Assembly: GCA_964416665.1 (NCBI GenBank)
Contig: CAYQFA010000001.1
Location: 1-38,081 of the forward strand
Length of the DNA: 38,081 bases
Origin: an uncultured Candidatus Saccharibacteria bacterium
Lineage (GTDB): Bacteria; Patescibacteriota; Minisyncoccia; UBA6257; 2-01-FULL-56-20
Direction of reading: 5' to 3'
The notes under the pieces: generated by a model
What the model was told of the DNA's origin: nothing
The model's database searches: none
Seen by the model: the letters and a program-made list of their open reading frames with translations, nothing else
Translations under genes and position numbers: made by a program
Shown: positions 1-38,081 of the stretch, one piece after another
Layout of the letters: each line of letters starts with the position of its first letter
Numbering within the stretch: position 1 is the stretch's first letter

Positions 1-726
1 GGTGGGGGGGGGGGGGGGGGGCAGGGGGGCGGCGGTCACGGTTCATCAGGCGGGGGTGGTGGGCATGGCGTTCCGGTAAACGCAAATGCCAACGCGGCGG
101 CGGGTGGTGGGCATGGCGGCGGAGCGCATGGCGAAGACTATACAAAAGAGCAGGCGTCGGCCGAGCTCGATCGACAAGGGTTTGGCGGTGGAAACACCTC
201 TCAGGCGCCCGCGCAAGCGGCGGGTCCGGCCCAGGCTCCGGCTGAAAGTGCCAAGAATAACGCCGCGGCGAAACTTGACGCCATGGGATTTGGAGGTGGA
301 AACGCCTCAGCGCGCGCGCAAGCCCCAGCGGCAACGGCCTCAGCAGCAATACCACCGACGCAACCCACACAGCCGCGGCATTTCAGCGGCGACATGCACA
401 CCGATCGTCCAAGCACGACGAATTCAAGTAACACGCAACAAACCACTGCTGCCGCACCCGCGACAGGATCCTCATCAGCACCAGCACCGACATCGGCTCG
501 GCCGGTCATAAAAGTGAACGTCGAAGCCCCCGATCAGCCCGACATCAAGATCAATCAACGGACGGCCATTAATGTGAACCAGCCACCGGTTCCGTCGCCG
601 AGCGCCGGGACTCCACATAGCACCCTTGGACGAGGCGTGGTCATCGAGATGAAAAAACCGACGTCCGATACGGGAGCTAAGATCGAGGAAACCAATAGAA
701 CCACTGAAAACGACAAGGCGGCGTAA
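1..726 (+). CDS. 5'-truncated Gly/Ala/Pro/Thr-rich low-complexity protein (hypothetical)
   Basis: Frame 1 is open from nt 1 (GGGGGGGQGGGGHGSSGGGGGHG...) to TAA at 724-726. The listed ORF 283..726 is only its internal-Met tail. Two copies of an (A/K)(E/K)LDxxGFGGGN motif lie at 160-195 and 268-303. No recognisable family. Confidence 0.5.
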   Translation, partial: GGGGGGGQGGGGHGSSGGGGGHGVPVNANANAAAGGGHGGGAHGEDYTKEQASAELDRQGFGGGNTSQAPAQAAGPAQAPAESAKNNAAAKLDAMGFGGGNASARAQAPAATASAAIPPTQPTQPRHFSGDMHTDRPSTTNSSNTQQTTAAAPATGSSSAPAPTSARPVIKVNVEAPDQPDIKINQRTAINVNQPPVPSPSAGTPHSTLGRGVVIEMKKPTSDTGAKIEETNRTTENDKAA

Positions 727-739
727 ATAAAAAATTACC

Positions 740-1852
740 ATGCCAGAAAAACCTCCAGCAAGCGAGAACGATACCGAGCAAAGAGAGGATTCTGATGCCC
801 GCGTCGGGAAATTCGCGGTTTGGGAAACCAATGGCACTCTGCGCTTTAAGGAGCCGAAGCAAATTCGAAGGATAGAGGAGGATCCAAAGTCAAAACAAAA
901 ATTTGCTTTCTTTGACGAATTCCCCACCGGCATCCCATTGGATGAACTGGTCTTTGAAAAATCCGCCGAAGAGTTGGAATCAGAAGAAAAAACAAAGAAC
1001 ACCAAGGGACGGGGTGGCGCTTATTATAGTGTTGACGCTGAACGAGGGCGATATAACGCAAAAAAAGAAAAGCTGTACCAGGAACTTAACAGGATAGCAA
1101 AAGAGGTGAGGGAAATGCCCATTGCAGGAGAACCGCACGAAGAGGGATATGATCCAGAGGCAAAAGCAAGAGCCGAGGCCGAACTTGACCGGCTGGGGTT
1201 CGGAGGTAGGCTGGAAAAAGCCGACAATCTTCAGGAACCCAAAGGAGCAGATGCCGAACAACATCAAGGGCTGAACGAAGCAACCGAGGAAGAGCCGGAG
1301 GAAGATGGCGGGACGAGGAGCGGGCCCCTCAATCCTTTTGCGGGCACGAAAGAGCAACCGCTTACCAAAGGGGAAATTCGCGCCGAAAAATTTCTTTTAG
1401 CGATCGAACGCCAATATGTAAAAATCAAGAACTTTCTCCTTTTCCGCTACAAACCGAAAGATGAGGCGGTGTTGAGAAGGCAGTGTGAAACTCTGGTCAA
1501 AGCGGGGCAAGCGGAATTCGTTGGCACGATGAGAATCCCCAGCGAGGAAGATATGAGAGTGACGCCGAAGAAGAAGAAAAGATTCAAAAAGGTGGACCAC
1601 TATGAAAGCCATACCGAGGGGCATGACGAAAAAAAGAAGGACGACGAGTGGTATGAGGAAGAGGAGGAAACGAAGCACGAAAAATATAAACCATCCTACG
1701 CCGAGTACCGGAGGATAAGGCACATATACGAAGGACACCAAGAGCTGTACTTCACCTACAAGGCCGTAGGCGTTTACGACGAAATAGGGGAGTTCACTGG
1801 GAAGATGCGGCTTTATAAAATCTTTAGAGGACCAAAACATAGTAACGCGTGA
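740..1852 (+). CDS. hypothetical highly charged (E/K/D-rich) soluble protein, first full gene of the T4SS-like operon
   Basis: 370-aa ORF with an ATG 14 nt after the previous stop. No TM segment or signal peptide. Contains AELDRLGFGG (1178-1213), related to the motif in the upstream ORF. No family recognised. Confidence 0.6.
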   Translation: MPEKPPASENDTEQREDSDARVGKFAVWETNGTLRFKEPKQIRRIEEDPKSKQKFAFFDEFPTGIPLDELVFEKSAEELESEEKTKNTKGRGGAYYSVDAERGRYNAKKEKLYQELNRIAKEVREMPIAGEPHEEGYDPEAKARAEAELDRLGFGGRLEKADNLQEPKGADAEQHQGLNEATEEEPEEDGGTRSGPLNPFAGTKEQPLTKGEIRAEKFLLAIERQYVKIKNFLLFRYKPKDEAVLRRQCETLVKAGQAEFVGTMRIPSEEDMRVTPKKKKRFKKVDHYESHTEGHDEKKKDDEWYEEEEETKHEKYKPSYAEYRRIRHIYEGHQELYFTYKAVGVYDEIGEFTGKMRLYKIFRGPKHSNA

Positions 1853-1865
1853 TATACTTAAACCA

Positions 1866-3041
1866 ATGATCCCCGTCGATAAACTCACTGAGAAAAATAT
1901 TGAAAAGCGTTTTGGTATCTTGCCGCCGGCGCTGAAAAAAGCGCTTACTTCTGACGCCAATCAAAAAATGGCATTGCGAATCTGCCAAGACAACCAGATC
2001 AACAACGAAGAAGAGATTCTTATTGTCCAACAGCTCGCCGCATTGGTAATCCTAGGATTTCTTCATCCTGACGACCTCGGCGACGAGATCAATGATGAAT
2101 TGGCTCTTGGTGATCCACAGCGCGCCGACGCCATAGCGGAAGATTTCAATGCCAAGTTATTTTCTCCTCTGCGATCCGATTTGGATGAGAACTATAAGCC
2201 GCTCTCGGGGACCGTATCGAAACCGGCGCCGGCAGTTTTTGCCCCACAAAAAAATTCCAAACCGTTCGTTGTCGATACTTTTTCAGCGCCACCGACCGCA
2301 CCAAAAAAAGACGAGTCTGATAAGGGCTGGTCCAAAGCGCGTTCGACGACGACGGTGGTCGCAACCGATGTTTCAAGACCCGCTTCTTTCGCAAATATTC
2401 CGAAGCCTGCGCCGGTATCACCCACCTCACCCATTCCATCCATAACGCCCGTGGCGCCCGTCGCTCCAAATATCTCACAGCCGCCAACCATCCCGGCGGC
2501 ATCGAAAGCTCCGGCCGAACCGGCGCCGATGATGATGGCGGGAACAAGATTCAGTAGTGCGCCACAAAAAAATTCTGATTTCCATCTTTCAAACATAAAC
2601 AGCGGGGCGCAGGTGACATTCGAGCAGGCGAAGCCGCAGGAAAAGGTGATGCCAGCCGTCATTGAATTCCCTAAGCCGACACAGACTACTCCATTAAGAC
2701 CATCACCATCGGTTCCACCGACGGCGGCGAAAGGCGCGATCCATTACACGGAGTTTGCGCCGACATTTAAGGTGGCGCCCGCGGCAAATTCGGGAGCGCG
2801 GAACGTGACCGAGATCACTTCGAGCGCAAAACCGCCCCTGGCGCCGCCGATTCCCATGCCACCCGCCGCACCAAAACCGGTGACGTTCGCCACGACCATC
2901 GTGCCGCCCGTACAAGTGCCCGCAACGCCTCCGAAACCGCCGACGCCAACTCCATCAGCATCTCCAACAGCTCCCTCGCCGCTGGCGCAGCAACCCCCAC
3001 AACCGCCCAAAGCAAAAGTGATCACAAAAGATTTTCTTTAG
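1866..3041 (+). CDS. hypothetical protein: ~110-aa N-terminal globular region followed by a ~280-aa Pro/Ala/Thr/Ser-rich extended region
   Basis: 391-aa ORF in tight operon spacing. The C-terminal two thirds is PxP-rich low complexity (…PPKPPTPTPSASPTAPSPLAQQPPQPPKAK). Confidence 0.6.
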   Translation: MIPVDKLTEKNIEKRFGILPPALKKALTSDANQKMALRICQDNQINNEEEILIVQQLAALVILGFLHPDDLGDEINDELALGDPQRADAIAEDFNAKLFSPLRSDLDENYKPLSGTVSKPAPAVFAPQKNSKPFVVDTFSAPPTAPKKDESDKGWSKARSTTTVVATDVSRPASFANIPKPAPVSPTSPIPSITPVAPVAPNISQPPTIPAASKAPAEPAPMMMAGTRFSSAPQKNSDFHLSNINSGAQVTFEQAKPQEKVMPAVIEFPKPTQTTPLRPSPSVPPTAAKGAIHYTEFAPTFKVAPAANSGARNVTEITSSAKPPLAPPIPMPPAAPKPVTFATTIVPPVQVPATPPKPPTPTPSASPTAPSPLAQQPPQPPKAKVITKDFL

Positions 3042-3096
3042 CCCGATCAGGACTCGGCGCTTGTTCGTTGCCGCTCCATCGTCTAGAATCTAAGTA

Positions 3097-3591
3097 ATGC
3101 AGTTTCAAGTACCTCAATTCATCGACACCGAGGACAAAGTTGTCGGACCCTTCTCGCTCCGGCAGTTTATGTATATCGGCATTGCCGGGTTCCTCAGCGC
3201 GATCTTTTATTTTTTCGTCCAGACGTGGCTCTTTGTCATTATGGCGATAATTTTTCTCGGCACCGCCGGAGCGATCGCCTTCGTGAAGATCAACGGCCAA
3301 CCGGTCGCCAAAATAATCGCTGCGGCCGTGAATTTCTACTGGAAACCCCAAGTGTATATCTGGAGGTCGGAAGCGGCGCCGATATCGCAAAAAAACGCCA
3401 CGCACGAGGGCGGTTTCTCGCTCGAGGCCGTCGCGTCGGGAATGGCGCTCCATAAAAGCTGGGAGGGCCTTCAAACGGGCACCAAGATTCCGGATCGCGC
3501 ATCTATCGAGCAGAAAATTGGCGCGCGCTATCAAATACTTGAGCGGGTAACGGGCGACCGACAGGCCGCAAAGCGCGTCGACTATCGCTAA
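3097..3591 (+). CDS. PrgI-family (VirB3-like) membrane protein of Gram-positive-type T4SS
   Basis: The N-terminus MQFQVPQFIDTEDKVVGPFSLRQFMYIG followed by two hydrophobic helices is the pattern I recall for the PrgI family (Pfam PF12666). The gene sits immediately upstream of VirB4. Confidence 0.7.
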   Translation: MQFQVPQFIDTEDKVVGPFSLRQFMYIGIAGFLSAIFYFFVQTWLFVIMAIIFLGTAGAIAFVKINGQPVAKIIAAAVNFYWKPQVYIWRSEAAPISQKNATHEGGFSLEAVASGMALHKSWEGLQTGTKIPDRASIEQKIGARYQILERVTGDRQAAKRVDYR

Positions 3592-3619
3592 GCGGAGCAA
3601 ATTGTGAGATAATAAGACC

Positions 3620-4315
3620 ATGGCGACCCCATTAAAACAGGATGCGGGCAATTCCCTTGACCTCGTTGACATCAAAGAGATCAAGAGCAGCACCGTGATC
3701 GTCAAGGACGGTAGTTTCCGCCAGATCATCATGGTCGGCGGCCTTAATTTTTCACTCAAGTCCGAATCGGAGCAATCGATCATCACGGGAGGATATCAGA
3801 CGTTCTTGAACAGCATAGACTTCCCACTGCAGATCCTCATCCACTCCCGGAAAGTGAATATTGATGGGTATATCGCCACACTTACCGCGCGAAGGGATGA
3901 GGAAAAAACGGCGATACTTCAAAACCAAATAGACGAATATATAAATTTCATAAAGGGGTTTGTTGAAAAGAACGCCATTATGGAGAAGATTTTCCTAGTG
4001 GTGATCTCGTACCATCCGAATGCGATCAGCGGGGGAGTGAAGAGCGTCCAAAGCTCCCTTTCGTTGCCATTCTTCGGCGGTGGCAAAAAAAAGGATGATG
4101 CGAGCGCAAAGGCGAAGGTGAAAGAAGACGCTGATAAGGTGTTTGCGGAGCAATTGGCGCAAATGGGCCAGCGAACCACGCAAGCCATCAACGGCCTCGA
4201 GAGCATCGGCCTTGAGACGACCCTCTTGAACGACGAACAACTGATTGAACTTTTTTATAATTTTTACAACCCACAGACCATCGAAAAGAAAACCGTACCG
4301 AGCACCGCTCAATAA
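3620..4315 (+). CDS. VirB4 N-terminal-domain-like protein (separate ORF)
   Basis: The motif DLVDIKEIKSSTVIVKDGSFRQIIMVGGLNFSLKSESEQ…FLNSIDFPLQILIHSRKV resembles the N-terminal ~200 aa of Gram-positive VirB4/ConE/Orf16-type ATPases. The ORF ends at TAA 4313-4315, 5 nt before the ATPase ORF and in a different frame. Confidence 0.6.
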   Translation: MATPLKQDAGNSLDLVDIKEIKSSTVIVKDGSFRQIIMVGGLNFSLKSESEQSIITGGYQTFLNSIDFPLQILIHSRKVNIDGYIATLTARRDEEKTAILQNQIDEYINFIKGFVEKNAIMEKIFLVVISYHPNAISGGVKSVQSSLSLPFFGGGKKKDDASAKAKVKEDADKVFAEQLAQMGQRTTQAINGLESIGLETTLLNDEQLIELFYNFYNPQTIEKKTVPSTAQ

Positions 4316-4320
4316 TCACC

Positions 4321-6048
4321 ATGCCAGACGAACAAGACAACAAGCCGCAAGATGTAAAAAAGATCATCGCTCCCGCAGGAGCGCAGGTCTCTCCGAACTC
4401 TCTGAAGATCGGCGACAAGATCGCGAAAACTTTCTTTATCCTTTCTTACCCCCGCTATCTTTCGACCGGCTGGTTCGAGCCGATCATCAATCTGCCGAAC
4501 TTGTTCGATGTCGCCATTTTCATCAATCCCGTCGATACCGGCATCGCGCTTAAAAATCTTCGCAAGAAGGCTGGCCAGCTGGAATCGGAAATGAATGAGG
4601 AACAGCAAAAAGGCCTTGTGAGAAATCCGGTGCTCGAGACGGCCATCAACGACGTCGAAGGGCTGCGCGACTCGCTCCAACAGTCGCAGGAAAAAATGTT
4701 CAACACCGGGGTGTACCTCACTATTTATGCGGACGATCAGGACGAGCTCGCGCGGCTGGAAAGTAAGATAACCACGATGATGGAGGCTAAGCTTATTTAT
4801 ATCAAACCGGCGCTCTTCCAGCAGCTTGAAGGACTTTCCTCCATTCTTCCGCTGGCGAATGACCAGCTGCAGGTATATAACCCGATGAACACGAGCCCGA
4901 TTTCGTCGTTCTTCCCGTTCGTCTCCGAAGATCTCTCCTCCAACCAGGGCATCATGTATGGCATTAATCTGAACAACAACAACCTCGTCATTTTTGACCG
5001 CTTCTCGCTTGAAAATGCGAATCAGGTGGTGTTCGCAAAGTCCGGATCGGGAAAATCGTACACGACAAAACTCGAGATCATCCGTTCGCTCATGGCCGGC
5101 GTGGAGATGGTCCTTGTGATCGACCCAGAAAATGAATATGGGAAACTTGCCGAGACCTTTGGCGGAAGCATGTTCAATATTTCCCTTTCCTCCCACGAGC
5201 ACATCAACCCATTCGAGATCCCCGTCATCCCCGAGGGAGAGTCGCCGTCGGACGTGCTCCGCTCCCACATCGTCACGCTTGCAGGTCTCATCAAACTGAT
5301 GGTCGGCAAAATAACACCGGAAGAGGACGCCATCCTCGACCGCGCCATCAGCGAAACCTACGCCTCGCGCGAGATCGTCCCCGGCGCCGACTTCGCCGGC
5401 AAAGAGCCTCCGCTTTTAAGCGACCTTGAAACGGTCTTGCGCAACCTTGATGGCGGAAAGGAGGTCGCCGAGCGGCTTTATAAATACACCAAAGGCAGCT
5501 TCTCCGGCTTTTTGAATCAGCCGACCAACATTGACGTCAACAACCGCCTCATTATCTTTTCTATCCGCGATCTCGAGGAAGAGCTGCGGCCCATCGGCAT
5601 GTTCGTCGTCCTTAATTTCATTTGGAACATCATTCGCGCAAAACTCGCCAAGCGACTCCTTTATATTGACGAGGCATGGATCATGATGAAGAACGACGAC
5701 AGCGCGACCTTCTTGTTCGGCCTCGTAAAGCGCGCCCGCAAATATTACCTCGGCGTCACCACGATCACGCAAGATGTGGAAGATTTCCTGCGCTCGCCGT
5801 ACGGCAGGCCGATCGTCACGAATTCGTCGCTGCAGTTGTTGCTCAAGCAAGCTCCCGCCACCATCGATATTGTTGCGAAAGCGTTCGAGCTCACCGACGC
5901 GGAAAAGAACTTTCTTCTTGGCGCGGAGGTCGGCACCGGCATCTTCTTTGCCGGCAAACGCCACGTAGCGATCCAGATCGTCCCGTCATATTTTGAGGAT
6001 CAAATCATCACCACCAATCCGGAGCAGCTACTCGAAGAAAAAGAGTAG
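4321..6048 (+). CDS. virB4: VirB4-family type IV secretion ATPase (central and C-terminal ATPase part)
   Basis: Has LKIGDKIAKTFFILSYPRYLSTGWFEPII, typical of the Gram-positive VirB4 mid-region. Walker A is AKSGSGKSYTTK and Walker B is RLLYIDEAW. Length is 575 aa. Confidence 0.85.
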   Translation: MPDEQDNKPQDVKKIIAPAGAQVSPNSLKIGDKIAKTFFILSYPRYLSTGWFEPIINLPNLFDVAIFINPVDTGIALKNLRKKAGQLESEMNEEQQKGLVRNPVLETAINDVEGLRDSLQQSQEKMFNTGVYLTIYADDQDELARLESKITTMMEAKLIYIKPALFQQLEGLSSILPLANDQLQVYNPMNTSPISSFFPFVSEDLSSNQGIMYGINLNNNNLVIFDRFSLENANQVVFAKSGSGKSYTTKLEIIRSLMAGVEMVLVIDPENEYGKLAETFGGSMFNISLSSHEHINPFEIPVIPEGESPSDVLRSHIVTLAGLIKLMVGKITPEEDAILDRAISETYASREIVPGADFAGKEPPLLSDLETVLRNLDGGKEVAERLYKYTKGSFSGFLNQPTNIDVNNRLIIFSIRDLEEELRPIGMFVVLNFIWNIIRAKLAKRLLYIDEAWIMMKNDDSATFLFGLVKRARKYYLGVTTITQDVEDFLRSPYGRPIVTNSSLQLLLKQAPATIDIVAKAFELTDAEKNFLLGAEVGTGIFFAGKRHVAIQIVPSYFEDQIITTNPEQLLEEKE

Positions 6049-6060
6049 CTCTATCCTACC

Positions 6061-6753
6061 ATGGAAGAAAATTCTCAATCAGAGATTTCCGCCGTAACCT
6101 GGATATTGGTCTTCGTTGTTTGTGTCATTTTTGATGTCTTGAGTTTGATACCTATTGTGGGCGACATAGAGGATATCCCAGCGGCAATCATCTTTATTCT
6201 CAATCTAGTCTTCGGAGTCGGGAGCGCTCTTTTGATCGTGCAGGGAATCGTCATGGTGCTTAAGGCCATCCCGGGCCTGCAAGAACTTCCGTTGTGGACC
6301 GCTGGGGCCATCGTCGCTTTGATTCTTGAAAAGATTCCGGCCGCAAAACCCGCCTTGCAGGTTGCCCAGGAAGCCGGAGCGGTCGAGGGAGGTGGTGCGG
6401 GCGAGATCGGCGAAGCTGGAGCTGCCGCCGAAGGCGTTGCGGCCGGTGCCGAAGAGGCGGGAGGGGCTGCGGCGCAAGCAGGGACGACCGTGGAGGGTGG
6501 CGCCGCTCAAGGAGGCATCCAAGGCGAAGGCGCTGCGGCTGGAGGAGCGCCGGAAGGCGCCGAAGCGGAACAGGCGCCGTCAGGCGAGAACCCCGAGGGT
6601 CTTGGCGAAGAGGGAGGAGACGCGATGAAGAATCTCCAGGAAAATCTTCTGGAGCCGGCATCAGAAGAAGAAGCGCCACCGGCACCAGGTCCCTACCAGG
6701 AGGACAAAGAAAGCGACGAGGATGAGGACGATGAGCTCCCTTTGGCGGCATAG
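6061..6753 (+). CDS. membrane protein (about 3 TM helices) with a long Gly/Ala/Glu-rich polyacidic tail
   Basis: The N-terminal ~100 aa are hydrophobic (VTWILVFVVCVIFDVLSLIPIVG…). The following ~130 aa are G/A/E low complexity ending in DKESDEDEDDELPLAA. No family recognised. Confidence 0.6.
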   Translation: MEENSQSEISAVTWILVFVVCVIFDVLSLIPIVGDIEDIPAAIIFILNLVFGVGSALLIVQGIVMVLKAIPGLQELPLWTAGAIVALILEKIPAAKPALQVAQEAGAVEGGGAGEIGEAGAAAEGVAAGAEEAGGAAAQAGTTVEGGAAQGGIQGEGAAAGGAPEGAEAEQAPSGENPEGLGEEGGDAMKNLQENLLEPASEEEAPPAPGPYQEDKESDEDEDDELPLAA

Positions 6754-6806
6754 ACCAACACGGCATCGGGCGGGTATAACTGGCGTAAGAATATTTTTTG
6801 CGATTT

Positions 6807-6815
6807 TGGTATAAT
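6807..6815 (+). promoter_or_regulatory. extended -10 promoter element (TGgTATAAT) internal to the operon
   Basis: The sequence ttTGgTATAAT lies 13 nt upstream of the ATG at 6828, in the only >50-nt gap of the operon. Confidence 0.4.
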
Positions 6816-6827
6816 AAAAGCAATCAC

Positions 6828-7538
6828 ATGAAAAGGAGTTTCGTTTTGGAAAAGCTTATTCTGATGGGATTGCTCTCTTTGGGATTCTTCGCAGTAGCCA
6901 CGCCATTTGTACACGCGCAAACATCGTCCGATCCCCAGTTCCTTGTGACATGGAAGGCCGTCGGAAGCTACGTTCCTCCCTCTTATGTCGGCAAAGCTCT
7001 TCCGTCGTATGGGTCCAACATCACCGCCTCATTTGAGTTGGTTTCCCAGGGAAAGATACTTAATATACAGAACGAGACCATTTATTGGTATCTTGATGAT
7101 AACTTGATCGGCGGCGGAGAAGGTATCCAAAACATCACATTTCCTCCCGTTGGGGCAGCGCCAGACTCCCTTGAGCTAAAAATCCAATTGCCGGACTACG
7201 CAGGCGGTTACCTCACCCACACGATCGAGATTCCTTTCGTGACCCCGCAGGTGGTTCTCTATTCGCCATTCCCCGGCTCCAAGTTTTCGGCAAATCCCTT
7301 GACCATATCAGCCCTCCCTTATTTCTTCAACGTCTCATCAACGTCTAATCTTTCATACACGTGGGCAGTGAACGGACAGACGGGGGGTGGAGCTGAAAAC
7401 CCTGAAGAAGCGCAGGTTACGCTTCCGGCGGGGACGCCGGCGGGAACCGGTATTGATGTTTCGGTCAAGGTTGAAAATCCCATCGGCTCGACCATTGCCA
7501 CGGCGGACGAAAATTTGGTTTACGAAAATCAATTATGA
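6828..7538 (+). CDS. secreted protein with two tandem beta-sandwich-like repeats (hypothetical)
   Basis: The ATG at 6828 gives MKRSFVLEKLILMGLLSLGFFAVATPFVHA, a signal peptide; the track start 6798 is a TTG. There is an internal duplication: PQFLVTW…YWYLDDNLIGGGEG versus PQVVLYS…YTWAVNGQTGGGAE. The stop overlaps the next start (ATGA). Confidence 0.65.
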   Translation: MKRSFVLEKLILMGLLSLGFFAVATPFVHAQTSSDPQFLVTWKAVGSYVPPSYVGKALPSYGSNITASFELVSQGKILNIQNETIYWYLDDNLIGGGEGIQNITFPPVGAAPDSLELKIQLPDYAGGYLTHTIEIPFVTPQVVLYSPFPGSKFSANPLTISALPYFFNVSSTSNLSYTWAVNGQTGGGAENPEEAQVTLPAGTPAGTGIDVSVKVENPIGSTIATADENLVYENQL

Positions 7539-8281
7539 GAACGCTTTTAAGTTTCACCATCTTTATAATATTGGCCGCGGGGATGGTGGGACAAGTTTCC
7601 ACGGTCCACGCTGTCACGATCTCTGCCGTCATCCCCGGCTCTAACTCGAGCGCGGGGACTACGGGGACTGCCGGTCCCGGCGATTACATCGCTAATTTCT
7701 ATCAGTTCGCATTGTTGATCGGCGGGGTTCTCGCTCTCGCGGTCGTGGTCTATGGCGGTATTCTTTATATGTCCTCGGTAGGGAATCCTTCAGGGCAAAG
7801 CGAGGCAAAGGCATGGCTCTTGGCTGCTTTATGGGGCATCCTGCTTCTTGCCGGAGCCTATCTCATCCTCAAGATCATCAACCCCCAGTTGGTGAACCTG
7901 ACCCTGCCGAGTCTGCAAAGTACGGGGCCAACGGCGAACCAAGTGACGGTGCCGGGTTCAACAACCGCTGGAACAACATCTGGCGGGAGTAGTAATCCTA
8001 GCACTGGCAATGCTCCAGCCGCCTCGACATGCCAGGCAACTTCCAATGGTGGCAGCAGCGGGAGTTGCCAAAGCCTCCCTGATGGCACAGTCCAGAATTG
8101 CTGCAATACTAATGGTAGTGCGGTCTGCCAAACAAACGCATGCGCCGCCGCTACGCCTGCTTGCGGATCCACTGACTCACAAGGAAACTCGCAAAATGGA
8201 TATTGCTCGTCCGGTTATTGCTATTCTTATATAGGATTTAGTCAAAAGACTATTTGGAACTGCAAAACTACTGTTTTATAA
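7535..8281 (+). CDS. T4SS pilin (TrbC/VirB2-like, PF18895-type) with Cys-rich C-terminal extension
   Basis: A signal peptide is followed by two hydrophobic helices (FYQFALLIGGVLALAVVVYGGILYM … AWLLAALWGILLLAGAYLILKIINPQL), as in CPR 'T4SS pilin' proteins. The last ~85 aa contain 10 Cys. Confidence 0.7.
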   Translation: MRTLLSFTIFIILAAGMVGQVSTVHAVTISAVIPGSNSSAGTTGTAGPGDYIANFYQFALLIGGVLALAVVVYGGILYMSSVGNPSGQSEAKAWLLAALWGILLLAGAYLILKIINPQLVNLTLPSLQSTGPTANQVTVPGSTTAGTTSGGSSNPSTGNAPAASTCQATSNGGSSGSCQSLPDGTVQNCCNTNGSAVCQTNACAAATPACGSTDSQGNSQNGYCSSGYCYSYIGFSQKTIWNCKTTVL

Positions 8282-8285
8282 ACAC

Positions 8286-9584
8286 ATGAAACGCTATATT
8301 TACATCATTATTGGAATAGTCGTCGCAGCGATCATCGCAATCATTATTTTGTTCTTTTTGAAAGGAGGTTCGGCGCTGTCCGGGCTTCTGCCGGCAAGCA
8401 TCACTGGTTCTCTTCCCTCTGTTGGTACACAGGGCAGCAACGGCTCAGGAGGAACAACGGGGTTTGGTTCCTCGACAACAGGCGGAACGATCGGCTCAAT
8501 TGGACAAAGCGGTCTCGTAAAAAGTTTCAACATTGTCTCGAATGGCCCGATTCTGGATTACTTTGTTGATACGCAGGGTAAAATTACTGCCATTCAACCA
8601 TCGGGCGAAGTAATCACGGTCTCAGGAAACCAGTCCTCAACGATCAGCTCGAACCAGATCGGCGGAATCATATCCGCAAGTTTTTCTTATGACGGCAAAA
8701 AGATCTTGGTCAGTTTCGGCGACCCAAGCGACCCAGAAGCCGCCGTGTTTGATGTCACAAGCAGCACGTGGACAGCCCTTCCCCAGGGACTGTTCTCGCC
8801 GCAGTGGTCCCCCTCAAACTATCAAATAGCATTCCTTAATGAGTACGGCTCCGGGGTCGCGGTGTTAGACACCATAGATGCGACGAATCCCAATAAGCCC
8901 GGCGTGACGGCACTGCTCTCTCTGAACGCTACCGACCTTTCGTTGCAGTGGATCTCCAAAAACCAGTTTGTCCTGTCCGATAAGCCGAGCGTACAAACAA
9001 CGGGATCGTCGTGGCTTTATAACAGCCAATCGAAAACATTGGTGCCAATCGAGTATGAGATGCTTGGCCCTGAGAGTGTTTGGGATGAATCGGCAACAAC
9101 AACCCTTGGGTTGGCCTATTTTGAAACTTCGAACAGTCAAAGATTAAAGCTCCAACTGGTAGATGCCAGCGGGAACGACGTTCACGATCTAAGCTTCCTC
9201 ACGCTGCCGACAAAGTGTCTTTTCAATGACCAAACGTCAACGGTCGCCCTCGCCACCACCACGTCGGCCCTCGCCACAACAACCGCCAGCTCTTCACCTG
9301 CGGTAGCAGCATCAACAGTCACCTCTACCCCATTCCTTTACTGCGGGGTGCCCTCCGACCCGAACCAACTTTCTTCCGCCCAGCTTCCTGACGATTATAA
9401 CGATGGCGCGCTGTTTACTTCCGACGAAATAATAAAGCTTAATGCGGACACCGGAGCTCTCAGCACGCTTTGGAATGATTCGACGCAAAACGTCGATGCC
9501 ACCGATCTGAAATTCTTCAACAATTCGTTGTTCCTGATCAACCGCTACGATCAAAAACTTTATTCGCTGACATTCGCGCAATAA
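8286..9584 (+). CDS. N-terminally membrane-anchored extracytoplasmic protein, possible TolB/PD40-like beta-propeller
   Basis: One N-terminal TM helix (YIYIIIGIVVAAIIAIIILFF) and a G/S/T linker. A PD40-like segment is present (FSPQWSPSNYQIAFLNE). This is the last gene of the operon. Confidence 0.55.
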   Translation: MKRYIYIIIGIVVAAIIAIIILFFLKGGSALSGLLPASITGSLPSVGTQGSNGSGGTTGFGSSTTGGTIGSIGQSGLVKSFNIVSNGPILDYFVDTQGKITAIQPSGEVITVSGNQSSTISSNQIGGIISASFSYDGKKILVSFGDPSDPEAAVFDVTSSTWTALPQGLFSPQWSPSNYQIAFLNEYGSGVAVLDTIDATNPNKPGVTALLSLNATDLSLQWISKNQFVLSDKPSVQTTGSSWLYNSQSKTLVPIEYEMLGPESVWDESATTTLGLAYFETSNSQRLKLQLVDASGNDVHDLSFLTLPTKCLFNDQTSTVALATTTSALATTTASSSPAVAASTVTSTPFLYCGVPSDPNQLSSAQLPDDYNDGALFTSDEIIKLNADTGALSTLWNDSTQNVDATDLKFFNNSLFLINRYDQKLYSLTFAQ

Positions 9585-9620
9585 AAAACACCACGGGATA
9601 ACTATCCCGTGGTGTTTTTT
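9583..9620. terminator. bidirectional rho-independent terminator between convergent genes
   Basis: AAAAAA-CACCACGGGATA-ac-TATCCCGTGGTG-TTTTTT: a 12-bp perfect stem flanked by an A-run and a T-run. It overlaps both stop codons. Confidence 0.8.
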
Positions 9621-10056
9621 ATTCGCCGATCGGCATCACGATAACATATCGTTCCTTGCCTTCTCCTGAACTTTCAGTTTTCACGTCTGGGTGAATAGCG
9701 AGCTCAACGTGCACGATCCTCCGCTCGTAGGAATTCATCGCGGGAAGAGAAACTTTTTGCTTGGTGCTTGACGCTTTCTTTGCCGCGGCCTTTGCAAGCG
9801 CAGCGATCAAAACCTCCCGCTCATGGCGATAATTATTGATATCAATAAAAATGCTCTCTTGCTGCTGTTTCTTCGCTACCATCTGTAAAAGATGGTTCAT
9901 CGCCTCCACTATCGCCGGTAGGTTTTCTTTGAGCAAAGCCTGGTCTTCGTAAATAAATATAAGGCCCTTTTTCTCCTCTGGTTTTATCTCGACGCGGTAG
10001 TCCTTGAAGCCGATGAGATTTAATATTGTTTTAATAAATGTCTCAACGTTGTCCAT
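9619..10056 (-). CDS. jag: Jag/KhpB-type R3H RNA-binding protein
   Basis: C-terminal R3H motif (NSYERRIVHVELAIHPDVKTES). Sits in the conserved position downstream of yidC. ATG at 10056 is preferred over the TTG at 10092. Confidence 0.75.
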   Translation of the reverse strand: MDNVETFIKTILNLIGFKDYRVEIKPEEKKGLIFIYEDQALLKENLPAIVEAMNHLLQMVAKKQQQESIFIDINNYRHEREVLIAALAKAAAKKASSTKQKVSLPAMNSYERRIVHVELAIHPDVKTESSGEGKERYVIVMPIGE

Positions 10057-10156
10057 GGCGATAACTATTCCACACTCTCGCGCTAAAATCAAGCGCTCCC
10101 TTATTTTTGGGCTGAATCGCGCGGATAATAAAGACTGGAAAAGGCAGAGCTATTCG

Positions 10157-10867
10157 TTAAGCGCCGTATTTTTTCTGCAGGTGCTGGTTGATAAAATATT
10201 GTTGAACCACTGAAAAAAGCGATGAGATCAGCCAATAGAGACCTATCGCTGAGGGCAGATTGTAGAAAATAAGGATGGTGATAAGAGGAGCGACGAACGC
10301 CATCTGGCGGGCTATTTTCTCGGCAGCGGAAGGCGTACTGCCGGCAGGCGCGCGATATATGGCAAGGCGCGCCTGGAAATATTGGGCGAGCGCCGCCAAT
10401 AGAATAAGGATTATATTGGGTTTTGTCAGGTTGACAAGGCCAAGGAAAAGCCCGTTGATGGTCTGTGGTTGGGGGATGAAGGAATAGAGGTTGCTGAATT
10501 GCGCGACGCCGAACCCCGAGCGCACCACCCAATAGAAAGCGAGCATGATCGGGATCTGAATGACAAGAAGGATAATGCTGGAAAATGGATTGACCCCGTG
10601 CTCTTTGTAAAGCTCCATGAGCGCCTGCGACTGTTTCTGCATGTCGTCCTTGTGCATCTCCTGGATCTTTTTCACCTTCGGCTGGATGCGCTGCATCATC
10701 ATCTGTTGCTTCGCGCCGGTATGAAAAAGCGGATAGAGAATAAAACGGATGAGGAGGGTTGTTAAAATAATTGCGATACCAAGATCGTGCCACGCAAAAT
10801 TCTCATAAAAAAAGATCAGAATATTGAAGATCGGGCGATAAAATATCTGTTGGTAGAGATAGACCAT
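10157..10867 (-). CDS. yidC: YidC/Oxa1-family membrane protein insertase
   Basis: 236-aa polytopic protein of short YidC type (…MQRIQPKVKKIQEMHKDD…LYKEHGVNPF…). Lies in rnpA-yidC-jag synteny. Confidence 0.85.
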   Translation of the reverse strand: MVYLYQQIFYRPIFNILIFFYENFAWHDLGIAIILTTLLIRFILYPLFHTGAKQQMMMQRIQPKVKKIQEMHKDDMQKQSQALMELYKEHGVNPFSSIILLVIQIPIMLAFYWVVRSGFGVAQFSNLYSFIPQPQTINGLFLGLVNLTKPNIILILLAALAQYFQARLAIYRAPAGSTPSAAEKIARQMAFVAPLITILIFYNLPSAIGLYWLISSLFSVVQQYFINQHLQKKYGA

Positions 10868-10879
10868 GGTTTTGTTAAA

Positions 10880-11197
10880 TTATAAACGGATGGTTGCTGC
10901 TGCCTTGGTGAGCGCCCGACGAAACTCTTGCTTTGTGAGTTCGTTGACCTTGGGAAAAAAGATGATCAAGAAATCATTACCCGGCATAATAAGGTCGGCG
11001 GACACCATCTTTGCCTGGCGACGCCAAAAATTCCTTTTTACCGCACTTTTATGCACCGCCTTTCCCACAATAACTCCCACTCTCCTTTTTTGAAGATTAT
11101 TCCTCTTTGCCCGAAGCGAGAAATAGGGAGTTCGCGCGAACTTAAACATTCGCGACTCAAACTCCTTTTTTGGTAAACGATTGGGGATTTGGGACAT
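10880..11197 (-). CDS. rnpA: ribonuclease P protein component
   Basis: 105 aa and basic, with KAVHKSAVKRNFWRRQAK (RNR-type motif). Sits between rpmH and yidC. Confidence 0.8.
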   Translation of the reverse strand: MSQIPNRLPKKEFESRMFKFARTPYFSLRAKRNNLQKRRVGVIVGKAVHKSAVKRNFWRRQAKMVSADLIMPGNDFLIIFFPKVNELTKQEFRRALTKAAATIRL

Positions 11198-11214
11198 AAA
11201 AGCCCTGCCGACAA

Positions 11215-11349
11215 TTAAACGGCGAGCTTCTTTCTGCCTTTTGCTCTCCGACGAGCAAGCACGCGCCGTCCAGTAGGAGTCGCTTGGCGGGTAAGGAATC
11301 CGTGCGTCCGCGCACGTTTCTTTTTCTTCGGATTATACGTTGTCGACAT
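11215..11349 (-). CDS. rpmH: 50S ribosomal protein L34
   Basis: Hand translation gives [44 protein letters not shown] (44 aa, too short for the ORF track). This is the canonical L34 sequence and position. Confidence 0.9.
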
Positions 11350-11519
11350 GCCTTAGATGGTATCATATACATCACCAAAAGCAAATTTTATGAGTTGTTC
11401 ACAGGTAATCCCCAAAGATGAAATATTTGCCTCTTTGACTTGTTGGGTGTAAGAGTTAATAATGAATTCACAAACGCAGCGTGGTTCGGTCCCGAATAAA
11501 TTTTATGAGATTTTAATCA

Positions 11520-12872
11520 ATGGATCTTGAACAAATGTGGCAGTCAACGCTGGGGGAGATGGAGATTCAGCTTTCGCGTGCAAATTTTGCCACCTGGCTT
11601 AAAAACAGCCATCTCGTGGATAAAAAAGATGACACTCTCGTCGTTGCCCTTCCCAATAACTTCACAAAGGTTTGGGTCGAGGATAAGTATCAGAAAAATA
11701 TTCTTGGCATCATAAGGGGTTTGGATGGTTCGGTAAAAAAACTTGAATTCGTCGTCCACAACAAGGCGACCGAGCCATTGAAGGCCGCTGCGGCGCCAAA
11801 AGAGGCGCCGAAGGCCGACCTTATTGACCTGGATTTCAAAACGGATCCTGAGACAGGCCTCAATCCTAAATACACCCTCTCCTCATTTGTCGTCGGGCCT
11901 TCAAATGAATTGGCGTATGCCGCCGCGACTGCCATTACTGAGGAAATTGGGAAGAAATATAATCCTTTCTTTGTTTATGGCGGCGTCGGCTTGGGAAAAA
12001 CCCATCTTATCCAGGGCATCGGCAACGAGATCGTCGCAAAGTACCACAAAAAAGTCCGTCCTAAATATGTTTCTTCTGAACAATTTACCCGTGACATTGT
12101 TTGGGGCATCCGCAACGGGCGCATAGAGGATATAAAAAAGAAATATCGCGATGTTGATGTGCTCATTATCGACGACATCCAGTTTATTGGTGGCAAAGAC
12201 AAGACCGAAGAGGAATTCTTCCACACATTTAACGCACTTTATGAGAACAACAAGCAGATTATCATCTCGTCCGACCGGCCGCCACAATCCCTGCCAACCC
12301 TCGAGGAACGCCTCCGTTCGCGTTTTGAGGGTGGCTTGATAGCCGATGTGGCGTATCCCGAATTTGAGATGCGCGTAGCGATCATTAAGAGCAAACTCCA
12401 GGATATGAATAAACAATTAAGCGATCCTGTTATCAACCTTCTTGCTAAAAAACTAAGAAAGAATATTCGCGAACTCGAGGGGGTGTTGAAAAAGATCATT
12501 TTTTATCAAGAGCGCAAACAAACCGAGATAACCGAGAAAATCGCCGAGGAAATCATAGAGAAAGCGACCCAAAATCTCACCAAGAAGGTGAATGATGCCC
12601 AAATTCTCAACGCCGTCGCCGAATTTTTCAACATCACCATCGACGATCTTCTTAGCCACAACCGAAGGAAGGAGGTTGTTCAGCCGCGGCAGATCGCCAT
12701 CTATCTTCTTCGGGATATCTCGGATCTTTCCTATCCGTATATTGGTGAAAAGCTGGGGAGAGATCACACCACCGCCATCCATTCCTACGAAAAGATCAAC
12801 CATGAAATAAACAGAAATCCAGGACTTAACCAGAAGATATTAATGATCAAGGACATAATTTACAAGAGTTAA
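11520..12872 (+). CDS. dnaA: chromosomal replication initiator DnaA
   Basis: Walker A GGVGLGKTHL, Walker B LIIDDIQF, and the C-terminal DNA-binding helix (RDHTTAIHSYEKI). Confidence 0.97.
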   Translation: MDLEQMWQSTLGEMEIQLSRANFATWLKNSHLVDKKDDTLVVALPNNFTKVWVEDKYQKNILGIIRGLDGSVKKLEFVVHNKATEPLKAAAAPKEAPKADLIDLDFKTDPETGLNPKYTLSSFVVGPSNELAYAAATAITEEIGKKYNPFFVYGGVGLGKTHLIQGIGNEIVAKYHKKVRPKYVSSEQFTRDIVWGIRNGRIEDIKKKYRDVDVLIIDDIQFIGGKDKTEEEFFHTFNALYENNKQIIISSDRPPQSLPTLEERLRSRFEGGLIADVAYPEFEMRVAIIKSKLQDMNKQLSDPVINLLAKKLRKNIRELEGVLKKIIFYQERKQTEITEKIAEEIIEKATQNLTKKVNDAQILNAVAEFFNITIDDLLSHNRRKEVVQPRQIAIYLLRDISDLSYPYIGEKLGRDHTTAIHSYEKINHEINRNPGLNQKILMIKDIIYKS

Positions 12873-13006
12873 TACCGTGTTTTTCCACAAGACGAACCGA
12901 TTATAAAGTAGGTGAAAGCTGAATTCTTAATGAATTATCCCCAGAAAAGCGATTCCTAATAGTAATATCAACAATAAGTATTTATATATAAAATATAATT
13001 AAGACT
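12873..13006. other. candidate oriC (dnaA-dnaN spacer)
   Basis: TTTTCCACA at 12881-12889 and TTATCCCCA at 12935-12943 are each one mismatch from the TTATCCACA DnaA box. An AT-rich tract at 12961-13000 (agtaatatcaacaataagtatttatatataaaatataatt) could be a DNA unwinding element (DUE). Confidence 0.5.
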
Positions 13007-14119
13007 ATGAAATTCATCGCACTCCGTTCAAATATCAAAGAAGCTATTTCTCTTATTGAAAAGGCGGTTGGAGAAAACAGCAACCTCCCTATTTTAAAAA
13101 ATATCCTTATTGAAGCGAAGGATGGTGCGATAGTGTTCAGTGCCACCAACTTGGAAATTGCCATCAGCCACAAGGTGATGGGAAAGGTGATCGAGGAAGG
13201 GAAGGTTTCCCCTCCATTAGCCCTCTTTTCCAACCTTATTGCCAATATTCCCACCGACCGCTTGAATTTTGAGACCAAAGAGAACGATCTTGAAATTGCA
13301 ACCGACAATTATAGCGCCGTCATCCATGGATTATCACCAGAGGACTTTCCATTGACGCCGACCGTTAAAAATCAAAGCCGCTACCTGGAAATCAAAGGGG
13401 TTTTCCTTAAAGAAGCCATCCAACAAACCATTGTTGCCTCCCAATTTTCCGACATCCGCCCGGAGCTTAATACCATCCTTTTTGAATTTTCGCTTGAAAA
13501 ACTTATCCTCGCCGCCACCGACGGGTTTCGTCTCGCTGAAAAATCAATTCCTTCAAGCGTCTTTACTTCGTCGCAAAAGGAGCCGTTCAAGATGTTGGTT
13601 CCCCTTAAGACCAGCGTGGAGATGTCTCGTATTGTGAAAGACGAGGATGTGGTGCGCATTTTTTGGGACGAAAACCAGATTCTCATAAAGACCGAAACCA
13701 CCGAGCTGATCTCACGGCTCATTGAGGGCGCCTTCCCCGACTATTCATCTATTGTCCCGCACGAGTTCGATGCGGAGATCGTGGTCAACCACGAGGAGTT
13801 TGTCGGCGCCATTAAGCTTGCCGGTGTCTTTGGGCAAAAAAATAGCGAGATCAAAATAAAGATCCACTCGAACAAAAAAGCGATCGAGATAAGTTCTGCA
13901 GACCAATCGCTTGGCGAAAACAATCACATCCTTCCCGCAAAAATAAAAGGAGAGAGCGAGGAGGTGTTTTTCAACTGGAGATATCTTGGCGATTCGATGA
14001 AGGGGATAAGAACCGAGGATGTCTTTTTGGGTTTCCAAAACGAGGCCGGGCCGGCGCTCATCCGTTCTACCACTGATGGCTCGTATTTTTATATTCTCAA
14101 ACCGATCTTGAAGTCCTAG
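13007..14119 (+). CDS. dnaN: DNA polymerase III beta sliding clamp
   Basis: 370 aa starting MKFIALRSNIKEAISLIEKAVG…, with three-domain length. Lies immediately downstream of dnaA. Confidence 0.95.
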   Translation: MKFIALRSNIKEAISLIEKAVGENSNLPILKNILIEAKDGAIVFSATNLEIAISHKVMGKVIEEGKVSPPLALFSNLIANIPTDRLNFETKENDLEIATDNYSAVIHGLSPEDFPLTPTVKNQSRYLEIKGVFLKEAIQQTIVASQFSDIRPELNTILFEFSLEKLILAATDGFRLAEKSIPSSVFTSSQKEPFKMLVPLKTSVEMSRIVKDEDVVRIFWDENQILIKTETTELISRLIEGAFPDYSSIVPHEFDAEIVVNHEEFVGAIKLAGVFGQKNSEIKIKIHSNKKAIEISSADQSLGENNHILPAKIKGESEEVFFNWRYLGDSMKGIRTEDVFLGFQNEAGPALIRSTTDGSYFYILKPILKS

Positions 14120-16254
14120 GGGTTCACGTTTGCCGGCGTGCTCACCGACGATCCGTTGGCCGCCCACCAGTTTTGCACGCCCACTTCCCAGTCGTGAAAC
14201 TGCGGATCCGAGGCCGGGTTTGTGGGCACAGGGCCCGTGGGATTGTTTTTATCAACATAGTAGAGGATTGTGTGCACTTGATTATTAATGAGATAGTCGC
14301 CGTCCAAGATTGGTTTCGTTTGTGTTGTGGGATTTGGTGGTGTGAAGGTTGTGTTGGGAACTTCCGGCAACGCCTGGGTCATGAACGCGCTCCACATCGG
14401 GACGGCGGCGAGAATACTCGATCCCGCTTTTTGCATCGGCGTATTGTCGTTGTTCCCCGCCCAGACGCCGACGACGAGTGATGGCGTGTACCCCATGGCC
14501 CACGCATCGCGGTAGTCGTTGGACGTTCCTGTTTTGAGCGCCACATCATAGCCCGGAAACACCGTGAGATTCTGGCTTGCTCCCATGAGCGGCGCCCTTG
14601 CGGCCGCGTCAGAGAGGATGTCGCTGACGAGCCGCACCGATTGTGCGTCAGCAACCTGCGACGACTGGTCCTGATATGACTCGAGTGTGGTGCCATTCGC
14701 GTCCTGTACCTGTAGGATCATGCTTTGGTTATGTTTCACACCATCGTCCGCAAGCACCGAATAGGCCTCCGTGAGATCGATAAGATGGACCGCACCACCG
14801 CCAAGCACCAGCGACAAGCCATAGTTCGACGGCTTGCCGAACGTGGTTATGCCGAAATTGGTCATGTTTTGGATCGCATTTTGCTCCCCAACGAGATAGA
14901 GCATTTTCACCGCCGGAATGTTCACCGACTGGGCGAGAGCGTCGCGGATGGAAAGCGGCCCCGCGAATGTCCCCTCGAAGTCTTGCGGGTGGAAGCAAGT
15001 TTTGTCTGTTGAGTTGAAGTCGGGGACCGCGGGGCAGGAACTGTCGGTGCTGAATTCGGTCGGAACGTCAAAAAGCACGGTGTCCGGAGTGTAGCCCATT
15101 TGAAAACCGGTCAAATATACGAAAGGTTTGAGGGATGATCCCGGTTGTCGCAGCCCCTGGATCGCCACGTCGAAATTCCCATCATTGCTGGTGTCGAAGT
15201 AATTCGCCGACCCTACAAGGGCGAGTATCTGGCCCGTGGTCGGGTCTTCAGCAACCAACGCTCCGTTATCCGAGTTGTACAGCTGATGGTCGCGCGCCAC
15301 GCCCTCGGCGACGGCGGTCTCCGCTTGTTGTTGAAGGCTCCAATTGAGCGTCGTGATGACCTTCAGCCCGCCGCGGTCAACGATGTTCTCGCCATATTTT
15401 TGGACAAGGTAGTTCTCGACCGCAGTGACGAAGTGCGGGGCTCTTATGCCGTCGCCGGTCTCGGATTGCGGCTGGAAAATGATCTTATAATTAAGCGCGG
15501 CATTCAATTGAGCCTTGGTGATCTTCCCGGTGGCGTACATTTTTTGGAGCACGAGCCGTTGCCGCGTGAGGAGTTCGCTTACATTGCTTCCCCACGGGGA
15601 ATAATATGTCGGTGCCTGGGGGAGTGCGGCGAGTACGGCGCTCTGGGCGATGTTAAGATTTTGCACCGGCACACCGAAATAATCCTCACTTGCCTCTTCG
15701 ACGCCCGAGATGGTCGGTCCGTAAGGCGCCTCATTCAAATAAAGCCCAAGGATCTCGTCTTTTGAATAATATTCGTTCAATTTTACCGCGAGGATGAACT
15801 CTTTTATTTTTCGGGAGAACGTTTGGTCGAGGGTGAGGAATGCGGTTCTGGCGAGCTGCTGGGTGATTGTGGAGCCGCCTTCCGCGAGGGAGTGTGTGGT
15901 GATGTCAACATAGAGCGCGCGCAGAATTCCCTTTATGTCGAACGCCGGTTCGTTATAAAAATTTTGGTCCTCAATGGCGAGCGTCGCGTCCTTAAGCGAC
16001 TGGGGAATCTGGTCGAAGGGAACCACCGTCCGCTTTTGGCCGCTATTGACGTCGTAAAGAAGGACGGTCCCCGTGCGATCGTATATCTTCGTGGATTGGC
16101 TTATTTGTTGGTTTGATATTTCCTGGATCGACGGGATGGTGGTTGAAAAATACAACACTGCGACGAACAGGATGATAAAAAGAGAGGCAACCACCACTCC
16201 CGTTATTTGCAGGAATTTGATGATCTGCTTTTTTCGCTTTGTTTCCAGGGCCAT
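14116..16254 (-). CDS. class A penicillin-binding protein (transglycosylase/transpeptidase, PBP1A family)
   Basis: N-terminal TM helix. Glycosyltransferase motifs EDQNFYNE, GGSTITQQLAR and RKIKE. Transpeptidase motifs SSLKP (SxxK) and KTGTSND. Confidence 0.9.
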   Translation of the reverse strand: MALETKRKKQIIKFLQITGVVVASLFIILFVAVLYFSTTIPSIQEISNQQISQSTKIYDRTGTVLLYDVNSGQKRTVVPFDQIPQSLKDATLAIEDQNFYNEPAFDIKGILRALYVDITTHSLAEGGSTITQQLARTAFLTLDQTFSRKIKEFILAVKLNEYYSKDEILGLYLNEAPYGPTISGVEEASEDYFGVPVQNLNIAQSAVLAALPQAPTYYSPWGSNVSELLTRQRLVLQKMYATGKITKAQLNAALNYKIIFQPQSETGDGIRAPHFVTAVENYLVQKYGENIVDRGGLKVITTLNWSLQQQAETAVAEGVARDHQLYNSDNGALVAEDPTTGQILALVGSANYFDTSNDGNFDVAIQGLRQPGSSLKPFVYLTGFQMGYTPDTVLFDVPTEFSTDSSCPAVPDFNSTDKTCFHPQDFEGTFAGPLSIRDALAQSVNIPAVKMLYLVGEQNAIQNMTNFGITTFGKPSNYGLSLVLGGGAVHLIDLTEAYSVLADDGVKHNQSMILQVQDANGTTLESYQDQSSQVADAQSVRLVSDILSDAAARAPLMGASQNLTVFPGYDVALKTGTSNDYRDAWAMGYTPSLVVGVWAGNNDNTPMQKAGSSILAAVPMWSAFMTQALPEVPNTTFTPPNPTTQTKPILDGDYLINNQVHTILYYVDKNNPTGPVPTNPASDPQFHDWEVGVQNWWAANGSSVSTPANVNP

Positions 16255-16311
16255 GTTCCATTATTTTACCTCCTCCGGGGCGTTTTTAATAGAATGGATT
16301 GTGCGATAAAT

Positions 16312-16339
16312 AAAAAACACCGCCGAAGCGGTGTTTTTT
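16312..16339. terminator. rho-independent terminator (A-run / ACACCGC-cgaa-GCGGTGT / T-run)
   Basis: 7-bp GC-rich stem with a tetraloop, and U-runs on both strands. On the minus strand it lies 19 nt after the stop of the acidic ORF and upstream of the PBP gene. Confidence 0.7.
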
Positions 16340-16357
16340 GCGAACAAGCGGGTTTTA

Positions 16358-16543
16358 CTATTCCTGTTCTTCCTCCCCGGTATCGACGGCGGGGCTATCA
16401 TCAATTGACGACTCATCGTCATCATCTTCCTCGTCGGTATCTTTCTCTTCGTCGGTGTCATCATCAACTGCCGCATCGTCATCGTCGTCTTCGTCGCTCA
16501 ACGCGCGGAAGGTGAGTTTTGTTTCTAATAGATCAGTTGCCAT
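16358..16543 (-). CDS. hyper-acidic 61-aa protein (hypothetical)
   Basis: The sequence MATDLLETKLTFRALSDEDDDDDAAVDDDTDEEKDTDEEDDDDESSIDDSPAVDTGEEEQE has 31 D/E and 3 K/R by my count. It is flanked by its own promoter and terminator on the minus strand. The Shine-Dalgarno sequence is weak. Confidence 0.45.
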   Translation of the reverse strand: MATDLLETKLTFRALSDEDDDDDAAVDDDTDEEKDTDEEDDDDESSIDDSPAVDTGEEEQE

Positions 16544-16585
16544 GATTGCTAGTATTTAACGACCTTTTGTTTTTTATTTTCAACC

Positions 16586-16613
16586 AGTATATTGTATCAT
16601 CGCGCGCTGTCAA
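16586..16613 (-). promoter_or_regulatory. sigma70-type promoter TTGACA-16 nt-TATACT (minus strand)
   Basis: The minus strand reads ggggTTGACAgcgcgcgatgatacaaTATACTggttg. It lies about 40 nt upstream of the acidic ORF's ATG. Confidence 0.6.
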
Positions 16614-16626
16614 CCCCTACCGTTGC

Positions 16627-16635
16627 TGTGGATAA
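16627..16635. promoter_or_regulatory. perfect DnaA box (TGTGGATAA)
   Basis: Exact reverse complement of TTATCCACA. It lies 1 nt from the ruvC stop and 13 nt upstream of the -35 element above. Confidence 0.5.
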
Positions 16636-16636
16636 T

Positions 16637-17104
16637 TCAATAGCGCTCGCCCGAGCAAAAAATGGCGAGCGCAAGCGCGTCGCTCGCGTCGTCGATCACT
16701 TTTAGGTCTTTTTTGCCGAGAATGAGCCGCACCATTTTGAGCACCGCTTTTTTATCGGCAAAGCCGTACCCTGTCACCCCCAATTTCACTTCATTCGGAG
16801 TGTATTCTTTTATGTCGACGCGGCACTCCTTTGCGGCAAGGAGCACGACGCCGCGCGCCTGGGCGACCGCGATGGCCGTTTTTTGGTTCTTTGCGAAAAA
16901 TATCTTTTCTATGGCCACGACGTCGGGTTTGTGTTTCTTGATAAGGCGGTCGATCTCGTTTTTCGTCTCTTCGAGTGCGGAGATGTCGTCTTTTGTTTTG
17001 ATATTGAAAATCCCCGCGGCAACATATTTCGCCGTTCCGCGCTCCGAATCCACCACGCCATAGCCGATCCTTCTACTTCCCGGGTCAATACCAAGAGCTA
17101 TCAT
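16637..17104 (-). CDS. ruvC: crossover junction endodeoxyribonuclease RuvC
   Basis: MIALGIDPGSRRIGYGVV… (catalytic Asp motif). 155 aa with a RuvC-type C-terminus (DDASDALALAI). Confidence 0.92.
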   Translation of the reverse strand: MIALGIDPGSRRIGYGVVDSERGTAKYVAAGIFNIKTKDDISALEETKNEIDRLIKKHKPDVVAIEKIFFAKNQKTAIAVAQARGVVLLAAKECRVDIKEYTPNEVKLGVTGYGFADKKAVLKMVRLILGKKDLKVIDDASDALALAIFCSGERY

Positions 17105-17175
17105 AAGGCGATTAATATTTTTATAGCGCGCTTCATAGTGTTTGTTATGCCGTTAGTATATCGCCTTGCGTGGGC

Positions 17176-17220
17176 AAAAAAAAGCAGCTCGCAATCCGTG
17201 TTTTATTACGGACCGCGAGC
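17176..17220 (-). terminator. rho-independent terminator of the 17243..17911 gene
   Basis: The minus strand reads GCTCGCGGTCCGT-aataaaac-ACGGATTGCGAGC-tgcTTTTTTTT. The stem is 13 nt per arm with one mismatch, followed by a U-run of 8. Confidence 0.75.
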
Positions 17221-17242
17221 CGCGAGCGAACAAGAGATATCT

Positions 17243-17911
17243 TTACTGTGCCACGACGGTCCTCCGGTAGCCGGTGGCTTTGGTGCCGCTGATGGTGATC
17301 AGAACGACCCGGCGACCTTGGTATTGGGTCGTGTCGATCTTGCCGAAGAAAATAGGCAGATCGTTGCAAAGCTGTTCGCTCTGCAGCGGGTTTATGTTTT
17401 TGACGGCCTTGAACCAGTCGTCGAGCTGATGCTTCGAGCCAAGCCTCCCGTTCCGGCCGGTTGCGTCGTGTTGATCGAGCCAGCGCTTGATGTTCTCAAC
17501 GCGCTGCTTGATCTCCGTCACGCCGGGATTTTTTCCGAGAAATTCCGGAGTGATGGCCAGGTCGCCGAGAAGGGCTTTGTTCATCGCCCAATCCGGAAGA
17601 CCTTGCGCCAGGTTCGGGAGGACGTTCACGACGGGCGAGGTACATACCCGCACGTTGTAGTCCACTTCCGACTGTCCGTTGAGACCAAAGGAGGAATCGA
17701 TGTATTTTCTTTCGAAAATTCCGCCCGGTTCCGTCAGCCTTCTGTCGATGGTCCCGTTCATCACGGGGCCGATCCTGCTGTCGGTGTTGTTGATGATCTT
17801 CACGTCCACCTGCGGGACGTTCCCCACAAGGAATCCAACGGTTTGAGCGTGGGAGGTTGTCGCAAGGACAAATCCCAGGATAGCGATGACAAAGAGCGCG
17901 ATGCGTTTCAT
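17243..17911 (-). CDS. secreted hypothetical protein
   Basis: Signal peptide MKRIALFVIAILGFVLATTSHAQT. 222 aa with its own terminator. No family recognised. Confidence 0.65.
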   Translation of the reverse strand: MKRIALFVIAILGFVLATTSHAQTVGFLVGNVPQVDVKIINNTDSRIGPVMNGTIDRRLTEPGGIFERKYIDSSFGLNGQSEVDYNVRVCTSPVVNVLPNLAQGLPDWAMNKALLGDLAITPEFLGKNPGVTEIKQRVENIKRWLDQHDATGRNGRLGSKHQLDDWFKAVKNINPLQSEQLCNDLPIFFGKIDTTQYQGRRVVLITISGTKATGYRRTVVAQ

Positions 17912-18051
17912 TTCTCTCTCCGATCTTCAAGGGATTTTCCACCCCTCTGCGTATATGATTATACCATTAAAATGCCATATTTGTCAATGACCTTAAAAAC
18001 CGGTTAAAACTTGCTTGAAGTGAATGGTTTGAAAGGGTACTATACAGAGAC

Positions 18052-19728
18052 ATGGCAGATTCACCGCAAAAAGACCTTCAGGAAAAGCTTAAAAAACTTC
18101 GGCACGAAGGGGAGGAGCGCGCCGCCCGGCGCCTGGCGGAGACGTTGGGGCTTTCCTACGTTGACCTTTCAAGGATTCCGGTCTCTCTTGACGCCGTGCG
18201 GGTGATCCCCGAGCAGGTTGCACGCGACGCGAAGATCGCTTCCATTGAAAGCAAGTCGAAAAAACTCGCCGTCGCCGCGGTCGATCCGGAACTTCCCGCC
18301 GCAAAAAAGGCGATCGCGGATCTTGTCGCGCAGAAATATGAGGTGAGGGTGGTGGTGGTCTCGTCATCGGGGATAGAGGCCGCGTGGCACTTTTATCAAT
18401 TCATAAAACCGGACGTCGCGAACATCACCGGCAAGGTCAATATCACAAAAGATCGCCTGACGGATCTTCGCTCTCGTTTGACAACGATAGACGCCATCCA
18501 CGACGAGCTTTCGAAATTGGACTTTAATAAGGCATCCCCGGTCGTCCTCATTGAGATAATTCTTGCGGGCGCCATGGGAGTGCGCACGTCGGATATTCAT
18601 ACCGAAGCCGGGGAAAAGGGAGCGAAGATCCGTTTCCGCATCGACGGCCTTCTCCGCGATATTTTCACCGACCTCCCGCTCCGCACCTATCAGGCATTCG
18701 TTTCACGCATCAAGTTGCTTTCCGAAATGAAGTTAAACGTCAAGAGCGAGGCGCAGGACGGTCGCTTCACGATCGGGTTGGGCGATAAGGAGATCGAGAT
18801 GCGCGTTTCCATCATACCTGCGGAGTTCGGGGAGACGATCGTCATGAGAATTCTTGACCCATCAGCGACGATGGTCGGTTTGCCCGACCTTGGATTGCGT
18901 GAAGACAATCTCGCGCTCGTAAAAAAACAGCTCGACCGCCCGAACGGACTGATATTGAACACCGGCCCCACGGGTTCCGGAAAGACCACCACGCTTTATG
19001 CGTTTTTGCGCACCATGAACGACCCGACGGTCAAGATCATCACCCTCGAGGATCCTATCGAATATCGCATTGACGGCGTCGAGCAGACGCAGGTGAATGA
19101 CGAATCGGGCTACACTTTTGCGAGCGGCTTGCGCGCCATCGTGCGCCAAGATCCCGATGTGATCCTCGTAGGCGAGGTGCGCGACCTCGAAACCGCTGAC
19201 ATCGCGATGCAAGCGGCGCTCACCGGTCACCTTGTGCTTTCAACACTGCATACCAACGATGCCGTCGGTGCCGTGCCGCGCCTGATCAATCTTGGCGTGA
19301 AAGCGGTGAGCATCGGTCCTGCGCTTGCGCTCGTTATCGCACAGCGTCTGGTGCGCGTGCTGTGCAAGGAGTGTAAAAAAGAGGCCGCAGTGGATGATGC
19401 GACCAAAGAAAAAATAAAGGCGTTTTTGGAGAAGCTCCCCGCGAAAGTGAACCGCGCGCCGTATGAGAATTATAAAATCTATGGACCGGTTGGTTGCTTA
19501 AAATGCAATGGTCTTGGCTATAAAGGCCGCGTCGGTGTCTTCGAATTTTTAGAAGGCGGCGGCGACTTGGAAGTGACCATCTTAAAAGAGGCTTCGGAAG
19601 TCGCGTTGCGTGAGGTTGCGGCGCGCCAAGGGATGGTCACGATGCAACAAGATGGTATATTGAAGGTGTTGGAAGGAAAGACGACGTTCGATGAAGTGAC
19701 AGGCGCTACCGGAGAACTCGCGTGGTAG
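18052..19728 (+). CDS. pilB: GspE/PilB-family type II/IV secretion (type IV pilus assembly) ATPase
   Basis: Walker A GPTGSGKTTT, Asp box, and His box TGHLVLSTLHTN. A tetracysteine motif is present (CKECKK…CLKCNGLGYKGR). 558 aa. Confidence 0.9.
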   Translation: MADSPQKDLQEKLKKLRHEGEERAARRLAETLGLSYVDLSRIPVSLDAVRVIPEQVARDAKIASIESKSKKLAVAAVDPELPAAKKAIADLVAQKYEVRVVVVSSSGIEAAWHFYQFIKPDVANITGKVNITKDRLTDLRSRLTTIDAIHDELSKLDFNKASPVVLIEIILAGAMGVRTSDIHTEAGEKGAKIRFRIDGLLRDIFTDLPLRTYQAFVSRIKLLSEMKLNVKSEAQDGRFTIGLGDKEIEMRVSIIPAEFGETIVMRILDPSATMVGLPDLGLREDNLALVKKQLDRPNGLILNTGPTGSGKTTTLYAFLRTMNDPTVKIITLEDPIEYRIDGVEQTQVNDESGYTFASGLRAIVRQDPDVILVGEVRDLETADIAMQAALTGHLVLSTLHTNDAVGAVPRLINLGVKAVSIGPALALVIAQRLVRVLCKECKKEAAVDDATKEKIKAFLEKLPAKVNRAPYENYKIYGPVGCLKCNGLGYKGRVGVFEFLEGGGDLEVTILKEASEVALREVAARQGMVTMQQDGILKVLEGKTTFDEVTGATGELAW

Positions 19729-19925
19729 CTGGCAGTAGGTAACAAGCTCAAACCTGGGGGCAATTCCTCGCGAAAGGATAATGTTCTCTTCTATCAAATG
19801 ATAAAAGAGGATAGAATTACTCAAAGGATGGAACCAGCCGGAACCGATTCGTCCTAAAGTTTTTAGAAATAATTCCCGCCCCCAGATTTGAACCGACTAC
19901 CTGCCAAAGATCTTTTATTGATTAC
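19729..19925 (-). ncRNA. candidate structured small RNA (unknown class) closed by a ~28-bp terminal stem
   Basis: Arm 19731-19760 pairs with arm 19879-19905. Five positions are A/C mismatches on the plus strand but G-U wobbles on the minus strand. Internal hairpins are UUCUAAA-aac-UUUAGGA and UCCUCUUUUAUCA-uu-UGAUAGAAGAGAA. A consensus promoter lies directly upstream on the minus strand. Confidence 0.4.
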
Positions 19926-19931
19926 CGGTAT

Positions 19932-19960
19932 ATATTAGCATGTTGTTAATTTTTTGTCAA
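19932..19960 (-). promoter_or_regulatory. sigma70-type promoter TTGACA-17 nt-TAATAT with TGn extension (minus strand)
   Basis: The minus strand reads cTTGACAaaaaattaacaacaTGcTAATATataccgg. It points away from ruvB and into the structured region. Confidence 0.6.
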
Positions 19961-19974
19961 GCCCCTTTTCGCCC

Positions 19975-20985
19975 ATGCCAAAAGACCCCAAATCCAACCT
20001 CATAAACCCTGCCGATGACCCGAATATCGACCTCACTCTACGGCCGGTCATTTGGGACGAATATATCGGGCAGGAAAAGATAAAAGACAACTTGAAAGTT
20101 TTACTTGAGGCTGCAAAAAAGCGCGGCGAGGCGGCCGACCACCTTTTATTTTCCGGTCCGGCGGGATTGGGGAAGACGACGCTCGCATATCTTGTCGCGC
20201 GCGAGCTCGGCGGCGTGATCAAGACCACGTCCGGCCCGGCGCTTGAGAAGGTTGGCGATCTCGCTGCGGTGTTGACGAACCTCACGCCCGGCGAAATATT
20301 ATTCATCGACGAGGCGCACCGCGTGAACCCCATGATCGAGGAAGTCCTCTATCCGGCAATGGAGTCGCGGAAGCTGCATCTCGTTGTCGGCAAGGGACCC
20401 TCCGCACGAACACTGACCTTGGACTTGCCGCCGTTCACCTTGATCGCCGCGACCACACGCGAGAATCTTTTGTCCCAGCCGCTTCGCTCGCGGTTCGGCG
20501 CAACATTGCGATTGGGATACTACACGGTGGATGACATTAAAAAAATATTAACGCGCTCGGCAAAAATTCTGGGCGTCCAGGCGTCGCCGGAGGCGATAGA
20601 GGTTTTGGCGCGGGCATCGCGGGGGACGCCTCGTGTTGCGAACCGGCTTTTGCGCCGTGCGCGCGACTTCGCCGAAGTGCATCGCAACAGTGTTATCGAC
20701 GAAGCTTCTGCGCGTCGCACCCTTGAGATGCTTGAAGTTGACGAGCTTGGCCTCGAACCGCAGGATCGTCAGCTGCTTTTAACGATCATCGAGAAGTTCA
20801 ATGGCGGCCCCGTCGGCATCAACACACTCGCTGCGGCGCTCTCCGAGGAGCGCGGCGTGATCGAGGATATCTACGAGCCCTATCTTATGACGCTTGGTTT
20901 TTTGCAACGCTCATCGAGCGGCCGCGTCGTACTGCCGGCTGCGTATAAACATTTGAAGCTAAAGCAAGGGGACGAGCTGTTCTAG
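19975..20985 (+). CDS. ruvB: Holliday junction branch-migration helicase RuvB
   Basis: LRPVIWDEYIGQEKIK, Walker A GPAGLGKTTLA, Walker B LFIDEAHR. ATG at 19975 is preferred over the TTG at 19954. Confidence 0.95.
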   Translation: MPKDPKSNLINPADDPNIDLTLRPVIWDEYIGQEKIKDNLKVLLEAAKKRGEAADHLLFSGPAGLGKTTLAYLVARELGGVIKTTSGPALEKVGDLAAVLTNLTPGEILFIDEAHRVNPMIEEVLYPAMESRKLHLVVGKGPSARTLTLDLPPFTLIAATTRENLLSQPLRSRFGATLRLGYYTVDDIKKILTRSAKILGVQASPEAIEVLARASRGTPRVANRLLRRARDFAEVHRNSVIDEASARRTLEMLEVDELGLEPQDRQLLLTIIEKFNGGPVGINTLAAALSEERGVIEDIYEPYLMTLGFLQRSSSGRVVLPAAYKHLKLKQGDELF

Positions 20986-21030
20986 AGTTTTTTAGATCTT
21001 TTTAATCCTGGGTCGTGTAGCCTTGGGCTT

Positions 21031-21603
21031 ATGCTCTATCTCAATGAGTGGTTTCCCAATCCCGTCGGCGCCGATGCTGCGGGCGAGTTTATAGAGCTCT
21101 ATAACAGCGGCAGCTCGTCGATTTTATTGGATGGCTATTCGCTCGGTGTCGGCGACAAGAAGAAATTTTCCCTCAATGGCCATACTATTTTATCCGGCGA
21201 TTATCTGGTGCTAAAGAAGGCGCAGACGAGGCTGGCTTTGAAAAACAGCGACGGGGCATTATTCTTATATGGTCCGGGCGGACAGGTGGTTGATCAGGCG
21301 AGTTTTGTGGGTTCGGCGCCCGAGGGGAAGAGTTTCTCGCGCATCAGTTACGCCGCATCGTCGGCGCAGCACTTTGTTTTTACCGACCCGACTCCGGGCG
21401 CACTCAATAAGACGGTCAACACCATGATCGCGTCGGTAAATTATCCGGAAGGCACATCGCTTTCGCCGCCGCCCGCCCCATCATTGTTTTTTCTACTCGC
21501 CATTGGTATCGCATCAACCATCTTCTTGCTGTTTATTTATCTTTTCGCCAAAAATGAAAACCTATCACACTGTCTCTTCGGAGGCGACAAAGCGGATCGG
21601 TGA
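21031..21603 (+). CDS. lamin-tail-domain (LTD) protein with C-terminal TM anchor
   Basis: NEWFPNPVGADAAGEFIELYNSG is the LTD signature. A C-terminal hydrophobic helix is present (LFFLLAIGIASTIFLLFIYLF). Confidence 0.7.
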   Translation: MLYLNEWFPNPVGADAAGEFIELYNSGSSSILLDGYSLGVGDKKKFSLNGHTILSGDYLVLKKAQTRLALKNSDGALFLYGPGGQVVDQASFVGSAPEGKSFSRISYAASSAQHFVFTDPTPGALNKTVNTMIASVNYPEGTSLSPPPAPSLFFLLAIGIASTIFLLFIYLFAKNENLSHCLFGGDKADR

Positions 21604-22027
21604 GGAATTTGCCGTGGCGCTTTTGGGGAAAAGGCCCGGCGCGGGAAAGGGGTCCGGCGCCACGGTCGTTGTGTTGTCCGGCGAGCTCGGCGCAGGGAAG
21701 ACCACTTTCGTCCAGGGGTTTTTTGCAGGCGCCGGGATCAAAAAGCGCGCGCTCAGTCCGACGTTCGTGATCATGCGCCGCTACCGGCTTGCGCCACGAA
21801 AAAGATTTTCGCACATTTTTCATATTGATGCGTATCGCCTCAAGAACGCCGAGCAACTCTCATCGCTCGCATTCGATGAAATGCTTGCCGACCCCCAAAA
21901 CCTCATTCTTGTTGAATGGGGCGAGCGGATAAAAAGCGCGTTGCCGAAAAGCGCGCGATGGCTGCAATTCCGTCACGGCAGGAAAGAAAACGAGAGAACG
22001 ATTACAATGAAGGAACCGTCAAAATGA
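21554..22027 (+). CDS. tsaE: tRNA t6A37 biosynthesis ATPase TsaE
   Basis: P-loop GELGAGKTTFVQG with the typical N-terminus (SSEATKRIGEEFA). The ATG at 21554 overlaps the LTD gene by 50 nt. Confidence 0.85.
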   Translation: MKTYHTVSSEATKRIGEEFAVALLGKRPGAGKGSGATVVVLSGELGAGKTTFVQGFFAGAGIKKRALSPTFVIMRRYRLAPRKRFSHIFHIDAYRLKNAEQLSSLAFDEMLADPQNLILVEWGERIKSALPKSARWLQFRHGRKENERTITMKEPSK

Positions 22028-22953
22028 AAAAACTTCTTCTCATCGACGCGAATTCGATCATCCATCGCTCGTTTCACGCGCTGCCGCCGTTCACGACGCC
22101 GGAAGGCAAACCATCCGGTGCCATTTACGGCATCGCGAGCATTCTGCTGCGGCTGTGGCGCGAGGATCGTCCCGATTATGTTGCGGCGCTCTTCGACCGT
22201 CCCGAGCCGACCTTCCGCGATAAGATCTACGCCGAATATAAGGCCCAGCGCCCGCCGGCGCCGAGCGAGCTTATCCAGCAGATCATCGAGGCGCATCATC
22301 TTTTCGCCGCATTCGGCATCACTACCTTCGAGAAGCCCGGCTTTGAGGCCGACGACCTTATTGCGACGCTCGCGGTCCATTTTAAAAACGCGCCGGACAT
22401 CCAGGTGGTCATCCTCACCGGCGACCGGGATACGTTGCAGCTTGTGGAAGGAGACAAGCTGGTGGTCCAAGTCTTCAACACGGGCATAAGCGATACGACA
22501 ATTTATAACGAAGCCGCCGTCATCGCGAAATATAACGGCCTCGCACCAACGCAGCTCGTTGATTACAAGGCGCTTGTGGGAGACAATTCCGATAATATCA
22601 AAGGCGTGCCGGGGATCGGGCCGAAGACGGGAACTGAGCTTATCAAGCGTTTTGGTACGGTAAAAAACATGTTCGAGCACTTATCCGAGGACGCAAAGCT
22701 CCAGCAAAAATTCGGGGCATACAAGAAGGAAGCCGAACTTTCCCGTGAACTGGTCATTTTAGAAAAAAATGCGCCGATCGAGATGCCGGAGCTTGAGGCG
22801 CTAAGGCCATATCCTACGACGAATGGCGCAGAGGAGTACTTTGTCGCCATGGGTTTTTCGACGCTTGTGAAGCGGCTTCACGGGGAGGACGCGCCATCGA
22901 AATCTTCGGCGGCAAAAAAGCGCCCGCCGACCGCGCAGCAATCACTGTTTTAA
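22024..22953 (+). CDS. stand-alone 5'-3' exonuclease (Pol I N-terminal/FEN-like)
   Basis: MKKLLLIDANSIIHRSFHA…, EADDLIATLA, LTGDRDTLQL, GDNSDNIKGVPGIGPKTG (H3TH). Its ATG overlaps the tsaE stop (ATGA). Confidence 0.85.
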   Translation: MKKLLLIDANSIIHRSFHALPPFTTPEGKPSGAIYGIASILLRLWREDRPDYVAALFDRPEPTFRDKIYAEYKAQRPPAPSELIQQIIEAHHLFAAFGITTFEKPGFEADDLIATLAVHFKNAPDIQVVILTGDRDTLQLVEGDKLVVQVFNTGISDTTIYNEAAVIAKYNGLAPTQLVDYKALVGDNSDNIKGVPGIGPKTGTELIKRFGTVKNMFEHLSEDAKLQQKFGAYKKEAELSRELVILEKNAPIEMPELEALRPYPTTNGAEEYFVAMGFSTLVKRLHGEDAPSKSSAAKKRPPTAQQSLF

Positions 22954-23021
22954 AAGGCGTCTTTTGTGTATCATTAAAGGTATTGAACGATAGCACGAGC
23001 CCAAAATTTAAAGACGTTGTT

Positions 23022-24323
23022 ATGTCGAGCAGCTTCCGCGTCGCTTGGTTTCTATTGGCGGCCGTTGCTGTTGCGATCGTCATCGTTCTTGTGGGCGGGC
23101 TCGCTCCAATCCTTGCCATCGTCACAACGGCCCTGCTCATTGTGGTCGCGGCGCTCGCTTCAGCCAATATTTATATCGCCGCGAAAATGAACCGGGGGGC
23201 GAGCGTTGGCGGCAGTGAACTTAAAAGCATCCTTGCGAGCATCGATGACGTGCTCATTGTCTACGATGAGGACTTTAAGGTGGTTTTCTTCAACGGTGCC
23301 GCGGAAAAACTTTTTAAACTCCCGGCAAGCGCGGCACTTGGTCACGTGCTCTCCGCCCGTGATGTCGAGAAGGATGGGTGGCGCATTCTCGTCCAGGTCA
23401 TTTTCCCGTCGCTTGCACCGCGGGTGCTCATCCGCACGAAGGAGGGTGATACTCCGCAGGTCGCCGACGTGTCATTCACCGATCCGGAGCTTGAGCTCAG
23501 GGTCACCACGATACCGGTCTTGGACGCCGCTGGGAATCCGCTCGCCTTTATGAAGATCATCCGCGACCGCACAGCCCTCGTCGCCGCGTTGCGCTCGAAG
23601 AACGAATTCATCACGGTCGCCTCGCACCAGTTGCGTGGGCCGGTGACCGATATCAACTGGGCGCTTCAGTCGCTCTCGCAGGTCACCGAACTTAATGAGA
23701 CGAACAAGATGATCGTCGATACTGCGTTGGCGGCGAGCCAGAATCTCCTTCATAGGATCGAGGATCTTTTGAACATCGCCAAAATGGAGGACGGGCAATT
23801 CGGCTATAACTTTGAGGATGCGGACATCGTTGATTATGTCGGCAAGATGCTTGCCGACGTTCTTCCCGCCGCACGCAAGGCCGGTGTCAAGATATATTTC
23901 GATCGCCCCTCCGAACCGATGCCGCACGTGAACATCGACCCCAAGCGCCTTTCGCTTGCCGTGACGAATCTGCTCGAAAATGCCATCCGTTATAACGTGG
24001 AGAATGGTGAGGTCACCGTGAAGATCGACAAGATGCAGGACAAGCCGTTTGTAGTGGTGAGCGTCAAGGACACTGGCATCGGCATCCCATCGGAGGCCAT
24101 CTCGAAGCTTTTTTCCAAATTTTATCGCGCGGAGAACGCCGTGAAGTCTCAAACCGAGGGCTCCGGCCTCGGCCTCTATATTTCCAAAGGCATCATTGTC
24201 GCCCATGGTGGGCAGATATGGGCCGAATCCGAGCTTAACCGCGGAACCACCATCTCATTTGCCCTTCCCACCGACTCAAGTTTGGTGCCCCGGCACGAAG
24301 TGAGCTCGGAGGATATGGTGTAG
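23022..24323 (+). CDS. sensor histidine kinase (2 TM + PAS-like + HisKA + HATPase_c), no cognate regulator adjacent
   Basis: H-box ASHQLRGP, N-box NLLENAIRYN, G-boxes DTGIGIP and GSGLGLYISK. The start could instead be the TTG at 22983. Confidence 0.85.
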   Translation: MSSSFRVAWFLLAAVAVAIVIVLVGGLAPILAIVTTALLIVVAALASANIYIAAKMNRGASVGGSELKSILASIDDVLIVYDEDFKVVFFNGAAEKLFKLPASAALGHVLSARDVEKDGWRILVQVIFPSLAPRVLIRTKEGDTPQVADVSFTDPELELRVTTIPVLDAAGNPLAFMKIIRDRTALVAALRSKNEFITVASHQLRGPVTDINWALQSLSQVTELNETNKMIVDTALAASQNLLHRIEDLLNIAKMEDGQFGYNFEDADIVDYVGKMLADVLPAARKAGVKIYFDRPSEPMPHVNIDPKRLSLAVTNLLENAIRYNVENGEVTVKIDKMQDKPFVVVSVKDTGIGIPSEAISKLFSKFYRAENAVKSQTEGSGLGLYISKGIIVAHGGQIWAESELNRGTTISFALPTDSSLVPRHEVSSEDMV

Positions 24324-24428
24324 TTCGCACATATTACCTTGTTTTTGGAGGTCGCGTCGTTTTCTGCTGAAAACGGCATGATTTCCCCTTGCCCTTGCCA
24401 AGACGTTTCGTGTAAACTGATAGGCGAT

Positions 24429-26090
24429 ATGATAACCAAAACCACAAAATATATTTTCATTGTCGGCGGGGTGATGTCGGGAGTCGGAAAGGGCGTTGCA
24501 TCTTCTTCCATCGGAAAAATCATCCAGTCGCGTGGTATCGAAGTCACTTCTCTCAAGATCGATCCGTATGTAAACGTTGACGCAGGCACTATGAACCCCA
24601 CCGAACACGGTGAGGTTTTTGTTTTGGACGACGGCACCGAGTGCGATCAGGACATGGGCAATTATGAGCGCTTCCTCGATCGCGATCTTTCCGGCGCAAA
24701 TTACATGACGACGGGGAGTGTCTACAAAACCGTGATCGAGCGCGAGCGGAGCATGGGCTATGGCGGAAGATCGGTGAGCGTGGTGCCGTACATTCCGATA
24801 GAAGTGATCGACCGCATCAACAACGCCGTCGCACTTGCGAAGGCGGAGGTGGCGATCATCGAGATCGGCGGCACGGCGGGAGAATATGAGAACATACTTT
24901 TCCTGGAAGCGGTGCGCATGCTGAGGATCAAGCATCCGAAAGATGTCTTGCTCGTGTTGGTAAGCCATTTGCCGATCATGAGCGACGACAATGAGTTGAA
25001 GACGAAACCGACGCAGCATGCGGTGCGTGCGCTGAACGGCGTGGGATTGCAACCGGACATCATCCTTGCGCGTGCGAAGTATCCTCTCGACGAGAAAAGG
25101 AAAGAGAAGATCGCGTTCAATTGCAATTTGCGCGAAGAGGATGTCATCTCCGCACCGGACGTCGCGAACCTTTACGACATTCCCGTCAATTTCGAGAAGG
25201 ATAATATCGGGGACATCATTCTGGAGAAACTTTCCATGCGGCCGCGGAAAAAGGATATGAAGGAGTGGCGCGCGTTCGCGGAAAAAGTGCACAACGCGAG
25301 CGAACTGGTACACATCGGCATCGTGGGAAAATATTTTTCGACCGGGCAGTTCATTCTTGCGGATTCGTATCTCTCTGTGATCGAGTCGATCAAGCACGCT
25401 TCCGCGTTTTGGAACGTGCGTCCGCAGATCCATTGGCTGGATTCCGAGCAATTTGAAAAAGGCGGCGCGGCGCTCGAGGAGCTTAAAAAATACGACGGCA
25501 TCATCGTGCCGGGAGGCTTTGGGAGTCGTGGCGTGGAAGGGAAGCTGGCGGCTATCCAGTATTGCCGCGAGCATGCGATTCCGTATTTCGGGCTCTGCTA
25601 TGGTATGCAGCTTGCGGTGGTGGAATATGCCCGCAATGTGCTGAAATTCAAGGGCGCCAACACCACAGAGATCGATCCGAAAACGAAGTATCCCGTCATC
25701 GATATCCTGCCGGAGCAAAAGAAGCTCATGGCGGAAAAGAAGTACGGCGCCACGATGCGGCTTGGCGCATATCCGGCGGTGTTGAAGAAGGGGAGCGCAG
25801 CGGAGAAGGCGTACGGGAGGACGAATATTTCCGAGCGTCACCGCCATCGCTATGAGGTCAACCCTGTTTATGTGAAGCGGCTTGAAAAAGCAGGGATCAT
25901 CTTTTCCGGACAGTCGCCCAGCAGGAGGCTCATGGAAGTTATGGAGCTTCCGAAAGCGGTGCATCCGTTTTTCATCGGCACACAGTTTCATCCTGAGCTG
26001 AAGTCGCGGCCGCTCGATCCCAACCCGCTTTTCCGTGAGTTCGTCCATGCGGCGATTGTCCATCAAAAAACGCCGCCCAAGGCACAATGA
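24429..26090 (+). CDS. pyrG: CTP synthase
   Basis: YIFIVGGVMSGVGKG, the glutaminase nucleophile region GLCYGMQ, and HRHRYEVN. The in-frame ATG at 24429 is preferred to the track start. Confidence 0.95.
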   Translation: MITKTTKYIFIVGGVMSGVGKGVASSSIGKIIQSRGIEVTSLKIDPYVNVDAGTMNPTEHGEVFVLDDGTECDQDMGNYERFLDRDLSGANYMTTGSVYKTVIERERSMGYGGRSVSVVPYIPIEVIDRINNAVALAKAEVAIIEIGGTAGEYENILFLEAVRMLRIKHPKDVLLVLVSHLPIMSDDNELKTKPTQHAVRALNGVGLQPDIILARAKYPLDEKRKEKIAFNCNLREEDVISAPDVANLYDIPVNFEKDNIGDIILEKLSMRPRKKDMKEWRAFAEKVHNASELVHIGIVGKYFSTGQFILADSYLSVIESIKHASAFWNVRPQIHWLDSEQFEKGGAALEELKKYDGIIVPGGFGSRGVEGKLAAIQYCREHAIPYFGLCYGMQLAVVEYARNVLKFKGANTTEIDPKTKYPVIDILPEQKKLMAEKKYGATMRLGAYPAVLKKGSAAEKAYGRTNISERHRHRYEVNPVYVKRLEKAGIIFSGQSPSRRLMEVMELPKAVHPFFIGTQFHPELKSRPLDPNPLFREFVHAAIVHQKTPPKAQ

Positions 26091-26875
26091 TCATTTTTCT
26101 CTACGGCCCTGATGATTATCGGCGACAACTGAAAAAGCAGTCGCTTGTCGATGAATTCAACAAGAAGCGCTCGGCGACCGGTTTAGCCTTTTTTGATCTG
26201 GAAAATGGTAGCGCGCAGGATGAGCTTCTCGAATTCCTCGCGAACCAATCCATCTTCGAATCGGCGAAACTCGCGGTAATCGAAAACGCGTTCGAGATTC
26301 CCGCGCCAAAATTGGCAAAACTGCTTAAGCCATTCTTGGTTTCTAAAAATATCACTTTACTTATCACCGAAAAAGATAAACCAATGAAGGCGCTCGCGTT
26401 CCTTTTGGAAAAGCCGGCGATCGCGCAGAAATTCGAAGTTCTCTCGGGTGCCGAATGGATCAGCTTCATTAAAGCTGAGGCAAAAAAACTTGGTATTCAA
26501 TTTACCGCCTCAGCGATCCAATTTTTGGCGGATGTATATCAGGGCGATACGTGGGGTGTTATCACCGAACTTCAAAAGCTCGCCGGCTTTGCCGAAGATG
26601 GCGCGGTGATCGATAAGAAAGATCTGAATGTGTTCGATCTCGAGATCGCGCCGAACTATTGGGGGCTTATGAACGGATTGAAAAGCTATGACCTCAAAAA
26701 TCGGCTGTACGCCTTCGAGTCCATGCTCGCGCTCGGCGACCCGGCAGCGAAGATATTCAACATCCTTGCATCGCAATGGCAAGAAAAAATTCCGCACATG
26801 GCGGAATATGATCTGGCGGTGAAGTCCGGAAAAGTGGACTACGAAGAGGCCTTGGTAGACTTATTGATCAGCTGA
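26087..26875 (+). CDS. holA: DNA polymerase III delta subunit (short form), tentative
   Basis: The N-terminus MIIFLYGPDDYRRQ… and the length and layout resemble the short HolA proteins I recall from CPR genomes. Similarity is weak. The start overlaps the pyrG stop (ATGA). Confidence 0.55.
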   Translation: MIIFLYGPDDYRRQLKKQSLVDEFNKKRSATGLAFFDLENGSAQDELLEFLANQSIFESAKLAVIENAFEIPAPKLAKLLKPFLVSKNITLLITEKDKPMKALAFLLEKPAIAQKFEVLSGAEWISFIKAEAKKLGIQFTASAIQFLADVYQGDTWGVITELQKLAGFAEDGAVIDKKDLNVFDLEIAPNYWGLMNGLKSYDLKNRLYAFESMLALGDPAAKIFNILASQWQEKIPHMAEYDLAVKSGKVDYEEALVDLLIS

Positions 26876-27114
26876 GCGAGACGTGACTTTAGGCGGCTGG
26901 CCTTATTCTTTTCAATGACGTTCGTCTTTGCAGCCTTGTCGAGAGCCTTGAACGCTGCCGGAAGCGCCTTTGCGGCCTCATCGAGCTTCTTTGCGGCTAC
27001 AAGCTTGCGGTAATCAATAACAGCCTTCTTATAGGCCTCTTTTTTGACCACATTTCTCGTGTGGCGGGTCTTGTTCTGGCGGAGCGCTTTCTTTGCTGAT
27101 GTAGTGATTGGCAT
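26839..27114 (-). CDS. rpsT: 30S ribosomal protein S20
   Basis: MPITTSAKKALRQNKTRHTRNVVKKEAYKKAV… is a canonical S20 N-terminus. 91 aa. Its 3' end overlaps holA convergently by 37 nt. Confidence 0.9.
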   Translation of the reverse strand: MPITTSAKKALRQNKTRHTRNVVKKEAYKKAVIDYRKLVAAKKLDEAAKALPAAFKALDKAAKTNVIEKNKASRLKSRLAQLINKSTKASS

Positions 27115-27217
27115 GAGGGTTAGTATAAAACAAAAATGGATAATTGCAAGCGGGCAGGGTCTTTTAATGAGAACGCCCCCGAAAAGATGTTCTTTTGCGG
27201 GGGCTGAAATGCGATGG

Positions 27218-27763
27218 TCAATCGTTTTTTGGCGGGAAGTTCTGCATCAGGCGGATATTGCGGGCCCCCAACCAGATATGCACCGCCGTCACGCCGGCGT
27301 TGACTGTTATGGTTGTGATCTTTGCGGCGTTCCCGTGATGAATGAAGTGTCGCGGGATCGTAACGGATGTCCACGACAACAATTCCTCGAACACCGCCGA
27401 AGATCCTGCTACTCCGACCTTGTTGCACGGGCCAAAGCCTGTCAGCAAGGGGTCGGCCTCGCAGATGGACACCGTCATGCCTTTGTACTTGCCTGGGGTG
27501 GTGTAGCTATACCCCGGGACCGTCAGTCCGGCCTCCGTTGCCCCCAGGTCGAACACCGCCGCAGGATATCGCTCAAGAATGAGCGAGAGCTTTTCGATCC
27601 TGTCGAGTCTGGAGTGCCCCGTGATCATGGTATATCCGGGACCCATGGCGATCTTTTTGATTGCCATGGGCAAGGGAGCATCGGGCAGGTCTTGCGCCCG
27701 GCCGACGAGTGTTGAGGTAAACGCGAATACAAGAGCAAAGACAACTAAGAAACTTTTTTTCAC
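27218..27763 (-). CDS. secreted hypothetical protein
   Basis: Signal peptide MKKSFLVVFALVFAFTSTLVGRAQD. 181 aa. No family recognised. Confidence 0.6.
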   Translation of the reverse strand: MKKSFLVVFALVFAFTSTLVGRAQDLPDAPLPMAIKKIAMGPGYTMITGHSRLDRIEKLSLILERYPAAVFDLGATEAGLTVPGYSYTTPGKYKGMTVSICEADPLLTGFGPCNKVGVAGSSAVFEELLSWTSVTIPRHFIHHGNAAKITTITVNAGVTAVHIWLGARNIRLMQNFPPKND

Positions 27764-27948
27764 AATCGTCTCCTGGGTGCAAAATTGAGCTTCTCGCGCA
27801 ACTGTTATTCTGTTGGCAAGCGAACTCTGCCCGTATTAATATCATTTTCGCTTCTATTTGTCAAGATTTCCGCAGTGATTTCATGGCTTCGCGCCACCCG
27901 ACCTCTTCCAGCGCTCCTTTTTATCCGCATCCGCGCTATAATGGAGGC

Positions 27949-28527
27949 ATGATTTATAGCGTCTTGGGGAAGTTGGCGTTAAAAGGGGATGGTTTTGTGG
28001 TCGTTGAAGTTGGTGGTCTCGGCATTAAACTTTACGCGAGCAAGCGAACCATTGACGCATTGCCGGCAGCCGGGGGTGAGGCAAAGTTCTTTTCGCATCT
28101 TAATGTGAAAGAGGACGCTCTCGATCTCTACGGTTTTGTTTCCCAGGAAGAGTTGGATTTCTTTGAGCTTCTCATCTCAGTTTCGGGCGTCGGGCCAAAG
28201 TCGGCTCTCGCGATCCTTGACGTCGGGCCATTAGGCGAGCTTGCCGCGGCGATCAAGGAAGGGCGCCCCGATCTGCTCACCCGCGCGGCGGGTGTCGGCA
28301 GGAAGATCGCCGAGCGGGTCATTTTGGAATTGAGGTCAAAGGTAACATCGGTGACCTCCGGCGCGGTCGTGGAAAAAATGCAGACGGACTCGGATCTTGT
28401 GGAGGCACTTACCGGTCTCGGCTATCGCCGCGATGAGGCGCGTGCCGCGCTTGGAAAAGTTGATGCCGCGGTGACGGGGACCGAAGACCGCTTGAAAGCG
28501 GCGCTCAGAATATTAAGCACGAAATAA
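27949..28527 (+). CDS. ruvA: Holliday junction DNA-binding protein RuvA
   Basis: MIYSVLGKLALKGDGFVVVEVGGLGIKLYAS…, an HhH region (LISVSGVGPKSALAIL…AGVGRKIAERV) and a domain III tail. GGAGG lies just upstream of the ATG, and a TATAAT is at 27936-27941. Confidence 0.9.
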   Translation: MIYSVLGKLALKGDGFVVVEVGGLGIKLYASKRTIDALPAAGGEAKFFSHLNVKEDALDLYGFVSQEELDFFELLISVSGVGPKSALAILDVGPLGELAAAIKEGRPDLLTRAAGVGRKIAERVILELRSKVTSVTSGAVVEKMQTDSDLVEALTGLGYRRDEARAALGKVDAAVTGTEDRLKAALRILSTK

Positions 28528-28551
28528 TTTACTTTATCATCACCGTCCTTT

Positions 28552-29865
28552 ATGGCGAACATTAAAAACAGCCGACTCGTAAAATTTTTCTATAATCTCC
28601 CCGGCGTAACATCCACATACCATTTTTTATGGGCATGGACCGGCGCCACCATCTATCGCCATCCGAGCAAGAAGCTCATCGTCATCGGCGTGACAGGTAC
28701 GAAAGGGAAGACGACGACCATTGAACTTATTAATGCCGTCCTCGAAGCTGCCGGTGAGCGGACGGCTTTGCTTTCATCGCTGCGCGTGAAGGTCGGCGAA
28801 AAGACCACCAAGAACCAAACCCGTAATTCGATGCCGGGTCGTGCTTTTTTGCAGCACTTTTTGCGCGACGCGTCGCATGCCGGATGTAAATACGCGCTGA
28901 TCGAGGTCACGTCACAGGGTGTGGTGTTGCATCGCCATCGCTTCGTTGCGTGGGATATCGGCGTCTTGACGAATCTTGCCCCGGAGCACATCGAATCGCA
29001 CGGGTCGTTCGAGAACTATCGCGCGGCAAAACTCGCATTTTTGGAGTACGTGTGTGCGCATGGCGGTCAGGTCTTTTTGAATCGCGACGAGAAGAACTTT
29101 GATTTTTTTACCCGCGCGCTTTTTAAGCACGCGCCGATGAGTTATTCAAAAGAAGACGAAACGCTCAAGAATTGTTTGCCGAAGATCCGCGCGGCACGCG
29201 CGGCGGAAGTGGGTACGGATGGATCGGGCGCTCAATCGGAAAAATTTCTTTTGAGCGAATTTAATGAGGAGAACATTGCGGTCGCCGCGGCGATCGCGAA
29301 GACGTTCGGCATCGACGATGCGACCATAGAAAAAGCCATTCTCAATTTTGGCGGCGTGCCGGGACGGATGGAGTTCGTAAAAGCGAACGGCTATACGGCG
29401 GTCGTCGATTATGCCCATACCCCCGACTCACTTGAAGCGGCGTACAAAGCAGTGAAATCAAAGCCGTCGTCGACGAATCCGAATCCGCGCCTGATTTGCG
29501 TGTTAGGTGCCGCCGGCGGGGGACGTGACAAGTGGAAGCGCCCGGCAATGGGCGCGATTGCCGCGAAATATTGTGACGAGATAATCCTTACCGACGAGGA
29601 TTCCTACGACGAAGATCCGGCTGCGATCGTCGCGGCCATCAAAGAGGGAATTATGAATGAGTATTATCCTGCCGCGATGTTGCACGAAATACTTGACCGA
29701 AAGGCGGCGATACAAAAAGCGATTGCCGTTGCGCGACCCGGCGTCGGTGATGTGATCATCGGCACCGGCAAGGGGAGCGAGGAATGGATCCATTGCGCCA
29801 ACGGCAAAAAGATCCCGTGGAACGAACGCGAGACGTTTGAGGAGTTGCTACAAAAAAAGCCCTAA
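28552..29865 (+). CDS. murE: Mur ligase, MurE-like (UDP-MurNAc-tripeptide synthetase)
   Basis: GVTGTKGKTTT P-loop, DYAHTPDSLEA, GAAGGGRDKWKRP. The N-terminal domain is short. Confidence 0.75.
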   Translation: MANIKNSRLVKFFYNLPGVTSTYHFLWAWTGATIYRHPSKKLIVIGVTGTKGKTTTIELINAVLEAAGERTALLSSLRVKVGEKTTKNQTRNSMPGRAFLQHFLRDASHAGCKYALIEVTSQGVVLHRHRFVAWDIGVLTNLAPEHIESHGSFENYRAAKLAFLEYVCAHGGQVFLNRDEKNFDFFTRALFKHAPMSYSKEDETLKNCLPKIRAARAAEVGTDGSGAQSEKFLLSEFNEENIAVAAAIAKTFGIDDATIEKAILNFGGVPGRMEFVKANGYTAVVDYAHTPDSLEAAYKAVKSKPSSTNPNPRLICVLGAAGGGRDKWKRPAMGAIAAKYCDEIILTDEDSYDEDPAAIVAAIKEGIMNEYYPAAMLHEILDRKAAIQKAIAVARPGVGDVIIGTGKGSEEWIHCANGKKIPWNERETFEELLQKKP

Positions 29866-29885
29866 GCGGCGTATACTTTCCATAT

Positions 29886-31232
29886 ATGAAACTAACTTTT
29901 TACGGTGGCACCGGTGAGGCGACGGGGGCGAATTATGTTTTGGAGTCGAATGGTACGAAGATCATGATCGATTGCGGCCTCCATCAGGGCAGCCATTATG
30001 CCGAGAGCGAGAATTTTGAGGCGTTCGCCTACGACCCGAAGGAAATCACCGCGGTCTTCATAACCCACTCGCATCTTGACCACATCGGTCGTTTGCCAAG
30101 CCTGGTGAAGGCGGGCTTCCACGGTACGATCTATTCGACGACCGCCACACAGGACTTCGCCGAGCTTATGTTGCTTGATTCCGAACACCTATTGGCGAGC
30201 GAGGCCGAGCGCGAAGGAAAACCGGCGCTCTATAATAACGAGGACATCGCGCGCGTGATGCATTTATGGCATGGGCTTGAATACCACGAGTCAGTGGCCA
30301 TCGAAGGTTTTAAGATAGAGCTTTATGATGCCGGACACATTCTTGGGTCCGCGATCATCCATGTCGAGGTCGAGGGGAAGACGATCGTTTTCTCCGGCGA
30401 CCTTGGCAACACCCCGGCGCCCATCATTAAGCCGACCGAGAAGATCCCTTCGGCGGATTATTGCCTTATCGAATCCACTTACGGCGACCGCGTGCACGAG
30501 GATGTCGCCGGGCGCAAGGAGATGCTGGAGAAGGCGGTCATCGAAACCGTTCAGGCAGGTGGTGTCCTGATGATCCCGACGTTCGCCATGGAGCGTACGC
30601 AGGAATTGCTGTATCACCTCCACCAACTGTTCGAGGCAAAGCTGATCCCGCGCGTGCCGGTGTTCATCGACAGCCCGCTCGCCATCAAACTCACGGCGGT
30701 CTATAAAAAGCACGAAAGTTATTTCAATAAGGAGACGCAGGATCTCGCGCGATCAGGCGATGACATTCTTAATTTTCCGGGATTGCGGCTCACGCTTACC
30801 ACCGAGCAGTCGAAGGAGATCAACGGTGTTCCGGCGCCAAAAGTGATCATCGCCGGTTCCGGCATGTCGAATGGCGGGAGAATTCTCCATCACGAGCTGC
30901 GTTATCTTCCCGATCCGAAGAGCGAGATCCTCTTCGTGGGTTATCAGGCCGATGGCTCGATGGGTCGGCAGCTGCTTGAGGGTGCGACGGAAGTGAAAAT
31001 CTTCGGGGAGACCGTTCCGGTGCGCGCGAAACGCGTAAACATCCCCGGCTACTCGGCCCACGCCGACCAGCCGCACCTTCTTGACTGGCTGAGTTCCATG
31101 GCGCCCACGCTCAAAAAAGTTTTCGTGGTACAGGGCGAGCAGCAATCGGCCGAAACGCTTGCCGGAAAGATCACGGAGGAATTTCATGTGGAGGCGGAGG
31201 TGCCGAAAGCGGGCGAGAGTGTGATATTATAA
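29886..31232 (+). CDS. MBL-fold beta-CASP ribonuclease (RNase J/CPSF-like)
   Basis: HSHLDHIG metallo-beta-lactamase motif. beta-CASP motifs ESTYGD and GYSAHAD. 448 aa. Confidence 0.8.
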   Translation: MKLTFYGGTGEATGANYVLESNGTKIMIDCGLHQGSHYAESENFEAFAYDPKEITAVFITHSHLDHIGRLPSLVKAGFHGTIYSTTATQDFAELMLLDSEHLLASEAEREGKPALYNNEDIARVMHLWHGLEYHESVAIEGFKIELYDAGHILGSAIIHVEVEGKTIVFSGDLGNTPAPIIKPTEKIPSADYCLIESTYGDRVHEDVAGRKEMLEKAVIETVQAGGVLMIPTFAMERTQELLYHLHQLFEAKLIPRVPVFIDSPLAIKLTAVYKKHESYFNKETQDLARSGDDILNFPGLRLTLTTEQSKEINGVPAPKVIIAGSGMSNGGRILHHELRYLPDPKSEILFVGYQADGSMGRQLLEGATEVKIFGETVPVRAKRVNIPGYSAHADQPHLLDWLSSMAPTLKKVFVVQGEQQSAETLAGKITEEFHVEAEVPKAGESVIL

Positions 31233-31242
31233 AACTACTATT

Positions 31243-31872
31243 ATGCCAAAGAAAAAAGCGAACGACATCGGAAGCAGTTATCTGAAATACAAAGTTTGCA
31301 TTTCGGGATCGGCGGAAACAAAAAATTGTCCCCCGGGCACCATCGAAAAGGCCATGGAGATAGGAAGGTTGGTCGCCGAGCAGGGCGCGGTGCTTGTCAC
31401 TGGCGCGACGACGGGGATCCCGTATTGGTGCGCGAAGGGTGCAAAGGAGGCTGGCGGCATCGTCATCGGCCTCTCGCCGGCGGTATCAAAACTTGCACAC
31501 GTGAAGACCTATCATCTGCCGCTCGAATATCACGACCTCATCATTTATACCGGCTTCGATTATTCCGGCAGGAACCTTCTCCTCACCCGCTCTGCGGATG
31601 CCGTCATCACCATCTACGGCCGCGTTGGCACACTCAACGAATTTACGATCGCGTTCGAAGACAAGAAGCCGCAGGGCGTTTTGACGGGCACCGGCGGCGA
31701 GAGCGATGAGATCAAGCATATTTTGGAGATCGCCCATCGCGGTATGGGCAAGGTGATATTTGATTCCAATCCGAAGGCGCTGGTTGAAAGAGTGATGAAG
31801 CGCGTCCGCGACGAGGAAAAGAATGTGACCGCGAAGGACGTGAGGGCAACGGCGCGCCACGCAGGGGGATAA
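31243..31872 (+). CDS. SLOG/LOG-superfamily Rossmann protein (TIGR00725-like)
   Basis: ISGSAE…LVTGATTGIPYWCAKGAKEAGGIVIGLSP…TIYGRVGTLNEF matches my recollection of the TIGR00725 / LOG-like fold pattern. Confidence 0.6.
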   Translation: MPKKKANDIGSSYLKYKVCISGSAETKNCPPGTIEKAMEIGRLVAEQGAVLVTGATTGIPYWCAKGAKEAGGIVIGLSPAVSKLAHVKTYHLPLEYHDLIIYTGFDYSGRNLLLTRSADAVITIYGRVGTLNEFTIAFEDKKPQGVLTGTGGESDEIKHILEIAHRGMGKVIFDSNPKALVERVMKRVRDEEKNVTAKDVRATARHAGG

Positions 31873-31877
31873 ACGCC

Positions 31878-32990
31878 ATGGATAAAGCACAGAGGTTCAA
31901 GATCGCCGGACTTGTCGCCGCAGCCACGGTGGGCGACGGCATTTTCGCGTTGCCATATATTTTTTATGAGGCGGGTTGGCTGCTCTGCCTCTTTTATATG
32001 GTCGCATTGGCCGGTCTTGTCGTACTCGCCCATAGCGTGTATCTTGCCACGCTCGAAAAGGTTGGCGAGAAAGAGCGGCTGCTCGGGCTCGCAAGGATCT
32101 ATTTGGGCGAGAGCGGTTTCTGGATAGGCTTTTTTGCGATCGTCATGGGCCTTCTACTGACCCTCCTTGCCTACCTTCTCCTTGGGACGCAGTTCATCCA
32201 CCTCGCGTTGCCATCCGTGGGCGAGCAGTATGCTTTCGTGGCCTTTTGGGCATTCATCTCCATCCCATTGTTCCTTGATAATCGTCGCGCCGCCGATCTG
32301 GAATTCTTTGGTATCATCGCTACGACGGTAATCGTCCTTTTGATCTTTTTTACCGCCATCCCTCACGTGGTCTTCAATGGGGTTCCCGCCATCAGCGCGA
32401 AAAACATCTTCCTTCCCTTCGGCGCGATACTGTTCTCGCTTGCCGGATGGACAAGTATCGAGCCGGTATATGAGGCCAGGAAAAAAGGGAAAGGATCAGG
32501 CGGCCGTCCGTGGATATCCCTCGCGCTGGGGACCGGCATCGCGGCGTTGCTCTTTACCATGTTCGCGGCCGGGATATTGGGATCGAGCTCTGTCATCACT
32601 CCCGATACCGCTTCCGGTCTTGCGGCGTGGCCGTTTTGGAAAAAAGAGATGCTTGCGATCATGGGATTGATCGCCGTGGGAACGGTCTATATCCCGATCT
32701 CGCGCGAGATCAAAAATTCATTGGAGAAGGATCTCCACTGGAATACGTTCATCTCCCGCGGCACCATCCTTTTTCTGCCGCCGCTGCTTATCGCGCTTGG
32801 GCTCAATGATTTTCTGGCCGTCATCGGCCTGGTCGGAGGGTTGTTCCTGAGCATGCAGTACCTTCTTATCGTTTCGGTGGGTCGGCGCGCGCTTGCGCCC
32901 GGGCCGGCAAAGAAGTTCTTTCTCGATGTTGCCGCCGCGATATTCATTCTCGCCGCGGTTTACGAGCTATACCAGTTTGTAGTACATTAG
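31878..32990 (+). CDS. polytopic membrane transporter, amino-acid-permease-like
   Basis: About 10-11 predicted TM helices. The N-terminal VGDGIFALPYIFYEAGW resembles amino-acid/aromatic permease families. Substrate unknown. Confidence 0.5.
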   Translation: MDKAQRFKIAGLVAAATVGDGIFALPYIFYEAGWLLCLFYMVALAGLVVLAHSVYLATLEKVGEKERLLGLARIYLGESGFWIGFFAIVMGLLLTLLAYLLLGTQFIHLALPSVGEQYAFVAFWAFISIPLFLDNRRAADLEFFGIIATTVIVLLIFFTAIPHVVFNGVPAISAKNIFLPFGAILFSLAGWTSIEPVYEARKKGKGSGGRPWISLALGTGIAALLFTMFAAGILGSSSVITPDTASGLAAWPFWKKEMLAIMGLIAVGTVYIPISREIKNSLEKDLHWNTFISRGTILFLPPLLIALGLNDFLAVIGLVGGLFLSMQYLLIVSVGRRALAPGPAKKFFLDVAAAIFILAAVYELYQFVVH

Positions 32991-33000
32991 AAGCGTCGAG

Positions 33001-33072
33001 GCTCTCGTAGTTTAATGGATAGAATATCTCCCTCCGAAGGAGGTGGTCGTGGTTCGATTCCACGCGAGAGCA
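33001..33072 (+). tRNA. tRNA-Arg (anticodon CCG)
   Basis: Hand-folded cloverleaf. Acceptor stem is GCUCUCG/CGAGAGC. D arm is GUUU-AAUGGAUA-GAAU. Anticodon arm is UCUCC-CUCCGAA-GGAGG. Variable loop is UGGU. T arm is CGUGG-UUCGAUU-CCACG. Discriminator is A. No encoded CCA. Confidence 0.9.
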
Positions 33073-33195
33073 CAAGTTGGAGTCTTTGCTTAGGATTGAG
33101 GGTCGCGTCGCAATCTGCTGATTGCGCGCTACGCCTCGGCGCCTACGCGCCTCCGGCATACCCTCAATCCTAAGCAAAGACTCCAACTTGTTTTT
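33073..33195 (+). repeat. 31-bp perfect inverted repeat (56-nt loop) followed by TTTTT; giant terminator-like hairpin
   Basis: 33073-33103 (caagttggagtctttgcttaggattgagggt) is the exact reverse complement of 33160-33190. The loop contains a 7-bp hairpin, cgcaatc-tgct-gattgcg. A T-run lies at 33191-33195. Confidence 0.85.
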
Positions 33196-33298
33196 CTTGT
33201 AGAGGAATCGAACGCCGGAGCTAATTTTTTCAGCAGAAAAAATTAGTGAGGCGGTGCCCAGGCCAAATGCGAGCGGCGGCGAGCATTTGAGCCGCGGG
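33073..33298. mobile_element. putative miniature or decayed integrated element bounded by direct repeats of the tRNA-Arg 3' end
   Basis: The 16-nt cgattccacgcgagag occurs at 33055-33070 (T-loop to acceptor of the tRNA) and again at 33299-33314. The ~228 bp between has only hairpins and no ORF. Confidence 0.4.
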
Positions 33299-33314
33299 CG
33301 ATTCCACGCGAGAG
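33299..33314 (+). repeat. duplicate of tRNA-Arg 3' end (att-like direct repeat)
   Basis: Exact 16/16 match to 33055-33070. Confidence 0.85.
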
Positions 33315-33444
33315 AGCTGTTTTTGAATTTGTGTTAGATATTTTTGATGATGTTATGATATATACACAGAAACACCAGAAGGCGCTTCTCTAAGCTTATA
33401 CTTCGCGGATTGATTTACGGCAGGCCATTCAATTCTTAGCTATC

Positions 33445-34050
33445 ATGGGAATTATAAAATTTTTATTTGGTGGTTGGATAAACCAGGTTAAGGGACACAT
33501 CGGTGAAAATTTTATCTATGGGAAGCTTCTCGAACTTGATCCAAGTCGCTATAAGATATTGAACGATCTCCTACTTAAGTCGGAAGGGAACTTAAATACC
33601 ACACAAATTGATCATGTTGTTGTCTCTAATTATGGGATATTTTGCATAGAGACCAAAGACTATGCAGGCTGGATTTTTGGGAATGCTAATCAAGAGCAAT
33701 GGACTCAGGTTATTTATCGAACCAAAAGTAGGTTCTATAACCCTTTACGCCAAAACTACGCCCACGGTAAAGCCATCGAGGCCATCGTGAGGCCACGCTA
33801 TCCCAGTGTACCGATAATTCCCTACGTCGCTTTCCCATCAGCGGACAAACTAAAAATTGCTGGCACTACCTCAGTGGGGCACGGGAGAGATTTGATCCAT
33901 AAGATTTTAAGTTTTCAGCAGCAAGTTCTTTCCGATGCCGATAGAGATATCATTTACCAGATGCTTATGAATGCCAACATTAATAGTAAGGCCATGCGCG
34001 AACTCCACGACGACAGCGTCCAAGTTTTAAAGGAAATTAATTCGCGGTAA
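33445..34050 (+). CDS. NERD (nuclease-related domain) protein
   Basis: GENFIYGKLLEL…YKILNDLLL…TQIDHVVVSNYGIFCIETKDYAGWIFG…W…NPLRQNYAH matches the NERD pattern (PF08378). The gene is visibly AT-richer than its neighbours. Confidence 0.8.
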   Translation: MGIIKFLFGGWINQVKGHIGENFIYGKLLELDPSRYKILNDLLLKSEGNLNTTQIDHVVVSNYGIFCIETKDYAGWIFGNANQEQWTQVIYRTKSRFYNPLRQNYAHGKAIEAIVRPRYPSVPIIPYVAFPSADKLKIAGTTSVGHGRDLIHKILSFQQQVLSDADRDIIYQMLMNANINSKAMRELHDDSVQVLKEINSR

Positions 34051-34059
34051 AGGGCCCCC

Positions 34060-34224
34060 ATGAAATACTCTGCAAGGCTTATCCGAGATTGCCAGGGATA
34101 CGCTAAGACGGATCTTAAGATCATTTCCGAAGAAACGGCAGAGTGGTATCTCGATAGCTATGCAGACTTATATGACTTGATGGCCGAATCAATAAAAGGA
34201 AACTTAAACAGCTTTTCTGGATAA
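34060..34224 (+). CDS. 54-aa hypothetical protein co-transcribed with the NERD gene (tentative)
   Basis: Hand translation gives MKYSARLIRDCQGYAKTDLKIISEETAEWYLDSYADLYDLMAESIKGNLNSFSG*. It starts 9 nt after the NERD stop and ends just before a terminator. Confidence 0.35.
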   Translation: MKYSARLIRDCQGYAKTDLKIISEETAEWYLDSYADLYDLMAESIKGNLNSFSG

Positions 34225-34233
34225 ATTTAAAAA

Positions 34234-34259
34234 AATTCCCGCGCGCGCGGGGATTTTTA
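34234..34259 (+). terminator. rho-independent terminator
   Basis: attcccgc-gcgc-gcggggat is a GC-rich hairpin followed by TTTTT. Confidence 0.7.
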
Positions 34260-34493
34260 GTGAAGTCGGTCGTTCATGTCATACTAGAAAAAGAAAAAAT
34301 GGAATGTGCGGGGTGTTTCGACTTTCTTGAACGACCAGAATGTGACGAAGTTGTTACCGATGCGTACGATTTTCATGGCGATGATTGTGTTTGGTTTATG
34401 ATGTTCGTCGTTGGATGATCGACCTTTCTTTTTTCTATTTATTATTTCGCAAGGAATTGCCTACTCGATAAGTCTAGGCGGCCCCGGGGAATC

Positions 34494-34543
34494 TGTCAAG
34501 TGTCAAGAGGACTTGACAGCAGTCAAGCAGTTCGTGGTATAAT
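34494..34543 (+). promoter_or_regulatory. promoter (TTGACA-19 nt-TGgTATAAT) overlapped by an array of TGTCAAG half-sites (candidate operator)
   Basis: Half-sites are TGTCAAG (34494-34500), TGTCAAG (34501-34507), spacer agga, CTTGACA (34512-34518) and GTCAAG (34522-34527). The 7-4-7 palindrome contains the -35 element. TATAAT at 34538-34543 lies only 6 nt from the ATG. Confidence 0.55.
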
Positions 34544-34549
34544 AGCCTT

Positions 34550-35218
34550 ATGGAAACCCAGAAACTGCATCCTATCCAGGAAAAACTGCTTAGATTGGCT
34601 CAAAATCGCAGCATTTCCAGTCTTTCCTTGCGGGAAATCGGTGAATTAGTTGGGGATAAGTCAGCCCAGAAGATAAAACATCACCTCCAGCAGCTCGAAA
34701 AGCGAGGGCTTTTGAAGATCGACCACATCAAAGGGACCATCGAAAGACCTCAAAACGGCTGGATCGACGGTTTTCTCCAGAATGGAAAACGCCTGCTCCA
34801 GATTCCCATCGTCGGTGTCGCCAACTGCGGCCCTGCCGAAGTGCTTGCGGATGAGAACGTCGTTGGCTACCTTCGTGTTTCGAATTCGCTTATCAAACGA
34901 CAAAACAACACGGGGCTTTTTGCCGTGCGTGCCGATGGATTTTCTATGAACCAGGCGAGGGTGAACGGTAAAGTCATCAATGATGGCGATTATCTTATCG
35001 TTGATAACAGCGACTGCATGCCGGATGAAGGCGAGGTGATCCTGTCGGTCATTGACGGCGCCGCGAACGTAAAGCGGTTTCATAAAGATAAAGAGAACAA
35101 GCAGGTCGTCCTCGTTTCGGACTCGACGGAAGATTTTGCTCCCATCTATATTTCTCCCGACGACGATTTTTTCGTGAACGGCAAGGTGGTGGACGTTATC
35201 AAGCGGCCTTCGCTATAA
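34550..35218 (+). CDS. lexA: LexA-like S24-peptidase transcriptional repressor
   Basis: N-terminal winged-helix (LSLREIGELVGDKSAQKIKHHLQQLEKRGLL). Catalytic Ser in DGFSMN and catalytic Lys in ANVKRF. Cleavage-site region is IVGVANCGPAE. Confidence 0.8.
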   Translation: METQKLHPIQEKLLRLAQNRSISSLSLREIGELVGDKSAQKIKHHLQQLEKRGLLKIDHIKGTIERPQNGWIDGFLQNGKRLLQIPIVGVANCGPAEVLADENVVGYLRVSNSLIKRQNNTGLFAVRADGFSMNQARVNGKVINDGDYLIVDNSDCMPDEGEVILSVIDGAANVKRFHKDKENKQVVLVSDSTEDFAPIYISPDDDFFVNGKVVDVIKRPSL

Positions 35219-35225
35219 TGTCCCT

Positions 35226-35876
35226 ATGGATAAAGCTGCGCAGCTTAAGGAACTTGAGGCGCACATAGCCGCGGATCGGGCGCTTCCGCTTCAGGAATCG
35301 AACCTCGTTTTTGGCGAGGGAAATATTGATTGCGATGTGATGTTCATCGGTGAGGCGCCGGGTGTGAACGAAGACCGCCTGAAGCGGCCGTTCGTCGGCC
35401 GGGCCGGCCAGTTGCTCGACAATATGATCGAGGGGCTCGGTTGGAAGCGCGGGGATGTTTATATCACCAACATTGTAAAGCGGCGCCCGCCGGACAATCG
35501 CGATCCGTTGCCAAGCGAGATAGAGGCGTATAAGCCATATCTCACGAGCCAGATCGGGATCATAAAGCCGAAACTCATTGTGACGCTCGGCCGTTTTTCG
35601 ATGAATTATTTTTTACCCGAGGCGAAAATAACCCGTGACCATGGGCGTCCGCTGGCGGTTGACGGCCAGATGATATTCCCTGTCTATCATCCTGCGGCCG
35701 CCTTGCGCGCGACGACGATGATGGAGGTTCTTCGCGACGACTTTAAAAAAATCCCAAAGGTTCTGGCGGGCGAGCCGGTCATCGAACTGCCGCCGGCATT
35801 CGATGTGCCCGCCCGGGAGTCCGCCAAAGAACCGGGACCGAAAACAGAGAAACCGAAACAGGGAAGTTTGTTCTAG
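35226..35876 (+). CDS. uracil-DNA glycosylase, family 4
   Basis: Motifs GEAPGVNED, FVGRAGQLL, ITNIVKRRPP and HPAAALR. Confidence 0.85.
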   Translation: MDKAAQLKELEAHIAADRALPLQESNLVFGEGNIDCDVMFIGEAPGVNEDRLKRPFVGRAGQLLDNMIEGLGWKRGDVYITNIVKRRPPDNRDPLPSEIEAYKPYLTSQIGIIKPKLIVTLGRFSMNYFLPEAKITRDHGRPLAVDGQMIFPVYHPAAALRATTMMEVLRDDFKKIPKVLAGEPVIELPPAFDVPARESAKEPGPKTEKPKQGSLF

Positions 35877-35895
35877 GGCGTGGTATTATTGTGAT

Positions 35896-36243
35896 ATGGA
35901 CTTCGCTCTGGTGTATCTTCTCCAACGATTTTTTTACCGCATTTTTGAGTTTTTCCATCACTGGTATATCAACGGCTCGCGCGCGATCGGTCGCGGGTTC
36001 ATGGGCGCACTCACGTCGGCGGACCATTCGCTTGCCCTGAAGATCACGCTCCGCCATTTTTTCGATCCGCTCTACGGGGATTATAGCGTCATCGGAAGGA
36101 TCCTCGGTATCATTTTCCGCTCCGGGCGTATTGCGATTGGAACGGTGGTTTATGTCATCCTCGCGGCCGTCTTCCTTTTGATCTATCTTGTTTGGATCGC
36201 GATCCCATTCATCATTTTTTACTATGCTGCAAAAACCTTCTAG
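35896..36243 (+). CDS. small membrane protein (hypothetical)
   Basis: The ATG at 35896, in frame within track ORF 35803..36243, gives 115 aa with a C-terminal hydrophobic region (GTVVYVILAAVFLLIYLVWIAIPFIIFYY). It overlaps the next gene by 20 nt. Confidence 0.5.
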   Translation: MDFALVYLLQRFFYRIFEFFHHWYINGSRAIGRGFMGALTSADHSLALKITLRHFFDPLYGDYSVIGRILGIIFRSGRIAIGTVVYVILAAVFLLIYLVWIAIPFIIFYYAAKTF

Positions 36244-38081
36244 CCTCGAATCATATTTGGACGAGCCGCGCTTACGAATGACCTTCGCGGGAAGGCTTTT
36301 GGTCCGCGTCGTTGACTGCGTCGCGTATGTTGTTTTTGTCATCGCCACGGTCGCCTTCCTTTTCTCGGGGATCCATTTCATCGTTTGGATCGGGATATTC
36401 ATGCTCCTCTTCCTGGTCGACCTTTTGATGCACCATGGCCAGGGAGATGTTCCCATTTCCGAACTTGATTCCAAAGGGGGCAAGATAAATCTTGCAAGTG
36501 TGATGTCGCCGGCGACGTTCAATGCGATCGAGCGCGTGCTCGATCGGAGCATCGTCACCAAGCGGAACTTTTTTCTCGAGCTCGCGAAGCGGCTGCTCGA
36601 ATCGCCGCAGATCGAGGAAGGTCTGCGCCGGCTGGATGTGAAGCCCGACGAATTCAGGACCAAGCTTGAGTCGCTCCTTGACGATCCGAGCACGCTCGTG
36701 ACCGCGCAGACGAAAGAAGAGCGTCTGCAAAAGATCGAGGTGGTCGTGACGCAGGCATTTCAGGAGGCGATCGCCGCCAACCGCGAATTCATCCAGCCAC
36801 CCGACCTCTTCTCGGCGCTCGGGAAGATCAACGACGAGGCGCTCAACCGTCTTTTCAATCTTTTCTCCATCAATCCGGGCGATCTTGAGCGCGCTCTACT
36901 TTTCGGTTCTCTCATCCGCCACGGGCTTTTCAAAAGGCTGCCATCGATGCTCGATGGCTTCGGTGGGCGGCGGACGATCAAGCATCGCATCATGAACCGC
37001 GCATGGACGTCGCGTCCGACGCCGCTGCTCGACAGGTATAGCAGCGACTTCACCGACCTCGCCCGTAGCGCGCAGGTGGGATTCCTTATCGGCCATGAGG
37101 CCGAGTATGAACGGTTGGTGGAAACGCTTGCGCGGCCGGTCGATCCGAACGCGCTGCTTATCGGCGAAGCGGGTATCGGCAAGGAAAGCATCGTTCAGCA
37201 TCTCGCGCTTGCGCTTGTGAATGATGACGTGCCAAAGGGCTTGTTCGATAAGCGTCTTGTGAGCCTTCAGATTCAAAGTCTTGTTGCCGGCGCCGCGCCG
37301 GAAGAGCTCGGTGCCCGTCTTAAAGGGATCGTCCAGGAGATTTATGACGCGGGCAACGTGGTGCTTTATATTCCCGACATCCACAACCTTGTTCACACCT
37401 CGGGCACGGCGTTCCTTTCCGCCGCCGATGCGCTCATGCCGATCATCATGGCGAACAATTTCCCGGTCATCGGATCCACATATCCCAAGGAGTTCAAACA
37501 ATTCATCGAGCCGCGCAGCGATTTCGTCGGGGCTTTTGAGGAGATCTCGGTTTCGGAGATCAGCGAGGCCGATGCGGAAAAATTGCTCACCTACGAGAGC
37601 TCCATCTTTGAGAACGATTCCGGTATCGAGATCAGTTTTGGCGCGATCAAGCGCGCGGTGTTCCTCGCAAAAAAATATTTGCGGGCAAAGTTCCTTCCGT
37701 CGAGCGCCGAGGAACTTTTGAAGAGCGCATTGGTTGATGCAGAGCGCCGTGGCGAGAAGACATTGACCCCCGAGCGCGTGACGGCGGTCGCCGAGGAGAA
37801 GGTGAACATCCCCATGCACGAGGCGGAAGGTGCGGAGGCGGAAAAGCTCCTTAATATGGAGGCGATCATCCATAATAATCTTGTCGGTCAGGACGAGGCC
37901 GTGAAGGCGGTCGCCCAGGCGCTTCGCGAATATCGCAGCGGATTGACGCGGAAGGGCGGCCCCATCGCGAGCTTTCTCTTTGTCGGCCCGACCGGCGTCG
38001 GCAAGACCGAGCTCGCGAAGATCCTTACTGAGATCCAGTTCGGTTCCGAGAAAATGATGGTGCGTTTTGACATGACGGAGT
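36224..38081 (+). CDS. membrane-anchored Clp/Hsp100-type AAA+ protein (ClpA/ClpC-like), 3'-truncated by the window edge
   Basis: This ORF is not in the track because it has no stop. By hand translation, the reading frame that starts at nt 2 of the window (positions with remainder 2 mod 3) is open from the ATG at 36224 to the window end. It has two N-terminal TM helices and Clp_N-like repeats. The NBD1-like region has GEAGIGKES and YIPDIH. The linker is AEKLLNMEAIIHNNLVGQDEAV. NBD2 has a canonical Walker A (FVGPTGVGKTELAK). Confidence 0.85.
   Translation, partial: MLQKPSSLESYLDEPRLRMTFAGRLLVRVVDCVAYVVFVIATVAFLFSGIHFIVWIGIFMLLFLVDLLMHHGQGDVPISELDSKGGKINLASVMSPATFNAIERVLDRSIVTKRNFFLELAKRLLESPQIEEGLRRLDVKPDEFRTKLESLLDDPSTLVTAQTKEERLQKIEVVVTQAFQEAIAANREFIQPPDLFSALGKINDEALNRLFNLFSINPGDLERALLFGSLIRHGLFKRLPSMLDGFGGRRTIKHRIMNRAWTSRPTPLLDRYSSDFTDLARSAQVGFLIGHEAEYERLVETLARPVDPNALLIGEAGIGKESIVQHLALALVNDDVPKGLFDKRLVSLQIQSLVAGAAPEELGARLKGIVQEIYDAGNVVLYIPDIHNLVHTSGTAFLSAADALMPIIMANNFPVIGSTYPKEFKQFIEPRSDFVGAFEEISVSEISEADAEKLLTYESSIFENDSGIEISFGAIKRAVFLAKKYLRAKFLPSSAEELLKSALVDAERRGEKTLTPERVTAVAEEKVNIPMHEAEGAEAEKLLNMEAIIHNNLVGQDEAVKAVAQALREYRSGLTRKGGPIASFLFVGPTGVGKTELAKILTEIQFGSEKMMVRFDMTE

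Follow-up and report, generated by a model that had tools for sequence, protein, structure and literature searches.

The first 9584 nt of the analysed 38,081-nt stretch of DNA (the window) are, with a probability that we estimate at about 70%, the downstream two-thirds of a chromosomal, vertically inherited T4SS locus of the ultrasmall Paceibacteria (Patescibacteria/CPR), belonging to the monoderm, MPF_FATA-derived "Patescibacteria T4SS". The locus is another copy of a system already described in publications from 2023 to 2025 (Wang 2023, PMC10633639; Quinonero-Coronel 2025, PMC12102498), to which it adds a few undescribed accessory proteins. An earlier note on this DNA had proposed a T4SS-like, non-conjugative locus on the origin side of a CPR genome, and our analyses support this reading of a chromosomal, origin-adjacent gene cluster. 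Some of its points have to be corrected, among them the absence of VirB6, the reading of VirB4 as two ORFs, the Gly-rich ORF as a product of its own and the status of such clusters as "functionally uncharacterised", which is out of date after the demonstration of essentiality in Saccharibacteria (PMC10633639) and the phylum-wide repertoire of 2025 (PMC12102498).

Gene content of the locus

Ten tightly packed CDS on the + strand make up the cluster, as had been described, with intergenic gaps that range between -4 and 55 nt and reach 74 nt when the ATG at 6828 is taken as the start of the eighth CDS. The first CDS is 5'-truncated, its frame being open from nt 1 without a start. The products of 740-1852, 1866-3041 and 6828-7538 are referred to as g02, g03 and g08. 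The cluster and the genes that follow it are:

1-726, +, ORF 1: C-terminal ~241 residues of a ~700-aa polytopic membrane protein, VirB6-class candidate (alignment to P0187)
740-1852, +, g02: highly charged, soluble, lineage-specific protein (no family match)
1866-3041, +, g03: conserved ~120-aa N-terminal domain, then a variable Pro-rich tail; no signal peptide
3097-3591, +: PrgI/VirB3-family protein, two-helix membrane hairpin (PF12666)
3620-4315, +: TrsD-like protein, VirB4 N-terminal domain as a separate gene (NCBIfam TrsD)
4321-6048, +: VirB4 ATPase of the MPF_FATA/CD1110 type, lacking its own N-terminal domain (NF045971)
6061-6753, +: small membrane protein with 3-4 helices and a Gly/Ala/Glu-rich acidic tail (hydropathy)
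6798/6828-7538, +, g08: secreted protein with two tandem Ig/FnIII-like beta-sandwich domains (AlphaFold2, Foldseek)
7535-8281, +: VirB2/TrbC-type T4SS pilin (PF18895)
8286-9584, +: membrane-anchored extracellular beta-propeller, ~7 blades, with a ~50-residue disordered Gly/Ser/Thr linker (AlphaFold2, Foldseek)
9619-10092, -: jag (Pfam)
10157-10867, -: yidC (Pfam)
10880-11197, -: rnpA (Pfam)
11520-12872, +: dnaA (Pfam)
13007-14119, +: dnaN (Pfam)

Profile searches agreed with the earlier recognition of a PrgI/VirB3-like protein, VirB4 and a VirB2-type pilin, and assigned none of the six products then left without a family at the Pfam or NCBIfam threshold. PrgI matched PF12666 above the gathering score (E 1.6e-11, 45 bits), contains two hydrophobic segments at residues 23-63 according to hydropathy, and is present in 75 of the 80 closest loci. 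VirB4 exceeded the cut-off of 325 for the CD1110 family NF045971 (E 3.4e-121, 405.8 bits), its C-terminal domain matched PDB 4AG5 (E 1.9e-39), and both its Walker A (AKSGSGKS, residue 239) and Walker B (LLYIDE, residue 446) motifs are intact. The 231-aa ORF directly upstream matched TrsD/TraD (NCBIfam, E 9.8e-6) and aligned with N-terminal positions of VirB4 models (102-252 of VirB4_plasma and 16-115 of CD1110); a precomputed match to PF26593 (TraC-like) is also on record. VirB4 had been noted as two ORFs, and these are indeed two genes, which form the known pair of TrsD and VirB4. Disruption of a single gene by a frameshift was rejected, because the split is fixed in all 80 related genomes, where the two ORFs are separate with variable frame offsets.

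The pilin combines a signal peptide and two helices with an unusual, ~130-aa C-terminal extension that is rich in Ser/Thr/Gly and Cys. Its match to PF18895 lies just under the gathering score (E 6.6e-5, 23.4 bits), and all of 24 orthologues matched this family (best 4e-10). In the alignment, the core is conserved and the tail hypervariable, with Cys-rich modules among the C-terminal extensions.

ORF 1 was initially taken for a Gly-rich protein in its own right, and its sequence is Gly-rich and then Ala/Pro/Thr-rich. Residues 4-241 of ORF 1 aligned to residues 485-704 of the 704-aa protein P0187 with 53% identity (E 6e-27), so that ORF 1 represents the C-terminal part of a ~700-aa polytopic protein. 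The source contig ends at the start of the window, and the N-terminal membrane domain lies beyond this end. Residues 43-415 of P0187 matched the profile of the polytopic protein encoded upstream of the g03 homologue in related genomes (hhalign E 3.5e-92). Among 20 members of this family, weak matches were obtained to TrbL (3/20), TrbL_4 (1/20), CD3337/EF1877 (6/20), Mbov_0396 (3/20, best 9e-6) and MMCAP2_0566 (1/20), all of which belong to the polytopic membrane proteins of conjugative elements from Gram-positives and Mycoplasma, whereas a profile search of PDB sequences found nothing. These sub-threshold matches make the family a candidate for the VirB6 class. The VirB6-type channel thus seemed to be missing because the protein is cut by the end of the contig.

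The accessory proteins are tied to the T4SS solely by synteny, and their folds are generic and do not imply a role in a T4SS. The AlphaFold2 model of g08 (pLDDT 84.8) resolved the two repeats of what had been described as a secreted protein into tandem Ig/FnIII domains, with Foldseek matches that include the Fn3 modules of CbhA (6e-8), the SiiE adhesin and phage Hoc; g08 was found in 57/80 loci. Likewise, modelling bore out the membrane-anchored, propeller-like protein (pLDDT 81.6): a helix at residues 2-26 and disorder from 26 to 75 precede 29 strands over residues 78-430, all top Foldseek matches were propellers (E ~1e-7), and single blades weakly matched TolB/PD40/DPPIV_N. The propeller family reaches distant Paceibacteria (hhalign E 2e-20) and is kept down to ~55% VirB4 identity. 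Structure prediction, as suggested in the earlier note, thereby yielded folds for two accessory proteins.

Neither g02, g03 nor the 6061-6753 protein had a Pfam or NCBIfam match. Homologues of g03 occupy the position directly upstream of prgI in about 30-40 loci (tblastn, phmmer), always at this place, and in most of the loci L001-L044 virB4 is followed by an ORF with transmembrane segments, typically of 220-330 aa. Within the 80 loci, phmmer detected a homologue of g02 only in L010, and tblastn with the L010 protein added L015; g02 and ORF 1 have an AELDRxGFGG motif in common.

Genomic setting and inheritance

The coordinates of dnaA place its start 1.9 kb past the cluster, and the spacer between dnaA and dnaN lies at 3.3 kb, in line with the predicted distance of about 3 kb from oriC. 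The 80 closest loci all belong to genomes of Paceibacterota/Parcubacteria, including complete chromosomes of 0.88-0.90 Mb, which fits the reduced CPR-type genome that had been surmised. Conservation of gene order had been set beforehand as a test that could refute the proposal, and the order was colinear through Jag-YidC-dnaA-dnaN in 80/80 Paceibacterota loci. VirB4 identity correlated with DnaA, YidC and PBP identity (r 0.96-0.97). Colinearity together with a VirB4 divergence that tracks DnaA divergence (r 0.96) indicates vertical inheritance and not an ICE.

An ordinary ICE or its remnant, with relaxase, T4CP and integrase located just beyond the window, would be compatible with the CD1110/MPF_FATA conjugative type of VirB4 and with a window cut at its 5' end. 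However, wherever a locus is long enough to show it, the cluster occupies a constant site between the ksgA-side genes and jag-yidC-dnaA. Upstream of nt 1, where an inspection had been recommended, the contig ends, but the corresponding ~10 kb in five relatives contain a ~574-aa UvrD/PcrA-like ORF, a ~263-290-aa KsgA-like ORF (both labels read from N-terminal sequence only) and two large envelope proteins. Across the whole 38-kb window, including its downstream part, no VirD4, relaxase, integrase, VirB1 or VirB8-11 was found, in accordance with the earlier note. The reading as an ICE is therefore largely refuted and very improbable, and the lack of relaxase, coupling ATPase and integrase argues that the machine is not a conjugation system, as had been suggested before. 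A VirD4 homologue may be present elsewhere in this genome; the 2025 survey reported many VirD4 homologues in Patescibacteria, mostly far from virB4 (PMC12102498).

Proposed function

According to the roles of their families, the VirB6-class polytopic protein and the PrgI/VirB3 hairpin would form a membrane platform that docks the VirB4 ATPase, with TrsD providing the VirB4 N-terminal domain in trans. By analogy to other T4SSs, VirB4 may pull VirB2-type pilin subunits out of the membrane and polymerise them into a pilus or conduit, which would carry the Cys-rich C-terminal module of this lineage on its surface. The small polytopic protein, the tandem-Ig protein and the tethered beta-propeller probably brace the wall-spanning structure or attach to the surface of the host. 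We are not aware of any experiments on the T4SS of any Paceibacteria. According to a review (PMC12857230), no Patescibacteria T4SS has been observed to form a pilus, and the role of these systems was termed "completely unknown" (PMC11665869). The surface filament or cell-contact machine suggested earlier is plausible and agrees with published speculation. Most likely, the machine mediates contact-dependent exchange with the host cell, and we favour import of host macromolecules over export of effectors.

The known T4SS exporters that lack a T4CP depend on Sec delivery into a periplasm, and this route is different in a monoderm. This argues against the idea, proposed for Saccharibacteria, that the same apparatus subverts the host bacterium by delivering proteins into it or onto its surface, and the window contains neither a coupling ATPase to recruit cytoplasmic substrates nor a candidate effector with a recognisable domain. 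On the other hand, protein-exporting T4SSs without T4CP do exist, such as the Ptl and Brucella systems (PMC12102498), effector export is part of the published speculation on the Saccharibacteria system (PMC10633639, PMC11665869), and it is conceivable, though more speculative, that g02, which is charged and lineage-specific, and the Pro-rich g03 act as substrates or adaptors. We consider effector export rather unlikely.

The hypervariable, partly Cys-rich pilin extensions and the extracellular accessory proteins, whose Ig and propeller folds are characteristic of binding proteins, could also point to a VirB2 filament that serves host attachment with nothing transported through it. Such a pilus for adhesion only appears improbable: type IV pili already supply adhesion in Patescibacteria (PMC12857230), a gene for a PilB-type ATPase lies in the window as well (18052-19728), and retention of a full VirB3/B4/B6 translocon in a genome of <1 Mb suggests a role beyond attachment.

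Comparison with known systems

Helicobacter pylori ComB and archaeal Ced are T4SS-derived and are not known to use a relaxase or VirD4. They provide a precedent for import (PMC11665869). ComB differs as a diderm system with VirB7-10; CedB was matched weakly (7.7e-9), with CedB and CedD scores far under the cut-offs, and no CedA-like protein was identified. Gram-positive conjugative T4SSs of the pGO1/pIP501 type share with our locus the order of small membrane protein, TrsD and adjacent VirB4 (TrsC-TrsD-TrsE) and a monoderm-type VirB4 (PMC12102498), but are unlike it in being plasmid-borne, in having relaxase, T4CP, VirB1 hydrolase and VirB8-like proteins, and in lacking a VirB2 pilin. The ICE module of Mycoplasma (Mbov_0395 pilin-like, Mbov_0396 membrane protein, Mbov_0397 VirB4) similarly pairs a pilin-like protein with VirB4 in a wall-less/monoderm T4SS. 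NCBIfam matches to it were weak and far under the family cut-offs (pilin to Mbov_0395, 0.041; polytopic family to Mbov_0396, 9e-6; TrsD and VirB4 to Mbov_0397, 7e-11 and 4e-90), and the Mycoplasma module is part of a mobile element that brings along transposase or relaxase functions of its own.

The homologous cluster of Southlakia epibionticum ML1 (SEML1_0006-0019), a member of the Saccharibacteria, is essential for epibiotic growth (Wang 2023, PMC10633639), and this essentiality is independent of ComEC (PMC12857230). Like the present locus, it is origin-proximal, encodes PrgI, a TrsD-like protein, VirB4, a giant TrbL/VirB6-like polytopic protein and PF18895 pilins, and has neither relaxase nor coupling protein. 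The adjacent essential exported protein SEML1_0005 has two Ig domains and resembles g08 in architecture. Southlakia differs in its six tandem pilins, its lysozyme/peptidase in the VirB1 role and its VirB8-like protein of the NTF2-like type, none of which was found here, whereas a propeller protein is not listed in the Southlakia cluster.

The locus corresponds closely to the Patescibacteria-clade T4SS, for which the phylum-wide survey reported a set of TrsD, PrgI, VirB4 and VirB2-like proteins with rare relaxases and, in Paceibacteria, a neighbourhood of dnaA, KsgA and RnpA (Quinonero-Coronel 2025, PMC12102498). Our locus agrees in the MPF_FATA VirB4 with TrsD immediately upstream, the PrgI/VirB3 protein and VirB2-like pilin near virB4, the VirB6-like protein, the lack of a relaxase and the chromosomal position beside dnaA/dnaN/rnpA/ksgA. 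It differs in having a single pilin gene with a Cys-rich C-terminal module instead of an array, and the neighbours that the survey leaves unannotated are here the tandem-Ig protein, the tethered beta-propeller, the small polytopic protein and the Pro-rich protein with a conserved N-terminal domain.

Layout of the cluster

Ten consecutive plus-strand ORFs occupy nt 1-9584, in the layout described in the earlier note, which proved accurate and whose coordinates were confirmed.

ORFs of the T4SS-like cluster
1-726, +, ORF 1, open from the first base
740-1852, +, ORF 2 (g02), charged soluble protein
1866-3041, +, ORF 3 (g03), protein with Pro-rich tail
3097-3591, +, ORF 4, PrgI/VirB3
3620-4315, +, ORF 5, TrsD
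4321-6048, +, ORF 6, VirB4
6061-6753, +, ORF 7 (g07), small membrane protein
6798-7538, +, ORF 8 (g08), secreted tandem-Ig protein; the ATG at 6828 is the likelier start
7535-8281, +, ORF 9, pilin
8286-9584, +, ORF 10 (g10), tethered propeller

Neighbouring ORFs overlap by up to 4 nt or are separated by at most 55 nt (74 nt if the ATG start of ORF 8 is used). Scans for promoters and terminators were indistinguishable from shuffled sequences, so that it is the tight spacing that argues for an operon. Similarly, the 11 DnaA boxes with at most one mismatch (5.35 ± 2.6 expected), two of which lie in the dnaA-dnaN spacer, are not a significant excess, because at least 11 occurred in 4 of 100 shuffles. 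Proximity to the origin is therefore deduced from gene content: the cluster is followed by jag, yidC and rnpA on the minus strand and then by dnaA (11520) and dnaN.

The truncated VirB6 candidate

The absence of a VirB6-type channel, which had been read from the window, is probably an artefact of truncation. In relatives, two large ORFs lie directly upstream of the g03 homologue. The first encodes a conserved protein of approximately 720-790 aa with a single N-terminal TM anchor and is likely to be a further part of the locus. In several of the VirB4-bearing loci of relatives, to which the L numbers refer, this anchored protein (L003 2744-5110, L007 2654-4837 and equivalents) has a weak C-terminal PKD match and is located after an ORF read as ksgA by sequence inspection and before the VirB6 candidate. 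The product of the second ORF (500-880 aa) has at least seven hydrophobic segments as well as a long hydrophilic tail; in two full-length examples (L003, L007), this tail has a Gly-rich end. An exhaustive HMMER search with ORF 1 identified a 704-aa relative (P0187) that connects the two: its residues 485-704 align with residues 4-241 of ORF 1 (53% identity, E 6e-27), and the profile of the upstream polytopic family recognises residues 43-415 (E 3.5e-92). ORF 1 is thus, by these alignments, the C-terminal tail of the polytopic membrane protein, and only this tail of the VirB6 candidate lies within the window.

Matches of 20 members of the polytopic family to known models were all below threshold and comprised Pfam TrbL/VirB6 (three members, best 0.0036) and TrbL_4 (one member) as well as NCBIfam CD3337/EF1877 (six), Mbov_0396 (three, best 9e-6) and MMCAP2_0566 (one). 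All of these classes are polytopic subunits of conjugative T4SSs, and the protein is probably a VirB6-class subunit. Its family profile had no match among PDB sequences, and tblastn of the conserved core against 72,556 plasmids gave no match. Within a base of the window start, the 119.5-kb source contig (JGI 3300041809, Ga0455670_0001261) comes to an end inside a GGN repeat coding for poly-Gly, and this repeat may have broken the assembly. A second contig reaches only 400 nt further upstream.

PrgI, TrsD, VirB4 and the pilin

ORF 4 belongs to the PrgI/VirB3 family (PF12666, E 1.6e-11, 45 bits against a gathering score of 27). ORF 6 encodes a Gram-positive, CD1110-type VirB4 ATPase (NF045971, 405.8 bits, cut-off 325) with intact Walker A and Walker B motifs and a C-terminal domain related to the solved Thermoanaerobacter VirB4 domain (PDB 4AG5, 1.9e-39), features that place it in the monoderm MPF_FATA lineage. 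The gene beside it, ORF 5, is TrsD-like: it matches TrsD/TraD (NF041427 TrsD, 9.8e-6, below cut-off) and carries a PF26593 TraC-like annotation on record. A phmmer search of the PDB with this ORF gave only a spurious match at 0.041. ORF 5 covers the N-terminal positions of VirB4 models and ORF 6 matches the same models only from about position 183 onwards, so that the pair together spans a full VirB4. A frameshift or pseudogene would explain such a division as well, but TrsD and VirB4 are separate ORFs in all of the best 80 of 112 loci, in all three relative frames and either a few bases apart or overlapping by a few, which rules this out. Judged by this comparison, the division into two genes is ancestral and fixed.

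ORF 9 scored just under the gathering score of the T4SS pilin family PF18895 (23.4 against 26.6 bits), which was matched by all 24 aligned orthologues (best 4e-10). With a signal peptide and two hydrophobic helices, it has the features expected of a T4SS pilin, and the locus hence includes a VirB2-like pilin near virB4. Pilin residues ~120-248 (window 7535-8281) form a Ser/Thr/Gly-rich linker followed by a Cys-rich C-terminal module. The module occurs in a patchy subset of relatives, whose homologous long pilins have 12-14 Cys; others have short pilins of 117-167 aa, and the region is hypervariable.

Long pilins with the C-terminal module in relatives
L005, 7824-8666
L020, 13169-13897
L028, 4186-4938
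L034, 8103-8813
L067, 13600-14343

In a distant Paceibacteria branch (L047-L078; e.g. L047 14907-15893, L055 14870-15898), the propeller gene is followed by an extra protein of ~330 aa with two hydrophobic segments and 14 cysteines; it could be another pilin-like protein that bears a Cys-rich module.

Inheritance of the locus

Scanning one genome per GTDB species yielded 112 stretches with a VirB4 relative, of which the best 80 were kept. These 80 of 112 all come from Paceibacterota/Parcubacteria-type MAGs (55-90% identity) and include complete chromosomes of 0.88-0.90 Mb; that all are Patescibacteria is a proxy for the VirB4 clade and not a tree. As far as the contigs reach, the order by tblastn is g03, PrgI, TrsD, VirB4, g08, pilin, g10, jag, yidC, dnaA, dnaN, PBP. 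Conservation of gene order, which the earlier note had proposed as a test of its reading, was borne out by colinearity in all of the best 80 of 112 loci. The same genes flank the cluster in every locus reaching them, and the end of virB4 lies 3.4-6.3 kb from dnaA in 47 loci. In five relatives, the upstream region contains two ORFs that were assigned to housekeeping genes on sequence inspection alone. VirB4 identity to the window correlates with that of DnaA, YidC and PBP (r 0.96-0.97), and this co-divergence indicates vertical descent of the cluster, unlike what is expected of a mobile element.

The alternative that the cluster is the T4SS of a conjugative ICE or plasmid was rejected. Against it stand the synteny in 80 of 80 loci, the co-divergence and the scans of the 38-kb window, where no relaxase domain was found in the scanned ORFs and neither a VirD4/TcpA-type coupling protein nor an integrase was present, in agreement with the initial failure to recognise VirD4 or a relaxase. 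At this conserved chromosomal site near dnaA, conjugation is very unlikely because no relaxase or coupling protein accompanies the locus.

Accessory proteins

None of the six products besides PrgI, TrsD, VirB4 and the pilin exceeded a Pfam or NCBIfam threshold, and scans of ORF 1, g02, g03 and g07 together with six g07 and four g03 orthologues returned low-complexity noise only. For g08, AlphaFold2 with a 50-sequence alignment predicted two beta-sandwich domains behind a signal peptide (pLDDT 84.8), for which Foldseek retrieved Fn3 and Ig tandems, e.g. CbhA modules, the SiiE adhesin and phage Hoc; its profile gave nothing meaningful against PDB sequences. The g10 model (60 sequences, pLDDT 81.6) consists of an N-terminal TM helix, a disordered Gly/Ser/Thr linker of ~50 residues and 29 strands. 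The top Foldseek matches were all beta-propellers (WD40, tricorn, prolyl oligopeptidase, TolB; ~1e-7), so that a reading of g10 as a VirB8-like NTF2 protein was rejected, and sequence profiles gave TolB/PD40/DPPIV_N matches to single blades only. The propeller family shares two conserved Cys residues that form a pair and the motif LPDD[YW], and hhalign traces it (probability 99.3, E 2e-20) as far as the distant Paceibacteria branch, in which VirB4 identity is ~57%.

The small membrane protein g07 has 3-4 helices and an acidic low-complexity tail, and its position is conserved while its sequence diverges fast. In g03, a conserved N-terminal domain of ~120 residues precedes a variable Pro-rich region. 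Homologues of g02 were found, among the 80 loci, only in the close lineage of the window and in L010 and L015. The motif AELDRxGFGG occurs twice in the polytopic tail (window 1-726), once in g02 (740-1852) and also in P0187, but not in other loci, which suggests that g02 arose from the polytopic tail or binds the same partner. As the earlier note had it, neither a VirB8-type (NTF2) protein nor a hydrolase is recognisable among g02, g03, g07, g08 and g10.

Remainder of the window

The remaining 24 kb contain mostly housekeeping genes, including those for a PBP1-type enzyme, RuvA, RuvB, RuvC, a PilB-type ATPase, CTP synthase and a Mur ligase, and several ORFs without family match. RuvC, RuvB and RuvA are dispersed (16637, 19954, 27883) and form no operon. 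The PilB/T2SSE-type ATPase (18052-19728) is isolated in that no PilC or PilM-O genes were recognised next to it, and a Lamin-tail-domain protein (21031-21603) is encoded nearby. The sole match of an Rfam scan was a tRNA-Arg. Following tRNA-Arg(CCG) at 33001-33073, the GC content is ~0.45 over 2 kb compared with ~0.55 in the flanks. Within this dip are genes for a NERD nuclease-domain protein and a LexA/S24-like protein, and at the UDG-family gene that comes next, GC is back to 0.54. The region (33001-35876) may include a small island.

ORFs without Pfam match
16883-18007, +
26087-26875
27044-27715
35779-36693, -
36896-37873, -

Possible function and comparison with known systems

The product identities, the intact Walker motifs, the vertical inheritance and, for two accessory proteins, the extracellular architecture are results of the analysis; established T4SS biology adds a possible mechanism. 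VirB3 and VirB6 would form a membrane platform, and VirB4, with TrsD as its detached N-terminal domain, would drive pilin extraction and polymerisation. In the F-pilus, the pilin C-terminus is oriented outward from the filament; a Cys-rich module at this end, lying outside the filament, could be a host-binding knob. The recognisable set of B2, B3, B4 and B6 mirrors the core that membrane components and pilin form in the ComB uptake system. Because of this likeness and because no substrate receptor ATPase is encoded at the locus, we lean towards contact-dependent import rather than export or pure adhesion. A dedicated DNA-import T4SS of the Ced or ComB type is not indicated: CedB scored 34.7 bits (cut-off 700) and CedD 13.5 bits (cut-off 600), and no VirB7-10 is present. 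More specifically, but with a probability of only about one in five, Paceibacteria may have swapped the wall-spanning VirB1/VirB8-like parts known from Gram-positive T4SSs for an extracellular module of their own, made of the tandem-Ig protein, the propeller and the Cys-module pilin, as the host-specific docking tip of a T4SS pilus that imports host macromolecules, with the pilin module setting host range.

The T4SS belongs to the small number of large machines that these minimal, host-dependent Patescibacteria have kept and is essential in the sole species tested. The locus provides a clean parts list for Paceibacteria: TrsD and VirB4 fixed as separate genes, a long tail of low complexity on the VirB6-class candidate, confidently predicted folds for two class-wide accessory proteins and a pilin with a variable, Cys-rich C-terminal module. 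These parts are concrete targets for structural work and, once Paceibacteria co-culture becomes tractable, for genetics.

The observation behind the earlier note was confirmed and its interpretation, in which a surface filament or cell-contact machine is plausible, largely stands, except for the missing VirB6 and the view that such clusters are functionally uncharacterised. The latter is out of date, since both an essentiality study (PMC10633639) and a survey (PMC12102498) have been published. A 2024 perspective called the role "completely unknown" (PMC11665869), and a 2025 review listed the Patescibacteria systems as a new T4SS type (PMC12857230). In the survey of 3,035 genomes, the majority of VirB4 proteins formed a Patescibacteria clade inside MPF_FATA, TrsD was the most frequent partner, ahead of PrgI/VirB3, VirB6 and VirB2-like pilins, relaxases were rare, and virB4 of Paceibacteria was located near dnaA, dnaN, rnpA, rpmH and ksgA (Quinonero-Coronel et al., 2025; PMC12102498). 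In the Saccharibacterium Southlakia epibionticum, Tn-seq showed that an origin-proximal T4SS cluster is essential for epibiotic growth; it encodes PrgI, a TrsD-like protein, VirB4, a TrbL/VirB6-like protein, six pilins and a lysozyme, and the authors noted that it is without relaxase and coupling proteins (Wang et al., 2023; PMC10633639). The earlier note thus independently rediscovered a system that had already been described, and the locus adds no new kind of system. Two accessory proteins, the tandem-Ig protein and the propeller, had not been described before, nor had the pilin extension with its variable, Cys-rich sequence. If the proposed docking function holds, variation of the pilin module would set host range in Paceibacteria in the same role as the pilin gene arrays of Saccharibacteria.

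Follow-up and report, generated by a model that had tools for sequence, protein, structure and literature searches.

A predicted stand-alone structured RNA gene between pilB and ruvB of Patescibacteria

What occupies the 246 nt that separate the gene for a PilB/T2SSE ATPase from the ATG of ruvB in this DNA? Both genes lie on the plus strand of the window, by which we mean the whole stretch of 38,081 nt that was analysed, and a preliminary description had proposed that the opposite strand of the gap encodes a promoter-driven structured RNA of no family that could be named. Taking the evidence as a whole, we consider it probable that a stable, highly structured small RNA, from a family not represented in Rfam, is encoded here by a stand-alone gene; a trans-acting role is inferred for it. 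The two flanking genes are the following.

18052-19728, plus strand: pilB (T2SSE/PilB ATPase), stop codon at 19726-19728
19975-20985, plus strand: ruvB, all three RuvB domains recognised by Pfam, ATG at 19975

Read in its own direction, the RNA points towards the end of pilB and away from ruvB. Its predicted promoter is a near-consensus promoter of the sigma-70 type with an extended -10, which in a promoter scan of the minus strand matched the consensus at 10 of 12 positions, with the TG present. The parts of the predicted gene, in the order of transcription and all on the minus strand, are listed below, where P1 to P4 denote the helical elements of the minimum-free-energy (MFE) fold.

19955..19960, minus strand: -35 hexamer TTGACA, from the promoter scan, 14 nt from the ruvB ATG and on the opposite strand to it
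19932..19940, minus strand: extended -10, TGC plus TAATAT; the 17-nt spacer ends in TGC, and TAATAT runs from 19937 to 19932
19908..19925, minus strand: inferred 5' leader, from promoter geometry, with a start assumed about 7 nt past the -10 and extending up to P1
19877..19907, minus strand: 5' strand of P1, inner part CUGGGGGC nearly invariant, outer part covarying
19813..19876, minus strand: P2 arm, from the MFE fold and alignment helices 2 and 3
19786..19809, minus strand: P3 hairpin, CUCUUUUAUC / GAUAGAAGAG, from the MFE fold and alignment helix 4
19765..19778, minus strand: P4 hairpin, UCCUU-UCGC-GAGGA, from the MFE fold and per-sequence folding
19729..19762, minus strand: 3' strand of P1, inner part GCCCCCAG nearly invariant, the last bases abutting the pilB stop codon
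19756..19883, minus strand: putative processed core of 128 nt, GGGGGC...GCCCCC, with a 6-bp G:C clamp, tentatively placed from adapter junctions

Folded as the minus-strand RNA, positions 19725-19915 reach an MFE of -76.8 kcal/mol, whereas dinucleotide shuffles give -48.1 +/- 4.3 (z = -6.65), and not one of the 200 shuffles equals the native sequence. The plus strand, too, outperforms its shuffles, though less strongly (z = -3.2). In the predicted minus-strand fold a closing stem, P1, surrounds three hairpin arms, P2, P3 and P4. P1 pairs 19877-19907 with 19729-19762 through 29 base pairs, six of them G-U and none A-C, interrupted by two small bulges. The preliminary description had anticipated a closing stem of about 28 bp with five wobbles, at least two interior hairpins, duplicated GGUUCC and AUCCUUU elements (each indeed occurs twice in the minus-strand RNA) and a minus-strand TTGACA-17-TAATAT promoter with an upstream TG, and all of its statements at the level of sequence hold.

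The outer part of P2 consists of a helix, GGGAAUUAUU/GAGUAAUUCU, followed by a 5' internal loop of about 11 nt, and its inner part of an invariant AGGA/UCCU helix, a covarying 5-bp helix, an invariant GG..C and a UNCG-type tetraloop cap. The apices of the arms are UNCG tetraloops or variable stem extensions. The core is predicted to be a tight four-way junction in which P1 stacks directly on further helices, the 5' linker being only 1 nt long in the group of relatives that we refer to below as subtype 1, and the helices next to the junction (CUGGGGGC/GCCCCCAG, GGAAU/AUUCU, AGGA/UCCU and UCC/GGA) are invariant. An all-against-all column screen for a pseudoknot or other tertiary pairing returned lineage-correlated noise without any run of consecutive pairs, and only in a few sequences could the P2 internal loop pair with J3/4. 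A role as a CsrA-type sponge was rejected, as the three conserved GGA motifs are located in helices rather than in loops.

Eighty loci from species-representative genomes were fetched with the RuvB protein as query, and these loci place the source organism among the Patescibacteria, in the Parcubacteria/Paceibacteria (Minisyncoccia) group, the Parcubacteria being CPR bacteria of ultra-small size. By blastn, the element is found at 63-90% identity upstream of ruvB and on the opposite strand in loci L001-L020 and L050. A covariance model built from these homologues, R1, scores them at 129-184 bits and detects nothing elsewhere in 683 kb, save weaker matches in more distantly related Patescibacteria, again at this position. 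Metagenome contigs were scanned with an RNA-centred pattern, and of the 120 loci obtained 33 fit R1 (111-182 bits), all 33 with pilB and the RNA gene converging and ruvB diverging from the latter. Subtype 1 is made up of members from 21 species-representative genomes and 33 metagenome contigs. In one of the metagenome contigs (L127) an array of tandem units of about 7-8 nt (GTTCATA / GGTTCAT / GTGCATA...), seen in no other relative, lies about 100 nt downstream of the RNA gene, past locus position 1450.

The same site is occupied in most other Patescibacteria loci examined by intermediates and by a second form, subtype 2, in which a long, nearly perfect P1 (AUAAAUCUCUAAGCAAU / AUUGUUUAGAGAUUUAU) is combined with a small covarying hairpin and a P2 arm. 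The P2 core AGGAC...UGG...CUG...UAUCCU is common to both subtypes, and in subtype 2 it is followed by AUUAC and one further hairpin. The subtype 2 alignment (17 sequences) contains 39 pairs, 29 of them compensatory, and the corresponding covariance model, R2, has 18 strong members, one of which is outside the seed, and cross-matches subtype 1 and the intermediates. Members of the family are 130-190 nt long, and no locus outside the Patescibacteria, among those scanned, matched R1 or R2. From these comparisons the predicted RNA family is class-wide, has at least two structural subtypes and is confined, as far as sampled, to the Parcubacteria/Paceibacteria. A phage origin was also considered and rejected, the pattern scan of viral contigs yielding three chance matches, none of which fitted the covariance model.

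Across 203 loci (contigs, not whole genomes) every homologue is positioned upstream of ruvB, one per contig, and the same holds over approximately 1.4 Mb of related DNA, where the single copy is at the orthologous site every time; the arm sequence occurs once in the 38-kb window. While the pilB-gap-ruvB arrangement reaches down to PilB identities of about 40%, the RNA remains beside ruvB where pilB is not upstream (L031, L036, L039 and L053), and the conserved linkage is therefore with ruvB.

The promoter is conserved together with the RNA. It was found in 48 of 51 distinct homologues as TTGACA, a spacer of 16-18 nt (17 in nearly all) and TAnnnT, usually preceded by TGC, the TTGACA being exact in nearly all of the 48; a divergent consensus promoter of the same kind is present upstream of ruvB in most other Patescibacteria loci. 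Relatives differ in the leader between the -10 and P1, both in its sequence, which is not conserved, and in its length, which ranges from about 10 to about 60 nt; this suggests a precursor. At the other end, a G+C-rich hairpin with a U-run, resembling an intrinsic terminator, lies downstream of P1 in at least 15 of the 51 homologues, and in many others a U-run immediately follows the 3' strand of P1, so that P1 could double as the terminator. The window copy lacks both a terminator and a U-run past P1 and continues antisense into the last pilB codons; we cannot explain the formation of its 3' end otherwise than by processing.

The decisive evidence that the locus encodes an RNA is comparative, namely conservation together with covariation. 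In a structure-blind MAFFT alignment of the 21 genomes (A1), RNAalifold predicted a consensus fold of 48 pairs, 24 of which carry compensatory double changes, for example CUGGGGGC/GCCCCCAG to CAGUGGGC/GCCCACUG, or GAAUC/GGUUC to GGAUU/AAUCC, GGUUU/AAACC or AGCUU/AAGCU. In a model-fitted alignment of 55 sequences (A3; 51 distinct), 95.8% of the cells form standard pairs, compared with 38-57% when the partner is slid by 1-3 columns, and 30 of the 48 pairs have changed on both sides; none of 500 shuffles matches the observed value on any measure. Compensatory changes are present in 14 of 21 pairs of helix 1 (P1) and in all eight pairs of helix 4 (P3). Keeping in mind that the pair counts from A3 lean towards the structure to which that alignment was fitted, it is of importance that the MAFFT alignment gives the same picture. 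P4 was missed by the alignment, and per-sequence folding, which is biased towards pairing, finds the hairpin in 50 of 51 sequences, with a fixed UCC/GGA base, a fourth pair that is U-A in 31 and C-G in 11, and a stem of varying length.

Wobble pairs identify the strand. Among the 51 distinct homologues 296 cells are G-U and 42 are A-C, and this excess assigns the RNA firmly to the strand that encodes neither ruvB nor pilB. Within the limits of such alignments, compensatory mutations are shown to maintain the predicted fold on the minus strand only. The inference in the preliminary description of a minus-strand structured RNA, rather than a DNA palindrome or a miniature inverted-repeat element (MITE), is thereby borne out on each count that it had left to relatives: pairs covary, wobbles are strand-biased, and dispersed copies, which would have spoken for a MITE, were not seen in the window or in any contig, the single copy being syntenic throughout.

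Is the RNA made? The window organism is present in wetland and peat metagenomes, and the RNA gene of this organism or its close relatives is covered by contigs from metatranscriptomes X25, X27, X29-X33, X35, X37, X39 and X40, which were aligned either to the window or to a homologous locus, L117. No contigs of comparable identity cover pilB or ruvB, where the other matches are short conserved ATPase motifs from unrelated organisms, and two DNA runs from the same kind of sample (X1 and X2) cover all three genes evenly. That RNA runs cover the RNA gene only and DNA runs are even argues for a discrete transcript far more abundant than the neighbouring mRNAs. The contigs from X25, X37 and X39 also include the RNA promoter or the start of ruvB, so that precursors, opposite-strand transcripts or contaminating DNA contribute as well. 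This evidence consists of assembled contigs without strand, so that the expressed strand is an inference resting on sequence signals instead of reads; of the discrete minus-strand transcript for which the preliminary description had advised looking, the transcript is supported and the strand inferred.

The ends of the contigs suggest processing. In X27, adapter junctions (loose-end letters read as Illumina adapter) delimit an insert at L117 2187-2314 (GGGGGC...GCCCCC); the insert in X25 begins at window 19756, the equivalent 3' position, and L117 2187 recurs as a contig boundary in X31 and X33. Tentatively, these ends point to trimming as far as a 6-bp G:C clamp, which would leave a core of 128 nt (window 19883..19756). 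No single library chemistry reconciles the adapter orientations of X25 with those of X27, and the strand is accordingly not deduced from them. In addition, at L117 2178-2186 (window 19884-19892) the P1 sequence TTCAGATCT of some relatives is one base off the 3' end of the Illumina adapter, TTCCGATCT, and owing to this near-identity aligners can misplace insert ends by 9 nt. A separate observation concerns DNA run X1, where a 134-nt contig at window 19754-19887 with 12 differences has about four times the depth of its flanks; a more abundant related strain in that sample thus shares the conserved RNA core, and assembly graphs consequently break at 19754 and 19781.

No known family accounts for these features. 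Rfam 15 gave no match at 19600-20100 (E <= 10) and none in seven relatives of both subtypes (E <= 1); apart from a tRNA-Arg elsewhere in the window, the Rfam scans returned chance sub-threshold matches only. ARAGORN detected no tRNA or tmRNA at the locus; tmRNA was rejected on this result, on the Rfam scan and on the absence of its conserved motifs, and a T-loop-like string, GGUUCAAAUC, proved to be merely part of P1. SRP RNA and RNase P RNA are recognised by conserved motifs (a GGAA tetraloop with an AGCA loop; GAGGAAAGUCC), and both were rejected as these motifs are absent and Rfam finds no match. The possibility of a small-protein gene was also dismissed, there being no conserved ORF among relatives and the lengths being out of phase. 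The searchable full-text literature on CPR bacteria yielded no account of an RNA of this kind. As far as Rfam 15 and that literature show, this is a new, stand-alone, class-wide RNA family, and the preliminary description was right to assign it to none. It resembles orphan RNAs such as raiA, OLE, ROOL, Chlorobi-1 and Flavo-1 in being lineage-restricted, supported by covariation, independently transcribed and of undetermined function, and raiA and OLE likewise have conserved gene neighbourhoods; it differs from these RNAs in being tied to ruvB and unrelated to them in sequence and fold (no Rfam match).

How might such an RNA act? We hypothesize a primary transcript with a leader and a trailer that both vary, in which the outer, variable part of P1 is the stem for processing or termination and from which trimming in the direction of the invariant G:C clamp yields an RNA of about 130-175 nt. 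In this RNA, P1 would pair the 5' and 3' ends and the four-way junction with P2, P3 and P4 would sit on top, the invariant junction-proximal helices forming a platform whose sequence a conserved partner, most probably a protein, may recognise specifically. On this view the RNA functions in trans, either within a housekeeping-type ribonucleoprotein or by sequestering a protein. The basis for this best guess is that the junction-proximal helices are invariant while the other helices covary freely, a pattern typical of protein recognition or of a tertiary core. It is an inference without an identified partner protein, and we regard it as close to a toss-up. In particular, the strict linkage to ruvB, with a -35 hexamer so near to its ATG, fits a role in cis more naturally.

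The reading that follows from this linkage is that transcription of the RNA interferes with ruvB, and perhaps pilB, in cis, through polymerase collision, promoter occlusion or cleavage of a duplex by RNase III, any of which could set RuvB levels, the structure then serving RNA stability or pairing kinetics. Since the RNA gene fills the spacer and its promoter is 14 nt from the start codon, the ruvB mRNA probably crosses it head-on. The divergent pair of RNA gene and ruvB is strictly conserved across the class even without an adjacent pilB; no promoter-like site was found on the plus strand of the pilB-ruvB gap, including the part between the RNA promoter and the ruvB ATG, and no obvious Shine-Dalgarno sequence was found for ruvB. 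A candidate -10 for ruvB, TAGAAT (the complement of the conserved AUUCUA), was rejected, lacking a conserved -35 and being absent from subtype 2. The contigs from X25, X37 and X39, which join the RNA gene, its promoter and the 5' end of ruvB, are compatible with an overlapping ruvB-sense transcript, but these bridging contigs are possibly DNA. Further, antisense action requires neither invariant four-way-junction helices nor some 30 compensated pairs, many relatives end the RNA right past P1 and need not reach pilB, and the G-U bias points to selection on the fold of the minus-strand RNA itself. We consider such a cis function, although it is the chief rival, unlikely as the explanation of the locus, keeping in mind that it does not exclude a role in trans.

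The preliminary description had been reminded of 6S RNA and Y RNAs by the size and the long closing stem, a resemblance that does not extend to the architecture. 6S RNA has a large single-stranded central bubble that mimics an open promoter, binds the sigma-70 holoenzyme and templates pRNA. Like 6S RNA (SsrS; RF00013 and related), the window RNA is a predicted stand-alone gene with a strong housekeeping-type promoter of its own, a length of about 150-190 nt, a long stem that closes the molecule by pairing its ends, a leader whose variability implies maturation and, apparently, a place among the most readily recovered transcripts of the organism, and a highly divergent 6S RNA binding the housekeeping RNA polymerase holoenzyme is conceivable; the absence of a canonical 6S RNA from the 38-kb window is very weak evidence in the same direction. 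However, the Rfam 6S models do not match even at E <= 10, the closing stem is nearly perfect whereas that of 6S RNA is bulged, and a tight four-way junction stands where 6S RNA has a bubble between two irregular helical arms. The 5' side holds a 1-nt linker in subtype 1 or a covarying hairpin in subtype 2, and without a large central bubble there is no evident template strand for pRNA. The clamp-trimmed RNA, if real, would also lose the closing stem that 6S RNA needs. Identity with 6S RNA is thus improbable in our judgement.

With the bacterial Y RNAs (YrlA/Yrn1, bound by Ro/Rsr) the window RNA shares a long stem formed by its ends that bears a multi-helix module, and an orphan-like, probably protein-binding character. 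It differs from them in having no Rfam match, no tRNA-like T-arm and no conserved bulged Ro-binding helix in the stem. An rsr/TROVE gene was absent from the 16 ORFs of the window that were scanned, between 8.3 and 28.5 kb; these include YidC, DnaA, DnaN, PBP1, RuvC, PilB, RuvB, an LTD-domain protein, a 5'-3' exonuclease, a histidine kinase, CTP synthase and RuvA.

An element of a plus-strand pilB-ruvB mRNA, such as an intercistronic structure or a riboswitch or protein-binding leader in the 5' untranslated region of ruvB, would be directly upstream of ruvB, could draw on the better-than-shuffled plus-strand fold and would explain why some RNA-run contigs link the RNA gene to ruvB. Read on that strand, though, the 296 G-U cells turn into A-C and pairing falls from 95.8% to 85.4%, the covariance model scores the reverse strand at only 22-45 bits vs. 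111-184 bits for the subtype 1 members, and it is the minus strand that carries both the conserved promoter and the terminators. There remains a very slight chance that the plus strand is the functional one. As in the aptamers of SAM-I and cobalamin riboswitches, conservation is highest at nucleotides adjacent to a four-helix junction, which is closed by P1; in contrast to these riboswitches, the RNA has no downstream gene on the same strand, no expression platform and no match to a riboswitch model. A riboswitch or cis-regulatory leader was rejected, as the RNA converges on pilB and diverges from ruvB, with terminators past P1 in many relatives. A MITE or another inverted repeat acting as DNA (a mobile element remnant or a cruciform site), to which terminal inverted repeats of about 30 bp flanking some 115 bp could point, deserves hardly any credence and is rejected on the single copy at a fixed, orthologous locus and the strand-biased wobbles, with compensatory changes in the internal hairpins and no match in viral contigs counting against it as well.

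Returning to the favoured stand-alone RNA with an inferred role in trans, its position allows a more specific proposal, which is a long shot: the RNA could be coupled to the Holliday-junction machinery, as a decoy or regulator of RuvA, RuvB or RuvC or by otherwise setting recombination or repair capacity, or, more broadly, could be part of a CPR-specific housekeeping ribonucleoprotein. The proposal derives from the RNA being itself a protein-sized four-way junction beside ruvB, with ruvC and ruvA inside the same 12 kb. The bacteria that host the RNA are naturally competent and host-dependent. The other two genes, both from the window ORF scan, are as follows.

16637-17104, minus strand: ruvC
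27883-28527, plus strand: ruvA

All three Holliday-junction genes are thus found inside 12 kb without forming an operon, ruvC on the minus strand and ruvB and ruvA on the plus strand; pilB, the RNA gene and the genes for an LTD-domain protein, a 5'-3' exonuclease, a PAS histidine kinase and CTP synthase are located between them.

A large part of bacterial diversity belongs to the Patescibacteria (CPR), whose genomes are tiny and on which hardly any experiments exist. In a streamlined genome, a non-coding locus of about 250 bp with a consensus promoter, about 45 compensated pairs, a fixed position across a class and recurrent assembly from metatranscriptomes, without the neighbouring mRNAs, is unlikely to be dispensable. 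If the RNA proves to be a new housekeeping ribonucleoprotein or global regulator, it would join a very short list of widely conserved stable RNAs of bacteria and offer a handle on CPR-specific biology. The covariance models R1 and R2 could be used as a lineage marker in the annotation of metagenome-assembled genomes. A member of the class, Minisyncoccus, is in cultivation (PMC12281837), which brings the RNA within experimental reach.

Several other features of the window were recorded. The region 10157-14119 resembles the neighbourhood of a chromosomal replication origin, with yidC (10157-10867, minus strand), dnaA (11520-12872, plus strand) and dnaN (13007-14119, plus strand); G+C is low (0.42-0.47) at 10-14 kb, and the cumulative GC skew has its minimum near 9-10 kb. 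Four sizeable plus-strand ORFs (16883-18007, 8286-9584, 26087-26875 and 27044-27715) belong to no Pfam family at the thresholds used. The first of these separates ruvC from pilB; since its 5' part overlaps ruvC on the other strand, a start codon further into the ORF is probably the true one. A tRNA-Arg (CCG) gene at 33001-33073, followed by a low-G+C stretch at 33-35 kb, is the sole match in the window to ARAGORN and to the Rfam scan of the whole window at gathering thresholds.
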